DNA from: an uncultured Lachnospiraceae bacterium
GTDB lineage: Bacteria; Bacillota; Clostridia; Lachnospirales; Lachnospiraceae
Direction: 5' to 3'
Assembly (NCBI GenBank): GCA_910588565.1
Contig: CAJUPF010000006.1
Span: 531-64,530, forward strand
DNA length: 64,000 nucleotides
The notes under the pieces are model-generated. The model had not been told where the DNA came from, made no database searches, and was given only the letters and a program-made list of their open reading frames with translations. Shown piece by piece: positions 1 through 64,000 of the stretch. Position numbers and translations under genes: made by a program. Within the stretch, counting starts at the first letter, position 1. Each line of letters begins with the position of its first letter.

Positions 1-92
1 GATATTTTGTTACAAGAACTATATGTACTCTTAAACTGTATTTACGTCTGTTATGACTGCTATATCTATTGTCCATAATCCACCTCAAAACA

Positions 93-120
93 TTGACTTT
101 CACTATTTTTAGTATATTAT
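93..120 (+). promoter_or_regulatory. Candidate sigma-A promoter upstream of tnpB
   Basis: TTGACT (93-98), 16-nt spacer, TATTAT (115-120). RBS GGAAAGGAG lies just before the 148 start. Confidence 0.35.
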
Positions 121-147
121 ATTTTTAGTGAAATATCAAGGAAAGGA

Positions 148-1296
148 GTGCATCTTATGGAACAAATGACTATAACTGCAAAAGTTCAAATAGCCGTATC
201 GGATACAGATAAAGTTTTGCTTAATGAAACTATGTCTGTTTATCGTGATGCCTGCAATTATGTTTCTGACTATGTATTCCGTACACACGACCTGAAACAG
301 TTTTCACTTAACAAGGTTTTGTACTCTGCTCTCCGGGAAATGTTTGGCCTTAAGTCTTAAATGACCCAGTCTGTATTTAAGACAGTTATTGCAAGATATA
401 AAACCATTCTTGAAAATCAGAATGAGTGGATTAAGCCAGCGTTTAAAAAGCCTCAGTATGATTTGGTTTGGAATAGGGATTATTCCTTAACCCAAAACTG
501 TTTTTCAGTGAATACTCTTGACGGCCGTGTGAAGCTGCCATATTTTACGGAAGGTATGTCCAAATATTTTGACCATACGGTATACAAGTTCGGCGCTGCT
601 AAACTTGTAAACAAACATGGCAAGTATTATCTTCACATACCAGTAACATATGATGTTGAAGAAAATAACATTTCAGACATCTGCAATGTTGTAGGTATTG
701 ACAGAGGCATTAACTTTGTTGTTGCAACCTATAACAGTAATCACAAGTCTGGATTTGTTAGTGGTAAATCTATTAAACAGAAACGGGCTAACTATTCCAA
801 ACTTCGTAAAGAACTCCAAATGTGTCAGACTCCATCTTCTCGAAGAAGAATAAAAACTATTGGTCAACGAGAAAACCGTTGGATACAGGATATTAACCAT
901 CAGGTATCGAAGGCACTCGTTGAGAATAATCCAAAGCATACTCTCTTTGTGTTAGAAGATTTGTCGGGCATTCGTAATGCTGCAGAATGTGTTAGTACGA
1001 AAGACCGCTATGTTTCTGTATCATGGTCGTTTTATGACCTTGAACAAAAACTTATCTACAAAGCCAAACAGAATCTGTCTTCTGTAATTAAGGTAAATCC
1101 TCGTTATATGAGCCAGTGCTGTCCTATATGTGGACATACTGAAAAAGCTAATCGTAATAAGAAGATACATCTGTTTGCTTGTAAGAACTGCGGCTACAAA
1201 TCTAATGATGACCGTATTGGGGCTATGAATCTGTATCGTATGGGAATCAACTATCTTGCTGATAGTCAAGTACCTAATACAGTTGTAGCAGAGTAA
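148..1296 (+). pseudogene. tnpB: TnpB (IS1341/IS605 OrfB-type RNA-guided endonuclease) interrupted by an in-frame TAA at 358-360
   Basis: ORFs 148-360 and 361-1296 are in the same frame. RuvC-like motifs VVGIDRGIN, FVLEDLSGI and SNDDRIGAMN are present, as is the zinc ribbon CPICG...CKNCG. Confidence 0.85.
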
Positions 1297-1450
1297 ACTC
1301 TGCTATAAAGGGCGCTGTCAATCACCCTATGATGTAACGCCACTTTAGGTAGCAATACTTATCGGGGATAAAGGTCGGAGGCGTAAGCCGTTAGCACGAC
1401 TGGGCAGTTACAAGCCCATTATCTTTAGGTGATGGGTAGTTGACAATATG
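1297..1450 (+). ncRNA. Putative omega-RNA (reRNA) scaffold / IS right end downstream of tnpB
   Basis: Dense local stems: TTATC-GGG-GATAA, GGC-GTAA-GCC (GNRA loop), GTCG...CGAC and GGGC...GCCC. A long-range pair ATCACC(C)TA (about 1321) with TAGGTGAT (about 1426) is also possible. Position matches known TnpB guide RNAs. The true 5' end probably lies inside the tnpB 3' end. Confidence 0.3.
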
Positions 1451-1550
1451 TAAACCTCGTGTTTGTTATTGGTGTATGATTGGTGGTAGCAGTTGCGTTT
1501 CATGGGGATTGGGGGTTTTATGCTAAGTTGTTTGTGTTCAAAGGGGGACG

Positions 1551-1645
1551 CCCAGAACAGGTCTCTCTGTGTCCACAGACTCGCTCTCGCTCTTAAGAAC
1601 CGACGTTTCTTAACGGTCTGTGGACAGAGAGAGACCTGCTCTGGG
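1551..1645. repeat. Long imperfect inverted repeat (30-nt arms, 2 mismatches, 35-nt spacer with its own inner stem TTAAGAA/TTCTTAA)
   Basis: Left arm 1551-1580 is CCCAGAACAGGTCTCTCTGTGTCCACAGAC. Right arm 1616-1645 is GTCTGTGGACAGAGAGAGACCTGCTCTGGG. Confidence 0.85.
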
Positions 1646-1768
1646 CTGGCTGTTGAATTATAGCTGACATTTATTATAGCTGGTACACAGACGCAGCTTG
1701 CGTAATTTCCCATATGTGTGAAATGTAACCATCAGTTACATAATATAGCACAAGCGGTGAATAAATGG

Positions 1769-1797
1769 TAGATAAAAAAGGAGGAATGTGGTAAGAT
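1769..1797 (+). promoter_or_regulatory. Candidate extended -10 promoter for the ter-like operon leader
   Basis: TAGATA (1769-1774), 17-nt spacer ending in TGG, then TAAGAT (1792-1797). Confidence 0.25.
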
Positions 1798-1803
1798 TTG
1801 TTA

Positions 1804-2041
1804 AAGTTCAGTCTGCAACTGCGCACTTGTTGTGCAGTTCGCAGCCGATACAGCAGAATTGCCAGGAATCCGGCTCCTTTGTCGCGGGCAAACTTTAAAT
1901 GAGCCGGATTCTGTAACAGTGAAGCCGGAAGGCTGAACTGTTACTAAGATTTTATTTAGATTCGCCTGCAGTTGTTTGCTGTGCGGTGAACGGGTGGTAC
2001 AGGTTTTTTGGTTAAGATGAAGTCAAAGGGGTTTTGGTGCA
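1804..2041 (+). promoter_or_regulatory. Structured 5' leader (candidate riboregulator/attenuator) upstream of the protease-YceG-TelA-TerD operon
   Basis: Hairpin A spans 1813-1844. Hairpin B spans 1866-1911 (11-bp perfect stem GAATCCGGCTC/GAGCCGGATTC). Hairpin C spans 1913-1944 (8-bp stem, tandem GA/GA internal loop, AGCC-GGAA-GGCT cap) and is followed by a U-rich stretch. AGTTCAG (1805-1811) could alternatively pair with CTGAACT (1933-1939). Confidence 0.3.
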
Positions 2042-3706
2042 ATGGAACAGGTGATGCGTTTCAGACATAATGTAATGCATGTGAATTCACTCTCTGCGTT
2101 TGAATGTATTAAAGGAGGGGTGAATCAGAATTGTAAGGATGTATATTTTGTCAGGCTGGTGGGCATGAATGATACATTGGTTTCTGATTTGGAAAAAATG
2201 GATTATGATATGACAGTGCGTATGCAGAGCGGGCGGGGGATATACCAGCGCGTACAAAAGCTGCCGGTGCCGGGAAATCCGCAGGAGGCGGCGGAGTATG
2301 AGAAATGTTATCAGGAATGGCTTGAGCAGGGGAAGAAGAAGGCTCTGGCAAAAGTTTTACGGGATCAGGAGGAATATAGCAGCCTGCTTGGAACGGGTAT
2401 CCGTAAAGTAACGGAGTTGTATGCTGCAAACAGGGCGGTCAGTGCGTCTATGGAGAAGAATTTTGTGGTAAAATTGTTGTTCTGGCATGATTTTTTATTG
2501 CAGGATGTGCTGTCTTTGTGGAGCGGGAATCTGTCGGTTAAGCTTGTCCTGGCAAATATCAGCAGGCAGCAGGAGTATTTGTTTGCGTATTTTCTGACAT
2601 TGCTGGGGTATGATGTCTTGTTGGTGCAGAGTGAGCAGGATATTGCAGAGAAGGAAGAGTCGTTAGGACTTTCGCAGAAGATTCAGATTGGGGATTTTAG
2701 AAAAACTGCACTGCCGGAATATCACAGGGAGAAAATTCTGGCGGCTGTCAATGCAAATGTGTCTGCAGTCCGATCCGATAAGAGTGCAGCGTCATCCGTG
2801 TCCCATCCGGTATCGATTGTACATCCGGGACGAAGCCGGGGAGTATCCACGGGTTCAGTACCGTCCGGCCAAAGTGCGGTGGCGACCGGGGGAGCTGCGC
2901 CGCCAGTGGGTTCGGGTCAAAGGCGGGAGGCGTCCCGTCCGGTGTCGATCGTGCATCCGGGACGAAGCCTGAGAGCATCCGCAGGTTCAGTACCATCAGG
3001 CCAAAGTGCGGCGGCGACCAGGGGTTCTGTGCCGCCAGTGGGTTCGGGTCAAAGGCGGGAGGCGTCCCGTCCGGTGTCAATTGCCCATCCGTCCAGAAGC
3101 GCTGCGCCGCATACTTCGGCGGGAAATGCAGCGGCAGAGAAGAGCTTTGAACAGCTGGCACAGCTGGCGTCTTCTGTGGTGATGATTGCGATTCATGATA
3201 AAAAGGGGGATATTATCGGGACGGGCTCCGGGATTATGATTGGGGCAGGCGGGTACATACTGACAAATAACCATGTGGCAAGCGGCGGAAGGTTTTACTC
3301 AATCCGGATTGAAGATGACGATACGGTATATTCTACGGATGAAGTGATCAAGTACCATTCTGTTCTGGATCTTGCTGTTTTGCGGGTTGACCGCAGGCTG
3401 AACCCGCTTCCGGTTTACAGAGGAAAGAATCCTCTGGCCAGAGGGCAGAAGGTAGTGGCGATTGGGAGCCCGCTGGGGTTATTTAATTCGGTGTCCGATG
3501 GTATTATCTCCGGTTTCCGCAAAATAGACGGGGTGGATATGATTCAGTTTACCGCGCCGATTTCCCATGGCAGTTCCGGAGGCGCGGTGCTGAATATGTA
3601 TGGGGAGGTAATCGGGATCAGCACAGCTGGTATCGATGCCGGGCAGAATATCAATCTTGCCATGGGATATGAGTGCATCAATCAATTTATAGCGGGCTTT
3701 GTATAG
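2042..3706 (+). CDS. Fusion protein: YceG-like N-terminal module, a 44-aa tandem-repeat linker and a C-terminal trypsin-like (S1C/HtrA-type, no PDZ seen) serine protease
   Basis: Protease triad contexts are ILTNNHV (His), LDLAVLRV (Asp) and HGSSGGAV (Ser). The N-terminal ~220 aa parallels the N-terminus of the next ORF. The start is uncertain (alternative ATG a few codons in). Confidence 0.75.
   Translation: MEQVMRFRHNVMHVNSLSAFECIKGGVNQNCKDVYFVRLVGMNDTLVSDLEKMDYDMTVRMQSGRGIYQRVQKLPVPGNPQEAAEYEKCYQEWLEQGKKKALAKVLRDQEEYSSLLGTGIRKVTELYAANRAVSASMEKNFVVKLLFWHDFLLQDVLSLWSGNLSVKLVLANISRQQEYLFAYFLTLLGYDVLLVQSEQDIAEKEESLGLSQKIQIGDFRKTALPEYHREKILAAVNANVSAVRSDKSAASSVSHPVSIVHPGRSRGVSTGSVPSGQSAVATGGAAPPVGSGQRREASRPVSIVHPGRSLRASAGSVPSGQSAAATRGSVPPVGSGQRREASRPVSIAHPSRSAAPHTSAGNAAAEKSFEQLAQLASSVVMIAIHDKKGDIIGTGSGIMIGAGGYILTNNHVASGGRFYSIRIEDDDTVYSTDEVIKYHSVLDLAVLRVDRRLNPLPVYRGKNPLARGQKVVAIGSPLGLFNSVSDGIISGFRKIDGVDMIQFTAPISHGSSGGAVLNMYGEVIGISTAGIDAGQNINLAMGYECINQFIAGFV
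2797..3100 (+). repeat. In-frame 132-bp tandem repeat, about 2.3 copies (44-aa unit PVSIVHPGRS...GSGQRREASR)
   Basis: The landmark CCGGTnTC... recurs at 2807, 2939 and 3071, an exact 132-nt period. The block is GC-rich. Confidence 0.9.
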
Positions 3707-3717
3707 GTGAAGAATCC

Positions 3718-6039
3718 ATGTTTGAGCATAAAAAAATACAGCGACTGGAAGATTATTTTCTTCCTCTGGCCAGCCGGAGGGAAAAAGGCGTCTATTTTTA
3801 CAGAATCAATCAGTATAGTGAAGAGACCGGTCAATTTTTAAGAAAATATTATGAAACAGCGAGGCGTTTTGGTGTTATTATAGAGGGAAGAATTCCCAAT
3901 CCGGATGAGAAGAACCTTTCTTATTATGAAGAAGTGATGGGACTGAATTTCCAGCTGAGTATGGGGTTTTTGACTGCGAGCCTGAAAAAATGGCTTCCGC
4001 GGATGAAAGACTGCCAGAGGAACAACGTTGCCGGAGCAATCTACGATTCTCTGGATATACTTCGCCGATCCGGGAAAAATGAAAATATGCAAAAGAATGC
4101 ATATATTAAATTTATGTGCTGGCTGTATTATAAATTTGAGCGGGTGGTAAATCATCTGGGCGAGGAAACAGTGCCGAAACTGTTGTATGAAGGGGAAATC
4201 AGCAAGTATGAACTGATGCTGCTCTCCATTTTATCCCATGCCGGATGTGATATTATTCTGCTGCAGTACAAAGGAGACGGCGCTTATCTGAAATCAGATC
4301 CGCAGTCCCGGTATTCCGAGGTATTTCAGGTTCCGGGCGGCACGTCGTTTCCAGATTACTTTAATCTGAAATGGCTTCGGAATGAGATGTTGTCGCAGGC
4401 CAATACAGAACGGTTATATGGAACCAGACCCCGGCGGCAAAATTGTACCAATGCATGGATAGAAGGGAACGGTTTTGAAGATATTAAAAAAGAGCCAAAA
4501 GACAGAGGCAGCGATCCGAATCTGTTTTATAACTGTCTGATCCGGATCAACGGAGCAGAGGATAAACTGATTTATGAGAATGAACTGTATCAGTTTCAGC
4601 TGGCCATAAAAAAGGCCGGGCGGAAGCTTATGATTGTGGATGAAGGCCTTACGCCCCCTTCGCCGGAAGAGATTGGCAAAATAAAACGGAAAAATATCAG
4701 CCTGGCAGGCCGTCCGCCGGGTACATCTCAAGGTGCATCCGGCGGATATGCATCACAGGATCAGATGATTTTGGATCTTGCCGGCAATATCCGCGCTTCT
4801 AATCGGGAACTGCAGCTGCTGATGCACAAGGCGTTTGTGGATATTCTTCTGGAAGCGGGAAAGACTCCTGGAATCAGCGTCAGCAAACTGACGAATAAAG
4901 CGGTCTATCTGCTTTGCTGGCTGAACCGCTGCCAGCCAGAGCTGTTTTCCGGCTGGAACGAAGGGGATATCAGCTGTTTTATTCTTTTAGGAGGCTGTCG
5001 GAATGAGAATGAAGCATTGTTTTTGAAATTTCTGTCTCATCTGCCAACAGATGTATTGGTATTAAAACCCGATTTGGGCGGCAGCTGTGTTCTGCAGGAT
5101 AATATGCTGTATGAAATCAACTATCCGGATTCCATAGCGGTGAACACATATCCCACAGAAGACGGCGGCCGGCAGGTTGCCACGGCGGCATACCATGCGG
5201 AGCGGGAGCTGGATTCGATTTTGTACCAGGACTCCGGTATGTACCGCAACCGGCAGTATGGCAGGGCGAATACCGTTACCCTGCAGACCACTTATGAAGA
5301 AATTGGAATTTTATGGGATCAGGAATTGAAGTATCGTCCAAGTTTTAGTACAATAGAGGGGGCTGTGTCCGTTCCGGTTTTGTGCGCCAAGGTTTCCGGT
5401 GTAAAAGATGGACAGGTACAGCCGTACTGGTCAGGAATTAAGGAGCTGATTACCCAGGATACACTGGTAATCCGGGGCGTTCCGTTTCTTCAGGCGACAG
5501 ACGCCAATCCGATGAAAGCCTGCGCGGCAGAATTTTTCAAAAATGGAAAACTGCTGAGGGCAAAGATCAAAGCGCATAAGAATTATCCTTATGGCTACCT
5601 GCGGGATGAGATGCAGGAGCATATTCTGGACAAACTGCAGCTTTTGATCCAGCAGAAAACGATTCTGGGTACCTTTGAAACTGGGACAGAATACGCGATT
5701 ATCGCAGTGGTATTGAACCTGCGGCAGGAAATTGTCAGGATGATTCAGAAGTTTGATTTTACAAAGAAGAATCCCAAGCTGATTTATCTGATTACGGCGG
5801 AAGCGATGCTTTCTTTGGAGGACTCGATTCTGGCGGCTTTTTTGAATCTGATCGGATTTGATATTCTGTTTTTTGTACCGACCGGATATCAGAGCGTTGA
5901 GAAATATTTTAACAGGAAAATTATGGAAGAACATCAGATCGGAGAATATCTCTATGATTTACAGGTTCCCGATTTTTCAAGAATTTCTTCCGGCACACGT
6001 CCTTCGTGGCGTGATAAACTATTTAGGAGAGGTAAATAA
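3718..6039 (+). CDS. YceG-like protein of the Ter-associated module, with three internal copies of one helical/beta module
   Basis: Start set at ATG 3718 (MFEHKK) after AGGTGAAG. Repeated pattern h-W-h...K(L/I)hh.G....E.hhL.hL...G.DhhhhhP/Q near aa 140-200, 400-470 and 660-740. Sits with TelA and TerD genes, as in B. subtilis yceC-H. Confidence 0.6.
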   Translation: MFEHKKIQRLEDYFLPLASRREKGVYFYRINQYSEETGQFLRKYYETARRFGVIIEGRIPNPDEKNLSYYEEVMGLNFQLSMGFLTASLKKWLPRMKDCQRNNVAGAIYDSLDILRRSGKNENMQKNAYIKFMCWLYYKFERVVNHLGEETVPKLLYEGEISKYELMLLSILSHAGCDIILLQYKGDGAYLKSDPQSRYSEVFQVPGGTSFPDYFNLKWLRNEMLSQANTERLYGTRPRRQNCTNAWIEGNGFEDIKKEPKDRGSDPNLFYNCLIRINGAEDKLIYENELYQFQLAIKKAGRKLMIVDEGLTPPSPEEIGKIKRKNISLAGRPPGTSQGASGGYASQDQMILDLAGNIRASNRELQLLMHKAFVDILLEAGKTPGISVSKLTNKAVYLLCWLNRCQPELFSGWNEGDISCFILLGGCRNENEALFLKFLSHLPTDVLVLKPDLGGSCVLQDNMLYEINYPDSIAVNTYPTEDGGRQVATAAYHAERELDSILYQDSGMYRNRQYGRANTVTLQTTYEEIGILWDQELKYRPSFSTIEGAVSVPVLCAKVSGVKDGQVQPYWSGIKELITQDTLVIRGVPFLQATDANPMKACAAEFFKNGKLLRAKIKAHKNYPYGYLRDEMQEHILDKLQLLIQQKTILGTFETGTEYAIIAVVLNLRQEIVRMIQKFDFTKKNPKLIYLITAEAMLSLEDSILAAFLNLIGFDILFFVPTGYQSVEKYFNRKIMEEHQIGEYLYDLQVPDFSRISSGTRPSWRDKLFRRGK

Positions 6040-6040
6040 T

Positions 6041-7183
6041 ATGGGTCTTGATTTTAGCAAAACAGCGACAATGCAGCAGACGGCGGCTCCGGCGGCGAAG
6101 AATGAGATTGAGGTTGTGCAAAGCTATGATATTGCAGAAGACAGACAGCAGATGAATGCCGCGCTTGTCAACTCCCCGGAAGTGGACGCCTTAGTCAGTA
6201 CCATTGAAATTGACAATTTAGAGACAATCGTATCGTTTGGCGCAGAGGCTGCAGAAGAGATCTCCAAAGCGTCCGATGTTGTCTTAAACAGTATGAATAT
6301 GTCCCAGATCGACGATTCCAGCGAGATGTTAAATACACTTGGTAAAATTATGTCCAAGTTCGACATTGAAGAGATTCAGGAGAATCCGGGATTATTCAGC
6401 AAATTATTTGGCAATATGAGAAAACAGCTGGATAAAATCCTTGCCAAATATCATACAATGGGGGAAGAGGTGGATAAAATCTATGTCCAGCTCAAACAAT
6501 ATGAATCAGAGATCAAACAGTCCAACCGCAAACTCGATCAGATGTTCCAGGCAAATGTCAATTATTACCACGAACTGGTAAAATACATACTTGCCGGGGA
6601 GCAGGGGTGCAAAGAGATTGAGGAATATATTGCGAAACGGCAGGCGGATATGGAATCTACGGGTGATATGTCCATTCAGTTTGAGTTGCAGAGCTTAAAC
6701 CAGGCGCTGCAGATGCTGGAACAGCGGACGCAGGATCTGCGGACTGCAGAGAGTGTGGCGATGCAGTCCGTTCCGATGATTAAGACGATGGAATTTTCCA
6801 ATATGAACCTTGTTCGGAAGATTAATTCCGCATTTATCGTAACACTTCCGGTATTCAAACAGGCTCTTGCCCAGGCGATTATGCTTAAGCGCCAGCGGAT
6901 TCAGGCGGAGGCAATGTCTGCTCTTGATGAAAAGACGAATGAGATGCTGATCAAAAATGCAAGGAATACGGTGGAACAGTCCAAGATGACAGCCCGTATG
7001 GCGTCCGGCAGCTCGATTAAGATAGAAACGTTAGAAACAACCTGGCGAACCATTGTAGACGGTATCAGCGAGACAAAGCAGATCCAGGAAGACGCAAGAA
7101 GAAAGCGGGTGGAGGATCAGGCAAGGCTTGAGAATATCAAAGCAGAGTTTAACAGGATGTATCATATGCCAAACAAAAAATAA
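6041..7183 (+). CDS. telA: TelA/KlaA-family toxic anion resistance protein
   Basis: Start ATG 6041 after AGGAGAGG; the upstream ORF-track extension overlaps the previous gene. A long coiled-coil protein with TelA-like N-terminus ...[31 protein letters not shown], sitting next to terD genes. Confidence 0.8.
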
Positions 7184-7200
7184 GTGAGGGAGGTTCTTTT

Positions 7201-7782
7201 ATGCCGATTAATTTATCAAAAGGACAAAAGGTGGACTTGACAAAAGGAAATCCGGGCTTAAAAAATATAATGGTAGGCCTTGGATGGGATGTAAACGCAT
7301 TTGACTCCGGCGCTGATTTCGACCTGGACGCGGCTGCGTTTATGCTGGGTGACAATGGAAAATGCCCGACGGAAAAAGAATTTATTTTTTATGGAAACTT
7401 AGGGCATGCCAGCGAATCTGTACAGCATATGGGAGATAACCTGACCGGGGAAGGCGAAGGGGACGATGAAGAGATTCATGTAGATCTTTCCAAGATCCCG
7501 GCGAATATTTCCAAAGTGGCATTTACGGTTACGATCTATGATGCGGATGTGCGCAGGCAGAATTTTGGCCAGGTATCCAATGCCTATATCAGAATTGTGG
7601 ATCAGACGACCGGGCAGGAGATTATCCGGTACGATCTGGGTGAAGATTTTTCGATTGAGACAGCGATTGTAGTAGGCGAGTTATACCGATACAATGGAGA
7701 ATGGAAATTCAATGCCATTGGAAGCGGCTTCCAGGGCGGCCTGGCAGCGCTGTGCGGGCATTATGGAATAGAAGTGGCTTAA
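7201..7782 (+). CDS. terD: TerD-domain stress protein, paralog 1
   Basis: [15 protein letters not shown]..., [13 protein letters not shown], Ca-binding-type [26 protein letters not shown]. Confidence 0.92.
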
Positions 7783-7805
7783 CAGGACAAGAAAGGAGAG
7801 GCGCT

Positions 7806-8387
7806 ATGCCAGTTAGTTTGCAGAAGGGGCAGAAGGTTAATCTTACGAAAGGAAATCCGGGGCTTAGCAAGGTAGTTGTAGGCCTGGGATGGGACGTCAA
7901 TGCCTTTGATACAGGCGGAGATTTTGATTTGGATGCGGCGGCATTTTTGCTGACGGACGATGGGAGAGTAACAGGCTCGCAGGATTTTGTGTTTTATGGG
8001 AACCTGAAACATCCTTCCGGCAGTGTGGAGCATATAGGAGATAACCTGACAGGAGCCGGAGAAGGGGATGACGAGCAAATCCGAATCGATTTGTCTTTGG
8101 TTCCTGCGAATATTACCAAAATTGCGTTTACCGTTACCATTTATGAAGCAGAGGCAAGGCGGCAGAATTTTGGCCAGGTAAACAATGCGTTTATCCGGAT
8201 TTATAATGAACAGACAGGAGAAGAACTGCTGCGCTATGATCTGGGCGAGGATTTTTCGATTGAGACAGCAGCTGTATTTGGAGAATTATACAAAAACGGC
8301 GGCGAATGGAAATTCAATGCGATCGGCAGCGGTTATCAGGGCGGCCTGGCAGCGCTGTGCGGAAATTTTGGCGTGGATGTAGAATAA
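7806..8387 (+). CDS. terD: TerD-domain stress protein, paralog 2
   Basis: Start ATG 7806 ([15 protein letters not shown]) after AAAGGAGAGG. Same motif set as paralog 1. Confidence 0.92.
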
Positions 8388-8423
8388 AAGCAGCCAGAGC
8401 AGAACAGGAAGGGGACAAAACAG

Positions 8424-9011
8424 ATGTCAGTTAGTTTGCAAAAAGGACAGAAAGTCAATCTGTCGAAAGAAAATGCAGGATTGTCGAATGTAATTATTGG
8501 TTTGGGCTGGGATGAGGCAACGCGGAAAACAGGATTTTTTGCACCCAAGCCGCAGCCGATTGACTGCGACGCTTCCGCATTGTTATTAAAAAATGGAAAG
8601 CTTACAAATATCGGAGATCTGGTATATTACGGCAACCTGCAGCATCAATCCGGCACCGTGCGCCATATGGGAGATAATCTCACCGGAGCGGGCGACGGGG
8701 ACGACGAGCAGATTCTGGTGGATCTGGCAAGAGTTCCGGCAGAATATGACAGAATTGTGATTGTGGTAAATATTTATGAAGCGTTAAAGCGCAATCAGCA
8801 CTTTGGACTGATTGAAAATGCATATATCCGGTTAGTAGATGGAAGGAATAACAATGAGATGTGCAAATTTAATCTTACAGAAAACTATTCCGGCATGACA
8901 GCCATGATCTTTGGGGAAGTTTACCGGCACAACGGCGAATGGAAATTCAATGCGATTGGCCAGGGAACACAAGATCCGGGTCTGAATGAGCTGAAAAACC
9001 GATATATCTAA
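8424..9011 (+). CDS. terD: TerD-domain stress protein, paralog 3 (more divergent, with an insertion after GLGWD)
   Basis: [41 protein letters not shown]. Confidence 0.9.
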   Translation: MSVSLQKGQKVNLSKENAGLSNVIIGLGWDEATRKTGFFAPKPQPIDCDASALLLKNGKLTNIGDLVYYGNLQHQSGTVRHMGDNLTGAGDGDDEQILVDLARVPAEYDRIVIVVNIYEALKRNQHFGLIENAYIRLVDGRNNNEMCKFNLTENYSGMTAMIFGEVYRHNGEWKFNAIGQGTQDPGLNELKNRYI

Positions 9012-9087
9012 ATATAGTGGATCGGGCATGAGAAGGAGAAACTGTCCAAAACGGGCGGCTTTCTTCTTCTCTTCTGCCTTTTTTATA

Positions 9088-9222
9088 ATGTCCAAAAAAA
9101 GACAAAAAGGAGGAAATACCCTTCGGGTATACCTCTATGTCCAAAAAAAGACAAAAAGGAGGAAATACCCTTCGGGTATACCTCTATGTCCAAAAAACAG
9201 AGACAAGAAGGAGGAAATATGA
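9088..9222 (+). repeat. 49-bp tandem repeat (2 full copies plus 1 diverged) covering the Shine-Dalgarno/start region of the ATPase gene
   Basis: ATGTCCAAAAAAAGACAAAAAGGAGGAAATACCCTTCGGGTATACCTCT occurs at 9088 and 9137. A diverged third copy starts at 9186. Each full unit carries GGAGG and the hairpin ATACCC-TTC-GGGTAT. Confidence 0.95.
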
Positions 9223-11924
9223 ATTTTCAAGGATTGAATGATCAGGAGGTTGTATCGTCACGGGAGAAATACGGTTCCAATGTGATCCCTGATTCAGAGC
9301 CGACCACATTCTGGGAGGAGTTTAAGGAGACATTTGGCGATCCCATGATTAAGATACTGCTTGCCATAGCAGCGCTTATGATTGTGATGTTCTTCTTTGG
9401 CTACGCGGAGATTTACGAACCTGTAGGCACCATTGTGGCGGTGCTGATTGTAGCGTTTGTATCGGCAAAGACAGGTGTTGCCAGCGACACCAAGTACAGA
9501 GAATTAAAAGACAGCACAAAAAAAGACCAGTGTAAAGTACACCGGAATGGCATAATCACTGTGATTGATGTGGATGATGTCGTAACAGGAGACAAGATTT
9601 TACTGCAGTCCGGCGATAAAATCCCGGCGGACGGTATCTTAGTTTCCGGGAAACTGGCAGTAGATAACTCCGCTTTAAACGGAGAAGCGGAGGAGTGTAA
9701 AAAAACAGCGGCGACTGCAGATTTTCAGCTGGCGGATAACATTACAGGGGACACTTTTGTAGACAGCCATTCCCTGTTCCGCGGCGCGGTTGTATTTGAC
9801 GGAGAAGGCGTTCTTGACGTCAGAAAAGTCGGATTAAAAACCATGATGGGGAAAATGGCGGAGGAAATGCAGGAAGAAGAGCCGGATTCTCCGTTAAAAG
9901 TGAAACTGGCGAAACTGGCTAATCAGATTTCTACGTTTGGTTATATTGGCGCAATTGTAATCGCGATTTTGTATCTGGCCTATTTTATGATGAATGCAGG
10001 CGGCGTATCCGCATTTTTCGCCCTTGGCGCGGAAGTGGTAATCAAAAAAATCGTAGAAGCCGTATCGCTTGCGGTTGTAATTATCGTCTGCGCAGTTCCT
10101 GAGGGCCTGCCGCTGATGATTTCTCTGGTGCTGATGCAGAATACAAGCAAAATGCTGGCTCATAACGTACTTGTCCGCAAGGCGGAAGGTATTGAAACAG
10201 CGGGTTCTTTAAATATTTTATTCAGCGATAAAACCGGAACCATTACAAAAGGAATGCTCGAAGTCGTGGATTTCTTCACAGCGGACGGCAAATCCATTGC
10301 GATCAGTGATTTAAGCGGGCACAGCAGTGTAAAAGGCTTGATTGACTATGCGATTGGGAAAAATACCCAGTCTATGTTTGACGGCGAACACAGAGTGATC
10401 GGCGGAAACGCTACCGATCAGGCGCTGATGAAATTTATCGGTGAAACGACGTTCCATGCTCTGGAGGCAGATAAAAAATGCCTGGTAACAAAATCCCAGG
10501 GATTTAATTCCACCAATAAATTCAGCCAGGCCAGAATTGACAGCCTGGGAAAAACCTTCTATAAAGGAGCGCCGGAACGCCTGCTTGCTTCTGCGCAGAA
10601 ATATCTGGACGCAGACGGCCAGGTTCAGACAATAGACTCCGCAGTTTTGAATAAGAAAATCGATGATCTGGCTGCAAAAGCCATGCGTGTCCTGGCATTT
10701 GGCTATTCAGAATCTGAGCTTGTAGAAAATAAGATCAACGAAGATATCGTTATTATCGGCCTGGTAGGAATCCGTGACGATGTGCGCGCGGAAGCCAGAG
10801 AAGCGATCCAGGAAGTGCAGAATGCCGGAATCCAGGTAGTTATGATTACCGGAGACCGTTTGGAGACGGCGGTTGCCATTGCAAAAGACGCCGGACTGCT
10901 GAAGGATGATTCTGATAAAGCGCTATCTTCCGCACAGTTAAATGAAATGTCGGATGATGAAGTAAAGAAAATTATTCCTGATATCCGTGTGATTGCAAGG
11001 GCGCTGCCTACCGATAAATCCAGAATGGTGCGTCTGTGCCAGGAAATGAATCTGGTGGTAGGCATGACAGGAGACGGCGTCAACGATTCCCCGGCGCTGA
11101 AACGAGCCGACGTGGGATTTGCTATGGGCAGCGGGACAGAAGCGGCCAAAGAAGCCGGTAAGATTGTAATTTTAGACGATAACTTTAAGTCTATCAAAGA
11201 TGCGATCTGGTACGGCAGGACGATTTACCACAATATATTAAAATTCTGTAAATTCCAGCTTGTGATTAATGTTGCGGCTGTCGTTGTCAGCGCGATTGCG
11301 CCGTTCTTCGGCGTAGAGGAACCGTTAAAAGTAACGCATCTTCTGTTTGTCAATCTGGTCATGGATGGGTTGGGCGCAATTATGCTTGGAAACGAGCCTG
11401 CACTGAAGAAATATATGCATGAGAAACCAAGAAGAAGAGATGAAAGCATTGTAAGCAAAAAGATGATGGCACAGATTATAACTATGGGCGTATGGCTGAC
11501 GATTGTCAGTTTTGCATTCTTAAAGCTGCCGTTTTTTGCCAACCTATTTGGTGGCTGGGCAGTGGATGAGGCCGGACAGGCGCTGCAGGGTGTTCCAAAC
11601 GGTAAACACCTGACAGGATATTTTGTATTATTTATTGTAAGCGCCCTCTTTAACGGCTTTAACGTAAGGGATGACGGATTCCGCATCTTTAAGGGCTTAA
11701 ATGAAAATACCGGATTCTTAAAAGTATTTTTTATCATTATTCTGGTGCAGGCGTTAATTGTAAATGCCGGATTAGTACCCCTTGCTCCGTTTGCCTGGAT
11801 TGGAAATATGTTCAGCTGCGTGCCTTTTGGAATTCAGGGGTGGATTGCGGTTGTGCTGCTGGCAGTGACGATGATTCCGGTGGACTTGATCCGGAAAGTG
11901 ATTGTAGGAGATACGAAATCTTAA
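9219..11924 (+). CDS. P-type (P2, PMCA/SERCA-like) calcium-translocating ATPase
   Basis: Motifs PEGLP, DKTGTIT, MITGD and GDGVNDSPALKRADVGFAMG. Start is ambiguous: ATG 9219 (GGAGG 4 nt upstream) or ATG 9186 (ORF-track start). Confidence 0.9.
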   Translation: MNFQGLNDQEVVSSREKYGSNVIPDSEPTTFWEEFKETFGDPMIKILLAIAALMIVMFFFGYAEIYEPVGTIVAVLIVAFVSAKTGVASDTKYRELKDSTKKDQCKVHRNGIITVIDVDDVVTGDKILLQSGDKIPADGILVSGKLAVDNSALNGEAEECKKTAATADFQLADNITGDTFVDSHSLFRGAVVFDGEGVLDVRKVGLKTMMGKMAEEMQEEEPDSPLKVKLAKLANQISTFGYIGAIVIAILYLAYFMMNAGGVSAFFALGAEVVIKKIVEAVSLAVVIIVCAVPEGLPLMISLVLMQNTSKMLAHNVLVRKAEGIETAGSLNILFSDKTGTITKGMLEVVDFFTADGKSIAISDLSGHSSVKGLIDYAIGKNTQSMFDGEHRVIGGNATDQALMKFIGETTFHALEADKKCLVTKSQGFNSTNKFSQARIDSLGKTFYKGAPERLLASAQKYLDADGQVQTIDSAVLNKKIDDLAAKAMRVLAFGYSESELVENKINEDIVIIGLVGIRDDVRAEAREAIQEVQNAGIQVVMITGDRLETAVAIAKDAGLLKDDSDKALSSAQLNEMSDDEVKKIIPDIRVIARALPTDKSRMVRLCQEMNLVVGMTGDGVNDSPALKRADVGFAMGSGTEAAKEAGKIVILDDNFKSIKDAIWYGRTIYHNILKFCKFQLVINVAAVVVSAIAPFFGVEEPLKVTHLLFVNLVMDGLGAIMLGNEPALKKYMHEKPRRRDESIVSKKMMAQIITMGVWLTIVSFAFLKLPFFANLFGGWAVDEAGQALQGVPNGKHLTGYFVLFIVSALFNGFNVRDDGFRIFKGLNENTGFLKVFFIIILVQALIVNAGLVPLAPFAWIGNMFSCVPFGIQGWIAVVLLAVTMIPVDLIRKVIVGDTKS

Positions 11925-11925
11925 G

Positions 11926-12759
11926 ATGATAATGTTTTTTACAGATTTGGACAATACGCTGATTTATTCTTATAAACATGATATCGGAATGGCGAAGCGG
12001 TGTGTGGAGGTGTATCAGGGCAGGGAAATCTCCTTTATGACAGAGGAGACATATACGCTTTTAAATAAAGTAAAAAAGGCGGTAACAATTGTCCCTGTGA
12101 CTACACGGACCGTGGAGCAGTACGGAAGAATTGACCTGGGAATCGGGCAGTTTCCCTATGCGCTGGTGTGCAATGGCGGTATTCTGCTTGCAGATGGAAA
12201 AGAGGACGCGTTATGGTACAGGAAGTCGCTAGAACTGGTGTCAGACTGTACAAAGGAACTGGCGTATGGGGAAGTTTTGCTTGGGCAGGATCGAAACCGC
12301 TGCCTGGAAGTGCGGAATATCCGCGGGCTTTTTCTGTTTACAAAGAGCAAAAAGCCGCTGGAATCTGTGCGTTTCCTGAGAAAAGAGCTGGATACGGCAG
12401 CGGTGGATGTGTTTTGCAATGGGATGAAAGTGTATATTGTGCCAAAGAAATTAAATAAAGGGAATGCGGTATCGCGGCTACGGGAACGAGTGAAGGCGGA
12501 TTATGTGATAGCGGCTGGGGACAGTGAATTTGATGTTCCCATGCTGCTGTCAGCCCAGCTTGCGTTTGCGCCGGATGCGCTTAAAGAGAGTGAAGTATTT
12601 GCGGAAATTCAGAGAAATTCGGATGTACGGCACGGCGGATCGGGAGAAGCGGTGCAATGTGCCGGGGGAGTGCATGAGAATATTGTGTTTATGCGGGGAG
12701 ACAGAGTTTTTTCAGAAGAATTGCTGACGTATATAATCAGAAACTGCCGGAAAGGATAA
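11926..12759 (+). CDS. HAD-superfamily hydrolase (IIB-like phosphatase)
   Basis: Motif I FTDLDNTL and motif IV GDSEFDVPML. Its start is 2 nt after the ATPase stop. Confidence 0.75.
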   Translation: MIMFFTDLDNTLIYSYKHDIGMAKRCVEVYQGREISFMTEETYTLLNKVKKAVTIVPVTTRTVEQYGRIDLGIGQFPYALVCNGGILLADGKEDALWYRKSLELVSDCTKELAYGEVLLGQDRNRCLEVRNIRGLFLFTKSKKPLESVRFLRKELDTAAVDVFCNGMKVYIVPKKLNKGNAVSRLRERVKADYVIAAGDSEFDVPMLLSAQLAFAPDALKESEVFAEIQRNSDVRHGGSGEAVQCAGGVHENIVFMRGDRVFSEELLTYIIRNCRKG

Positions 12760-12788
12760 GAAGTGAGAGCTTTCCGGCAGTTTTTTTG
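12742..12788 (+). terminator. Rho-independent terminator closing the ter/ATPase/HAD unit
   Basis: ACTGCCGGAAAG, 15-nt loop, CTTTCCGGCAGT, then TTTTTTT. Confidence 0.85.
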
Positions 12789-12823
12789 TGCTTGTCTGAA
12801 CCGGAAAAAAATTCATAATTTAC

Positions 12824-12850
12824 TAAGGAAATCACAAAAACAACCGATAA
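12824..12850 (+). promoter_or_regulatory. Sigma-28 (SigD/FliA)-type promoter upstream of flgM
   Basis: TAAG-N15-ACCGATAA, against the consensus TAAA-N15-GCCGATAA. Confidence 0.6.
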
Positions 12851-12930
12851 ATAGTGTAAGAGCGAATGAGAATAGTTAGAGAAAGACTATTTTTCGTAGA
12901 AGATATTTCAAGGAAGAAAGGGGATCGGTT

Positions 12931-13212
12931 ATGCGTATAGAGGCTTATAATCAGATGGCTGGTTTGTATAAGAGCAGTAAGTCTGGAAAAGTATCCAAAT
13001 CGTATGATGCCGTGATCGGAAGGGACGAAGTGACTATTTCGCGGGCTGGTTATGATTATCAAATTGCAAAGCAGGCAGTAGCAGAAGCTTCAGACATCAG
13101 GGAAGATAAAGTCGCTCAGTTAAAAGCAAGAGTGGAATCGGGAAGTTACAGAGTCGATGCCGGAGATTTTGCCAGCAAGCTGCTGGAGAAATATAACGCC
13201 TTGAAAGGTTAG
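12931..13212 (+). CDS. flgM: Anti-sigma-28 factor FlgM
   Basis: 93 aa. C-terminal ...KVAQLKARVESGSYRVDAGDFASKLLE is typical of FlgM. Position before flgN-flgK. Confidence 0.85.
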   Translation: MRIEAYNQMAGLYKSSKSGKVSKSYDAVIGRDEVTISRAGYDYQIAKQAVAEASDIREDKVAQLKARVESGSYRVDAGDFASKLLEKYNALKG

Positions 13213-13222
13213 GAGGATACCA

Positions 13223-13735
13223 GTGGCTAGTTTAATGGATAATCTTGTAGAAGTCTTAGAAGAAGAAAATACCCAGTATGAGAAGCTTGTGGAATTATCC
13301 AAAGATAAGAAGCAGGCGATCATTCAGGCGGATATCGCTGCGTTAGAGAAGATCACGGAACAGGAGCAGGACGTTTCCAGCGTCCTGCTGAACCTTGATA
13401 ACCGAAGGGACGCAGTTCTAAAAGATATGGCGGATGTTCTCGGCAAGGATTTTGAAGAGATGACCATTACACGGCTGATTGGGTATTTAGAACAGCAGCC
13501 AAAAGAGCAGGAACGCCTGTCACGGATTCGTGCCAAGATCCTGACGACAGGGAATCAGATGCAGGAATGGAACAAGCGGAATGAGGCTCTTTTGAATCAG
13601 GCGCTTGAAATGGTAGAATTCGATCTCACCTTGTTTAAAAGCATGCGGCAGGCGCCCGAGACGGCGAATTATGACAAGAATGCTTACAATACGGGTGATC
13701 TGCTGGGAAGCAGCGGATTTGACGCAAAACAATAG
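13223..13735 (+). CDS. flgN: Flagellar export chaperone FlgN-like (GTG start)
   Basis: Helical 170-aa protein between flgM and flgK. N-terminus MASLMDNLVEVLEEENTQYEKLVELSKDKKQAI is FlgN-like. Confidence 0.7.
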   Translation: MASLMDNLVEVLEEENTQYEKLVELSKDKKQAIIQADIAALEKITEQEQDVSSVLLNLDNRRDAVLKDMADVLGKDFEEMTITRLIGYLEQQPKEQERLSRIRAKILTTGNQMQEWNKRNEALLNQALEMVEFDLTLFKSMRQAPETANYDKNAYNTGDLLGSSGFDAKQ

Positions 13736-13746
13736 GAGGAAGAATC

Positions 13747-15495
13747 ATGGCCAATTCAATGGGAAGTTTATTTATCGGGGCGTCCGGCTTACAGACGAGC
13801 CAGAACGCCCTGAATACGACTGCGAATAACCTTTCAAATGTCGATACGGAAGGTTATGTCAGAGAGCGGGTACTGCAGTCGGATCGCAATTATCTTACCT
13901 TCAATACAACGGCTTCCATCAGCCGCCAGCAGTCCGGGCTTGGCGTGACGATCGGGGATGTTGTACATGCGAGGGATATTTTTTTGGATAAAACCTATCG
14001 GACCCAGACAGGGCGCCATGGGTTTTATTCTGCTACATACGAAGCAATCAATGAAGTAGAGACATTGTTCCAGGAATTAGAAGGAACATCATTTCAGGAA
14101 ATTCTTACTGGGAACAACGGTTTATGGGTGGCATTCCAGGAGTTTGCCAAAGACCCGTCCGACAGGACCAATCAGAATCTGGTGATCCAGAGAGCCAGCT
14201 TGTTTGCCAGCAGGGCGGAAGCTGTGTACAGCGGGCTGAAATATTATCAGTCGGATCTGAATCTGCAGATCAAAGAAGCGATCCAGGAAGTCAATGATAT
14301 CGGCGCGAAGCTAAAGCAGTTAAACCTTGACATTATGAAGACAGAAGCCGGCGGCATCGAAACGGCGATGAATCTCCGGGACGTCAGGGATACGCTTTTA
14401 GATGAACTGTCTGCCTATGGAAGGATTGACTACAAGGAACTTGCGAACGGCATGGTCAAGGTGAATTTTGAAGGCGTGCCCTTTGTAGATGAGCTTCATG
14501 TCTATGATCTTGGCATGAAAGAAGATGAGATTACCGGATTTGTCACACCGTACTGGCCTTATCTGTCCGATACGGAAAAAGGCGAGTATTATCTGGCATA
14601 TAATACAGCCGAAGAGATTTCCACAGAGCGAAAGACTGATATCGGAAAAATCAAAGCTCTCCTGTTTGCCAGAGGAGAAAAATATGCAAATTATAAAGAT
14701 ATTGAAAACATTTCCGTACAGAAATACGATCAGACGCTTGGCAATTCCGTGATGATGAATGCACAGGCAGAGCTTGATATGCTGGTGCATACCGTAGTGA
14801 CTAAGATCAATGATCTGTTTGCCCCGAATATTACTTACAATGCACCGATTACCGGAAGGGATGAGAATGGCAATCCGGTATCTTTTCCGCCGGGACAGAA
14901 AATATTAGACGTGGATAACTGCTGTGTGGGTGCGGATGAAGCGCTTCCGCCGCAGGAACTGTTTACCAGAATCGGCTGTTCCCGTTATACAACCGTATAT
15001 GGGGATGATAATAAGACATATTATGTATATAACCAGGAACCGGAAGACGATACTTCCAAACAGTATACCATTGGAAGCATCCGTATCAATGCAAAGCTTT
15101 TAGAGAGCGAGTCGCTGCTTCCGGCATTTGAGCAGAACGGGCGCGAAGGAGAACTGCCCATTGCCTATCGATTGGGAGAAGCTCTGGCGGCATTATGGGA
15201 TGAAGACACCCTGTTCTTAAGCCCTCATGACACGACGCCGTGTACATTCAGTGAATATTATTCCAAAATGACTGGCGAAATGGCTACGTTGGGAGATGTA
15301 TTTGGTTCCATGACGACTGGCTTAGAAGGCACTTCACTGGCCACCAATAACGCGAGACAGCAGATAATTGGCGTATCTTCCGACGAAGAACTGAGCAATA
15401 TGATCAAATTCCAGAACGCATATAATGCGTCCAGCCGGTTTATCAACGTAATCAGTGAAATGATTGAGACGATTATCTACCGGATGGGTTCCTAA
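13747..15495 (+). CDS. flgK: Flagellar hook-associated protein 1 (FlgK family), paralog A
   Basis: N-terminal rod/hook motif TTANNLSNVDTEGY. C-terminal MIKFQNAYNASSRFINVISEMIETII. Confidence 0.85.
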   Translation: MANSMGSLFIGASGLQTSQNALNTTANNLSNVDTEGYVRERVLQSDRNYLTFNTTASISRQQSGLGVTIGDVVHARDIFLDKTYRTQTGRHGFYSATYEAINEVETLFQELEGTSFQEILTGNNGLWVAFQEFAKDPSDRTNQNLVIQRASLFASRAEAVYSGLKYYQSDLNLQIKEAIQEVNDIGAKLKQLNLDIMKTEAGGIETAMNLRDVRDTLLDELSAYGRIDYKELANGMVKVNFEGVPFVDELHVYDLGMKEDEITGFVTPYWPYLSDTEKGEYYLAYNTAEEISTERKTDIGKIKALLFARGEKYANYKDIENISVQKYDQTLGNSVMMNAQAELDMLVHTVVTKINDLFAPNITYNAPITGRDENGNPVSFPPGQKILDVDNCCVGADEALPPQELFTRIGCSRYTTVYGDDNKTYYVYNQEPEDDTSKQYTIGSIRINAKLLESESLLPAFEQNGREGELPIAYRLGEALAALWDEDTLFLSPHDTTPCTFSEYYSKMTGEMATLGDVFGSMTTGLEGTSLATNNARQQIIGVSSDEELSNMIKFQNAYNASSRFINVISEMIETIIYRMGS

Positions 15496-15518
15496 GAATA
15501 AGAAAGAGGTGTTAAGAT

Positions 15519-17372
15519 ATGCCATCAACATTTTTTGGATTAAATATAGCTTCTTCCGCTATGAACGCGTTTCAGGTGGCGGTAAATACAACGGCGAATA
15601 ATATATCAAATGTACAGACGGAAGGTTACAGTAAACAGGTTGCGAACCGGCAGGCGTCCGAAGGGCTTCGGGTCTATCAGAAGTTTGGAATGGCCGGAAC
15701 CGGCGTTACGACGGAATCCATTACATCCTTACGGAGCGTCTACTACGATACAAAATATTGGAACAACCAGGCTTCGGTTGGCAATTATAATACCAAACTG
15801 ACCTATTTGAACCAGATTGAGAATTATTTTATTGACGACGGCGAGACGCAGCCAGGATTTTCCACGATTTTTGCAAACATGTTCAATCAGATGAACGCGC
15901 TGACCAGCGACGCGGGGAATATTGACAGGCGCAAGAATTTTGTCAGTGAGACGCAGAGCTTTGCCTCCTATTTTCATGATGTGGCGGCCGATCTGCAGGA
16001 TTTGCAGAAAGACTGTAATGAACAGATCAGTTCTCTGGTGCAGCGGATCAACGCCAGCACACAGAAGATTGCTTCTCTGACCAAACAGATCAATACCATT
16101 GAGCTTGAGAACGGCATGAGGGCAAATGAGCTGCGGGATCAGCGTGCGCTGATTATCGATCAGATTTCTGAGATAGTGCCCGTCAGTGTAGAGGAAAGCC
16201 CGATTACGAACAGCAATTATCCGGATATGTATCTGGGCGGCACAAATTATATTGTAAAATTAGACGGCCAGACTTTGATTAACAATTATGATTATAAAAC
16301 CCTGACCTGCGTACCCAGGGAGAATAAAGTCAACCAGACCGATGCGGATGGCTTGTATGACATTGTCTGGTCCGACACAGGGATGAAGTTCAATGTTAAC
16401 GCAAAATCGATGAACGGCTCCCTGCGGGCGCTGTTTGACGTCCGGGACGGCAATCACGCGGAGAATTTTCAGGGAGACGTACTAAGCGCTACAAATAAAT
16501 TTATTAAAATAAAACCCAGCACCATGACGACTGTAGAGTCGATGACAATGGCTGCCGAGGGCGTCATTACGATTAAGAACAAAGAATATTACTATTCAGG
16601 GTTTACGGCGGAGCTGGATGAAAATGGTAAGGTAATTTCTTATACGTTTGAGATGGAACAGAGCATGGAGACTTCTGCGGCGGCTGCTGTAATTGGAAAG
16701 AGTGCGCAGATTGGCGCGAGCGTGGAGGCCATGGGAATTCCCTACTATATGGCGCAGATGAGTGAATTTTTACGGTGTTTCAGCGGACGGTTCAATGCAT
16801 ATCAGAAGGGAGCCATGGATCTGAATGAAGATGAAATGGGCGCTTTCTTTGTAGCGACCGGATTTGACGGAACGGAATACAGTTTTAACCAGCATACCGT
16901 AGGGAAAGACGGCGTAACAAGCCAGGATTCTGTGATATCGTCTTCCTCGGACTGCTATTATCAGCTAACGGCGTTCAGCTTTAACGTAGCGGATGCAATT
17001 GTCCGAGATCCTTCAAAATTTGCGACTTCCATGGATGTTACCGGCGATAAGGTCGACGCGCATGAGATCATTGACGAGATGTTAAAGCTGCAGAATGAAA
17101 TCAAGTTATTCCGCGGCGGCAGCGCGTCAGATTTTCTGCATTGTATTTATACCGATATTTCAGTAGATACAAATGAAGCCGAAATTTTCCAGAAAAATTT
17201 TAACGATATTGCAAGTGCAATCACAACCCAGCGGTTATCTATATCAGGCGTGGATGAAGACGAAGAAGCGCTGGATATCGTAAAATTCCAGAACGCATAC
17301 AATCTGGCGGCCCGCATGGTTCAGTGCATGTCGGAAATGTATGATAAGCTGATTCAGGAAACCGGCGTATAA
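15519..17372 (+). CDS. flgK: Flagellar hook-associated protein 1 (FlgK family), paralog B (canonical N-terminus)
   Basis: MPSTFFGLNIASSAMNAFQVAVNTTANNISNVQTEGYSKQ. C-terminal IVKFQNAYNLAARMVQCMSEMYDKLI. Confidence 0.9.
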   Translation: MPSTFFGLNIASSAMNAFQVAVNTTANNISNVQTEGYSKQVANRQASEGLRVYQKFGMAGTGVTTESITSLRSVYYDTKYWNNQASVGNYNTKLTYLNQIENYFIDDGETQPGFSTIFANMFNQMNALTSDAGNIDRRKNFVSETQSFASYFHDVAADLQDLQKDCNEQISSLVQRINASTQKIASLTKQINTIELENGMRANELRDQRALIIDQISEIVPVSVEESPITNSNYPDMYLGGTNYIVKLDGQTLINNYDYKTLTCVPRENKVNQTDADGLYDIVWSDTGMKFNVNAKSMNGSLRALFDVRDGNHAENFQGDVLSATNKFIKIKPSTMTTVESMTMAAEGVITIKNKEYYYSGFTAELDENGKVISYTFEMEQSMETSAAAAVIGKSAQIGASVEAMGIPYYMAQMSEFLRCFSGRFNAYQKGAMDLNEDEMGAFFVATGFDGTEYSFNQHTVGKDGVTSQDSVISSSSDCYYQLTAFSFNVADAIVRDPSKFATSMDVTGDKVDAHEIIDEMLKLQNEIKLFRGGSASDFLHCIYTDISVDTNEAEIFQKNFNDIASAITTQRLSISGVDEDEEALDIVKFQNAYNLAARMVQCMSEMYDKLIQETGV

Positions 17373-17385
17373 TAGGAGGTAGGCT

Positions 17386-18903
17386 ATGCGAATAACTAAT
17401 AATATGATGATTAAAAATACAGCGGCCAATATCAACGGCAATAAAGGCAATGTCCTGGATCTGAATAATCAGATGGCGTCGCAGAAAAAGATACAGCGGC
17501 CGTCCCAGGACCCGGTTATTGCAATCCGTGCGCTGCGTCTTAGGACTTCTTTAAGTAAGATTAACCAGTATTATGAGAAAAACATCCCGGATGTACAAAC
17601 CTGGTTTGAAAATACGGAGACGTCCTTGAAAAATATGAACAAAATCCTGACAGATATCCGTACCCAGTGTGTAAACGGCACCAACTCTTATCTGACCCAG
17701 GATGACAGAAAGACGATATTATCCGCTTTGACAGCATTAAAGTCACAGATTTACGGCGAAGGAAACTCCGATAATGCAGGAAGAACCGTATTTACCGGAT
17801 ATAAAACCAATTCCCAGCTGACTTTTATGGAGGATGAAGCGGAAACATCCTATAAAATTACACAAAGCTTTTCCTATAAGGATATTGAAGAATACACATA
17901 CTACAGCGGCAGCATCGAAGTGCCTACGACACTGACGGAAGTTCAGGATACAACTAAAATCTGTGAGATTGATAAAGACAATTTTGACAGAATCCGTCTG
18001 GCATATGACGACTTAAAAGAGGATGATTTCAGCGTGTCCTACACGATTGACGGCACTACAACAGAAGACGCTCCGGTTACCATTTATGCTTCTGAGGAAG
18101 AATGGGCAGCAGCAGATCCGAATGGGAAAAACATCAAACAAGTCGGGGAAAACGAGATTATCTTTATCCAAAATACCGGAGATGTGATTTTTGGAAGCGC
18201 CATCAGCCAGGAGTTAAAATCAGGCAGGGCTACGATTGATATCGACTATCAGAAAGAGGGATTTGCCAAAGGCGAGCTCCGTCCGGAGTACTACTACAAC
18301 TGTACGGATGTGAGCGACGCAGCCAATCCAATCGAATACACCAGATATGATGAAAATGGCAAGAAAATCTATGAAGACATCAACTATACGGTAGCTTTAA
18401 ACCAGACCATTACCGTGAATATGCAGGCGGATGAGGTCTTTGATATGAGCATATACCAGGATGTGGTAGAACTTACCGACGCTGTTTCCGATGCCATCAA
18501 TGCCCATGATAAATTAGACCGTCTGAAACTGATGAAAGAAGAAGCGCAGTATGTAGATCATCAGGAAGAAATACAGGCATGGATCGATGCGGCGCAGAAA
18601 GAAGCCGATTATGCGGATAACCGCCTGACGGAGCTTTACAGTGCGGGCATCGGCAACTTTGACAACTATATGTCAAAGCTCAATCAGGCATATACCGAGG
18701 TCGGCGCAAGAGGGGAGCAGCTTGAAATGATAGAAGCCCGCCTCAGCAACCAGCAGCTTGTCACAGAAGAGCTGAAATCTACCAATGAAGATAAAGAAAT
18801 ATCAGATATTATTATTGAATATACAGCAGCCTATAATGCCTATACCGCATCCTTAATGGCATCCAGCAAGATTAACCAGCAGACGCTGCTGAACTACATT
18901 TAA
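17386..18903 (+). CDS. flgL: Flagellar hook-associated protein 3 (FlgL)
   Basis: MRITNNMM... with flagellin-like N- and C-termini (QRPSQDPVIAIRAL..., ...YNAYTASLMASSKINQQTLLNYI). Follows flgK. Confidence 0.88.
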   Translation: MRITNNMMIKNTAANINGNKGNVLDLNNQMASQKKIQRPSQDPVIAIRALRLRTSLSKINQYYEKNIPDVQTWFENTETSLKNMNKILTDIRTQCVNGTNSYLTQDDRKTILSALTALKSQIYGEGNSDNAGRTVFTGYKTNSQLTFMEDEAETSYKITQSFSYKDIEEYTYYSGSIEVPTTLTEVQDTTKICEIDKDNFDRIRLAYDDLKEDDFSVSYTIDGTTTEDAPVTIYASEEEWAAADPNGKNIKQVGENEIIFIQNTGDVIFGSAISQELKSGRATIDIDYQKEGFAKGELRPEYYYNCTDVSDAANPIEYTRYDENGKKIYEDINYTVALNQTITVNMQADEVFDMSIYQDVVELTDAVSDAINAHDKLDRLKLMKEEAQYVDHQEEIQAWIDAAQKEADYADNRLTELYSAGIGNFDNYMSKLNQAYTEVGARGEQLEMIEARLSNQQLVTEELKSTNEDKEISDIIIEYTAAYNAYTASLMASSKINQQTLLNYI

Positions 18904-18917
18904 AAGCGAGGTTTAGG

Positions 18918-19376
18918 ATGAAAGCAGATACAAGAATGTTTGGAGAAATTGATATCGAGGATTCCAAGATTATCCATTTAGAGCAGGGAATTGTCGGATT
19001 CCCGGATATGAAGGATTTTGCATTGATATTTGATGCGGACAGAGGCGAAGAATCTGTGATTAAATGGTTCCAGTCGATGGACGATCCTGTGTTTGCCATG
19101 CCGGTACTCGAGCCGCATGCAATGGCGGAAGACTATGCGCCGGCGATCAGCGATGAACTCTGCGGGACGCTTGGCGGGCTGACCCAGGAAAATGTTTTTC
19201 TCCTTGTGACCGTAACCGTTCCGGAAAATATCGAAGAGATTTCCATTAACTTAAAAGCGCCGATCGTCATCAATACCGACAACAACCAGGCGGCGCAGGT
19301 AATTATGGAACAGGATTATCCGGTAAAATATAAGATTTATGACAGGATAAAACGAGATTCAAAGGAAGGTGAATAG
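18918..19376 (+). CDS. fliW: Flagellar assembly factor FliW
   Basis: FGEIDIEDSKIIHLEQGIVGFPDMKDFALI... and LKAPIVINTDNNQAAQV. Lies directly upstream of csrA. Confidence 0.9.
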   Translation: MKADTRMFGEIDIEDSKIIHLEQGIVGFPDMKDFALIFDADRGEESVIKWFQSMDDPVFAMPVLEPHAMAEDYAPAISDELCGTLGGLTQENVFLLVTVTVPENIEEISINLKAPIVINTDNNQAAQVIMEQDYPVKYKIYDRIKRDSKEGE

Positions 19377-19378
19377 AG

Positions 19379-19594
19379 ATGCTGGCATTGACAAGACGCA
19401 AAGGCGAATCCCTGGTTATCAACAATAACATTCAGATGGATATCCTGGAAATTCGGGGCGATCAGGTAAAAATCGGCATTTCTGCACCAAAAGAAGTCCC
19501 GATTTACCGTAAAGAGGTATACCTGCAGATCGAAAACGAGAATAAAGAAGCCATCAGCACGGAAGCTGCAGAGGCACTGAAAAAATTATTCTAA
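19379..19594 (+). CDS. csrA: Carbon storage regulator CsrA (flagellar type)
   Basis: MLALTRRKGESLVINNNIQMDILEIRGDQVKIGISAPKEVPIYRKEVY. Confidence 0.95.
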   Translation: MLALTRRKGESLVINNNIQMDILEIRGDQVKIGISAPKEVPIYRKEVYLQIENENKEAISTEAAEALKKLF

Positions 19595-19619
19595 AAAAAA
19601 TGCGGCGCTATGCCGATAT
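19592..19619 (+). promoter_or_regulatory. Sigma-28-type promoter upstream of flaG-fliD-fliS
   Basis: TAAA (19592-19595), N16, GCCGATAT (19612-19619). Confidence 0.6.
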
Positions 19620-19669
19620 AGAGAATAATAAATACATTCACTTTTTAAATCACACGGAGGTGGTTAACT

Positions 19670-20098
19670 ATGGCAATAGAAGCAATTACAAAATCGGCTG
19701 TGGCATATCAGGGAAGCGTGTCAGCGCCGGAAGCGCCCAAAGTAAGCAGCGTTGAAAAGACGGGCGGCAATCCCGTAAACACAGAAAGCCCGGCAAGAGA
19801 TTATGCTGGCGCCGTTGTGGCAAGCGGGAGCAATGATGCGGTTAATGTTCGTGCAGACGATGATTCATCTATCAAGGTGAACTCAGACAGCATGAAGAAA
19901 GCTGTGGAGGAGATTAATAAAAATATGATGAACTCCGAAGCGATCTTCGGGATTCATGATAAGACAAATCGCATTACAATCAAAATTATCGATAAGGATA
20001 CGAAGGAAGTATTAAAGGAGTTCCCACCAGAAAAGACCCTGGATATGATTGCCAAAGTATGGGAAATGGCGGGTCTTATGGTGGATGAGAAGAGATAG
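19670..20098 (+). CDS. flaG: Flagellar protein FlaG
   Basis: C-terminal ...FGIHDKTNRITIKIIDKDTKEVLKEFPPEKTLDMIAKVWEMAGLMVDEKR is FlaG-like. Position before fliD. Confidence 0.85.
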   Translation: MAIEAITKSAVAYQGSVSAPEAPKVSSVEKTGGNPVNTESPARDYAGAVVASGSNDAVNVRADDDSSIKVNSDSMKKAVEEINKNMMNSEAIFGIHDKTNRITIKIIDKDTKEVLKEFPPEKTLDMIAKVWEMAGLMVDEKR

Positions 20099-20110
20099 GA
20101 GGAATTAATT

Positions 20111-22114
20111 ATGCCAATTAGAATCACAGGAATGAATTCCGGACTGGATACGGAAGCATTAGTTTCTGAGCTGGTATCCGCATATCGGTTAAAGAGCCAG
20201 AAATATACAAAAGCACAGACGAAGTTATCCTGGAAGCAGGATGCATGGAAATCTTTAAACAGTAAGATTTCCACATTCTATTCCAAACTGACAGGCCTGA
20301 AATATTCTTCCGGTTATACAACGAAAAAGGCGACTGTATCAGACAGCACAAAAGCATCTGTTTCAGCGAACTCTAACGCGGTAAATGGAACGTATTCTGT
20401 AAAAATAGACCAGACAGCGAAAGCCGGGTATTTAACAGGTACAGAGCTTGGCGCCAACATAACGGAGAGCAGTACGCTGGCGTCTCTTGGATTTTCAGAT
20501 TATGGTATGATCAGCCTGAATGTAGAAGGGAAGACTACTAATATATCCGTCAATGGTTCTACTAAGATTTCTGACTTTGTGAAATCTTTAAATGATGCGG
20601 GAGTCACTGCAAATTTTGATTCCAAGTATAAGAGGATTTATGTGTCAGCCAAAAAGACCGGAGTGGAAAATGACTTTACATTATCAGGCGTGAATATTGC
20701 GGGTAATGACGCTTTGGCAAAACTTGGGCTGAATGTAGACAGTAGTTCAGTTACAGATACATACAGGACCTGGGCTTCTTACGCAATGAATTCAGACGGC
20801 CAGAATTATGAATCCGGCAATCCTTTTGTAACTGGTTATGACTCAGATGGAAAGCCTATTACAAACGGTACGTATAGCAAGGAGAAGACATGGAAACGTA
20901 TTGCAGAGATTCTGGCGGAGAAAGGACAGAAATCTGCGGAAATTACGAAAAACGAGGCGAATATCAAATATGCGGAAGCCTACCGTAAAGTAAATGATCC
21001 TTCCGCAGATACGACAACCCAGGACTATCAGGACGCCCTGGCGATTGTAAACGGCGATACAACGGATATAGATGTAACGGCGATTCGGAATGCGCATGCA
21101 GCAGGAACATTAAACAGCTATATTACGGATCGGCAAAATGAAATTGCTTCGGCGCAGGAGTTTTTGGATAGGCACAGCCTTCTGGATACTTCCGTATCTT
21201 CTGTATATGAGATGGAAGAGAAAATATCAGGCGCTATTGATATACTGAATGACACTACGGAAGTCAGCAGGGGAGCAATCCGGGTAAAAGGGCAGGATGC
21301 AAAAATTGTGGTAAACGGCGCAGTTTATACATCTGACAGTAACGAGTTTGATATTAACGGGCTTTCCATTACTGCCCTGGCTGAGGCGGCAAGTGAGTTT
21401 TCTGTCACAGTGGGTACAGATACGCAGGGACTGTATGATAAGATTAAGGATATTATCAAAGAATATAATACCTTGATTAATGAAATGACGAAACTATATA
21501 ACGCGGATTCGGCAAGGGGTTATGAACCGCTGACCACGGAAGAAAAAGATTCGCTGTCAGAGACAGAGATCAAAGAATGGGAGACGAAGATTAAAGACTC
21601 CCTGCTTCGCAGGGACGACACTTTAAGTTCCATCCTGAGTTCCATGAAGAACGTTATGTTTTCTTCCTATACGGTGAATGGGAAATCCTATTCGTTGTCC
21701 AGTTTTGGTATTATGACGCTGGGAGTTATGAAAGCTCCGGACAATGAGGAGAATGCGTTCCATATTGACGGCGACGCTGATGATCCAATTACATCTGCTA
21801 ATACGGATAAACTGATGGCGGCGATTAAGGAAGATCCGGACGCGGTTGTGGATTTCTTTAAACAATTAGCGACAGGTTTATATGATACAATCAATTCCAG
21901 GATGAGTTCCAGTACGCTGAGCAGTTATGGATCTGTGTATAACGATAAGCAGATGGCTCAGGAATACAGCGACTACACCACTACAATTAAAAAGTGGGAT
22001 CAGAAATTAAAAGATATCGAAGAATCTTATTACAAAAAATTTGCAGCGATGGAATCCGCACTGGCATCTTTGCAGAGCCAGCAGTCTGCACTGGCAGGCA
22101 TGTTCGGATTCTAG
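20111..22114 (+). CDS. fliD: Flagellar filament cap protein FliD
   Basis: MPIRITGMNSGLDTEALVSELVSAYRL..., with a C-terminal coiled coil ...FAAMESALASLQSQQSALAGMF. Confidence 0.92.
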   Translation: MPIRITGMNSGLDTEALVSELVSAYRLKSQKYTKAQTKLSWKQDAWKSLNSKISTFYSKLTGLKYSSGYTTKKATVSDSTKASVSANSNAVNGTYSVKIDQTAKAGYLTGTELGANITESSTLASLGFSDYGMISLNVEGKTTNISVNGSTKISDFVKSLNDAGVTANFDSKYKRIYVSAKKTGVENDFTLSGVNIAGNDALAKLGLNVDSSSVTDTYRTWASYAMNSDGQNYESGNPFVTGYDSDGKPITNGTYSKEKTWKRIAEILAEKGQKSAEITKNEANIKYAEAYRKVNDPSADTTTQDYQDALAIVNGDTTDIDVTAIRNAHAAGTLNSYITDRQNEIASAQEFLDRHSLLDTSVSSVYEMEEKISGAIDILNDTTEVSRGAIRVKGQDAKIVVNGAVYTSDSNEFDINGLSITALAEAASEFSVTVGTDTQGLYDKIKDIIKEYNTLINEMTKLYNADSARGYEPLTTEEKDSLSETEIKEWETKIKDSLLRRDDTLSSILSSMKNVMFSSYTVNGKSYSLSSFGIMTLGVMKAPDNEENAFHIDGDADDPITSANTDKLMAAIKEDPDAVVDFFKQLATGLYDTINSRMSSSTLSSYGSVYNDKQMAQEYSDYTTTIKKWDQKLKDIEESYYKKFAAMESALASLQSQQSALAGMFGF

Positions 22115-22148
22115 GAAGAACTGTCGTCATTAACAGGGAGGTTATCAG

Positions 22149-22526
22149 ATGACAAACAAACAGGGATATGCAGCTTACGAGAACAACAGGATTATGACTG
22201 CTTCACCCGCAGAATTGACATTGATGCTGTATGAAGGCGCAATTAAATTCTGCAATATTGCAATTGTGGCAATTGAAAAAAATGATATCGAGAAGGCGCA
22301 CAATAACATTATGAAGGTCGAAAATATTATTGAAGAATTTCAGGCGACATTGGATCATAAATACCCGGTTGCAGAAGATTTTGATAATGTTTACAACTAT
22401 TTAAAACAGCGTCTTTTCACCGCGAATGTCAAGAAAGACAAAGACATTTTAGAGGAAGTGCTGAAACATCTGCGGACGATGCGTGATACGTGGAAAGAAG
22501 TCATGAAACAGGCAGGGAAACAGTAA
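22149..22526 (+). CDS. fliS: Flagellin-specific export chaperone FliS
   Basis: YENNRIMTASPAELTLMLYEGAIKF... is the typical FliS N-terminus. Confidence 0.92.
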   Translation: MTNKQGYAAYENNRIMTASPAELTLMLYEGAIKFCNIAIVAIEKNDIEKAHNNIMKVENIIEEFQATLDHKYPVAEDFDNVYNYLKQRLFTANVKKDKDILEEVLKHLRTMRDTWKEVMKQAGKQ

Positions 22527-22541
22527 AGCGCATATTTCTTA

Positions 22542-23051
22542 GTGCATACAGCAATGGAACGGAGAGAGATGATGGTGGAATCAGAATATATTCGCATTAT
22601 GACAGAAAGCCTCGAAAAAAAACGGGATATTCTTGGAAAAGTTATTGAACTGAATAAACAGCAGAAGTTTTTACTGCAGGATCCGAATCTCTCACCGGAA
22701 CAATTTGAAGAGAATATGCAGTATAAAGCAAATCTTGTGGATCAGTTAAACTTATTAGACAGCGGGTTTGAGAAATTGTTTAACCGGGTAAGAGATGCCC
22801 TCAATAATAACCGGGATCTGTACACATCCGAAATTCGCAGAATGCAGGAACTGATCAAAGATATTACCGCATTGCTGAATACCGTCCAGACACAAGAGGT
22901 ACGCAATCGGGAGGAAGTCACCCGTAAATTTGCCAGTGTCAGGGAACAGGTAAAAGGCGTGCGCAACAGTCAGAAAGTGGTGAATCAATATTATCAGAAT
23001 ATGATGAAACGGGGAAATGTGGCGCCACAGTTTTTTGATAACAAAAAGTAA
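22542..23051 (+). CDS. Putative flagellar chaperone (FliT/FlgN-like helical protein)
   Basis: Helical, coiled-coil-like protein in the fliT position after fliS. No diagnostic motif recognised. The start could be the internal ATG near 22569. Confidence 0.4.
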   Translation: MHTAMERREMMVESEYIRIMTESLEKKRDILGKVIELNKQQKFLLQDPNLSPEQFEENMQYKANLVDQLNLLDSGFEKLFNRVRDALNNNRDLYTSEIRRMQELIKDITALLNTVQTQEVRNREEVTRKFASVREQVKGVRNSQKVVNQYYQNMMKRGNVAPQFFDNKK

Positions 23052-23066
23052 ATATAGCATTAGGAT

Positions 23067-23103
23067 AAAAATGGATCTGTGCTTTGCATAGATTCATTTT
23101 TCT
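23067..23103 (+). terminator. Rho-independent terminator after the fliD operon
   Basis: AAAAATGGATCT, 11-nt loop, AGATTCATTTTT (one G-U pair), running into a T tract. Confidence 0.75.
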
Positions 23104-23193
23104 TAAATTAGGTTTTTCGTTTTGGAGATTTGTGGTATATTGATTTTATTGAGAAACTGTGTAAGGAACAGAATCCAGAAAGGAGGCTCTTAC

Positions 23194-24912
23194 ATGGCAA
23201 GGACAACAGCAATTGGACATCAAGATTTTGAACGGGTAATAGAAAACGATTACTTTTATATTGATAAAACGTATTTTATCAAAGAATGGTGGGAGAGCGG
23301 GGATATTGTGACATTGATTACCCGCCCCAGAAGATTTGGGAAAACATTGAATATGAGCATGACAGAAAAATTCTTTTCTGTAAATTATGCCGGGCGGGGG
23401 GATTTGTTTGAGGGGCTGACTGTCTGGAATGAAGAGAAGTACCGCAGCCTGCAGGGAACATATCCGGTGATAAGCCTGTCTTTCGCGAATGTAAAAGCGG
23501 TAAATTATAAAAATGCCAGAAAAGAAATTTTTCTGATATTGACGAATTTATATACGGAATATTCTTTTTTGCTTGACAGTGATGCACTGGGGGAAGAAGA
23601 GAAGAAGCTTTTTGGCAATATTTCTACTGACATGGAGGATGTAGATGCAGTCTATGCGATTCATAATCTTTCCAAATTTTTAAATAAATTTTATAAGAAA
23701 AAAGTGATTATCCTATTAGATGAGTATGATACTCCTATGCAGGAGGCGTATGTCAGCGGATATTGGGAAGAACTAACAGCTTTTATGAGAAGTATGTTCA
23801 ATGCTGCTTTTAAAACAAATCCATATCTGGAGCGTGCGGTTATGACTGGCATCACAGGAGTCAGCAAAGAGTCTATGTTTTCTGATTTAAATAATTTGAG
23901 AGTGGTAACGACAACATCGGAAAAATATGCAGATTGTTTTGGGTTTACGGAAGAAGAAGTTTTTAGAGCATTAGAAGAGTTTGGATTATCTGATCAGAAG
24001 CAAAAGGTGAAGCAATGGTATGATGGCTTTACATTTGGGAGTCAGCCTGATATTTATAATCCATGGTCAATTCTGAATTATCTTGATACAGGAAAATTTG
24101 CCGCTTACTGGGCAAACACCAGCTCCAACAGCCTTGCAGGCAAACTGATACGGGAAGGCGGACGGAGTATCAAAGAATCCTTTGAGCATTTGCTGCAGGG
24201 AGGGCATTTGTTTGTTCCGATTGATGAGCAGATTGTTTATAATCAGCTTTATGATAATGAATATGCGATCTGGAGCCTTTTGACAGCAGGCGGTTATCTG
24301 AAAGTGTTAAGCCATGAAGAATACGACGATGAGGGTCTGGTAACGGCGCCAAAATATGAGCTGGCGCTGACGAATGGCGAAGTCAGGCTGATGTTCAAAA
24401 ACATGGTACGCGGATGGTTTTCCGGCAATGTTTCCGACTATAATGATTTTGTGAAAGCATTGCTGCTAAATGATGTGAAGGCAATGAATGTGTATATGAA
24501 CAGAATTGCACTGACGATATTCAGCTGTTTTGATACAGGGAAAAACCCGTCAAAAACAGCGGACCCTGAGCGTTTTTACCATGGATTTGTACTTGGGCTG
24601 CTGGTAGAATTGGAAAGCCGGTATATTCTTACTTCTAACAGGGAAAGTGGTTTTGGCAGGTATGATGTTATCCTTGAACCAAGAAACCTGAAAGACGCTG
24701 CAATGATTTTGGAATTTAAAGTGCAGGACACAGAAGATGAGAAGGAGCTTTTGGATACGGTACAGGTGGCTTTGGATCAGATTGAGAAGAAGAGGTATGC
24801 AGCATCATTGACCGCAAAAGGAATCCCAGAAGAGAGGATACACAGATATGGGTTTGCATTTAGTGGAAAAAAGGTGCTGATTGGTACAGGCGGTTATTAT
24901 TGGAACAGCTGA
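23194..24912 (+). CDS. Predicted AAA-ATPase with a C-terminal PD-(D/E)XK nuclease domain
   Basis: Start ATG 23194 after AGGAGG. N-terminus IGHQDFERVIENDYFYIDKTYFIKEWW..., Walker-A-like RPRRFGKT, LLDEYD. C-terminal nuclease-like GRYDVIL...MILEFKV. Confidence 0.8.
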   Translation: MARTTAIGHQDFERVIENDYFYIDKTYFIKEWWESGDIVTLITRPRRFGKTLNMSMTEKFFSVNYAGRGDLFEGLTVWNEEKYRSLQGTYPVISLSFANVKAVNYKNARKEIFLILTNLYTEYSFLLDSDALGEEEKKLFGNISTDMEDVDAVYAIHNLSKFLNKFYKKKVIILLDEYDTPMQEAYVSGYWEELTAFMRSMFNAAFKTNPYLERAVMTGITGVSKESMFSDLNNLRVVTTTSEKYADCFGFTEEEVFRALEEFGLSDQKQKVKQWYDGFTFGSQPDIYNPWSILNYLDTGKFAAYWANTSSNSLAGKLIREGGRSIKESFEHLLQGGHLFVPIDEQIVYNQLYDNEYAIWSLLTAGGYLKVLSHEEYDDEGLVTAPKYELALTNGEVRLMFKNMVRGWFSGNVSDYNDFVKALLLNDVKAMNVYMNRIALTIFSCFDTGKNPSKTADPERFYHGFVLGLLVELESRYILTSNRESGFGRYDVILEPRNLKDAAMILEFKVQDTEDEKELLDTVQVALDQIEKKRYAASLTAKGIPEERIHRYGFAFSGKKVLIGTGGYYWNS

Positions 24913-24930
24913 TCACAAGGTGAAAATTAA

Positions 24931-24997
24931 ATGGTCGAGGACAACAGCAATTGGATATCAGGATTATGAGTAGGTAATAGAAAACGAATACTTTTAA
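24931..24997 (+). pseudogene. Decayed 5' fragment of a second AAA-ATPase/PD-(D/E)XK gene copy
   Basis: ATGGTCGAGGACAACAGCAATTGGATATCAGGATTATGAGTAGGTAATAGAAAACGAATACTTTT aligns by eye with 23194-23260 of the intact gene (ATGGCAAGGACAACAGCAATTGGACATCAAGATTTTGAACGGGTAATAGAAAACGATTACTTTT). It carries an indel and stop codons. Confidence 0.75.
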
Positions 24998-25019
24998 CCC
25001 CAAATTTTAAATTCAGCTA

Positions 25020-25046
25020 TAAAGTATATAAAAATTTGCCCGATAT
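25020..25046 (+). promoter_or_regulatory. Sigma-28-type promoter of flagellin gene 1
   Basis: TAAA-N15-CCCGATAT. Confidence 0.7.
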
Positions 25047-25193
25047 ATATAACAGCAAGTAAACAAAATATACCATTACCTCAAGGGAGTGTCAAATGGT
25101 ATAGAGGGATACCCAAAGGGTGTTACTTGGGATGCGGGTCTGAACGGAGCGTACGGCCGTAAGGATGAGCATTATATATTAAAACAAGTTTTT

Positions 25194-25227
25194 GCAGCAT
25201 GGAAGCTGCAGTAAATTCAAGGAGGAA
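25194..25227 (+). promoter_or_regulatory. Candidate CsrA binding sites in the flagellin leader (GGA-loop hairpin plus a GGA-containing SD)
   Basis: GCAGC-ATGGAA-GCTGC hairpin (25194-25209) presents GGA in its loop. AAGGAGG SD at 25219-25225. The same arrangement occurs at 26632-26663. Confidence 0.55.
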
Positions 25228-25233
25228 AATATT

Positions 25234-26343
25234 ATGGCAATGGTAGTACAGCACAATCTTACAGCGATGAACTCTAACCGTCAGTTAGGCGTTATCACAA
25301 GCGGACAGGCAAAATCATCTGAGAAATTATCATCCGGTTACAAAATTAACCGTGCGGCAGACGATGCGGCAGGATTGAAGATTTCTGAGAAAATGAGAAG
25401 CCAGATCAGAGGCCTTAACAGAGCGTCTACAAACGCACAGGACGGCGTATCCTTACTGCAGACAGCAGAAGGCGCATTGAACGAAGTTCACAGCATTCTT
25501 CAGAGAATGAACGAGCTGGCAATTCAGGGTGCAAACGATACAAACCAGTCTATTGATCGTGACGCTATTAACCAGGAGCTGAAAGCCCTGACAGATGAGA
25601 TCGATCGTGTATCCCAGACAACACAGTTCAACAAACAGGGTCTGTTGGATGGTACATTTGTAGGCAAATCACTTCAGGTAGGAGCAAACCAGAACCAGAC
25701 CATTACATTGAACATTGCAGCAATGAATGCTACAGCAATCGGTATCAAACCAGTTTCCGTTGCTAAAGTGTCCGGCTATATGACGACGAATGAAGTTGTA
25801 AGGAATGCTGGCAAGACAACAGTTTCTGGTACGATCAGACAGTCTATCGGTGCATTGGCAGCGTGCAACGCACAGGTTGGCGTACTTTATTCTGCAAAAG
25901 CGCCTACAACTGCATATTATATGAGAGGTGATGGAGTAGCCGTGACTACTTCTGCTTCTGTTCGTAAATATGTCAGCAAACAGGCAATGTGCGCAGCTCA
26001 GATTTTCGTTGTAAATTCAAAACAGGCAACAAAAGTCAGCTCACCGAACGTAAGGGATTCCCAGCAGGCAACAGGAACCATTACAATGATCCAGAACGCG
26101 ATCAACAATGTATCCGGCCAGAGATCCGCGCTTGGTGCATTACAGAACAGATTAGAGCATACGATTGCTAACCTGGATAACGTAGCAGAGAATACCCAGG
26201 CAGCAGAATCCCGTATCCGTGATACAGATATGGCTTCTGAAATGGTGGAATACAGCAAGAACCAGATTCTTGCACAGGCAGGACAGTCTATGCTTGCACA
26301 GGCAAACCAGTCCAACCAGGGCGTATTGTCACTGTTACAGTAA
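25234..26343 (+). CDS. fliC: Flagellin, copy 1 (369 aa)
   Basis: Start ATG 25234 after AAGGAGG. MAMVVQHNLTAMNSNRQLG..., NRAADDAAGL, LQRMNELAIQ. C-terminal ...ILAQAGQSMLAQANQSNQGVLSLLQ. Confidence 0.97.
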   Translation: MAMVVQHNLTAMNSNRQLGVITSGQAKSSEKLSSGYKINRAADDAAGLKISEKMRSQIRGLNRASTNAQDGVSLLQTAEGALNEVHSILQRMNELAIQGANDTNQSIDRDAINQELKALTDEIDRVSQTTQFNKQGLLDGTFVGKSLQVGANQNQTITLNIAAMNATAIGIKPVSVAKVSGYMTTNEVVRNAGKTTVSGTIRQSIGALAACNAQVGVLYSAKAPTTAYYMRGDGVAVTTSASVRKYVSKQAMCAAQIFVVNSKQATKVSSPNVRDSQQATGTITMIQNAINNVSGQRSALGALQNRLEHTIANLDNVAENTQAAESRIRDTDMASEMVEYSKNQILAQAGQSMLAQANQSNQGVLSLLQ

Positions 26344-26357
26344 TACGAATTTTAAGT

Positions 26358-26386
26358 CAAAGAGCCGGTGCTGCCGGCTCTTTTTG
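26358..26386 (+). terminator. Rho-independent terminator of flagellin copy 1
   Basis: AAAGAGCCGG-TGCTG-CCGGCTCTTT followed by TTG. Confidence 0.85.
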
Positions 26387-26460
26387 TAGTATGATTTAGG
26401 ACAGGATATAAGTGGTGAAGCGTATCTGGCACCAAATAGATTAAAAAAATAAAATGGCTA

Positions 26461-26487
26461 TAAAGTTTTTTGGAAATTTTACGATAT
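26461..26487 (+). promoter_or_regulatory. Sigma-28-type promoter of flagellin gene 2
   Basis: TAAA-N15-TACGATAT, followed by the same ATATATAACAGCAAGTAAACAAAA block as copy 1. Confidence 0.65.
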
Positions 26488-26671
26488 ATATAACAGCAAG
26501 TAAACAAAACAGGATTGTTTCCTCATATTTGCCGCATGGCACTGAGGAATACCTGAAAGATATTGCTTGAGATACAATCTGGATGGAGCGTACGGCCAGA
26601 AGGAGAAGTATTATACATCAAAACAAGTTTTGCAGCATGGAAGCTGCAGTAAATTCAAGGAGGAAAATATT

Positions 26672-27781
26672 ATGGCAATGGTAGTACAGCACAATCTTAC
26701 AGCGATGAACTCTAACCGTCAGTTAGGCGTTATCACAAGCGGACAGGCAAAATCATCTGAGAAATTATCATCCGGTTACAAAATTAACCGTGCGGCAGAC
26801 GATGCGGCAGGATTGAAGATTTCTGAGAAAATGAGAAGCCAGATCAGAGGCCTTAACAGAGCGTCTACAAACGCACAGGACGGCGTATCCTTACTGCAGA
26901 CAGCAGAAGGCGCATTGAACGAAGTTCACAGCATTCTTCAGAGAATGAACGAGCTGGCAATTCAGGGTGCAAACGATACAAACCAGTCTATTGATCGTGA
27001 CGCTATTAACCAGGAGCTGAAAGCCCTGACAGATGAGATCGATCGTGTATCCCAGACAACACAGTTCAACAAACAGGGTCTGTTGGATGGTACATTTGTA
27101 GGCAAATCACTTCAGGTAGGAGCAAACCAGAACCAGACCATTACATTGAACATTGCAGCAATGAATGCTACAGCAATCGGTATCAAACCAGTTTCCGTTG
27201 CTAAAGTGTCCGGCTATATGACGACGAATGAAGTTGTAAGGAATGCTGGCAAGACAACAGTTTCTGGTACGATCAGACAGTCTATCGGTGCATTGGCAGC
27301 GTGCAACGCACAGGTTGGCGTACTTTATTCTGCAAAAGCGCCTACAACTGCATATTATATGAGAGGTGATGGAGTAGCCGTGACTACTTCTGCTTCTGTT
27401 CGTAAATATGTCAGCAAACAGGCAATGTGCGCAGCTCAGATTTTCGTTGTAAATTCAAAACAGGCAACAAAAGTCAGCTCACCGAACGTAAGGGATTCCC
27501 AGCAGGCAACAGGAACCATTACAATGATCCAGAACGCGATCAACAATGTATCCGGCCAGAGATCCGCGCTTGGTGCATTACAGAACAGATTAGAGCATAC
27601 GATTGCTAACCTGGATAACGTAGCAGAGAATACCCAGGCAGCAGAATCCCGTATCCGTGATACAGATATGGCTTCTGAAATGGTGGAATACAGCAAGAAC
27701 CAGATTCTTGCACAGGCAGGACAGTCTATGCTTGCACAGGCAAACCAGTCCAACCAGGGCGTATTATCACTGTTACAGTAA
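26672..27781 (+). CDS. fliC: Flagellin, copy 2 (protein identical to copy 1)
   Basis: Start ATG 26672. Reading by eye, the CDS differs from copy 1 at a single synonymous position (TTG versus TTA near the 3' end). Confidence 0.97.
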   Translation: MAMVVQHNLTAMNSNRQLGVITSGQAKSSEKLSSGYKINRAADDAAGLKISEKMRSQIRGLNRASTNAQDGVSLLQTAEGALNEVHSILQRMNELAIQGANDTNQSIDRDAINQELKALTDEIDRVSQTTQFNKQGLLDGTFVGKSLQVGANQNQTITLNIAAMNATAIGIKPVSVAKVSGYMTTNEVVRNAGKTTVSGTIRQSIGALAACNAQVGVLYSAKAPTTAYYMRGDGVAVTTSASVRKYVSKQAMCAAQIFVVNSKQATKVSSPNVRDSQQATGTITMIQNAINNVSGQRSALGALQNRLEHTIANLDNVAENTQAAESRIRDTDMASEMVEYSKNQILAQAGQSMLAQANQSNQGVLSLLQ

Positions 27782-27796
27782 TACGAATTTTAAGTC

Positions 27797-27826
27797 AAAG
27801 AACCGGCTATGCCGGTTCTTTTTTTG
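27797..27826 (+). terminator. Rho-independent terminator of flagellin copy 2
   Basis: AAAGAACCGG-CTATG-CCGGTTCTTT followed by TTTT. The stem differs from the copy-1 terminator by a compensatory pair. Confidence 0.85.
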
Positions 27827-27880
27827 TATAAAATATCTAAGAGGAAGCTGATTGTGTATAGGGCAATTTACAGACATGCC

Positions 27881-27907
27881 TAAAGTATTTGTTTTGCTGT
27901 CCGATAT
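27881..27907 (+). promoter_or_regulatory. Third sigma-28-type promoter, heading the glycosylation island
   Basis: TAAA (27881-27884), N15, TCCGATAT (27900-27907). Confidence 0.6.
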
Positions 27908-28093
27908 ATTATATAATATCTATACAAGCATGGAAGCTGTGCCAAATTCAGGGAGGAAGCATCGTGGCAAACAATATTCGGCAATATAATTCAATGATAT
28001 TTTCCAATTACAAATGGATATAACAGAGAGTAGAAGTTGGTAGTTATCAGCTTTTTTTATCATGCAGGCAGAGTTGGCCTGAGGAGGTATTTT

Positions 28094-28420
28094 ATGGACA
28101 GATTTTCAGAAGAATTACAGCGGCATATAGAAACTGTGGAACGGATAGGCGATAAGATTGAAAATGGAGAAAACTATATGGAAGACATGAAAGGCTATCT
28201 TCCGGCCCTGAACCAGATGATGACAGGGATTTTTCAGATATTGCAGGAGCCGGCTTCCCCACTAGGGTTAAATCAGGGATATGTCGTGCAGGTATTAAAT
28301 GATATTCTGTACGGGATTGAACACAGAGATTCCGTATTTTTGCTGGATGTCCTGCGGTATGGCCTGTTAGAAATTTATCATTTTCTGGAAAAAGAATTGC
28401 AAAGCGAGGGAGTACAATGA
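28094..28420 (+). CDS. Small helical protein of unknown function preceding maf
   Basis: Start ATG 28094 after GAGGAGG. 108 aa. Its stop overlaps the maf start (ATGA). Confidence 0.5.
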   Translation: MDRFSEELQRHIETVERIGDKIENGENYMEDMKGYLPALNQMMTGIFQILQEPASPLGLNQGYVVQVLNDILYGIEHRDSVFLLDVLRYGLLEIYHFLEKELQSEGVQ

Positions 28421-30339
28421 ATCAACTCATTTATGAAAAAAATATGGATGCTTTACGGACAAAATATCCGGTATGGGCTAAGATTTTAGAAGACGTAAAA
28501 CGGAAAAAAAGAAATTTTGACGTAATGGCTGAGGAAAGCCTGACGGGTGAAGTTATTCTTAAAGTAAATCAAGAGGGACGGGTATTGTATCTGAATGGAA
28601 GATACGCGCCCGCCGCGGTGATAGATCGGTGGTTTGACCGCCAGGGGGATATTGAGGAGTACGCTCCTATCGTCATTATCGGCATTTCAAATGGTGAGCA
28701 TATACGCCGGATTATAGAACGCGCGCCTAAGACGTCGAATATTTTGATTTATGAACCATCCTTTGAGCTTTTCCGCAGAGCGATGCAGGAGGTAGATATA
28801 TCTTTTATCTTTCAGCCGGATATTCCCGTCGGGATTATTGTGGAAGGTATGAATGAGTATGAAATGGACGCTTTTTTTCACTTTTTCATTTCTTATGACA
28901 ATATGGCGTTCCTTCGTTATTATGTATCAGGAAATTATCAGGAATTGTTTCCTGAACAGGTAGAAGATTTTGTTGCGGGGATGAAGAAATATATATCAGA
29001 TATTCATGTGTCCTGGGATACGGTTTTGCGTTATGCAAATGTAAGAGCAGTGAACGTACTTGCAAATCTGCCTTATCTATATGAAGGATATAGTATGGGA
29101 GAATTATATGGTATGCTGCCGGAGGATATTCCGGTTATCATTGTTTCTGCAGGTCCGTCTTTGAATAAAAATATTATGGATTTGAAGAAAGCGGTAGGAA
29201 AAGCCTGTATCATTGCTACGGATACGGCTATGAAACCTCTTTTAAATGCGGGAATTAAGCCTAATTTATTTGTAATTGTAGATGGATTAAAGCCAGAGCT
29301 TCTTTTTTTGCATAAAGATATTTCAAAAGTTCCAATGGTTACGATGACGGCTGTATCTACAGAACCTATGGCATGTCATAAGGGAAAGAAGTTTTTTTAT
29401 TATGCGGATTCTGGTTTTGAAAATGAGATATTAAAAGAGCTGGGGGAAAAGGAAGGAGCAAATAGAATGCTGCCTTGTCTGATGACCGGAGGCTCTGTGG
29501 CGACGTCCGCTTTTTCTCTGGCGCTGAATATGGGCGCGAGGACAGTGATTTTGGTTGGACAGGATCTGGCGATGACAGGAAACAGAACGCATGCGGATGG
29601 TACGTTTCAGGATAAAATGGATGAAATCAATACGAACAGCAGAGAGTATTTTGAAATAGAGGCGGCAGACGGCGGTAAGGTTTTAACCAGAGCGGATTTT
29701 AAGCTTTACTTGGAATGGTTTGAAAAATATATTAAAGAATGGGATCATATTACCGTTGTGGACGCGACAGAAGGAGGCGCGTTAATTCACGGCAGTAAAA
29801 TTATGACGTTAAAGAATGCGATTAAAAAATACTGCAAACGAGAATTTAATGTGAAATGGCATATTGACCACTGCAAAAAGTTGTTTGTTGGGGAAAACCG
29901 TGAAATTGCAATCAATTGTTTTGCGAATTCTATTGAAAAATTAGAAGAGGTAAAAAAGAAAGCGAACGAGGGACTGCGTTATTATGAACGTTTGGAGAAG
30001 CTGGTAAAAAAACACAGGGATTCCGGTAAGGAATTGGGTAAGGTCTTAAAAAAGATTAAAAAGCTGAATCACTATATGGAATCAGATTATATGGCGCAGA
30101 CAGTTATGGACAGTCTGGTGGGGTTGAATTATACGCTTCGGCCATTGGTATACCAGATGCAGGAAGAGCGTGCGGATGAGCTTCTGGATGTGGCGGCGCA
30201 GGGCAGAGTTTTATTGTACGGGGTAACAGTAGCTGTGGATGAAATTAAACTGATAGCGGAGAAAACGGTTGTGGAATATGCGAAAACACATCCAATTGAA
30301 AGGAAAAAGAATGGTAGAGAGGGCAATGATCAGTTATGA
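28417..30339 (+). CDS. maf: Motility-associated factor (Maf/DUF115-type) putative flagellin glycosyltransferase
   Basis: Core PVIIVSAGPSLNKN...CIIATDTAMKPLLNAGIKPNLFVIVD...GGSVATSAFSLA...VGQDLA is typical of Maf/MptE-like proteins. Position directly after the flagellin genes. Confidence 0.8.
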   Translation: MNQLIYEKNMDALRTKYPVWAKILEDVKRKKRNFDVMAEESLTGEVILKVNQEGRVLYLNGRYAPAAVIDRWFDRQGDIEEYAPIVIIGISNGEHIRRIIERAPKTSNILIYEPSFELFRRAMQEVDISFIFQPDIPVGIIVEGMNEYEMDAFFHFFISYDNMAFLRYYVSGNYQELFPEQVEDFVAGMKKYISDIHVSWDTVLRYANVRAVNVLANLPYLYEGYSMGELYGMLPEDIPVIIVSAGPSLNKNIMDLKKAVGKACIIATDTAMKPLLNAGIKPNLFVIVDGLKPELLFLHKDISKVPMVTMTAVSTEPMACHKGKKFFYYADSGFENEILKELGEKEGANRMLPCLMTGGSVATSAFSLALNMGARTVILVGQDLAMTGNRTHADGTFQDKMDEINTNSREYFEIEAADGGKVLTRADFKLYLEWFEKYIKEWDHITVVDATEGGALIHGSKIMTLKNAIKKYCKREFNVKWHIDHCKKLFVGENREIAINCFANSIEKLEEVKKKANEGLRYYERLEKLVKKHRDSGKELGKVLKKIKKLNHYMESDYMAQTVMDSLVGLNYTLRPLVYQMQEERADELLDVAAQGRVLLYGVTVAVDEIKLIAEKTVVEYAKTHPIERKKNGREGNDQL

Positions 30340-32006
30340 TAGCGGAAGAAATATTAGCATACGGGATACAGCAATTTGAGGAAAAGAAATATGATGCTGC
30401 TTTAGACGCAATGGTGTTGGCTTTTACAAAAGGATATCAAAGGGAATGGATATTGGCAAATATTTATTCATGCTATATGGATGGCAATGAAGCTGAATTT
30501 AGGGAATGTTATAATACGTGTTGTATTTATAAGGATATTTCTTATACGGAATGCTGCTTGGATTTTATACCATATAAAGACAGCGAATACTATATTTTTG
30601 ATAAGATGGAACAGAAGTTTTTAGGAATTGTATCTGTACAGGAAATGTTTCAGGCAGAGGAGTTAAAAAGGGAGTTTGATGATGTTGCAATTGAGCTTGA
30701 TTGGGACTGGAGAAAATATAAGGAATCACTGAAATGGGCGTTCAAGCATAAGGTTTATGCAATATGTCATGACAGAAAGCGAGCGGCTTCATTTTGTAAA
30801 ATTCCAGAATTTGTAGATTGTTTTAGAAAGATAAAGGCTTTTGCAGACAGGAAGGCATATCAAAAATATTTCCATGAGGACACAGGTGTTGTTTTACCAA
30901 GGTTTTTCCTAGGTGAAGAGGGGAGTCGGCAAGAATTTGTGCGGATATGGGAAGAGGAACATGCATACCGTATAACAGCAGAAGGCAGAAACAAGGATCA
31001 TATTTTGCTGACAATAGGAATCCCTACGTTTGATCGCGGATTTCTGGCCTTACAAAAGGTGAGGAATTTACTGGAAATGACATATGACGCCGAAATTGAG
31101 ATAGTGGTTTCAAAAAATGGAACGAAATTATACCAGGAGGATTATCAGCAAATTGCGGAAATATCAGACGCCAGGCTTCATTATGTGGATCACAATAGAA
31201 CGCTGACAATGGAAGAAAATTTTAGGAACACAATTGCGTTGGCAAAGGGCAGGTATGTCTTGCTGGTGAGTGATGAAGATAATGTGCTGTTGGAGTCTTT
31301 AGACCATTATCTTGCTGTTTTGGCGCGAAATAAAAATTTATCTTATGTTAGGGCAAAAACAAAAATACAATATTCTCATATAAAGGATCATTTCTACAAA
31401 AGAGGAATCGAAGCCTTTTCGGGAGCGTTTCTTGCGGGCAATTATTTATCCGGGAGTATAGTTAAGAGAGAGTCGCTCTTGAAATTGCCATTAGATGAAA
31501 TTAGAGAGTATGCAAAAAATAATGCGTTTTATATACATTATTGCCATGATTGGTGGTTTTCGATGCTTGCTTTTGAAGGTGATTTTCGGCAGGATGCTAT
31601 ATGTTTAATTGCAGAAGGCGAAAGTATATTAGATATGATGCAAGAGGAATATAAGAAAATAGGCGCAGAAAATCCAATTAATTATGGAAATGGAATGCTG
31701 GGATATGCAACATACGAGAGTAGATTGGAACAGTTTAAAGGATATATAGCGTTTTTGCATTTTATCAAAGATGTTGGATTGGATGTCATAAGGGCAGGCG
31801 TACACATAGCAATTGGAAAAACCGGTTATTTATTGCGCATAATCTATGTTATATGTAATTATAAACCGGAGCGGATTGGGGATGTAATGATGCAATTTTT
31901 TGAACTTTGCACACAGGCGGTTGATGAGTTCCCATTTGACGATGTACAGAAGAATGAATTATTATCATGGGCTGTTTTCAACATAGAGGCAATTGTAGCT
32001 AAGTAG
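30336..32006 (+). CDS. Glycosyltransferase family 2 domain protein with a ~215-aa N-terminal extension
   Basis: GT-A core LLTIGIPTFDRG...EIEIVVSKNG...LLVSDEDN (DxD-like). Confidence 0.6.
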   Translation: MIAEEILAYGIQQFEEKKYDAALDAMVLAFTKGYQREWILANIYSCYMDGNEAEFRECYNTCCIYKDISYTECCLDFIPYKDSEYYIFDKMEQKFLGIVSVQEMFQAEELKREFDDVAIELDWDWRKYKESLKWAFKHKVYAICHDRKRAASFCKIPEFVDCFRKIKAFADRKAYQKYFHEDTGVVLPRFFLGEEGSRQEFVRIWEEEHAYRITAEGRNKDHILLTIGIPTFDRGFLALQKVRNLLEMTYDAEIEIVVSKNGTKLYQEDYQQIAEISDARLHYVDHNRTLTMEENFRNTIALAKGRYVLLVSDEDNVLLESLDHYLAVLARNKNLSYVRAKTKIQYSHIKDHFYKRGIEAFSGAFLAGNYLSGSIVKRESLLKLPLDEIREYAKNNAFYIHYCHDWWFSMLAFEGDFRQDAICLIAEGESILDMMQEEYKKIGAENPINYGNGMLGYATYESRLEQFKGYIAFLHFIKDVGLDVIRAGVHIAIGKTGYLLRIIYVICNYKPERIGDVMMQFFELCTQAVDEFPFDDVQKNELLSWAVFNIEAIVAK

Positions 32007-32015
32007 GAGGATATT

Positions 32016-33806
32016 ATGATAAAGCTGTCAGATTATATTTTTACATATTTTGAATCTATTGGGATGACCACAGTATTTACACTGACAGGCGGCGGCATTA
32101 TGCATCTGGTAGATTCTCTTGGGCGCAGCAAGATGGAATATGTCTGCTGCCATCATGAACAGGCGGCTGCAATTGCGGCACAGGCTTACGCTATGTATCA
32201 AGAACAAATAAGCGTATGTTTAGTGACTACAGGACCAGGTGGAACAAACGCATTGACAGGAGCTGCAGCCGCGTATGTAGATTCTACGCCTGTACTTTAT
32301 ATGAGCGGACAGGTGAAAAGGGATGATTTTGCGAGACTGAGGGGAGTTAGGCAGTTTGGAGCGCAGGAAAATGATATTGTTGCAATGGCAAGGCCTGTTA
32401 CAAAATATGCTGTATTAGTAATGGAACCAGAAGATATTGCTTATGAATTGGAAAAATGTATTTATCTGGCGACTCATGGGCGGAAAGGGCCTGTCTGGAT
32501 TGATATTCCATTAGATGTGCAGTCTTCGATGATTGACGAAAGCAGGCTGCGGCACTATAAGCCTGATTTTGAGGAAGCGGAGGCAGATTTAAAGCAGTCG
32601 GCGGGGCAGACATTGGATATGCTCGAACATGCGAAAAGGCCGACGCTTTTGGTGGGGCAGGGAATGGTATCTGCGAAAGCACAGGCGCTTACGCGTCAGT
32701 TTGTTGAAATAACAGGAATACCGGTACTTGCCACATGGAGGGCGCTGGATTTTATGGGAAGCGGGGAAGCGGGATTTTTTGGAAGCCCAGGGCTTCAGGC
32801 ACCCAGATATTCAAATCTGATTTTGCAGCATGCGGATGCGTTGCTTGTATTAGGAAGCAGAATGGACAATATGATTACGGCCTTTAATGAAGAACATTTT
32901 GCTTATCGTGCAAAAAAGGTAATTATTGATATTGATGAAAATGAAATAAAAAAACTAGCAATGACAGATGTTTTACCAGTCGTTGCAGACGTCAGGGAGT
33001 TTATGGAAGTTCTGTTAAATGAATGTATGATTCGGGATTTTAAACCGGATTATAGCAGATGGATTTGTAAATGCCAGGAGTTAAAAAACCGATTTCCCGT
33101 TTTAGAGGAAAAGCAGGACAAGGAAGAGAATGTCAGCCTTTATCAGGTTACAGAGGAAATATCGAAATATGCCAAGGTAGAAGATACAATTGTAATTTCA
33201 TCAACCAGCCGCTGCAATACGGCAGGACATATTGCGTTTTCCCATAAAAGAGGACAGAAAACAATATCCTCTATGGGAATGGGATCTATGGGGTTTGCAT
33301 TACCTTCGGCAGTGGGGGCATATTATGCGAATGGGAAGAACCGGGTGATTGTAATAGAAGGCGACGGAAGCTTTCAATTAAACATCCAAGAGTTGGAGAC
33401 AATTGTATCGAATCATATTGAAGCCAAAATATTTGTCTTCAATAACGCCGGATATGCTGCGATTACTACAATGCAGGATCGGAATTTCGACGGTTTTTAT
33501 GTCGGCAGTAATGAGAAAAGCGGATTATTTATGCCAGACTTGGAAAAGATTGCATTTGCCTACGGTATAAAATTCTGTACAATAGAAAATGATGAAGAGA
33601 TAGAGAAAACAGTAAAAGATGTGATGGAACAGAAAGGCGCTGTGATTTGCAGTATAGAAGGCTCGCTTTGGTTTGATGAGATACCGAAATGCGTTTCTGC
33701 TGTAGATCAAAAGACAGGGAAGAGGGTATCAGCGTATTTAGAAAATCCATATCCATATTTAGAGGAAGAAGAGTTAAAAGAAATTGAGACAGAATTATTA
33801 TGGTGA
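32016..33806 (+). CDS. Thiamine-diphosphate-dependent enzyme (acetolactate synthase large-subunit-like; candidate YerE-type sugar branching enzyme)
   Basis: TGPGGTNALTGAAAAYVDSTPVLYMSGQV and the ThDP motif GDGSFQLNIQEL...NNAGY. Confidence 0.8.
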   Translation: MIKLSDYIFTYFESIGMTTVFTLTGGGIMHLVDSLGRSKMEYVCCHHEQAAAIAAQAYAMYQEQISVCLVTTGPGGTNALTGAAAAYVDSTPVLYMSGQVKRDDFARLRGVRQFGAQENDIVAMARPVTKYAVLVMEPEDIAYELEKCIYLATHGRKGPVWIDIPLDVQSSMIDESRLRHYKPDFEEAEADLKQSAGQTLDMLEHAKRPTLLVGQGMVSAKAQALTRQFVEITGIPVLATWRALDFMGSGEAGFFGSPGLQAPRYSNLILQHADALLVLGSRMDNMITAFNEEHFAYRAKKVIIDIDENEIKKLAMTDVLPVVADVREFMEVLLNECMIRDFKPDYSRWICKCQELKNRFPVLEEKQDKEENVSLYQVTEEISKYAKVEDTIVISSTSRCNTAGHIAFSHKRGQKTISSMGMGSMGFALPSAVGAYYANGKNRVIVIEGDGSFQLNIQELETIVSNHIEAKIFVFNNAGYAAITTMQDRNFDGFYVGSNEKSGLFMPDLEKIAFAYGIKFCTIENDEEIEKTVKDVMEQKGAVICSIEGSLWFDEIPKCVSAVDQKTGKRVSAYLENPYPYLEEEELKEIETELLW

Positions 33807-33826
33807 CGGGAAAGGGAGAGTAATGC

Positions 33827-34903
33827 ATGAGCGATAAAAAAGAGCTGCCGTTAGTCAGTATATTGATGCCGAACTATAATTATTCCCGGTACTTAGATCA
33901 GTGTATCCAAAGCGCAATTCATCAGACTTATCCTCATAAAGAAATTATTTTCTGTGATAATAGTTCCACAGACGACTCAGTAAAAGTGGCGGCAAAGTAT
34001 AGAAAAGACGGGGTAATGATCTGCAGGAACCAATGCAACATTATGAATTATAATTACAGATTATTAACAGAAGAATACTGCAGGGGAAAGTATTTTATTT
34101 TGTTGTGCACGGACGATTATTTACTTCCAGATTTTATAGAAACGGCGGTTGCCATAATGGAAAAATATCCGGATGTGGGGTATGTACATGGAGAACGGGA
34201 TTTTGTGACTTCGGAAAATAAGTTGGTGGAACAGGATCCCTTTTATAAATGTAGTTTTGTAGCGCCAGGAAAGAAGACAATGCCTGTCTATATGGTAGAG
34301 ACAGTTGCCCATCCGTCACAGGGGGTAATACGCAGGGAGGCTTTTCAAAGCATTGGGGGTTATGATATGGAAATTGACTGCCTGAATGCAGACCGTTCTT
34401 TGTGGTTTTATTTATCTTATCAGTATGACTCTTCATTTATATGTAGGAAAATGAGTAGAATTCGTGTAGGAATTCAATCCGAGACAGCAATTCTTTTGCA
34501 GAATTTCCAAATGCCTGTTTTGTATCATCTTATTATAAAAGATTTTGTTAATTTTGCCCAAAATTACAATCTTCCAGAAGTATATGAGAGGGAAGGAGAG
34601 GCGTTGCAGCGGCTGGCAAAAGAATTTGTAGGATATGCAGGAAATATGTTATATATGAATCATGTGAAACAGGCAGAGGCTTATCTGAAATACGCCAAAA
34701 TTGTATTTAGAGACGTAGTAAATGAAGGATTATATCAGGCGTTTAACAGTATGATTCAGAAAAATTTGGTGGATAAGCGTTTTATAGAACAACAGAATCA
34801 GGAATATAACGAGCATAAGAGGAGCTATGAGCCGCCACAGGGCTATATGGAGATTAACCCGGAGGAATTAGTACGATGGCTGAGGCAAAAATACAGATTT
34901 TAA
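33827..34903 (+). CDS. Glycosyltransferase family 2
   Basis: VSILMPNYNYSRYLDQCIQSAIHQTY...IIFCDNSSTDDS...CTDDY. Confidence 0.8.
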   Translation: MSDKKELPLVSILMPNYNYSRYLDQCIQSAIHQTYPHKEIIFCDNSSTDDSVKVAAKYRKDGVMICRNQCNIMNYNYRLLTEEYCRGKYFILLCTDDYLLPDFIETAVAIMEKYPDVGYVHGERDFVTSENKLVEQDPFYKCSFVAPGKKTMPVYMVETVAHPSQGVIRREAFQSIGGYDMEIDCLNADRSLWFYLSYQYDSSFICRKMSRIRVGIQSETAILLQNFQMPVLYHLIIKDFVNFAQNYNLPEVYEREGEALQRLAKEFVGYAGNMLYMNHVKQAEAYLKYAKIVFRDVVNEGLYQAFNSMIQKNLVDKRFIEQQNQEYNEHKRSYEPPQGYMEINPEELVRWLRQKYRF

Positions 34904-35868
34904 TACCCACATGTAACAGTGTGAATGATTTGGATATAACCGTGGAAAGTATACAAGAACAGAATTACGATCCTGAGAATATTTACATTACCATTGTGGA
35001 TTTTGGATCAAATGATGGAACATATGAAAAAGCCTTAGGTTATAATGGGAAACATCTGGGGATATATTCAAGGCCGTTTCAGAAAAATTGGAGGCAGCGG
35101 CTGACGGATGCTGCAAGAATTATCGAATTTACACGTCCAGGCGGTATGTATTGTTTATCAGCAGTGATGTATCCAGGAGATATTATGTATTCGGACTGCC
35201 TTCAAACGATTTCGGACAAATATATAGAAAGTTTTCAGTTACATCCATCAATGGTAGTATGTGAAAGTGATATTTTTCTGGATAATGGCGAGATAGAGAA
35301 GCAAGGCTCGTTATTTGCAGAGGATTGCGTCATAGATGGGAGCAGGGAGATAAACAAATATGTTGAAAGAGGTTACCGGCATCAGATTTTCCAAATGACT
35401 CCAGAATTTGCCAGAGGGAGGCGTAAGGAGAATTATGAAATGAATGAAGGAAGAAGCTGGAATAAGCTCTTTTGGAGAAATGAGGAAAGGATGACCCTAT
35501 ATATACAGAAACCATTGGTGTGTACAAGAAGAATGATATATGAGGATGAGCTTCAGGAAATCTTGTATCGTTGGGACGCTCATATACATATTGTCCGTTG
35601 GTATACAAATAAATATGGACAGGTATTTGACAATAGGTTTTTAGATGTTGCAAATGCGAATTTAGCAGAGTACGCTCTCTGGAGAAGTTTTTCCCTGCAT
35701 CAAAAAAAGGCGCAGTGGAAGGAAATAGAGGATTGCTTTTTGATTTCAGAAGTTATCTCTTCCACCATAAAGGAAAAAGAAATTTATTCTAAAATGCAAA
35801 AATTGATATTGGAAAAGGATTTGGCGGAGAAAAGCTCCATTAAACAATACTTTAGTAAACAGTATTAA
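34876..35868 (+). CDS. Glycosyltransferase family 2-like
   Basis: IQILIPTCNSVNDLDITVESIQEQNY...ITIVDFGSNDGT. Overlaps the previous gene by 28 nt. Confidence 0.6.
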   Translation: MAEAKIQILIPTCNSVNDLDITVESIQEQNYDPENIYITIVDFGSNDGTYEKALGYNGKHLGIYSRPFQKNWRQRLTDAARIIEFTRPGGMYCLSAVMYPGDIMYSDCLQTISDKYIESFQLHPSMVVCESDIFLDNGEIEKQGSLFAEDCVIDGSREINKYVERGYRHQIFQMTPEFARGRRKENYEMNEGRSWNKLFWRNEERMTLYIQKPLVCTRRMIYEDELQEILYRWDAHIHIVRWYTNKYGQVFDNRFLDVANANLAEYALWRSFSLHQKKAQWKEIEDCFLISEVISSTIKEKEIYSKMQKLILEKDLAEKSSIKQYFSKQY

Positions 35869-35925
35869 TTTTTGTGATATGTAGAGGGTTAACAATATAG
35901 CTGATTGTGGAAGGGAGATTAAAAA

Positions 35926-36954
35926 ATGGATAATAATTTTGGCGGAAGGATCGACAGCGCTGTTACGGAGGAGCGTATTGATTTGGGAAAACTTGCGCCT
36001 TTGGGGCGGCCGTTGGTATTGTACATAGAACCGTCGGGGTATTGCAATTTCAGATGTAAGTTTTGTCCTCAAGGATTGTATCAAGGGCGTTTGAAAAAAG
36101 AAAATTTAACTTTGGAAACAGCAAAAAGAGTTGTTGATGAAATTGAGAATTGGGGATGGGGTAAATGGAAAAAGATAAGAATTACAGGGGTGGGAGAACC
36201 ATTGATAAACCCAAAGCTTATAAATATTTTAAAATATATCAGAAAACGTGATATTGCCGATTGTTTGGAGTTGATTACAAATGGATATTTATTGGATGAA
36301 AACTACTGTAAGGAACTCCCGAAATATTTAGACATTATCAGAATTAGTATCAATGGATTGAGTGATGAAGAATACTGTGAAGTAACAGGCAGCAAGGTTA
36401 ATTTTGAAGAGTTGGTTTTGAAAATAAGCGAGTTATATAACAAGCGGGGAAATTGTAAGGTATATATAAAAATTCATAGTAATGCGGTTCAGACACGGGA
36501 GAGGGCAGAGAGGTTTTTTGGGATATTTGATTTGATAAGTGATGAAATTGCGATAGAAAATCTTTCTGATATATGGCCGGGATTTAAGAGTGAATTATGC
36601 AGCAAAAATAAAAAGTTTAGGTATTCTTTGGATGGAGCAGGATTCGGAACATCTTTATATAAAAGCGTTTGTCCTCAAATATTTAAATCTCTTCAAATTT
36701 ACGCAAACGGCGACGTTGGGCCATGCTGCGTAGATTGGGAAAGAAAGCTGTGTTTGGGTAATTTGAAAGAGAAAAGATTGTCTGATATCTGGAACGGAAA
36801 AGAACTTTTTGATTTAAGGATGCAACATCTTGAACTGGAAAAAGACAGAATTTCTGTTTGCCGGGAATGCATGGCAAATAATTATATGGAAATTGACAAT
36901 CTGGATTATGCAATACAGGAAATAAAAAACCGAATGTTACAAGGGAGTAAGTAA
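35926..36954 (+). CDS. Radical SAM / SPASM-type domain protein
   Basis: CNFRCKFCPQG (CxxxCxxC), GVGEPLINP. Cys-rich C-terminus CPQIF...GDVGPCCVDW...CRECM. Confidence 0.8.
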   Translation: MDNNFGGRIDSAVTEERIDLGKLAPLGRPLVLYIEPSGYCNFRCKFCPQGLYQGRLKKENLTLETAKRVVDEIENWGWGKWKKIRITGVGEPLINPKLINILKYIRKRDIADCLELITNGYLLDENYCKELPKYLDIIRISINGLSDEEYCEVTGSKVNFEELVLKISELYNKRGNCKVYIKIHSNAVQTRERAERFFGIFDLISDEIAIENLSDIWPGFKSELCSKNKKFRYSLDGAGFGTSLYKSVCPQIFKSLQIYANGDVGPCCVDWERKLCLGNLKEKRLSDIWNGKELFDLRMQHLELEKDRISVCRECMANNYMEIDNLDYAIQEIKNRMLQGSK

Positions 36955-36955
36955 A

Positions 36956-38053
36956 ATGAGCTTTACAGAGTTATTGTTGGAGACAGCATACAAAAAAAAG
37001 CAATTGGTTATGAACAAGCTGAAGTATGCAGATAATATTGTAATTTGGGGAACCGGTATTGCAGCGGGAATCGTGTACGACAAATTTAAAGAGCTGAAAA
37101 AGGATATAAAATTTTTTGTTGAAAGCAGCCAAAGTGTTCCGAAGCAGAAGTTTAAGGATAAAGCAGTAAAAGATATAACGGATATTGTTCCATCTGACTT
37201 TGTGATAATTGCAGCTAATTTTAACTATGCCATACATAAAAAGCTAGAAGCGGCAGGTATAGAAAATTATATGTATTTAGACCCGCATTGGTTCAAGAAT
37301 GCCGGTATGGACAGTTTCGACAGATTTGAATGTCTTTTGCGGGAAAATGAGGGGAAGATAAATCAAGCTTATGAATTATTAGAAGATCCTAAATCCAGAA
37401 AGTCCTTTCAAAATGTGCTTCTTCACAGAGCGGTACACGATATAACATTGTTGGAAGAAATATACGAGGAACCTGCATATTTTGGGAACGATGTGATTGG
37501 GGCTGTGGACGGTGTTTTTGTAGATTGCGGGGCGTTTCAGGGTGATACGCTGCAGCAGTTTTTGAGCCAGGGAAGGACGGAATATAAATACTATGCAATA
37601 GAACCAGAAGAATATAATTATGGGAAGTTAGTAGACTACTGCAGAAAATGCAATGTAGAGAATGTGGTTTGCTTAAATTTGGGCGTGTGGGACAAAAAAG
37701 AAAAACTATATTTTTGCGGAGAGCAGGGAGCGGATACGGGAAAAATTTTACCAGAAGGAAGCGCGTCCCAAATAGTGATTAATGCGGATACAATAGATCA
37801 TATTGTAGGCGGGGAAAATGTTAATTTTATTAAGATGGACATAGAAGGCGCGGAAATCAACGCCTTGCTTGGCGGAATGAGAGTGATACAACAAAACAGG
37901 CCGGCGTTAGCGGTTTCTGCATATCATGAATTGGAGCATCTATGGGAGATCCCGCTTTTGCTGAAATCTTTTTATAGAGGATACCGGATTTATTTCAGGC
38001 ATCATAGCTGGAATATGAGCGATACGTTATGTTATGCAATAGCTGATAAATAA
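36956..38053 (+). CDS. FkbM-family methyltransferase
   Basis: VFVDCGAFQGDT...IKMDIEGAEINAL. Confidence 0.75.
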   Translation: MSFTELLLETAYKKKQLVMNKLKYADNIVIWGTGIAAGIVYDKFKELKKDIKFFVESSQSVPKQKFKDKAVKDITDIVPSDFVIIAANFNYAIHKKLEAAGIENYMYLDPHWFKNAGMDSFDRFECLLRENEGKINQAYELLEDPKSRKSFQNVLLHRAVHDITLLEEIYEEPAYFGNDVIGAVDGVFVDCGAFQGDTLQQFLSQGRTEYKYYAIEPEEYNYGKLVDYCRKCNVENVVCLNLGVWDKKEKLYFCGEQGADTGKILPEGSASQIVINADTIDHIVGGENVNFIKMDIEGAEINALLGGMRVIQQNRPALAVSAYHELEHLWEIPLLLKSFYRGYRIYFRHHSWNMSDTLCYAIADK

Positions 38054-38078
38054 AGAGGAAGTTTAAGGAGGGTACAGT

Positions 38079-39614
38079 ATGGCAGGATTTGTTAAACCGT
38101 TATTTATTTTTGAAATGGCTAATAACCATCAGGGGAGCGTGGAACACGGTAAGAGTATTATTGGAGAGATTCGCAAAGTATGCGATTCGTTTCCAATGTT
38201 TGATTTTGCTTTTAAATTTCAGTACCGGGATTTAGATACTTTTATCCATCCGGATTATAAAGGGCGGGAAGATATTAAGAATGTAAAGCGTTTTCAGGAC
38301 ACCAGATTAAGTATGAAGCAGTTCCAGGAGTTATTAGACGAAGTCCGGAAGAAACAGTTTCAGGCAATTTGTACCCCATTTGATGAAATATCCGTAGATC
38401 GAATTGCAGAGCAGGGATATGATTATATTAAAATTGCAAGCTGTTCTTTTACAGATTGGCCTTTGTTGGAACGGATTGCTTCAAAGAAAATGCCGGTCAT
38501 TGCGTCTGGGGCGGGAAGCAGTATGGAAGACGTTCGTAATGTGGTGAATTTTTTCCGCAATCGGAATATCCCGTTTTCTTTGATGCACTGTGTGGCGGAA
38601 TATCCAACGGAAAACCAGAAACTTCAATTAAACCAGATTGATTACTACCATGCGCAGTTTCCTGATATCAGGATTGGGTTTTCTACGCACGAAGCTCCGG
38701 ATAATGTGGTTCCGGTTAAGCTGGCGGTTGCAAAAGGAGCGGAGATTTTTGAAAAGCATGTGGGACTTCCAACAGAGACGATTCAGTTAAATGGATATTC
38801 TGCAAATCCAAAACAAGTGGAGTCGTGGCTTGCATCGGCAAAGGAAGCATTTGATATTTGTGGGATTGTTGGTGAACGTTATCATTCAACGGTAAAAGAG
38901 CAGGCTGATTTGGCCGCGTTAAAGAGGGGAGTGTTTACAAAAAAACCGCTGGAAGGAGGCGGATTTATCAGTACAGACGACATATATCTGGCGTTTCCAT
39001 GTAAAGAAGGCCAGCTGGTGGCAAGTGATTTATCTAAATATAATAAGATTCAGTTAAAAAAAGGCATGAATGAACCTGATATGCCGATTATGGCAGAAAA
39101 CACAGAAATGACGAATACGTCAAAGGATACACTGGATATAATGGAGCGGTTAATAGCTTTATTGGTAGAAAGTAATGTTGTGGTTCCGGCAGGAAGCAGC
39201 TGTGAAATTTCACATCATTACGGTATAGAAAATTTTGGGCAGACTGGAGTGGCAATGATTGATTGTGTGAATCGGGAATATTGCAAGAAAATCCTTGCCG
39301 TGCTGCCCGGACAGTCGCATCCTGGCCATTATCATAGAAAGAAAGAAGAGACATTTGTGGTTCTGCATGGGGAACTGAACATTGTATTGGATGGAAACGA
39401 TACGGTTTTACATAAGGGAGATATTATGACAATTGAACGGAATGTGAGTCATAGTTTTTCATCGGAAAAGGGATGCATTTTTGAAGAGATATCGACGACA
39501 CATTACGCAAATGATTCAATATATCCAGAAAGCGATAAGTTTGTAAGGCCGAGAAAAACTATGGTACACTTTACACAGGAGATGCTGAGAGAAATTAATG
39601 GGAAGGAAGCTTAA
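38079..39614 (+). CDS. NeuB-family (sialic/ulosonic acid synthase-like) protein fused to a C-terminal cupin
   Basis: LFIFEMANNHQGSVEHGKSII, IKIASCSFTDWPLLE, LMHCVAEYPT, GFSTHE. C-terminal cupin GHYHRKKEETFVVLHGEL...GDIMTIERNVSHSF. Confidence 0.75.
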   Translation: MAGFVKPLFIFEMANNHQGSVEHGKSIIGEIRKVCDSFPMFDFAFKFQYRDLDTFIHPDYKGREDIKNVKRFQDTRLSMKQFQELLDEVRKKQFQAICTPFDEISVDRIAEQGYDYIKIASCSFTDWPLLERIASKKMPVIASGAGSSMEDVRNVVNFFRNRNIPFSLMHCVAEYPTENQKLQLNQIDYYHAQFPDIRIGFSTHEAPDNVVPVKLAVAKGAEIFEKHVGLPTETIQLNGYSANPKQVESWLASAKEAFDICGIVGERYHSTVKEQADLAALKRGVFTKKPLEGGGFISTDDIYLAFPCKEGQLVASDLSKYNKIQLKKGMNEPDMPIMAENTEMTNTSKDTLDIMERLIALLVESNVVVPAGSSCEISHHYGIENFGQTGVAMIDCVNREYCKKILAVLPGQSHPGHYHRKKEETFVVLHGELNIVLDGNDTVLHKGDIMTIERNVSHSFSSEKGCIFEEISTTHYANDSIYPESDKFVRPRKTMVHFTQEMLREINGKEA

Positions 39615-39618
39615 ATAG

Positions 39619-40743
39619 ATGAAAGTATTATTTGCAGACTTCAGGCCGATGCATAATGAGATCCGCAATGAGTTAGACGAGGCATATAGGAGAGTGTTGG
39701 AGCGCAGCTCCTTTATTCAGGGAGAGGAGTGCGAGGCTTTTGAACGGGAATTTGCATCATACTGCGGCGCGAAATATTGTGTTGGGGTTGCCAGTGGATT
39801 AGATGCGATTTATTTGCTTTTGAAGGCGCTGGGGATAAAGATGGGGGATGAGGTGATTATTCCATCGAATACATTTATCGCCACAGCGTTAGCTGTCTCC
39901 TATGCAGGTGCAGTTCCGGTATTGGTAGAGCCAGAAATTGAGACATATAATATAGACCCAAATCAGATTGAGGAGGCAATTACAGAAAAAACAAGAGCTA
40001 TTATTGCCGTACATTTGCAGGGACGTGCGGCGGACATGGATGCAATACAGAAGATTGCAGAGAGACATCAATTAGTTTTGGTGGAAGACGCCGCACAGGC
40101 TCATGGAGCGGCTTATAAAGGGAAAAAAGTGGGAACGCTTTCGGATGGGGCGGCGTTTAGCTTCTATCCAGGGAAAAACCTGGGGGCATTAGGAGATGGG
40201 GGAGGCATTGTTACAAATAGTAAAATACTGGCAGATAAATTGCGTGCTTTGGGGAATTATGGATCTGATTATAAATACCATCATATCTATAAAGGCGTAA
40301 ATAGCAGATTGGATGAAATGCAGGCAGCTTTTTTAAGGGTAAAGCTGCGTAATTTGGATCGTTGGAATTTGGGACGGCAAAAAATTGCAGAAAGATATTT
40401 GAATGAAATTGATAATCCGCGTATTCAGCTTCCATTGGCAAACAGCCGAGAATATGGGCATATTTATCATATATTTGCAATACGGTGTGAGAAAAGGGAA
40501 GAATTAGAAAGGTATTTAAATGGAAAAGGCATCTGTACCGTAAAACATTATCCTGTTCCTCTGCATATGCAAAAGGCTTATGAAGATTTAGGATTTTTAA
40601 AAGGATCGTTACCCATTGCAGAAGAAATCAGCAGGACAATACTTAGTATTCCAATGTTTTATGGTATGGCGTCTGATGAAGTTACTTATGTGATAGAATC
40701 GTTAAATACATTTAAATATGGAGAAAAAATATGCAGATTGTAA
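39619..40743 (+). CDS. DegT/DnrJ/EryC1/StrS-family PLP sugar aminotransferase
   Basis: [19 protein letters not shown]..., [22 protein letters not shown] (Schiff-base Lys present). Confidence 0.88.
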
Positions 40744-41150
40744 AATATGTATTTAGCCAGCATGGAGATGACAGAGGTCAACTCATTGCTTTGGAAGAAT
40801 ATAATGACATACCTTTTGAGATCAAACGAGTGTACTATATGTATGGCACTAAGGAGGGAGTAAGGCGTGGATTTCATGCCCATAAAAATTTACAGCAAAT
40901 ACTCGTATGTGTGCATGGGAGTTGCGATATTCTGTTGGATAATGGAACGGAAAAGAAAATTGTCTCTTTGGAGAAGCCATACGAAGGCTTGTATGTCCCA
41001 AATGATATGTGGCGGGAAATGTATCATTTTTCAGAAGACGCAGTTTTACTGGTTTTAGCCTCTGATATTTACAGAGAAGAAGATTACATTAGAGATTATG
41101 ATAAATTTTTAGAATTTGTCAGCCATAAGGAGGGGGAAGAAGCCAAATGA
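40731..41150 (+). CDS. fdtA: FdtA/QdtA (WxcM-like) NDP-4-keto-6-deoxyhexose 3,4-ketoisomerase
   Basis: [27 protein letters not shown]...[20 protein letters not shown]...[19 protein letters not shown] closely parallels known FdtA sequences (from memory). Confidence 0.85.
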
Positions 41151-42193
41151 TAAGTATTGTGATTGGAGTATACAATGGTGAAAACTATCTTAACGCATGC
41201 ATTGACTCTGTACTGAATCAGACGTATGAAGATATTCAGATTATCTTGGTGGACGACAAATCACAAGATAATTCAATGGCTATTTCCCAAAAGTATATGC
41301 GTGAGTATCCAGAAAAAATTAAGCTGATTGCACACGAAGAGAATAAGGGTACTGCGGCGGCTTTGAATACAGGGATATTAGCCTCGGATGGTGAGTATGT
41401 AATGATTATGGGAGATGATGACTGGCTTGATCCAGACTTATGTGAAAATATATATGATGTAACGAGCCAGAAAGAGGCAGACATTGTGTTTACGGGGAAA
41501 AAGGGATGGATTGGCGGACAAAGCATTTTATACAAGCCGTATCCAAGGGAATATTTGGGAATTATGACGGTAGAAAAGAAGAGAAAAACTCTGGTACATT
41601 TGGCTAATGATTCGGGATTTGTAATCGTAGGGGCGTATCGCAGATCGTTTTTAATGGAGAATAATTTGTTGTTTCAGCAAATGGTACCAGAGGACATTCC
41701 GGTTACGCCGCTCTGTGTGGTTTGTGCAAGTAATATTGAGATGGTAGATAATAGTTATTATAATTACAGGATTCATGACAACTCTGTGACACATAAAAAA
41801 AATTCGGATTTTTATTTGAATATTTATAAGGCCGGCTTGTTGATGAGGCAGAATTTTATTGACAGAAAGATTTACGGCATTTATCGTGAAGAAGTGGATT
41901 TTGCCTTTATATTAAGCACATATTATGTTACGATTTATAATGCTTTGGCGAGATATGATGAAAGGCCAATCGAGCTGATGATCAAAGTGAGAGATATCAT
42001 TCGGGAATTGGCGCCGAATTGGAAAGAAAATGTTTATATTCACTTATGCTGGGTTCAATGGAAATATGAACTGTTAAAGCTTAACGATGAATCTCCACAG
42101 CGTTTGGCAGAGCGTTTTCCAGATTGTGATGAATTTATAAAAAAAGCGCGTAATGGAGAATTGGAAAAAGAATTTTCTGGGGGGGAGAGATGA
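41147..42193 (+). CDS. Glycosyltransferase family 2
   Basis: [42 protein letters not shown]...MGDDDW. Confidence 0.85.
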   Translation: MISIVIGVYNGENYLNACIDSVLNQTYEDIQIILVDDKSQDNSMAISQKYMREYPEKIKLIAHEENKGTAAALNTGILASDGEYVMIMGDDDWLDPDLCENIYDVTSQKEADIVFTGKKGWIGGQSILYKPYPREYLGIMTVEKKRKTLVHLANDSGFVIVGAYRRSFLMENNLLFQQMVPEDIPVTPLCVVCASNIEMVDNSYYNYRIHDNSVTHKKNSDFYLNIYKAGLLMRQNFIDRKIYGIYREEVDFAFILSTYYVTIYNALARYDERPIELMIKVRDIIRELAPNWKENVYIHLCWVQWKYELLKLNDESPQRLAERFPDCDEFIKKARNGELEKEFSGGER

Positions 42194-42295
42194 AAGTTTT
42201 GGATTTTTTAATTTATTCAGGAATAAACGGCAATTCGTTAAGAACATTATAAAGGTGAAATGAACTAGGTATGTATAATTTGAAAAGGGTGAAAA

Positions 42296-43363
42296 ATGGC
42301 TAGAATTTTAATTGCGGGAGCGGGAGGAGCACCTTCAGAGGGTGTGATTCATTCATTATTGCTAAGTCCGCAGCAGGAAGAAATAATCGGTATGGGGGCA
42401 GCAGCGTCGGATTTGGTATTATCAAATGCAAAGAGAAAGTATTTGATACCTTATGCAAACGATCCCGCTTATAAAAAAGAGCTGATAAAGGTATTGGATA
42501 AGGAACATCCAGATCTGATTCATTTTCAGAACGATTTGGAAATCTATCATGCATCTTTAATCAGAGATGATATTATGGCCTGCGGCACAAATATATATAT
42601 GCCCCGGCATGAGGTTATTGAAACTTGTGTAAGTAAATGGAAGTCCTGGAGAGCATTTAAAAGAGCCGGAATTGTTGTGCCGCAGAATATATTTATTAGG
42701 GATGAAGCTGACTTAAAACTGGCTTTTAAAGAACTTGGGGATGAAGATGGCAAAGTGTGGCTCAGGGCAGAATCCATGGGAGGAGGCGGAATAGGTTCTA
42801 TTCCCACAAATGATTATGCAATGGCGAAAGCCTGGATTGACAGATATCATGGATGGGGGAATTTTATTGCGGCTGAAATGCTTGGATGCCAGACAGTAAC
42901 ATTTCTTTCGATCTGGTGGAAGGGAGAGTTGATCTGCGGACAGACCAGGAAGAGAGCGGGCTGGATTCATGGCAATAGATCCGCGTCTGGCGTGACCGGA
43001 GTTACAAAAGTTGGAACAACTTGTAGTGATGAGATTGTTACAGATACCGCAATTAAATCAATTAAAGCTGTTGATCATGATCCGCATGGTATTTTTGGCG
43101 TTGATATGGCTTATGATAAGAATGGAGCGCCAAATCCTACTGAGATCAATATTTCCAGATTTTTTACGACAATTTTGTTCTTTACAAGAGCTGGATTAAA
43201 TATGCCGGTAATTTTTAAGGATTTAGCGCTTTATGGAAAGCGGCCAAAATTGGAAAAAAGGATTAATCCATTGCCCGATGGGCTCAGCTGGTTTCGGGGG
43301 ATGGACACAGAACCTAGATTGCTGGCAATGGATGAAATGGGCAGGGAGTTGATTCAATTATGA
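42296..43363 (+). CDS. ATP-grasp domain protein (carboxylate-amine ligase-like)
   Basis: ARILIAGAGGAP... N-terminal pre-ATP-grasp. K.W..F...G..VP, GKVWLRAE, GVDMAYDKNGAPNPTEIN. Confidence 0.65.
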   Translation: MARILIAGAGGAPSEGVIHSLLLSPQQEEIIGMGAAASDLVLSNAKRKYLIPYANDPAYKKELIKVLDKEHPDLIHFQNDLEIYHASLIRDDIMACGTNIYMPRHEVIETCVSKWKSWRAFKRAGIVVPQNIFIRDEADLKLAFKELGDEDGKVWLRAESMGGGGIGSIPTNDYAMAKAWIDRYHGWGNFIAAEMLGCQTVTFLSIWWKGELICGQTRKRAGWIHGNRSASGVTGVTKVGTTCSDEIVTDTAIKSIKAVDHDPHGIFGVDMAYDKNGAPNPTEINISRFFTTILFFTRAGLNMPVIFKDLALYGKRPKLEKRINPLPDGLSWFRGMDTEPRLLAMDEMGRELIQL

Positions 43364-44256
43364 AAATATTAATTACAGGGGCTTCTGGTTTTGTGGGAAG
43401 TAAAGTATTGGACAGGTTAAAGCTGATATATGGAACTGAAAGTATAATTGCTCTTTCTTCAAGAAGTATTGAGGGCGTTAAAACAGTTGATTCTCATAAC
43501 TATAAATTTGGCAGGAATTATTTGGAAGAAAGCGGCTGCGGGGATGTTAAGGTTTTAATCCATATAGGCGCCTTTATACCAAAAGCTGCAAAGGATGTAG
43601 ATAATATGGAGTTAACAACAGAAAATATTGAAAATACGCAGCGTTTGCTGCAATCTCGAATGGAACAATTAGAAAAAATTATTTTTATTAGTACTATAGA
43701 TGTATATGCACGTTGTCAGGGTACTTTAGATGAAACAATGTTGACTGTGCCTTCAACTTTATATGGTTGGTCGAAACTTTATTGTGAGGAGATGGTTAAA
43801 AAATATTGTATAGAAAAGAAATGCAGCTACGAAATTTTGAGACTTGGTCATGTTTATGGAGAAGGGGAAGAAAAATATAAAAAAGCAATGCCTTCGATGA
43901 TAAACAATGCCGTTATGGGAAAAGATTTAAATATTTACGGAGATGGAAAAGCTGTCAGGACATTTGTTTACATTGATGATGTCGCCGAGGCAATTGTGAA
44001 TGCAATAAATTTATACGAATCCGAGACGATTAATGTTGTTGGAAATGAAAGTGTCACAATAGAAGAATTAGCCAAAATGATACAATCCTTTGCCGATAGG
44101 CAGATTAATATTATACATACGCCTTCGGATGTGTCAAACGTAAATTATGTCTTTGATAATTCTAAAATGAGAATGCATTTGATTCAGTCGTTTACTCCAT
44201 TAGAAGCAGGTTTAAAGAGGGAGTATGATTATATGAAAGAAAAGCTGGGACAATGA
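43360..44256 (+). CDS. NAD-dependent sugar epimerase/dehydratase/reductase (extended SDR)
   Basis: KILITGASGFVGSKV, and YGWSK (YxxxK). Confidence 0.85.
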   Translation: MKILITGASGFVGSKVLDRLKLIYGTESIIALSSRSIEGVKTVDSHNYKFGRNYLEESGCGDVKVLIHIGAFIPKAAKDVDNMELTTENIENTQRLLQSRMEQLEKIIFISTIDVYARCQGTLDETMLTVPSTLYGWSKLYCEEMVKKYCIEKKCSYEILRLGHVYGEGEEKYKKAMPSMINNAVMGKDLNIYGDGKAVRTFVYIDDVAEAIVNAINLYESETINVVGNESVTIEELAKMIQSFADRQINIIHTPSDVSNVNYVFDNSKMRMHLIQSFTPLEAGLKREYDYMKEKLGQ

Positions 44257-44879
44257 GTATTATATTTGATTTGGATGGAACTTTACTAGATGCATCCAAA
44301 AGAATGTATTCGCTTTTTTGCGAATTAGTACCAGACTGTACTCTAACAAAGAAAGAATATTGGAATTATAAGCGGAATCAGGTTAGTCACAAGATACTTC
44401 TTGAATGGAAGTACCCACAGGCTGATTTTGCGGATTTTAATGAACGATGGATGGAGCTGATAGAATCAGAGAGATATTTGAATATAGATACAGTCTATCC
44501 TGATACAATAGAAACCCTAGAAAAATTAAGACAGAGAACCACGCTATATTTATTAACGGCGAGACAACGAAAGGATAGATTATTAAATGAGCTTAGAAGA
44601 CTGGATATAGAGAAATATTTTAAAAAAATACTGGCGACAGAAAGAAACTATTCTAAAGAGGAGTTATTGCAAAGGAATCCGTTGGCGGTTACAGATATTT
44701 CCAATAAAAAAAATTATTTTGTTAGCGATATGGGTAAAGATATTGCATTGGGGAACCAGATTGGATACCGGACGGTTGCAATTACACATGGATTTATGAA
44801 CAGGGAGAGATTACAGGATTATAACCCTAAAGCGATTATAGATGAATTGAAAGAATTGCTGATGATTTGTGAAGGATGA
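44253..44879 (+). CDS. HAD-family hydrolase (phosphatase)
   Basis: IIFDLDGTLLD, LLTARQ, and a VSDMGKD-type motif IV. Confidence 0.75.
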   Translation: MSIIFDLDGTLLDASKRMYSLFCELVPDCTLTKKEYWNYKRNQVSHKILLEWKYPQADFADFNERWMELIESERYLNIDTVYPDTIETLEKLRQRTTLYLLTARQRKDRLLNELRRLDIEKYFKKILATERNYSKEELLQRNPLAVTDISNKKNYFVSDMGKDIALGNQIGYRTVAITHGFMNRERLQDYNPKAIIDELKELLMICEG

Positions 44880-44919
44880 TTAGGGGAAGAATTAATTGTT
44901 TAAAGGTGGAAATAAGAAG

Positions 44920-46104
44920 ATGGAGAATTTATTAAGAGAAGCGATTCTGACTAGTTTAGATGTAAATGAATGCGGCAATATATGTGAATTTTTGCGCTCT
45001 CCCAGAAAAAAAGTGTTCTTTGGCCAAGGCAGGCAAGCAATAGTATGTTATGAGTTGTGCAGAGAACTGGGAGTTGAAGTAGATGCTTTTATTGGGAACA
45101 ACGAAAGTGATCGTTATCAGCATTTGCCAAAAGATATTGAATTTTTTGCTCCGGGAAAATTCCCATATAAGAAGGATGACTATGATGTTTTGCTTGCTAT
45201 AAATGAAGAGTATTATGCAGATGTGATGGGACAGTTAAAAATACATAATTTTAAAAATATTTTTTATGCTAATAATTGGAAGATGGTAAATTATTTATAT
45301 AAGAGAGCATTTTTGAAGGTTTTTTTAGAGCTGCAGGGGATTGATACAGGTAAAAAAATCTGGGAAAGTGAAGATAAAGGATTTCGAATTTATGGGATTA
45401 TCGGACAATCTAAGGAATATATTACAGAATTGGTATTGTCAGGAGGTTTTTTTGATGTTGTTGCGCCCTCAATATTTGGTTGTTCTAGATATTTTAGAGA
45501 GGGTGCGTATGAATTGGATATGGTTCAGATTGAAAAGGAAGATATTGTTTTAGATTTAGGAGCAAATATTGGGATGTTTTCCTGTGTTGCAGCAACAAAA
45601 GGAAGACATGTTTATGCGTTTGAACCGACGCCTGGAACCCGAAAGCTGTTAGAACAGAATGCAGAGTTGTATCATAATTTTGATGTAATAGAATATGCTG
45701 CCAGTAATGAAGATGGAGACGCAATGTTTACGATTAATGATATGTCGACGGAAAACGCAGAGATAGGGCGGAATACATTGTTTGGAGACATCTTGGATAA
45801 AACATTTAATACTTGCCAGATAAAAGTAAAAACGAAAAAAATTGATACTTTTATGAAAGAAAATCATATTGCAAAGGTTGATTTTATAAAAGCCGATATT
45901 GAGGGGGCGGAAAGGTATATGCTGATGGGGGCGCAGGAAACTTTGAGAATATCTGCCCCTAAATTGTCATTGTGTACATATCATCTGCCTGACGACAGGG
46001 AGGTGATGACTGAGCTGATTTTAAAAGCGAATCCTGATTATAAGATTATATATAAAGAATATAAATTGTATGCATATGTGCCAGACGATAGGAAGCGGAA
46101 GTGA
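44920..46104 (+). CDS. FkbM-family methyltransferase
   Basis: Start ATG 44920 (the ORF-track start at 44896 is also possible). VLDLGANIGMFS...IKADIEGAERYML. Confidence 0.75.
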   Translation: MENLLREAILTSLDVNECGNICEFLRSPRKKVFFGQGRQAIVCYELCRELGVEVDAFIGNNESDRYQHLPKDIEFFAPGKFPYKKDDYDVLLAINEEYYADVMGQLKIHNFKNIFYANNWKMVNYLYKRAFLKVFLELQGIDTGKKIWESEDKGFRIYGIIGQSKEYITELVLSGGFFDVVAPSIFGCSRYFREGAYELDMVQIEKEDIVLDLGANIGMFSCVAATKGRHVYAFEPTPGTRKLLEQNAELYHNFDVIEYAASNEDGDAMFTINDMSTENAEIGRNTLFGDILDKTFNTCQIKVKTKKIDTFMKENHIAKVDFIKADIEGAERYMLMGAQETLRISAPKLSLCTYHLPDDREVMTELILKANPDYKIIYKEYKLYAYVPDDRKRK

Positions 46105-46158
46105 GTTTAGAGCATGTTATAGTATAAAAAATAGAAAGATGCATAAGGAGGCAGATAA

Positions 46159-47238
46159 ATGAGCGAGACATTGAATAAATACGAACAAGCGGGAAGGAAT
46201 TATTTAAAAGAGAAAAAACCATATGTGTTTGAAAAGGTTTCAAAATTTACAGAAAAATATAAACGTGGAGAAAGCATTGCAATTATTCAGCTTCAATATA
46301 ACTATATGTGTAATATGCTCTGCGAGCATTGTTCTATAGAAGCATATCAGAAAAATGCTGCAGGAAAAAGGAGCCTGACGCCAAAAGATGTGGCAGGCTT
46401 GGCAAAACAGGCAGATGATATGGGGCTTGCACGATTTGTGATTTCAGGAGGGGAACCTACGGTATTTCCGGATTTGGACGAATTGGTGGCGGCGATTGAT
46501 CCTGAAAAGTTTTTTATTAACAGCGATTCAAACGGATTTTTGCTGGCGGAAAAAGCAGAGCATATGAAAAAAATTGGAATAGATCGGATACAGTTAAGTA
46601 TAGACAGCCTGAATCCTGAAGAACATGATGAGTTTCGCCGTAAGCCGGGGGCGTGGAAACGGGCAATGGAAGGAATTGATGAGTGCCAGCGGATAGGGCT
46701 TCCATTATATATACAGACTGTCGTAACAAAACAAAGGTTATATTCGGATGAATTTATTCAGTTTTTAGAGTATTTTAACCGACGGGGATTAAATGTATTT
46801 ATTTCTTTTGCGAAACCGGTCGGCGCATATGCGGGGCATTATGAAAGCATGGTGGACGCTAAGGATCTGGCATATGAGCGTCAGCTGGAAAAAAAATATC
46901 AGCTTTGTACACATTTAACGCCGGGGTATGGATTGGATATGGGGTGCATTGGCGTAAAGGGGTTCGTCTCAGTTACACAATATGGCGATGTTCAGCCCTG
47001 CCCATATTTCCATTGTTCAATAGGTAATATTTTTGAGAAACCGTTTCAGGATATTATCGATACTGGAATGAATATTAAGTTTTTTGGAGAACACGTGGAT
47101 ACATGTCTGCTGGCGGCAGACCTTCCATGGGTAAAAAAATATGTGGCGGATAAAATATATGGGAAACCGGTGCCGGTTCCTTATAATCAGGTTTTTACAG
47201 AAGAAGACAGAACCGTAAAGCCTTATTGGAAAAATTAG
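46159..47238 (+). CDS. Radical SAM protein with a Cys-rich (SPASM/twitch-like) C-terminus
   Basis: CNMLCEHCS (CxxxCxxC), ISGGEPTVFPD, C-terminal GDVQPCPYFHCSIGN. Confidence 0.8.
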   Translation: MSETLNKYEQAGRNYLKEKKPYVFEKVSKFTEKYKRGESIAIIQLQYNYMCNMLCEHCSIEAYQKNAAGKRSLTPKDVAGLAKQADDMGLARFVISGGEPTVFPDLDELVAAIDPEKFFINSDSNGFLLAEKAEHMKKIGIDRIQLSIDSLNPEEHDEFRRKPGAWKRAMEGIDECQRIGLPLYIQTVVTKQRLYSDEFIQFLEYFNRRGLNVFISFAKPVGAYAGHYESMVDAKDLAYERQLEKKYQLCTHLTPGYGLDMGCIGVKGFVSVTQYGDVQPCPYFHCSIGNIFEKPFQDIIDTGMNIKFFGEHVDTCLLAADLPWVKKYVADKIYGKPVPVPYNQVFTEEDRTVKPYWKN

Positions 47239-47270
47239 AATTTGAAATGGTGTAAGAGGTACATAAACAG

Positions 47271-48251
47271 GTGGCAAAAAAAGAGAGAGTACTTGTAACG
47301 GGAGGAACTGGAGTTACCGGCGTGGCATTAGTACGGCATTTGCTAAGGAATAACAAAGAAGTAACCGCTATTGTGAGGCCGCACAGCAAGAGAAGCCGCT
47401 ATTTGCCGGAAGACAAAGATTTACATGTTGTGGAATGCAGCCTGGCGGATTACGACAGGATCGGAGTGGAAGAATTAGGGAAAGATTATTCTGTATTTTA
47501 TCATCTTGCGTGGGACGGTTCGACAGGAAAAGAAAAAGTGGACAATCGGAACAATATGCAGCTTCAGGCACAAAATATTCAATATGATATTAAGGCAGTG
47601 GAACTGTGCAGGCGGATAGAATGCCCCGTATTTCTGGCAACAGGAACACAGGCGGAATATGGTCTTTGCGATACGGTAATCAATGAAGAAACAGAAACAT
47701 ATCCGGAGAATGGCTATGGCTCTGCTAAGCTGTGCGCGGGCCAGATGACCAGAATTTTGTGTAATATGTATGGGATTAAGCATATATGGGCGAGACTGTT
47801 CAGTGTATATGGACCATATGATGGAACACAGAGCCTGATATATACCAGTATGATAAAATTGATGTCTGGTAAATGCCCGCAATATACAGCCGGAAAACAG
47901 ATTTGGGATTATTTATATTCTTTTGATGCAGCCAGGGCGTTAGCTTTGCTGGGCGAGAAGGGCAGAGCAGGCGAAATCTACTGTGTAGCCAATGGCAAAT
48001 CAGAGATACTGCGTTCTTATATTTTGAAACTTCATGAAGTTGTAAATCCTGAAATTCCTGGAATATTTGGGGAAATACCATATACTTCGAATCAAGTGAT
48101 GAATCTACAGGTGGATACAAAAAAATTGCGGCGAGATACGGGATTTATACCAGAGTATACCTTTGAAGACGGCATAAAAGAAATTTTTGCATGGTGTAAA
48201 AAGGAACTTCAGATTTTGACTAAAAACGATCTAAACGAACTGATTTTCTAG
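47271..48251 (+). CDS. NAD-dependent sugar epimerase/reductase (extended SDR; GTG start)
   Basis: VLVTGGTGVTGVALV, and YGSAK (YxxxK). Confidence 0.8.
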   Translation: MAKKERVLVTGGTGVTGVALVRHLLRNNKEVTAIVRPHSKRSRYLPEDKDLHVVECSLADYDRIGVEELGKDYSVFYHLAWDGSTGKEKVDNRNNMQLQAQNIQYDIKAVELCRRIECPVFLATGTQAEYGLCDTVINEETETYPENGYGSAKLCAGQMTRILCNMYGIKHIWARLFSVYGPYDGTQSLIYTSMIKLMSGKCPQYTAGKQIWDYLYSFDAARALALLGEKGRAGEIYCVANGKSEILRSYILKLHEVVNPEIPGIFGEIPYTSNQVMNLQVDTKKLRRDTGFIPEYTFEDGIKEIFAWCKKELQILTKNDLNELIF

Positions 48252-48290
48252 AATGGTAATTATGAAATTTTGTTTCAAGAGGAGAAAATA

Positions 48291-49433
48291 ATGCAAAAGA
48301 GATGTAGATGCTGTAGGGAAGAAATATCGGGAGAGCCGGTACTGAAATATTTTGATATGCCGGGAATGGCGCAAAATTTCCCGGACGAGGCGCATTTATC
48401 TGAAGATTCCAGCATAGATATCGAGCTGTATCAATGTGGGAATTGCGGCTTGATACAAATCCTAAGCGAGCCTGTAGTTTATTTCAGGGATGTGATTCGC
48501 GCATCCGCAGTATCGGATGAAATGAAGGTTTTTCGTTTGGAGTATTTTAAAGAATTTGTGGAAAAGTATGGATTGGCAGGTAAAAAGATTGTTGAAATTG
48601 GATGCGGTAAGGGTGAATTTTTAGAGCTGATGGCAAAGGCTGATGTGACAGCATATGGGATTGAACATGATTCGAGTTCCGTAAAAGTATGTATTGAACA
48701 CGGATTGTGCGTGACAGAAGAATTTATGGAACATGCGCAGCAGAAACTGGCAAATGCACCGTTTGACGCGTTTTTTATTATGAATTTTCTGGAACATATT
48801 CCAGAGCCGAATACATTTCTGCAGGGGATCTATCACAATTTGTCAAAAGATGCGATTGGGCTTATTGAAGTGCCTAATATGGATTTTATATTGGAAAACG
48901 CAATTTTTTCTGAGTTTATGGCAGATCACTTGATGTATTTTACAGAGCAGACGCTGCGGCTTTTATTGGAAAAAAACGGATTTGACGTATTGGAATGTAA
49001 GGCAGTGTGGCATAAATATTGTTTGGCTGCAGTTGTAAAAAAAAGGCCGGTTTTAAATTTAAATGGATTTTATGAAAGACAGGAACTTATTGTACATAGT
49101 ATTAATCATTTTATTTGGGAAAATCAAAATGAAGGACGTAAGATTGCTGTTTGGGGAGCAGGGCATCAGGCGCTTGCAGTGATTGCATTGTCGGGAATAA
49201 AAGATAAGATAGAATTTGTAGTGGATTCAGCTGTATTTAAGCAGAATAAGTATACGCCAGGAACCCATGTGTTTGTTATGGAACCGGAGGAACTACGCAG
49301 GCAGGGAATAGGCGCGGTTTTGATAATGGCGGCAAGTTATTCGGATGAAGTGGCAGGTATTGTCAGGAAGAACTATCAAAATATAACAATTGGAATTTTA
49401 AGGGATGATGGTGTTGAAGTCTGCCCGTTGTAA
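48291..49433 (+). CDS. NDP-hexose C-methyltransferase-like (TylCIII-type: Zn ribbon, class I SAM methyltransferase and a C-terminal domain)
   Basis: Start ATG 48291 after AGGAGAAAATA. CRCC...CGNCG zinc ribbon, VEIGCGKGEF SAM motif. Confidence 0.7.
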   Translation: MQKRCRCCREEISGEPVLKYFDMPGMAQNFPDEAHLSEDSSIDIELYQCGNCGLIQILSEPVVYFRDVIRASAVSDEMKVFRLEYFKEFVEKYGLAGKKIVEIGCGKGEFLELMAKADVTAYGIEHDSSSVKVCIEHGLCVTEEFMEHAQQKLANAPFDAFFIMNFLEHIPEPNTFLQGIYHNLSKDAIGLIEVPNMDFILENAIFSEFMADHLMYFTEQTLRLLLEKNGFDVLECKAVWHKYCLAAVVKKRPVLNLNGFYERQELIVHSINHFIWENQNEGRKIAVWGAGHQALAVIALSGIKDKIEFVVDSAVFKQNKYTPGTHVFVMEPEELRRQGIGAVLIMAASYSDEVAGIVRKNYQNITIGILRDDGVEVCPL

Positions 49434-49447
49434 AAAGGAGAGACAGT

Positions 49448-51913
49448 ATGTATTTTTATATTTTATGTCCAGCGGAATGTGAGTCGGGAGGCCCGGAGCT
49501 GGCGCATCAGCTCTGCCAGATATTAGTTGGATTGGGACATCAGGCATATATGTATTATGTGCGCGGAGGGCAGAAAGATCCAGTGGATGTGGATGCAGCT
49601 GAAAAATACCGGAAATATGGAACGGATCATGTAAGATGTATGCTTGATTTGAACATGGATTCCGTTGTTATTGTACCGGAAGCATTAACGACATGGATAC
49701 CGGAAATCCCGGCTGGAAGAAAAATTGTTTGGTGGATGAGCGTAGACGGTTATTTTACCAACACGGGAGGATCGAACCTGAATTATTTGGAAGAGCATGT
49801 GCCGTACCATCTTGTCCAGTCTCATTATGCCCAAAATTATTTGCTAAATAATACTAAGATTTCGGCGGACAAAATTCTGTTTTTGTCGGATTATATTGGA
49901 GATAGTTATGGGCAGTTCCTGTTTCCGGTACAATATCGCCAGAATATGGTTTTGTATAATCCGAAAAAGGGACTTGCTGATTTGTATCCGTTACTGACAG
50001 CGATTGAAGGAATCAAATGGGTTCCGCTTGAAAATATGACGGAAGAGCAGATGATTGTTATGATGCAGGCGGCTAAAGCATATATAGATTTTGGGCCGCA
50101 CCCTGGAAAAGACAGGATACCCAGAGAGGCTGCGAGCTGCGGCTGCTGCGTAGTTACGAATAAAAAGGGAAGCGCCGCATTTTATGAAGACGTGCCGATA
50201 CCGGATCATTATAAATTTGAAGACGTACAGGCTTCTTACTTTGAGATTGCGGTTTTGCTGAAAGATATATGTGATAATTATGAGTCCCATTTTTCTGATT
50301 TCGCAGAATATCGGAAGTTTATTGCAGGGGAGAAAGCGCAGTTTATAGAGGATGTACGAAAGATGACAGATATTTTTCGGGAAAAATTTGGCCCGGAAAG
50401 AAGGAATATTCTGCTGGTCAAAAGTATTACCCCGTACGATTCGTCCGGCAGATATATCGACGAGATGGCGGCTGCTATGCGAAAATGCGGCTGCAATACG
50501 TATGTGCTGGATGCATGGTCTTTGGCGTCGCCGGAGAGCTATAAGCAGATTATTTCTAACTGTAAATTTGACGCGGTAATTGATATAGTAGGGATGCTTT
50601 GTGATTACGGCGCGACGGAAAAACTGCCGGCAGGAACCATATATGGGATGTACCTTTGCGATCCGCCGAAAGCGTTTGATAAGAATCTGAAAAAGGCGGA
50701 TGACAGAACGGTTGTGTTTTGCTGTGATAATGATTTCCGGAATTATATAGATCGGTTTTACCAAAATATAAAACATACGGAGTTTATACCGTTATCAGGG
50801 AGCGCTTACCCAAAGACTATTCCCTATAAGGACAGAACCATAGATATTTTATTTACAGGTACGTATGAAGAGCCTGAGAACATAAGGCGGCACGCGCTTT
50901 CGCGATTTGAGGGAGGAACGCTGGCGGGGTTTTTGGAAGATATGTTTGCAGATATCAGGGTAAATACCTGGCATACGCTGGAAGATTGTCTTTCCGCTGT
51001 GTTACAGAACTATGGCCTGAATATAGATACAGTGGAATTTGACGAACTGATGGGAGAATTTATAGACGTTCAGTGGTATGCCAGAAGTTATTTTCGGGAC
51101 AAACTGATTCGTACATTGCTGGGCGCGGGATTAAAGATTCATGTATTTGGAAGCGGTTGGGGCACATTTTATTCCGAATGGAATGACAATCTGGTAATAC
51201 ATGAAGGAGGAGTTTATGCAGCGGCGAAAGCGCTGGCAAATGCTAAAATCTCATTGAATATTATGCCCTGGTTTAAAGATGGGTTTCAGGAAAGAATTGC
51301 GGCGGCTATGCTGAGTAAAGCGGTTGCGGTAACTGACGGAAGTAAATATATCGATGCGAATTTTAAGGATGGACAGGACTTGGTGATTTATTCGCTGCAG
51401 GACATGGAGATATTGGCAGAACGTATCAGGTATTTGCTCGTACACCCAAAAGAGGCGGAAAAAATTGCAGAAAACGGCTATAAGAAAGCGCAAAGCCATA
51501 CCTGGTTTTGCCGCGTGCAGGATATGCTGCGAAAGATGGAAGCGGATTTTGGAGTTCCTTTTATCCAGAATGGAGAAGGGCGGGAACTGCGGCTGGAAGC
51601 GGTATATCAGAAACAAAATATCATGTTATTGGACGCGGTTTACGAACTGAAGAAAATGGCTGATTTGGCGGATGGTATAGCGGAAATGGAAGAAGCAGCG
51701 GCAGTTGATCTTGAGCTGTTAATGAACCGGTATTTAAGTTTTACAAAACGGTTTGGGAATATTTTGGAGCTTCCGGAAATGAATGCGTATGTCTGGGATT
51801 GTATGCGTCGTGCGGAGCAGGAAATACCAGCGCATACGGCAGCATTTTTTTCAATACAGTGTCAGGCGATGATGAGTAATTTTTTGTTAAAAGTAAGCGG
51901 GTTGGAGCTGTAA
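49448..51913 (+). CDS. Two-module glycosyltransferase-like protein (N-terminal GT-B-like domain plus a C-terminal CgeB/DUF3880-like domain)
   Basis: The C-terminal ~500 aa is paralogous to the next two ORFs (shared NIMPWFKDGFQERIAAAMLSKAVAVTDGSKYI). Confidence 0.6.
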   Translation: MYFYILCPAECESGGPELAHQLCQILVGLGHQAYMYYVRGGQKDPVDVDAAEKYRKYGTDHVRCMLDLNMDSVVIVPEALTTWIPEIPAGRKIVWWMSVDGYFTNTGGSNLNYLEEHVPYHLVQSHYAQNYLLNNTKISADKILFLSDYIGDSYGQFLFPVQYRQNMVLYNPKKGLADLYPLLTAIEGIKWVPLENMTEEQMIVMMQAAKAYIDFGPHPGKDRIPREAASCGCCVVTNKKGSAAFYEDVPIPDHYKFEDVQASYFEIAVLLKDICDNYESHFSDFAEYRKFIAGEKAQFIEDVRKMTDIFREKFGPERRNILLVKSITPYDSSGRYIDEMAAAMRKCGCNTYVLDAWSLASPESYKQIISNCKFDAVIDIVGMLCDYGATEKLPAGTIYGMYLCDPPKAFDKNLKKADDRTVVFCCDNDFRNYIDRFYQNIKHTEFIPLSGSAYPKTIPYKDRTIDILFTGTYEEPENIRRHALSRFEGGTLAGFLEDMFADIRVNTWHTLEDCLSAVLQNYGLNIDTVEFDELMGEFIDVQWYARSYFRDKLIRTLLGAGLKIHVFGSGWGTFYSEWNDNLVIHEGGVYAAAKALANAKISLNIMPWFKDGFQERIAAAMLSKAVAVTDGSKYIDANFKDGQDLVIYSLQDMEILAERIRYLLVHPKEAEKIAENGYKKAQSHTWFCRVQDMLRKMEADFGVPFIQNGEGRELRLEAVYQKQNIMLLDAVYELKKMADLADGIAEMEEAAAVDLELLMNRYLSFTKRFGNILELPEMNAYVWDCMRRAEQEIPAHTAAFFSIQCQAMMSNFLLKVSGLEL

Positions 51914-51972
51914 AGCGGGTTGGACTGACATGAAACAGATGAAAGAGAACCTGAAAAACTGCGGGGGATAAG

Positions 51973-53502
51973 ATGGAGAAAATGAAAAATATTTTATTGG
52001 TAAAGACTTTGTCGCGGTATGGATCGGTGGATAATTATATTGATAAAATAGCGGCCGGTATACGGAAAGCAGGCTGTAATACATGTGTTCTGGATGTGTG
52101 GTCCCTGGCGTCGCCAATGCATTATAATCACATGCTTTCAGCCTGTAAGTTTGATGTGGTAATGGATGTGAATGGGATGCTCTATAAGTATGGGGCGCCG
52201 GGAAACCTGCCCAAGGGAACGCTCTATGGGACATATCTCTGCGATCCCCCCAAACCGTTGAGCAGGCAGCTTGAGATGGCGGATGACAGAACGGTTGTTT
52301 TTAGCTGTGATAATGATTTCCGGTCTTATATCGATCGGTTTTATTCCAATGTAAAACATGTGGATTTTATTCCGTTATCCGGGGAGGCTTATCCGGAATA
52401 TATCCCGTTTGAAAACAGGAGTTTCGATATTATATTTACAGGAACGTATGAGAATCCGGAAAAAATAAAAGAAAAAACGTTTGAACAGATACAAGGAAGG
52501 GAAGAACTTGTAAAACTTGCGGAGGATATGTTTGAGGATATTATAACAAATTCCCATCATACGCTGGAAGCGTGTCTTTCGTCTGTTTTAAACAGGCAGA
52601 ACCGGAACGTAAGTAAAGAAGAATTTGATGGATTGATGGGAGGGTTAATGGGGGTACACTGGTATGCCCGCAGTTATTTCCGGGATAAACTGATCCGCAC
52701 TTTATTAGAAGCTGGAATACAGATTCACGTGTTTGGAAACGGATGGGATACCTTCTGCTGTGAATGGAAGAACAATCTTATCCCGCATAAAGGCGGGTTT
52801 TATGCAGCCAGGAAAGCGCTGGCAAACGCAAAAATAGCGTTAAATATTATGCCGTGGTTTAAAGATGGATTCCAGGAAAGAATTGCTTCGGCTATGCTCA
52901 GTAAAGCGGTTGCAGTAACAGATGGGAGTAAATATATCCAGGATAATTTTGAAGACGGCAAAGAACTGGTGATATATGCTTTAGGAGATATCGGCGCGTT
53001 GGCAGATCGTATCCGATATCTGCTGGCTCACCCAAAAGAAGCGGAAGCGATTGCCCATAGAGGATATGAAAAAATACAAAACCATACGTGGGAGGAACGT
53101 GCGCACGATATGCTCCGAAAGCTGGAAGCAGATTTTTCAGTTTCCCTGGTTGGGCGGCAGGAAGGAAGGGAGCTGGAATTTGATATGGAATATCCGGATC
53201 AAAGAACCCTTCTCTTAGACGCGGTATATGAATTAAAAAAGCTGGCTGATTTTGTGGATCGTGATTTGGGGATTGCAGAAAAATTGTCAGGGACGGATGT
53301 AAGATATTTAAGGAGCAGGTTTGCGCGTTTTAACAAGCAATTTGGCGGCCGCGTAAACGGGATGGAAGTAAATCCGTATGTCTGGAAGCTTATGGAAAAG
53401 CCGGATGGCGATGTTCCAAAGCATTCGTTTGAACTTTTTTCTATGCAGCTTAAGGCTTTGATGAGTAAATTGCTGTTAAATATAAATGGATTCAATATAT
53501 AA
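51973..53502 (+). CDS. CgeB/DUF3880-like glycosyltransferase family protein (paralog 2)
   Basis: Roughly 60% identical by eye to residues ~320-821 of the previous ORF. Confidence 0.6.
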   Translation: MEKMKNILLVKTLSRYGSVDNYIDKIAAGIRKAGCNTCVLDVWSLASPMHYNHMLSACKFDVVMDVNGMLYKYGAPGNLPKGTLYGTYLCDPPKPLSRQLEMADDRTVVFSCDNDFRSYIDRFYSNVKHVDFIPLSGEAYPEYIPFENRSFDIIFTGTYENPEKIKEKTFEQIQGREELVKLAEDMFEDIITNSHHTLEACLSSVLNRQNRNVSKEEFDGLMGGLMGVHWYARSYFRDKLIRTLLEAGIQIHVFGNGWDTFCCEWKNNLIPHKGGFYAARKALANAKIALNIMPWFKDGFQERIASAMLSKAVAVTDGSKYIQDNFEDGKELVIYALGDIGALADRIRYLLAHPKEAEAIAHRGYEKIQNHTWEERAHDMLRKLEADFSVSLVGRQEGRELEFDMEYPDQRTLLLDAVYELKKLADFVDRDLGIAEKLSGTDVRYLRSRFARFNKQFGGRVNGMEVNPYVWKLMEKPDGDVPKHSFELFSMQLKALMSKLLLNINGFNI

Positions 53503-53553
53503 GCGTTATTTTAATATAAATGATTAACATAGTAATCTGGGAGGAATGATAAA

Positions 53554-55947
53554 ATGCCGAATGTTTTGCTGGTAAAAGGAGATTCACAGTACAGCGCCAT
53601 GCGTAATTATATAGACGAGATAGAAATGGGATTTCGTATGGCTGGTTATCATACAGTCGTGTTAGATGTAACAGAGGAATCATGGAAATTTCAGTATGCA
53701 GAAATGATGAACAGTCTTAGAATCGATATTACTTTTGTTTGTAATGCAATTTTAACAAAGCCGTTGGGACAGGCATATTATATGACTTATCTGGCGGATC
53801 ATCCGGCATTTCATAAACATCGGTTAGAGGGGCTGAACGACAGGTCAATCGTCTTTGTTTGCGACAGGCGTCATAAATCGTATATGGAACGGTATTGTCC
53901 TAATATAAAATATGTGGAATATATTCCGTTATCCGGAGAAGCCGTAAAACGGCATATACCATATCGGGAACGCACCAGGGACATTGTGTTTACAGGAAGT
54001 TATAAAAAGCCGGAAGAAGCCTATCATGAAATTTTTACATGCGATCCGGCCTGCCATGAAATGTTACGGTATATGGCGGATAGTATAATAGAAAATCCAC
54101 AGCAGGATCTGGAAATGTGTCTGCAGAATTGCCTGGATTATTTTGGATTAGAAGTATCCAGGCAGGAATTTGATTCTTATATGGAAGGATTCAGAGTGGT
54201 AGACGCATATGCAAGAATTTTTTATCGGGATAAAATGATCCGGTGTTTAGTAGAAAGCGGATTGCAGGTGCATGTGTTTGGAAATGGGTGGGAAGCATTT
54301 GAAGGAAATGGGAAAGAGAATCTGATTGTTGAAGCGGGCGATTATTATGTAGCCAGAAAAGCAGTTGCAGATTCAAAAATTTCAATTAATATTATGCCTT
54401 GGTTTAAAGATGGATTTCAAGAACGGATCGCTGCGGCAATGTTGAGCGGAGCCGTTGCTGTGACAGATGAGAGCAGGTATATCCGGGAGAATTTTACAGA
54501 CGGAAAAGAAATGGTGTTTTATTCTTTGCAAAAGCTTGAAGAGCTTCCCGGCAAGATAGAGTGGCTGCTAAATCATCCGGATTGTGCGGAAGAGATAGCT
54601 TTAACCGGGAAAGTGCGCGCGCAGAAGGAAATGACCTGGCAGCATCGTACATTTGAAATGATACGATATATGCAGGAATGCTTTTCGCTGCCGGCGCCTT
54701 TGAAAGGTAAGTTTGGGGAAATTCTTCCTATTTCATACAACATATTTCATGAACGCAATATGTTATTGGATGCCGTGGCTCAATTTAACGAAATCATTGC
54801 AATGGTTTCTAATGTGAAATTATACAGTAAAATGGAATTGGAGGATGTAGACTATTTTTATACGAGATTTCTTACTTTATTTGTAAAAATTAACGCCAAT
54901 TTTCCGGAGATTCGTTATTCTGAGTATATCTATCAATTGTTAACAAATTTAGCCGAAGGTCAGGCGGATTTGGGTACAGAATTATTGCTACTGGAATGCA
55001 TGCACATGCTTTCTGTATTTTTGACGATGGAAAATGAACAATTGAAGAAAGAGAAGGATATACTGCAATTGCAGGTGAAACAGGGAAATTCCAGGCCAAA
55101 TCAGTTTGCACAGCAAATGCTTATTCGTAAATTGAAATTAAAGTATCAGGAATCGGGAGATAAAGATATTCAGGAAATCTTACGAAATATCGAAAAAAAT
55201 CAGTCTGTAGAGGCATATAATCAGGATTTTGCAGACAAATACAAATATGCGGATAAACGATTAAACGAGGTTTGGTATGATCCGGAAGCCGAGATGCATT
55301 TTACCCTTTGGAACGGCAAAAAAATCTATTATCCGAAAGGGTATACCAAAGAAGAGGTGGCACTGGCGATTAACTTTGTGTACCTGGAACAGGATTTGGA
55401 CTCGCCGCACCGTTACCTGGACGATACGTTTTCTGTAGACGAAGGGGATATTGTAGTAGACGCCGGAGTTGCCGAGGGAAACTTTGCTTTAGAAATAATA
55501 GAAAAAGTAAAAAAAGTTTATTTAGTGGAATGCGAACATAAATGGATCGAAGCGCTGCAAAAAACGTTTGAGCCATGGAGGGAGAAAGTTGTTATAGTTG
55601 AAAAAATGCTGGGTGATGCAGATAATGAAACTTGTGCGAGCCTGGATCAGATCGTGGAAGAGGGTTATGTAAATTTCCTTAAATTGGATGTTGAGGGAGC
55701 GGAAGTTCCCGCGTTAGAAGGGGCGTCTAAAATTCTGTCTGACAGCAGAAATGTAAAATGTGCCATTTGTTCATATCATCGGAAGAATGCAGAAAGGGAT
55801 ATTCGGGAAATTCTGGAAGCGCATCATTTTTATACGTCAACGACAAAAGGATATATGTTTTTTAAGGAGGATATGGATAGTTGGATAGCCGGTGATCTTC
55901 GGCATGGCATTGTCAGGGGAGTGAAGCAGGAGTGGAAAAGGAACTAA
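53554..55947 (+). CDS. CgeB/DUF3880-like glycosyltransferase domain fused via a coiled coil to a C-terminal FkbM methyltransferase (paralog 3)
   Basis: NIMPWFKDGFQERIAAAMLSGAVAVTDESRYI. C-terminal VVDAGVAEGNFA...LKLDVEGAEVPAL. Confidence 0.6.
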   Translation: MPNVLLVKGDSQYSAMRNYIDEIEMGFRMAGYHTVVLDVTEESWKFQYAEMMNSLRIDITFVCNAILTKPLGQAYYMTYLADHPAFHKHRLEGLNDRSIVFVCDRRHKSYMERYCPNIKYVEYIPLSGEAVKRHIPYRERTRDIVFTGSYKKPEEAYHEIFTCDPACHEMLRYMADSIIENPQQDLEMCLQNCLDYFGLEVSRQEFDSYMEGFRVVDAYARIFYRDKMIRCLVESGLQVHVFGNGWEAFEGNGKENLIVEAGDYYVARKAVADSKISINIMPWFKDGFQERIAAAMLSGAVAVTDESRYIRENFTDGKEMVFYSLQKLEELPGKIEWLLNHPDCAEEIALTGKVRAQKEMTWQHRTFEMIRYMQECFSLPAPLKGKFGEILPISYNIFHERNMLLDAVAQFNEIIAMVSNVKLYSKMELEDVDYFYTRFLTLFVKINANFPEIRYSEYIYQLLTNLAEGQADLGTELLLLECMHMLSVFLTMENEQLKKEKDILQLQVKQGNSRPNQFAQQMLIRKLKLKYQESGDKDIQEILRNIEKNQSVEAYNQDFADKYKYADKRLNEVWYDPEAEMHFTLWNGKKIYYPKGYTKEEVALAINFVYLEQDLDSPHRYLDDTFSVDEGDIVVDAGVAEGNFALEIIEKVKKVYLVECEHKWIEALQKTFEPWREKVVIVEKMLGDADNETCASLDQIVEEGYVNFLKLDVEGAEVPALEGASKILSDSRNVKCAICSYHRKNAERDIREILEAHHFYTSTTKGYMFFKEDMDSWIAGDLRHGIVRGVKQEWKRN

Positions 55948-57536
55948 AAGAAATCTGCAGAGAGATAGAATGTGAAATAAAGCGTATCAGAGCGGATGAA
56001 GTAAGCGGGAGACTGGCGCTGCAGATGAGAGAGTTTGCCCAAATATACCGGAAGCTTCCCGAAATACAAAAAAGAGAAGCGCTTTGGAACGCAGCTGGCA
56101 GGATCGATAAAGAAAAATATCTGTCTGCGATATATATGTATTCTGTTTTAACATTTTATATCCACGAAAGGAAGTGGATGGTTGAGCTGTTGGAAATTAT
56201 CTTAAACTCACCGGGGCTGCGCGCAGATACATTGTATTTTTTGTACTGGCAGATAGCGGCCAGATTTGTGAATGATCCTGAATGTGAATCAGAAACTGGT
56301 AAAGCGCTGCATTGGAAATTGTTTCAACGTATATGTAACATGTATGCCAAGAACGTACGAGGATTGGAATGGATAAAACAGGAAGACAGGAACAGGGAAT
56401 TTGTGGTTGTAATCATGACGCAGTATGCAGGAGTCGGCTTACATGGCCCTTCAAAGACAGCGCTGGATCGTTGCAGAGTGTTAATTGAAGTTATGCGTAA
56501 GCGGGTGCTGCTTATAAATACTGCCGAAGCAGGTTCTATGAGAGGCTGTATTCCTTTCATTGGGATGTTTGTTCCAGAGTATATGGAAGAATTGTGCAAT
56601 GAGGAATATTTGGAATGGAAAACTGTGAAAGTTCCTTTTTTTCAATGTGAGAATAATATGCCTGATATAAATGTGCTGCAGCTTTTGTCAGAGAAAATAA
56701 CAGGCTTAAAACCGCAGTTTATTTTAGAAATAGGAACGGGGAGCATACTTGCGAATCTGCTTAGCCGCAGTTTTCCTGTTTTATCGGTTGTTACAGGATT
56801 TTCCAGGTTATCGGTGACTGAGACACAATACCAGGTATCCGCAGCCGCCATAACCGATAAGGAACGCTGGATATTATCGCAGGTGGGAAAAGAGCAAAAT
56901 CATGTAATACCATCTGTATTTACATTTGGCTTAGCAAAGCAGCAGATGTTTTTAAACAGAAATGAACTGGGACTGCCTGATAATAAATTTTTAATTGCAG
57001 TTGTGGGGACGCGGCTGGACAGGGAAATAGACGACGCGTTTATGAAGATGTTATGTCAGGTTGATAATGCTGGTATAGGATGTGTATTTATTGGCGAATT
57101 TGAAAATTTCAACAGTTATATACAAAAGTATTCTGAATTGGACAAATGCATGTATTATCTTGGGTCATGTAATGATGTGCTTGCAGTATTAGAAGTATGC
57201 GATCTGTTTGTTAACCCGATCCGTTTGGGCGGCGGAACATCGGCGGCAGAGGCAATGAGCAAAGGGCTTCCAGTGGTCTCTACCGCTTATGGCGACGTAG
57301 GCGTTACAGTGGGAGAATCATTTTGGGTGGAAGATTATTGTGAAATGGCAAAGTTTATAAACAGATATCAGCAGGATAAATCATTTTATAAAATACAATC
57401 TGAACTGGCAAAGAAAAGATCAGAACTTCTGTTAGATACAGATCGGGAATTTGTAAATGTGATCAGAGAGTTTGGCAAAAGGATGGGAGAACATTACGCT
57501 GACGCGGCTTTGCATCGGAAGGAAAGAGAGTCCTGA
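55932..57536 (+). CDS. GT-B (GT1/GT4-like) glycosyltransferase with a helical N-terminal region (GTG start)
   Basis: C-terminal NPIRLGGGTSAAEAMSKGLPVVS. Confidence 0.55.
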   Translation: MEKELKEICREIECEIKRIRADEVSGRLALQMREFAQIYRKLPEIQKREALWNAAGRIDKEKYLSAIYMYSVLTFYIHERKWMVELLEIILNSPGLRADTLYFLYWQIAARFVNDPECESETGKALHWKLFQRICNMYAKNVRGLEWIKQEDRNREFVVVIMTQYAGVGLHGPSKTALDRCRVLIEVMRKRVLLINTAEAGSMRGCIPFIGMFVPEYMEELCNEEYLEWKTVKVPFFQCENNMPDINVLQLLSEKITGLKPQFILEIGTGSILANLLSRSFPVLSVVTGFSRLSVTETQYQVSAAAITDKERWILSQVGKEQNHVIPSVFTFGLAKQQMFLNRNELGLPDNKFLIAVVGTRLDREIDDAFMKMLCQVDNAGIGCVFIGEFENFNSYIQKYSELDKCMYYLGSCNDVLAVLEVCDLFVNPIRLGGGTSAAEAMSKGLPVVSTAYGDVGVTVGESFWVEDYCEMAKFINRYQQDKSFYKIQSELAKKRSELLLDTDREFVNVIREFGKRMGEHYADAALHRKERES

Positions 57537-57563
57537 TTGGATAACAGTTTGAGGGAAAAACAT

Positions 57564-58340
57564 ATGAAAGTAGTAATTTTAGCAGGCGGACTGCCAAGCA
57601 CGTTAATTGAAGAAGATGAGAAAATTCCAAAACCCATGGCGGAAATTGGAGGAAGGCCGATTTTATGGCATATTATGAAGCAATATGCCCATTATGGCTG
57701 CAAAGATTTTATCATTTGCACGGGTTACAAAGGAGAAATGATAAAAGAGTATTTTATGAATTTTTACATCTATCAGTCGGATATTACGGTGGATTTGCAG
57801 TCCAACCAAATAGAAATCCATAAAAAAAGAACGGAAGACTGGAAGGTGACGGTGATAAATACTGGAAGGCATTCTTCGGTATCAGAACGTATTTTATGTA
57901 TTCGGGAACTTTTACAGGAGGAACCGTTTCTTGTGACTTATGGGGACTGCGTATCGGATATTGATATAGCGAAGATGATAAGGCAGCATAGAAGCGGGGG
58001 CAGAGCCGCTACCTTTGCAGCGGCATATCCGACTGGCAGAAACAAAATTCTTCCCATTAATCGGAACGGAGATCTTGACATATTTGCAGATCCATCTTTC
58101 AGCAGCACCCCCTGGGTAAATGCCTGCAGCATGGTATTTGAGCCAGGGATATTTCATTATTTGGACAGAGGCGAGACGCTGTTGGGGGAGCGAATGTTAA
58201 GGCGCCTGTCAGCGCGGGATGACGTCTCTGTATACTGCCATGAAGGTTTCTGGTCGCCTATGGAAACCATTCGCGACAAAACTCTGCTGGAATATATGTG
58301 GAATACAAATCAGGCGCCATGGAAAGTATGGGAAGATTAA
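57564..58340 (+). CDS. Glucose-1-phosphate cytidylyltransferase-like protein with a degenerate nucleotide-binding signature
   Basis: Start ATG 57564 (MKVVILAGG). Overall close to RfbF (PKPMAEIGGRPILWHIMKQY..., GFWSPMET), but it reads GGLPSTL where RfbF has GGxGTRL. Confidence 0.7.
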   Translation: MKVVILAGGLPSTLIEEDEKIPKPMAEIGGRPILWHIMKQYAHYGCKDFIICTGYKGEMIKEYFMNFYIYQSDITVDLQSNQIEIHKKRTEDWKVTVINTGRHSSVSERILCIRELLQEEPFLVTYGDCVSDIDIAKMIRQHRSGGRAATFAAAYPTGRNKILPINRNGDLDIFADPSFSSTPWVNACSMVFEPGIFHYLDRGETLLGERMLRRLSARDDVSVYCHEGFWSPMETIRDKTLLEYMWNTNQAPWKVWED

Positions 58341-58379
58341 GGGGAAAAGAGAACGATTACGATTTCATGAAAAGGACGG

Positions 58380-59447
58380 ATGAAAGTGAAAAATCTCAAT
58401 TTTTATAAAGGAAAAACCATACTGGTTACAGGCCATACAGGTTTCAAAGGAAGCTGGCTGTGTACCATGCTGCAGATGGCAGGAGCTAATGTCGTAGGAT
58501 ACGCACTGGCTCCCTCTGCAGAAGCACAGCTGTTTTCTCTGTCAGAAGCAGGCAGTAAGATGCATTCCATAGAGGGTGATATACGCGATTTGGATCACCT
58601 GCAGAAAGTATTTCAAGAGCACAATCCACAAATTGTCTTTCACCTCGCAGCGCAGCCGATTGTACGGGAGAGTTACAATAATCCAGTATACACATATGAT
58701 ACAAACGTAATGGGGACTGTGAATGTCCTGGAATGTATCAGAACCGCAGCGGGAGTAATTTCTGCAGTCAATGTCACCACTGACAAAGTATACGAAAACC
58801 AGGAATGGGACTGGGGCTATCGGGAAACAGATCCGCTGGATGGCTACGACCCCTATTCCAACAGCAAATCCTGCTCGGAACTGGTGACCCACAGTTATAA
58901 AAAATCTTTTCTGGATAATATGAATATCCCGGTTTCTACTGCCAGAGCCGGCAATGTGATTGGCGGCGGAGATTTTGCAAAAGACAGGATTATTCCGGAC
59001 TGCATTCGTGCAGCTATGGCGGGAGAAGAGATTATCATTCGCAATCCTTATGCTATCCGCCCTTTCCAGCATGTCTTAGAACCGTTAAGCGCATATCTGA
59101 TGATAGCGGAGCAGCAGGCAGTATCTGCGGAACAGCAGGGATATTATAATGTGGGTCCGCAGGAAAGCGACTGCATCACCGTAGGAGAGCTGGCGGATCT
59201 GTTCTGCCGTATCTGGCAGGATGGAGCTTCCTGGAAAAATATCCATGACGGTGGACCTCATGAGGCGTCTTTTCTAAAGCTGGATTGCTCCCGCATTAAG
59301 AGCAGAATCGGCTGGAAGCCAAAATGGAATATACAAAAGGCAGTAGAAAAGACAGTGGAATGGACAAAAGTTTATCAGGAACAGGGAAATGTCAGAGCCT
59401 GTATGGAAGCACAGATAGATGAGTTTCTGTCTTCAAATACGCTCTAG
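58380..59447 (+). CDS. rfbG: CDP-glucose 4,6-dehydratase
   Basis: KTILVTGHTGFKGSWL, YSNSK, and a length and C-terminus typical of RfbG. Confidence 0.88.
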   Translation: MKVKNLNFYKGKTILVTGHTGFKGSWLCTMLQMAGANVVGYALAPSAEAQLFSLSEAGSKMHSIEGDIRDLDHLQKVFQEHNPQIVFHLAAQPIVRESYNNPVYTYDTNVMGTVNVLECIRTAAGVISAVNVTTDKVYENQEWDWGYRETDPLDGYDPYSNSKSCSELVTHSYKKSFLDNMNIPVSTARAGNVIGGGDFAKDRIIPDCIRAAMAGEEIIIRNPYAIRPFQHVLEPLSAYLMIAEQQAVSAEQQGYYNVGPQESDCITVGELADLFCRIWQDGASWKNIHDGGPHEASFLKLDCSRIKSRIGWKPKWNIQKAVEKTVEWTKVYQEQGNVRACMEAQIDEFLSSNTL

Positions 59448-59464
59448 AGAAAGGACAGATAAAT

Positions 59465-60808
59465 ATGTTTGAACATAAATCAGAAGCGCAGGCACGGGAA
59501 GAAATCCTTCAGATGGTGGAGGAATACTATAAAACCTTTCATCAGAAAAAAGAAACGTTTCAGGAAGGAGACAGAATCGCTTACGCTTCCCGTGTCTATG
59601 ACCAGGAAGAAATGAAAAACCTGGCGGACAGCGCATTGGAATTTTGGCTGACGTCAGGTCGTTATACGGAGCAGTTTGAGCGTGAACTGGCAGAATATAT
59701 CGGGGTGCGTTATTGCTCTCTGGTAAATTCAGGCTCTTCGGCGAATTTGCTGGCATTTATGGCGCTTACGTCGCCGCTGCTGGGGGAGCGGCGCATTTTT
59801 CGCAGAGACGAAATCCTGACAGTAGCGGCGGGCTTCCCGACTACGGTGACGCCTTATATTCAATATGGCGCGATACCGGTTTTTCTGGATCTGACCATTC
59901 CCCAGTACAATATCGATGTGTCTTTGCTGGAGCAGGCCTTGTCAGAACGGACAAAAGCTGTGATGATAGCGCATACTCTGGGCAATCCATTTGATTTAAA
60001 AGCAGTGCGGGAGTTTTGTGACAGGCACGGGTTATGGCTGATCGAAGATAATTGTGACGCCCTGGGCAGCGAATACTGTATGGATGGCGTCTGGAAAAAA
60101 ACAGGCAGTATCGGAGATATCGGTACCAGCAGTTTTTATCCGCCGCATCATATGACGATGGGAGAGGGCGGCGCCGTTTACACGGACAATCCTCTTTTGC
60201 ATAAAATTATTCGTTCCATGCGGGACTGGGGGCGCGACTGCGTGTGTCCTTCCGGACAGGATAATCTGTGCGGGCATCGGTTTGACAGGCAGTATGGGGA
60301 GCTGCCATTGGGTTACGATCACAAATATGTCTACTCACATTTTGGCTATAATTTAAAGGCGACTGATTTGCAGGCTGCAATCGGCTGCGCCCAGCTGAAA
60401 AAGCTTCCGGAGTTTACCAGAAGACGGCGGGAAAATTTCAGACGGTTAAAAGAGCAGTTACTGGAAGTGGAGAATAAGCTGATACTTCCGGAAGCATGTC
60501 CTGACTCTAACCCATCCTGGTTTGGATTTCTGATTACTTGCAAAGATGGGGTGGATAAAAATCAGGTGGTAGGTTATTTAGAAAAGCATGGTGTACAGAC
60601 ACGAATGCTGTTTTCCGGAAATCTGGTTAAGCAGCCATGTTTTGATGAAATGCGGCAGCAGCAAGAGGGATATCGTGTACCGTGTACCCTCAGTACGACG
60701 GATTCTATTATGGAGCACAGCTTCTGGATAGGCGTATATCCGGGTATGACGGAAACAATGATAGATTATATGGCAAAGACGATAAAAGAAGCGGTCAGGA
60801 AGATGTAA
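59465..60808 (+). CDS. rfbH: RfbH/DdhC (E1)-type PMP-dependent NDP-4-keto-6-deoxyhexose 3-dehydratase
   Basis: SSFYPPHHMTMGEGG (His where aminotransferases have Lys), Cys cluster DCVCPSGQDNLCG, NLVKQPCF. Confidence 0.88.
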   Translation: MFEHKSEAQAREEILQMVEEYYKTFHQKKETFQEGDRIAYASRVYDQEEMKNLADSALEFWLTSGRYTEQFERELAEYIGVRYCSLVNSGSSANLLAFMALTSPLLGERRIFRRDEILTVAAGFPTTVTPYIQYGAIPVFLDLTIPQYNIDVSLLEQALSERTKAVMIAHTLGNPFDLKAVREFCDRHGLWLIEDNCDALGSEYCMDGVWKKTGSIGDIGTSSFYPPHHMTMGEGGAVYTDNPLLHKIIRSMRDWGRDCVCPSGQDNLCGHRFDRQYGELPLGYDHKYVYSHFGYNLKATDLQAAIGCAQLKKLPEFTRRRRENFRRLKEQLLEVENKLILPEACPDSNPSWFGFLITCKDGVDKNQVVGYLEKHGVQTRMLFSGNLVKQPCFDEMRQQQEGYRVPCTLSTTDSIMEHSFWIGVYPGMTETMIDYMAKTIKEAVRKM

Positions 60809-60833
60809 ATGAAATAGTGCAGGGAAATTTTGT

Positions 60834-61610
60834 ATGATGAAAGTAGTTATTTTAGCAGGCGGAAAAGGGACAAGGATCAGTGAAGAATCCAGGCTTCGCC
60901 CCAAACCTATGGTGGAAATCGGGGGTAAGCCGATTTTGTGGCACATTATGCGCCAGTATGCGTCGTTTGGATTTCAGGAGTTTATCGTATGCTGCGGATA
61001 TAAAGGGCATATGATAAAGGAGTATTTTGTGAATTATTACCAGAACAGCAGTCAGATAGAAATCAGTCTGAAAAATCAGCATGTGAATATCCTGGAGAAA
61101 AACAGTGAGCCCTGGAAAGTAACGTTAGTGGATACGGGCCTTGAGACATTAACGGCAGGGAGAATTCTGCGTGTGCGGGAGTATATTGGAGACGGCCCGT
61201 TTCTGCTTACATATGGGGATGGCGTTTCAAATGTGGATTTGCACAGACTTTTGCAGTTTCATCAGGAGCAGGGGAAGACGGTTACCATTTCCACAACGCA
61301 GCCGGAAGGACGGTTTGGCGCACTGCGCCTGGATGATACCGGGAAGCAGATTCTGGGATTCCAGGAAAAGGCCAGAGAGGATCAGGCGTGGGTAAATATT
61401 GGGTTTATGGTAATGGAACCTTCTGTTTATCCGTATCTTGGAGATGGAAGCGTCATGCTGGAACGGGAACCATTCGAGCAGCTTGCAGCAGACGGGCAGC
61501 TTGCGGCATATAAACATACAGGTTTCTGGTCGCCCATGGATAATATTCATGACAGGGAATACCTGGAGAAACTCTGGAATACCGGGGAGGCGCCTTGGAG
61601 AGTGGGTTAG
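60834..61610 (+). CDS. rfbF: Glucose-1-phosphate cytidylyltransferase
   Basis: MMKVVILAGGKGTRISEES..PKPMVEIGGKPILWHIMRQY...GFWSPMDN. Confidence 0.9.
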   Translation: MMKVVILAGGKGTRISEESRLRPKPMVEIGGKPILWHIMRQYASFGFQEFIVCCGYKGHMIKEYFVNYYQNSSQIEISLKNQHVNILEKNSEPWKVTLVDTGLETLTAGRILRVREYIGDGPFLLTYGDGVSNVDLHRLLQFHQEQGKTVTISTTQPEGRFGALRLDDTGKQILGFQEKAREDQAWVNIGFMVMEPSVYPYLGDGSVMLEREPFEQLAADGQLAAYKHTGFWSPMDNIHDREYLEKLWNTGEAPWRVG

Positions 61611-61852
61611 ATTTTTTTCGCATTCAAAAATAAGTTGCCAGGCTTGCGGATAGATGTTATACTCTTTTAGAAAGCAGATTTTCTTGTGATTGATTTTATC
61701 AGTTGTCTATATGACGTATCTAAGGAAATGAGAGCCATAGCAAATCCATCAAAAATATAATTCAGAAAACTCCTGCTTTTGATTTCACATTTAAGAGGCA
61801 GGAGGTTTCTATGTATAGACCTCCTGAAATACAACTTCATAGGAGGAAATAG

Positions 61853-62773
61853 ATGGAAGAAATAAATAGCACAATTTATGACGATGTATTTCGGACAATA
61901 CAAGAAAGACATCCGAAGCTTTTGATTCCGCTAATCAATGAGGTTTTTCATACAGAATATGCGGATTACGAGCCAGTAACGAGGCTTCCGGAAGAATATC
62001 AGAAAGTTGTTTCAAAGGTTGTAGCGGATGGCTGCATTGTAATCGGAAATCATATCTATCATATGGAATGCCAGAGCACAAAAGACAGCGGAATGGTATT
62101 GCGGATGGTAGAGTATGATTTTATGATTGCGTTAAGCCAGGCAGAGATTTGGAAGGGAACATATCAGATTCGTTTTCCGCATTCCTGTATTTTTTATTTA
62201 AGACATAATAAAAATACGCCGGACGAGGAAGAACTGGAAATTATTTTTTCAGATGGACAGACTATAAAGTACAAGGTTCCTGTTATAAAAGCGCAGAAAT
62301 ACTCCATAGAAGAATTATTTGAGAAGAAGCTGTACATCTGTTTGCCGTACTATATTATGCGCTACGAAAAAGAGTTTTATCGAATCAGCCATAATCCAGA
62401 ACTTACAAATCAATTTGTGAAAGAAATTAAAGAAATCGTTATGCAGCTTTGGAAAGAAGCAGAACAGGAGGAAACAGGGTTATATCAGGATTTAATTCGT
62501 CTGATACAAAAAGTTGCTGATTATCAGCTAAGGAATGAATCAGATTTAAAGGAAAGGATGGGAAAAGTGATGGGTGGAAAAGTATTGGAGCTGCCATCGG
62601 ATAAATTAAGAGAGGCAAAATCCCAGGGAATAAAACAGGGAATTTCACAGGGAGAAGCTCGCGTAAACCGATTAATTCTTATTTTACAGGAGCAAGGTCG
62701 GACAGAAGAAATTATTCATGCGGCATCTGACCAGGAGTATCAGAAAAAATTATTTGAGGAATTTGGGATTTAA
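61853..62773 (+). CDS. Rpn/YhgA-like PD-(D/E)XK nuclease family putative transposase
   Basis: VADGCIVI...IYHMECQSTKDSGMVLRMVEYDF (D...ExQ core). C-terminal QGIKQGISQGEARVN repeat-like tail is typical of the family (from memory). Confidence 0.55.
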   Translation: MEEINSTIYDDVFRTIQERHPKLLIPLINEVFHTEYADYEPVTRLPEEYQKVVSKVVADGCIVIGNHIYHMECQSTKDSGMVLRMVEYDFMIALSQAEIWKGTYQIRFPHSCIFYLRHNKNTPDEEELEIIFSDGQTIKYKVPVIKAQKYSIEELFEKKLYICLPYYIMRYEKEFYRISHNPELTNQFVKEIKEIVMQLWKEAEQEETGLYQDLIRLIQKVADYQLRNESDLKERMGKVMGGKVLELPSDKLREAKSQGIKQGISQGEARVNRLILILQEQGRTEEIIHAASDQEYQKKLFEEFGI

Positions 62774-62804
62774 CTTTGTGAACCTTGCAGTTTTATATAT
62801 CTAT

Positions 62805-62832
62805 TAAATAATTTCGCACAAAATGGCGATAT
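62805..62832 (+). promoter_or_regulatory. Candidate sigma-28-type promoter for the downstream nonulosonic-acid module
   Basis: TAAA-N16-GGCGATAT. Confidence 0.35.
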
Positions 62833-62867
62833 AAATAAAAGAATAAAAATCACGGAGGATATAGGAA

Positions 62868-63230
62868 ATGATTGAGAACAGAGCAGAGCAAAAAGAAGCA
62901 TTGGAAACACTGATGGAGTTTAATGTCCGTCTGGTCAAAAACATGAATATTATTGTAAAAGAACTTGCCGGCGAACGCTTAGAAGACACGGATGCATTCC
63001 TAACTGACATCATCAATGCCATGAACTGGGAGATCCAGGTTATGAACGGCACCATGGAATTACTAAACGAAGATAAACCACGTATTGACAAAGAAGCTTT
63101 CAATGAAAAGGTGCAGACCTTAGGCAGCGCCATTGCCGCAAAAGACGACGCCAGGATGGCGGAAGCCTTTACAGAACTTATCCCAGTATTTGAAGCTCTT
63201 GGAAAAGCGGCAGAAGAAGTAACCGCTTAA
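62868..63230 (+). CDS. Small helical protein of unknown function
   Basis: 120 aa with a good RBS (GGAGGATATAGGAAATG). Faint resemblance to the product of 28094-28420. Confidence 0.45.
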   Translation: MIENRAEQKEALETLMEFNVRLVKNMNIIVKELAGERLEDTDAFLTDIINAMNWEIQVMNGTMELLNEDKPRIDKEAFNEKVQTLGSAIAAKDDARMAEAFTELIPVFEALGKAAEEVTA

Positions 63231-63234
63231 CAGC

Positions 63235-63906
63235 ATGGAACAGTCTCTTATCTTAGTTGGTTCTGGCGGCTGTATGAGGGAAATTGTCTGGCAGATACAG
63301 GAATTCAATCAAATCAACCGACAGAACAGCCAGGCCAGAACCTGGGATATCACTGGCTATACAGATCTTATCCCGCCGCAGTCCGGCACAGGAGAGCATA
63401 TCGGAGGCCAGTTCATTCCTTATCTTGGGAATGATGATTATCTGTTGAATCAGACAACTCCGGTAAACGCGGCAATTTGCACGGGCAGTCCGTCTTTGCG
63501 GCGGAAAATTGCAGAAAAATTACAGAAGAACACGCAGATCCAGTTTCCAAACCTGATTCTGGGGAACACCAATATCTGCAGGGATATTCGGATAGGAACA
63601 GGCTGCATTATCAGCATGGACGCCAGGATTTCCACAAATGTGATTCTGGGAGATTTTGTTTTTCTGAATCTGGGAAGCGGAATCTGCCATGACGGGCGGA
63701 TTGGGGATTTTGTAACCCTCAGCCCAGATGTGCGTCTGGCAGGAAATGTCACAATTGAAGATAATTGTGATATCGGCCTTGGTACGAAGGTGATTCAGGG
63801 CGTGACCATAGGCCGGGATACGATTACCGGGGCAGGAAGCGTAGTGATAAACGATATTGCCGGAAACTGTACGGTTGCGGGTGTTCCGGCAAAGAGAATC
63901 AGGTGA
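63235..63906 (+). CDS. neuD: NeuD/PglD-family sugar N/O-acetyltransferase (left-handed beta-helix)
   Basis: N-terminal Rossmann-like LILVGSGGCMREIVWQI. Hexapeptide repeats ...IGDFVTLSPDVRLAGNVTIEDNCDIGLGTKVIQGVTIG...AGVPAKRI. Confidence 0.8.
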   Translation: MEQSLILVGSGGCMREIVWQIQEFNQINRQNSQARTWDITGYTDLIPPQSGTGEHIGGQFIPYLGNDDYLLNQTTPVNAAICTGSPSLRRKIAEKLQKNTQIQFPNLILGNTNICRDIRIGTGCIISMDARISTNVILGDFVFLNLGSGICHDGRIGDFVTLSPDVRLAGNVTIEDNCDIGLGTKVIQGVTIGRDTITGAGSVVINDIAGNCTVAGVPAKRIR

Positions 63907-63910
63907 AGAT

Positions 63911-64000
63911 ATGAGTATTATGATAATTGCGGAGGCAGGAGTAAACCATAATGGCAGCGCAGCGCTGGCCAGGCAGATGATCGACGCTGCAAAGGATGCG
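63911..64000 (+). CDS. neuB: NeuB/LegI/PseI-type nonulosonic acid synthase, 5' end only (truncated by the window)
   Basis: My own translation gives MSIMIIAEAGVNHNGSAALARQMIDAAKDA, the canonical IAE(A/I)GxNHNG start. Confidence 0.75.
   Translation, partial: MSIMIIAEAGVNHNGSAALARQMIDAAKDA

Follow-up and report, generated by a model that had tools for sequence, protein, structure and literature searches.

A probable sugar-branching, YerE-like ThDP-dependent carboligase in a Maf-type flagellar island of a Lachnospiraceae bacterium

Why is there an acetolactate synthase-like gene downstream of two flagellins?

Why should a gene that looks so much like an acetolactate synthase be the third in a long run of genes that starts right behind two flagellin genes? 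We addressed this question in a window of 64,000 nucleotides (that is, the whole stretch of DNA that was analysed) from an uncultured Lachnospiraceae bacterium, and the best explanation, which we consider probable while leaving real room for doubt, is that the gene encodes a YerE-like ThDP-dependent carboligase that would put a carbon branch on a sugar, as part of the pathway proposed below. The pathway, which would make a branched deoxysugar for the flagellum, would most likely be of a kind already known, with the setting as its unusual feature. The identities of the genes, the lineage of the enzyme, its genomic linkage and the continuity of the operon are established directly, and the features concerned are collected in Table 1.

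The open reading frame is intact and encodes 596 amino acids, and its ATG lies 9 bp past the stop of the gene upstream. The protein has all three ThDP domains of Pfam (TPP_enzyme_N, TPP_enzyme_M and TPP_enzyme_C), its fold is beyond question, and in its sequence we can read both the catalytic Glu48 and the diphosphate-Mg motif, GDG(449-451)...NN(477-478). Among 60 relatives, E48 is invariant, and G449, D450, G451 and N477 are conserved; a regular expression for the motif missed 16 of 81 ThDP rows through offsets, and the counts of SDG and CDG that it gives are minimums. By their Pfam and other domain matches, the direct neighbours are glycosyltransferases, with no amino-acid genes among them, so the preliminary description was right to see a real ThDP gene without an amino-acid-biosynthesis neighbourhood. 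The two glycosyltransferase genes directly downstream are syntenic with those of a related locus, L008, at 66% and 54% identity.

Table 1. Features of the window that bear on the proposed pathway
Coordinates	Strand	Feature	Evidence
25192..27781	+	Pair of flagellin genes at the head of the island (25192-26343, 26567-27781)	Pfam Flagellin_N and Flagellin_C in both
28417..30339	+	Maf-type flagellin glycosyltransferase, first island gene	Pfam MptE-like and Maf_flag10_N; PseD-like domain 112 bits, cut-off 670
30336..32006	+	GT2-like protein, encoded just before the ThDP gene	Weak WcaA-like GT2 match; Pfam: none
32016..33806	+	YerE-like (JanthE-lineage) ThDP-dependent carboligase (probable)	Pfam domains, NCBIfam scores, PDB match, clade
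33827..35868	+	Two GT2 glycosyltransferases (33827-34903, 34876-35868), directly downstream of the ThDP gene	Pfam Glycos_transf_2
38079..39614	+	Fusion of a cupin with a NeuB-like, PEP-condensing domain; would make a 2-keto-acid donor (proposed)	Pfam NeuB and Cupin_2
46159..47238	+	Radical SAM enzyme, recurring module	Pfam Radical_SAM
47271..48251	+	Extended SDR; candidate for reducing the branch ketone (YerF/ErwF role)	Pfam Epimerase; family 5
48270..49433	+	Sugar C-methyltransferase (TylC3-like C-terminal domain), recurring module	Pfam Methyltransf_23 and Methyltransf_14
57537..58340	+	RfbF paralogue	TIGR02623 302 bits, cut-off 300 (borderline); glycine-rich nucleotide-binding motif degenerate
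58380..59447	+	RfbG, CDP-glucose 4,6-dehydratase	TIGR02622 449 bits, cut-off 278
59465..60808	+	RfbH (E1), CDP-4-keto-6-deoxyglucose 3-dehydrase	NF011936 706 bits, cut-off 423
60834..61610	+	RfbF, glucose-1-phosphate cytidylyltransferase	TIGR02623 370 bits, cut-off 300; motif intact

Is the enzyme an acetolactate synthase?

The answer is almost certainly no. The top NCBIfam names for the protein are, of course, those of acetohydroxyacid synthase (AHAS) large subunits, and acetolactate synthase is what some sources call its close relatives, both of which would suit an ordinary acetolactate/acetohydroxyacid synthase that serves the synthesis of branched-chain amino acids or of acetoin. We nevertheless give that reading next to no chance. 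The protein falls under every curated AHAS/ALS cut-off in NCBIfam, scoring 350.1 bits against TIGR00118 (cut-off 538.35) and 216 and 199 bits against the AlsS models (cut-offs 510 and 551), whereas elsewhere in the genome three genes clear the TIGR00118 cut-off, with 748, 715 and 671 bits. In addition, there is a clear score gap across 401 genomes of the Enterobacterales order, in which seven matches score 314-405 bits and the others 266 bits or less, and the flanking glycosyltransferases also speak against a role in amino-acid metabolism.

Phylogeny draws the same line. A first tree (LG+G4, a short search, with SH-aLRT values only) places the ThDP lineage in a clade of 77 rows with a support of 100, within which the deep branching is not resolved. 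In a second tree, a long branch (length 1.09, SH-aLRT 100) parts the three AHAS paralogues, together with L087 and L128, from the 82 other rows, and the placement of L066, L032 and L037, close to the root, is unstable; this tree came with a warning of long-branch attraction. ThDP open reading frames shorter than 480 aa were left out of the tree, as was that of L121 from the second one, and L055, L059, L062 and L082, in which no ThDP open reading frame passed clustering, are absent from both the trees and the distance statistics. Would the gene cluster with anabolic or catabolic acetolactate synthases, as the preliminary description asked? It does not, since the AHAS paralogues lie on the other side of a fully supported long branch, and an AHAS identity was rejected on the combined grounds of the cut-offs, the three genomic paralogues and this split.

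What are its closest characterised relatives?

The top match in the PDB is JanthE from Janthinobacterium sp. HH01 (8rph, with 8rpi and 8rpj), to which residues 2-587 align from end to end, C-terminal extension included. With the single sequence as query, JanthE scores 337 bits, PpYerE (5ahk) 245 and AHAS at most 235; with the family profile, the corresponding scores are 667, 470 and 442 bits. JanthE is a YerE-like, ketone-accepting enzyme (PMC12247030, PMC12188165), which takes pyruvate, as does YpYerE, the homologue of PpYerE according to the same review (PMC12247030). Its acceptors are ketones and its donors extend from C3 2-keto acids to longer, hydroxylated ones (PMC12188165, PMC12247030), and the characterised relatives are, more generally, carboligases onto ketones (PMC12247030, PMC9306805). 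The likeness only goes so far: identity is moderate, the canonical GDG of the window protein is replaced by CDG in JanthE, and the physiological substrates of the latter are given as unknown (PMC12188165). At the position that matches a Tyr known as an engineering hotspot in JanthE, the window protein has a Phe.

Other members of the clade are ErwE-type clusters, including an erw-like locus (L123) in which a ThDP gene, a 1-kb gene, an acetaldehyde dehydrogenase gene and an aldolase gene stand beside rfbFGH in the published erw order (PMC9306805), its likeness to the P. atrosepticum cluster being one of gene order only. In the same clade we find BphI/J-type loci (L052, L058, L075, L122 and, again, L123) and HpaI-type loci (L017, L019, L024 and others). 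The best PDB match, the ErwE-type clusters in the clade and the linkage to rfbF/G/H together bear out the initial suggestion that the gene is of the YerE type rather than an ALS. As judged from the scores, the family of the window enzyme may be a lineage different from that of the Yersinia enzyme with similar chemistry, and common ancestry with Yersinia YerE is not established, since PpYerE scores barely above AHAS with the family profile (470 against 442 bits). YerE itself is reportedly a flavoprotein, as a paper by Chen et al. (1998) has it in its title.

Where would the sugar acceptor come from?

Textbook 3-deoxygenation needs an E3 reductase (RfbI/AscD/DdhD) beyond RfbF, RfbG and RfbH. In the yersiniose A pathway of Yersinia pseudotuberculosis O:VI, the ThDP enzyme YerE branches CDP-4-keto-3,6-dideoxy-D-glucose with pyruvate as the (C2) donor, after which the reductase YerF acts (PMC9306805, PMC12247030). 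The window's rfbF, rfbG and rfbH are the equivalents of ddhA, ddhB and ddhC in this pathway; ddhD, which encodes E3 and is part of the yersiniose cluster (PMC4509608), is absent from the window. No E3 reductase was found in the rest of the contig either, and a search of the genome with PF00175 gave only two matches, both on other contigs and, by eye, PyrK-like and NfnA/GltD-like. Among relatives, E3-like open reading frames turned up in only 3 of 80 loci, in a scan of 1,250 ORFs with a regular expression for the plant-type 2Fe-2S and FNR motifs that is crude and could miss E3s. The claim that RfbF/G/H make CDP-4-keto-3,6-dideoxy-D-glucose therefore stands in so far as the genes pass their equivalog cut-offs, and is weakened by the E3 that was not found. 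The two RfbF paralogues of the window recur as a pair in locus L010.

The association of this enzyme lineage with the CDP-3,6-dideoxyhexose genes is, in any case, a broad one. ThDP relatives stand beside rfbF/G/H in many phyla, with RfbH in 40, RfbG in 37 and RfbF in 34 of the 80 loci; all counts out of 80 are lower bounds on account of contig ends, and the ORF families behind them come from our own ORF calls and single-linkage BLAST clustering. In the 40 loci whose flanks reach 8 kb or more in each direction, RfbH is found in 25, RfbG in 23 and RfbF in 21, which leaves 15 with no RfbH nearby. Within the window's own family, sampled as 150 genomes at one per genus, the ThDP enzyme is present in 35; RfbH accompanies it in 33 of these, as against 25 of the 115 genomes that lack the enzyme, and lies on the same contig within 30 kb of the ThDP gene in 28 of the 35.

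Such co-occurrence, which extends to the window's subclade, is difficult to square with an enzyme that does not branch a CDP-sugar and instead forms a shorter aldehyde by decarboxylating a NeuB-type 2-keto-3-deoxy acid, or ligates onto some other acceptor. Some members of the lineage (L049, L074, L076, L080, L124 and L127) are indeed next to a NeuB gene in loci where rfbFGH is missing within 10 kb, and the window has other keto-sugar routes, in the form of an FdtA/DegT pair and the Leg pathway, but with characterised relatives that ligate onto ketones (PMC12247030, PMC9306805), we regard this as very unlikely. Such an acceptor might be an intermediate of nonulosonic-acid synthesis, or a different 4-keto sugar made by the island.

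Which 2-keto acid would be the donor?

ErwE, for its part, rejects pyruvate. The clusters for erwiniose, caryophyllose and gastriose (ErwI/J-ErwE-ErwF; MMAR_2331/2332; MygI/MyGE/MygF), brought together in a published 'unifying scheme', share their logic with the window: a ThDP enzyme is combined with genes that make CDP-4-keto-3,6-dideoxyglucose, with an NAD(P)H reductase and with a builder (in the window, a proposed one) of a longer 2-keto-acid donor (PMC9306805), a likeness that we judged by cluster composition and not by named proteins in the tree. Those clusters are compact and serve LPS or LOS, whereas the window's module is spread across 30 kb and its glycoconjugate is apparently a Gram-positive flagellin glycan. 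Unlike them, too, the window encodes no pyruvate aldolase of either the HpaI/citrate-lyase or the BphI/DmpG type, and a PEP-dependent protein, the fusion of a NeuB-like domain to a cupin, would take that place.

This NeuB-cupin protein has its best PDB match in 3g8r, at 376 bits, with true sialic acid synthases reaching at most 83 bits. NeuB-cupin, HpaI aldolase and BphI aldolase genes occur in 13, 10 and 6 of the 80 loci, respectively, are mutually exclusive and are always on the ThDP strand, and the NeuB-cupin orthologues directly abut the ThDP gene in 9 of their 13 loci. L018, L025 and L085 have the order rfbF-rfbG-rfbH-NeuBcupin-ThDP, and L020 a shorter rfbH-NeuBcupin-ThDP; NeuB-ThDP pairs are found in many phyla, with 13 cupin-fused and 7 cupin-less copies within 500 bp among the 80 loci. 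Because the ThDP-linked NeuB-cupin so frequently abuts the ThDP gene and is never found with the donor aldolases, a branch longer than that of yersiniose is the likelier outcome, and the donor, going by gene content, is probably not pyruvate. The two-carbon branch from pyruvate that had first been suggested thus loses ground, with the ThDP-linked NeuB-cupin replacing the donor aldolases.

More specifically, and as a tentative proposal that we see as possible but short of probable, NeuB-cupin might use PEP and an aldose to make a sialic-acid-like 2-keto-3-deoxy (ulosonic) acid, which the ThDP enzyme would then join by a C-C bond to CDP-4-keto-3,6-dideoxyglucose. If true, a gut commensal would carry a higher-carbon, long-branched sugar on its flagellar filament, and PEP-derived ulosonic acids, rather than aldolase products, would be an added donor class for ThDP carboligases. 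NeuB-type partners or Firmicute clusters may already have been described by Krug et al. (2024).

It is also conceivable, though rather unlikely, that the same enzyme and acceptor work with pyruvate, yielding a C2 acetyl branch that becomes a yersiniose-like hydroxyethyl group, and that NeuB-cupin belongs to a separate ulosonic-acid branch. The use of pyruvate by YpYerE and JanthE (PMC12247030) fits this idea, as does the layout of the window, whose NeuB-cupin and ThDP genes are not neighbours but stand 4.3 kb apart, while the SDR family of the candidate reductase (family 5) is typical of Firmicute loci that have no donor-forming enzyme within 10 kb (L041, L046, L063 and L071). Homologues of NeuB-cupin (42-46% identity) are, moreover, found in 9 of the 150 family genomes; the family can serve flagellin glycosylation without a ThDP enzyme because all nine of these genomes lack one and, in 6 of 8 family loci (the ninth genome, G409, being left out), a Maf gene precedes the homologue. 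The window's own copy, however, is of the ThDP-linked and not the Maf-linked lineage, grouping (100/98) with a ThDP-adjacent copy outside the Maf-linked clade. In the window's ThDP subclade, 15 of the 17 rows have a keto-acid-forming partner, NeuB-type or HMGL-type, adjoining or on the contig, and the nearest ThDP relative (80% identity) keeps its NeuB-cupin (83% identity) on the same contig. A canonical NeuB and a full Leg pathway for Maf are, besides, already there, and our preference stays with the longer donor.

How might the whole pathway run?

From the genes at hand we infer the chemistry at every step, which donor is used and that flagellin is the target, as follows. RfbF (60834), RfbG and RfbH would convert glucose-1-phosphate to CDP-4-keto-3,6-dideoxy-D-glucose, and the ThDP enzyme would decarboxylate a 2-keto acid and add the acyl carbanion to the C-4 ketone, giving a tertiary alcohol with a carbon branch, the ketone of which would be reduced by the SDR at 47271-48251. 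A glycosyltransferase of the island would place the sugar in the flagellin glycan, to which Maf would also add a legionaminic-acid-type sugar. The donor would more likely be a longer, hydroxylated 2-keto acid, made by NeuB-cupin from PEP and an aldehyde, than pyruvate, and the product of such a donor would be closer to erwiniose or caryophyllose than to yersiniose.

Two spare SDRs had been put forward for the reduction, and only one of them has gained from our analysis. The candidate at 47271 belongs to a ThDP-adjacent family, which is present in 23 of the 80 loci and, in 18 of 21, no more than 200 bp away from the ThDP gene, and its gene is 13.5 kb from the ThDP gene, hence non-adjacent, in the window itself. 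The other, at 43360-44256, is a real extended SDR with no link to the ThDP gene of the kind seen for family 5. The open reading frame that stands where ErwF would be expected in the erw-like locus has no similarity to any window protein, the SDR at 47271 included.

Is flagellin the target?

The flagellar setting that the preliminary description had proposed is plain to see, with two flagellins, FliD, FliW and a Maf-type gene, and just past the window there is a Leg pathway (NeuB/SAF, a 2-epimerase, a CMP-transferase, a PtmE-like transferase, a dehydratase and an aminotransferase). Flagellins, Maf and a nonulosonic acid pathway, the components of a Maf-type island, are thus found together in the locus. 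From 28417 to 61610, 26 genes form an unbroken run in which all 25 gaps are of 102 bp or less, and it is Maf, following the two flagellins, that opens it. The order Maf-GT-ThDP is shared with L008, and in two further genera ThDP, NeuB-like and rfbFGH genes lie some 13 kb from flagellin genes.

Elsewhere, the branched-sugar module usually serves other glycans. A flagellin gene is near the ThDP gene in only 2 of the 35 family genomes that have the enzyme, and 16 of the 35 have no flagellin match; among the 80 loci, Maf is found in only one and flagellin in two. Such figures, and the many island glycosyltransferase genes without a known target, would suit a branched sugar that is made here and is destined for a capsule, a cell-wall polysaccharide or an S-layer glycan rather than flagellin. 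We think this unlikely for the window, where the ThDP gene is third in a Maf-led operon right behind two flagellins, with no gap above 102 bp all the way to rfbF, and where L008 keeps the same order; flagellin remains the target that we favour.

How new would such a sugar be? The Maf-type islands of Clostridium butyricum, C. sporogenes and C. thermosuccinogenes also combine RfbF/G/H and nonulosonic-acid genes with Maf, but their predicted product is unbranched paratose, made via RfbS (PMC13317340). The initial claim of novelty must therefore be narrowed, since 3,6-dideoxyhexoses in Clostridium flagellar islands were already predicted by this 2026 paper, while its branched part holds in so far as the words thiamine, acetolactate and branched do not occur in that paper (PMC13317340). 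Our literature search did not find a paper that names yersiniose, caryophyllose or erwiniose among the sugars of flagellin.

Why is it important?

Genes of this ThDP lineage routinely go by the name of acetolactate synthase or "thiamine pyrophosphate-binding protein", and gut-microbiome annotation would count them as amino-acid metabolism, when here they would mark the pathway to a rare deoxysugar with a carbon branch. The enzyme is found in about a quarter of the sampled genera (35/150), and the abundant gut bacteria of the Lachnospiraceae family therefore probably display branched sugars that are chemically undescribed. Flagellin is the main antigen that Lachnospiraceae present to the host; the branched sugar may decorate it, which furnishes a concrete target for glycopeptide mass spectrometry. 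Ketone-accepting ThDP enzymes are, in addition, sought after in biocatalysis for chiral tertiary alcohols (PMC12247030), and NeuB-type partners would broaden the range of their donors.

Which other genes recur with the module?

Two further genes of the island are encountered repeatedly alongside the ThDP lineage. Orthologues of the C-methyltransferase, 47-49% identical, are present in the ThDP loci L014, L025 and L085, and its family occurs in 9 of the 80 loci. Orthologues of the radical SAM enzyme, 40-42% identical, are found in L018, L025 and L085, where they stand beside NeuB-cupin and ThDP genes.

How is the ThDP gene placed, and is it an acetolactate synthase?

The preliminary description had the position of the thiamine-diphosphate (ThDP) enzyme gene exactly right. 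Its setting, a flagellin glycosylation island, is confirmed by the layout of the 26-gene, one-strand run in which it is gene number 3 (gaps all 102 bp or less). This run opens with a Maf-type flagellin glycosyltransferase immediately 3' of two flagellin genes and closes with rfbF'-rfbG-rfbH-rfbF, and past the window end the contig carries a legionaminic-acid-type pathway (acetyltransferase, NeuB/SAF, 2-epimerase, CMP-transferase, PtmE-like nucleotidyltransferase, dehydratase and aminotransferase). The genes flanking the ThDP ORF are glycosyltransferases. A predicted AAA-ATPase gene lies between the two flagellins and a group of flagellar genes that includes FliD. The ThiT/YuaJ thiamine transporter gene that follows the legionaminic acid genes may share the strand of the ThDP-bearing island by coincidence.

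Coordinates of the features discussed (window positions unless a locus is named)
Feature	Location	Strand	Details
AAA-ATPase with PD-(D/E)XK nuclease domain	23122-24912		
26-gene run	28417-61610		
ThDP enzyme gene	32016-33806	+	596 aa; ATG 9 bp past upstream stop
NeuB-cupin	38079-39614		
DegT aminotransferase + FdtA-type 3,4-ketoisomerase	39619-41150		overlapping genes; Pfam FdtA 172 bits
SDR at 43360	43360-44256		
SDR at 47271	47271-48251		
rfbF paralogue (rfbF')	57537-58340		302 bits; model cut-off 300
RfbH	59465-60808		
ThiT/YuaJ	L007 9558-10094	island strand	contig C6, ~7 kb past window end
Short NeuB-like gene and HAD+SIS fusion	L010 8071-9997		immediately upstream of ThDP gene
HMGL-like enzyme	L012 7783-9408		541 aa; between rfbH and ThDP gene, Lachnospiraceae locus
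HMGL-like enzyme	L015 6148-6969		273 aa; between rfbH and ThDP gene, Lachnospiraceae locus

The protein has all three Pfam domains typical of pyruvate-oxidase/AHAS-type ThDP enzymes, its named close relatives come from Lachnospiraceae and Selenomonas (the host itself is a Lachnospiraceae-type member of the Bacillota), and its top NCBIfam models are the large subunits of acetohydroxyacid synthases (AHAS). It reaches only 350 bits against their cut-off of 538, however, and the AlsS models are not reached either, whereas three further paralogues in its own genome, about 30% identical to it, all pass the AHAS cut-off at 671-748 bits. Tree placement against acetolactate synthases, proposed in the preliminary description, groups the ORF apart from these AHAS paralogues with support of 100: the maximum-likelihood tree has 81 rows, of which 77, the window protein among them, make up one clade (SH-aLRT 100, stem 1.07) with the three paralogues outside. 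A second tree, of the same set and seven rows from Enterobacterales-order genomes, splits the paralogues, together with L087 and L128, from the other 82 rows (support 100, length 1.09); scores across 401 Enterobacterales-order genomes were bimodal, with seven matches at 314-405 bits and the rest at 266 or below. On the sub-cut-off score and the fully supported split, we reject the acetolactate synthase reading.

The best solved relative is instead JanthE, a published YerE-like ketone-accepting carboligase (PDB 8rph/8rpi/8rpj; 337 bits, aligned over residues 2-587), which shares with the window protein a C-terminal extension that AHAS lacks. Since a profile built from 60 relatives gives JanthE 667 bits, PpYerE (5ahk) 470, E. 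coli AHAS I 442 and plant AHAS about 425, the window protein's family is, judged by sequence, that of JanthE. PpYerE, homologous to Yersinia YerE according to the accessible text of a review (PMC12247030), is barely closer to this family than AHAS is. We think that chemistry in common with Yersinia YerE is likely, from a lineage that may or may not be the same. The diphosphate motif of the window protein is the canonical GDG rather than the CDG given for JanthE in the accessible published text, which occurs in one clade locus (L066); four proteobacterial relatives have SDG.

Is the enzyme linked to CDP-3,6-dideoxyhexose synthesis?

ORFs were called and then clustered in 80 loci of ThDP relatives, one genome per species, covering 17 named phyla. 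RfbH was found in 40, RfbF in 34 and RfbG in 37; of the 40 loci whose flanks are both 8 kb or longer, 25, 21 and 23 respectively have them. The window's family was also sampled in 150 other genomes, each from a different genus. Clade-level ThDP matches came from 35 of these, and 33 of the 35 encode RfbH (62-75% identity), as do 58 of the 150 overall and thus 25 of the 115 without the ThDP enzyme; by coordinate comparison, RfbH lies on the same contig within 30 kb in 28 of the 35. We attach no p-value to this co-occurrence because related genomes are not independent. Three family genomes (G489, G423 and G515) have a single in-frame TAG stop within an otherwise full-length ThDP or RfbH match, which could reflect a pseudogene, a sequencing error or read-through.

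The earlier proposal that rfbF, rfbG and rfbH make CDP-4-keto-3,6-dideoxyglucose holds as far as the genes close the run and are linked to the ThDP lineage, but falls short at one step. An RfbH-type E1 requires an E3 reductase, and none is recognisable in the island or, with PF00175, in the genome; E3-like ORFs are also rare in the relatives' loci (3 of 80 by crude scan), and their absence from most suggests that a housekeeping reductant may take this place. The glycine-rich nucleotide-binding motif is canonical in the downstream rfbF copy but replaced in rfbF'. Because L010, a Lachnospiraceae relative, has the same pair, the odd copy is a conserved one; it may have a regulatory role or act on a different substrate.

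Two spare SDRs had been put forward as the reductase that completes the branch, and only one remains a candidate. The SDR at 47271 belongs to an ORF family found in 23 of the 80 loci. Both this family and the ThDP gene were measured in 21 loci, and in 18 of them the two are at most 200 bp apart, which would fit the YerF/ErwF role; the SDR at 43360 belongs to no recurring family in these loci. At the ErwF position, L123, a locus with the gene order of the published erwiniose cluster, has an ORF that is unrelated to either SDR, so the reductases of such a scheme are not one family. The DegT/FdtA pair, also present in two relatives' loci (L008 and L085), implies a putative route to a 3-amino-3,6-dideoxy sugar; the sole hexose-1-phosphate 4,6-dehydratase in the island is CDP-linked.

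What is the likely donor?

A pathway of this kind is already known. In the biosynthesis of erwiniose, caryophyllose and gastriose, according to the accessible text of PMC9306805, a cluster-encoded aldolase builds a 4-hydroxy-2-keto acid for the ThDP enzyme, and ErwE rejects pyruvate. Aldolases of the HpaI type occur in 10 of the 80 loci and of the BphI/DmpG type in six, five of the latter with a dehydrogenase (Pfam). The third recurring partner (13 loci) is a fusion of a NeuB-like domain with a cupin, and the window's NeuB-cupin belongs to this family; the three types are mutually exclusive (51 loci have none, 0 are mixed) and always lie on the ThDP gene's strand. The NeuB-cupin gene is at most 134 bp from the ThDP gene in nine of its 13 loci. 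The order is rfbF-rfbG-rfbH-NeuBcupin-ThDP in a gammaproteobacterial MAG and in Chromobacterium and Methylophilus, and rfbH-NeuBcupin-ThDP in a Rhizobiales MAG. Nearby downstream, this set of loci has genes for a C-methyltransferase, a radical SAM enzyme and an SDR, the first two with window orthologues at 40-49% identity. Another seven loci pair the ThDP gene with a cupin-less NeuB at most 500 bp away, and two have an HMGL-like enzyme immediately upstream of it, a candidate fourth type of donor-forming partner. In the window's own 17-row ThDP subclade (support 99), 15 rows have a partner: 10 NeuB-cupin (including L008, where the contig has an 83% identical copy 12.7 kb downstream), three cupin-less NeuB and two HMGL-like.

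The nearest structure to the window's NeuB-cupin is 3g8r, an uncharacterised "SpsE" (376 bits), with true sialic acid synthases at 83 bits or less. Against a role in making the donor, homologues (42-46% identity) occur in nine of the 150 family genomes, none among the 35 ThDP-positive ones, and in six of eight fetched loci (L129-L136) the gene directly follows Maf, four of these with flagellin beside it, so the family can serve flagellin glycosylation without the ThDP enzyme. The NeuB-cupin tree settles part of this conflict: the ThDP-less copies and that of L010 form their own clade (99/100), while the window copy groups outside it with a ThDP-adjacent copy (100/98). Weighing the partner genes against the ThDP-less copies, we consider a longer branch, from a 2-keto acid that NeuB-cupin would make, to be moderately likelier than a two-carbon branch from pyruvate, and no more than that. 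The YerE-like reaction first proposed remains the likely one, given the enzyme's place in JanthE's family and its dideoxyhexose link, but its pyruvate donor is held less likely, given a NeuB-cupin of the ThDP-linked lineage.

The clade behind Maf points to a ulosonic acid, so far undescribed, on the flagellins of Lachnospiraceae. In six loci (L049, L074, L076, L080, L124 and L127), none of them carrying rfbF/G/H within 10 kb, a same-lineage ThDP gene abuts a NeuB/SAF gene, a pairing that may serve different chemistry, such as ulosonic acid decarboxylation. The gene pair upstream of the ThDP gene in L010, with KdsC-/KdsD-like domains in the fusion, resembles a Kdo-type route that would supply the enzyme with a 3-deoxy sugar acid.

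What is new, and is flagellin the target?

The newness claimed for a branched dideoxyhexose on a Gram-positive flagellin survives in part: 3,6-dideoxyhexoses have already been predicted in Gram-positive flagellar islands, but with no branching enzyme in the accessible text of that work (PMC13317340). As far as we searched, the published literature holds no YerE-like enzyme within a flagellin glycosylation operon, no NeuB-type partner replacing the aldolase and no frequency for the ThDP enzyme in Lachnospiraceae.

Against flagellin as the target, the module is mostly non-flagellar, Maf occurs in only one of the 80 loci, and 16 of the 35 ThDP-positive family genomes have no flagellin match. In favour are the ThDP gene's place in the operon, the Maf-GT-ThDP-GT-GT order kept in L008 (80% identical), two further genera in which about 13 kb separates flagellin genes from the ThDP gene, a NeuB-like gene and rfbFGH, and a module that adjoins flagellin genes in Methylophilus and a verrucomicrobial MAG.
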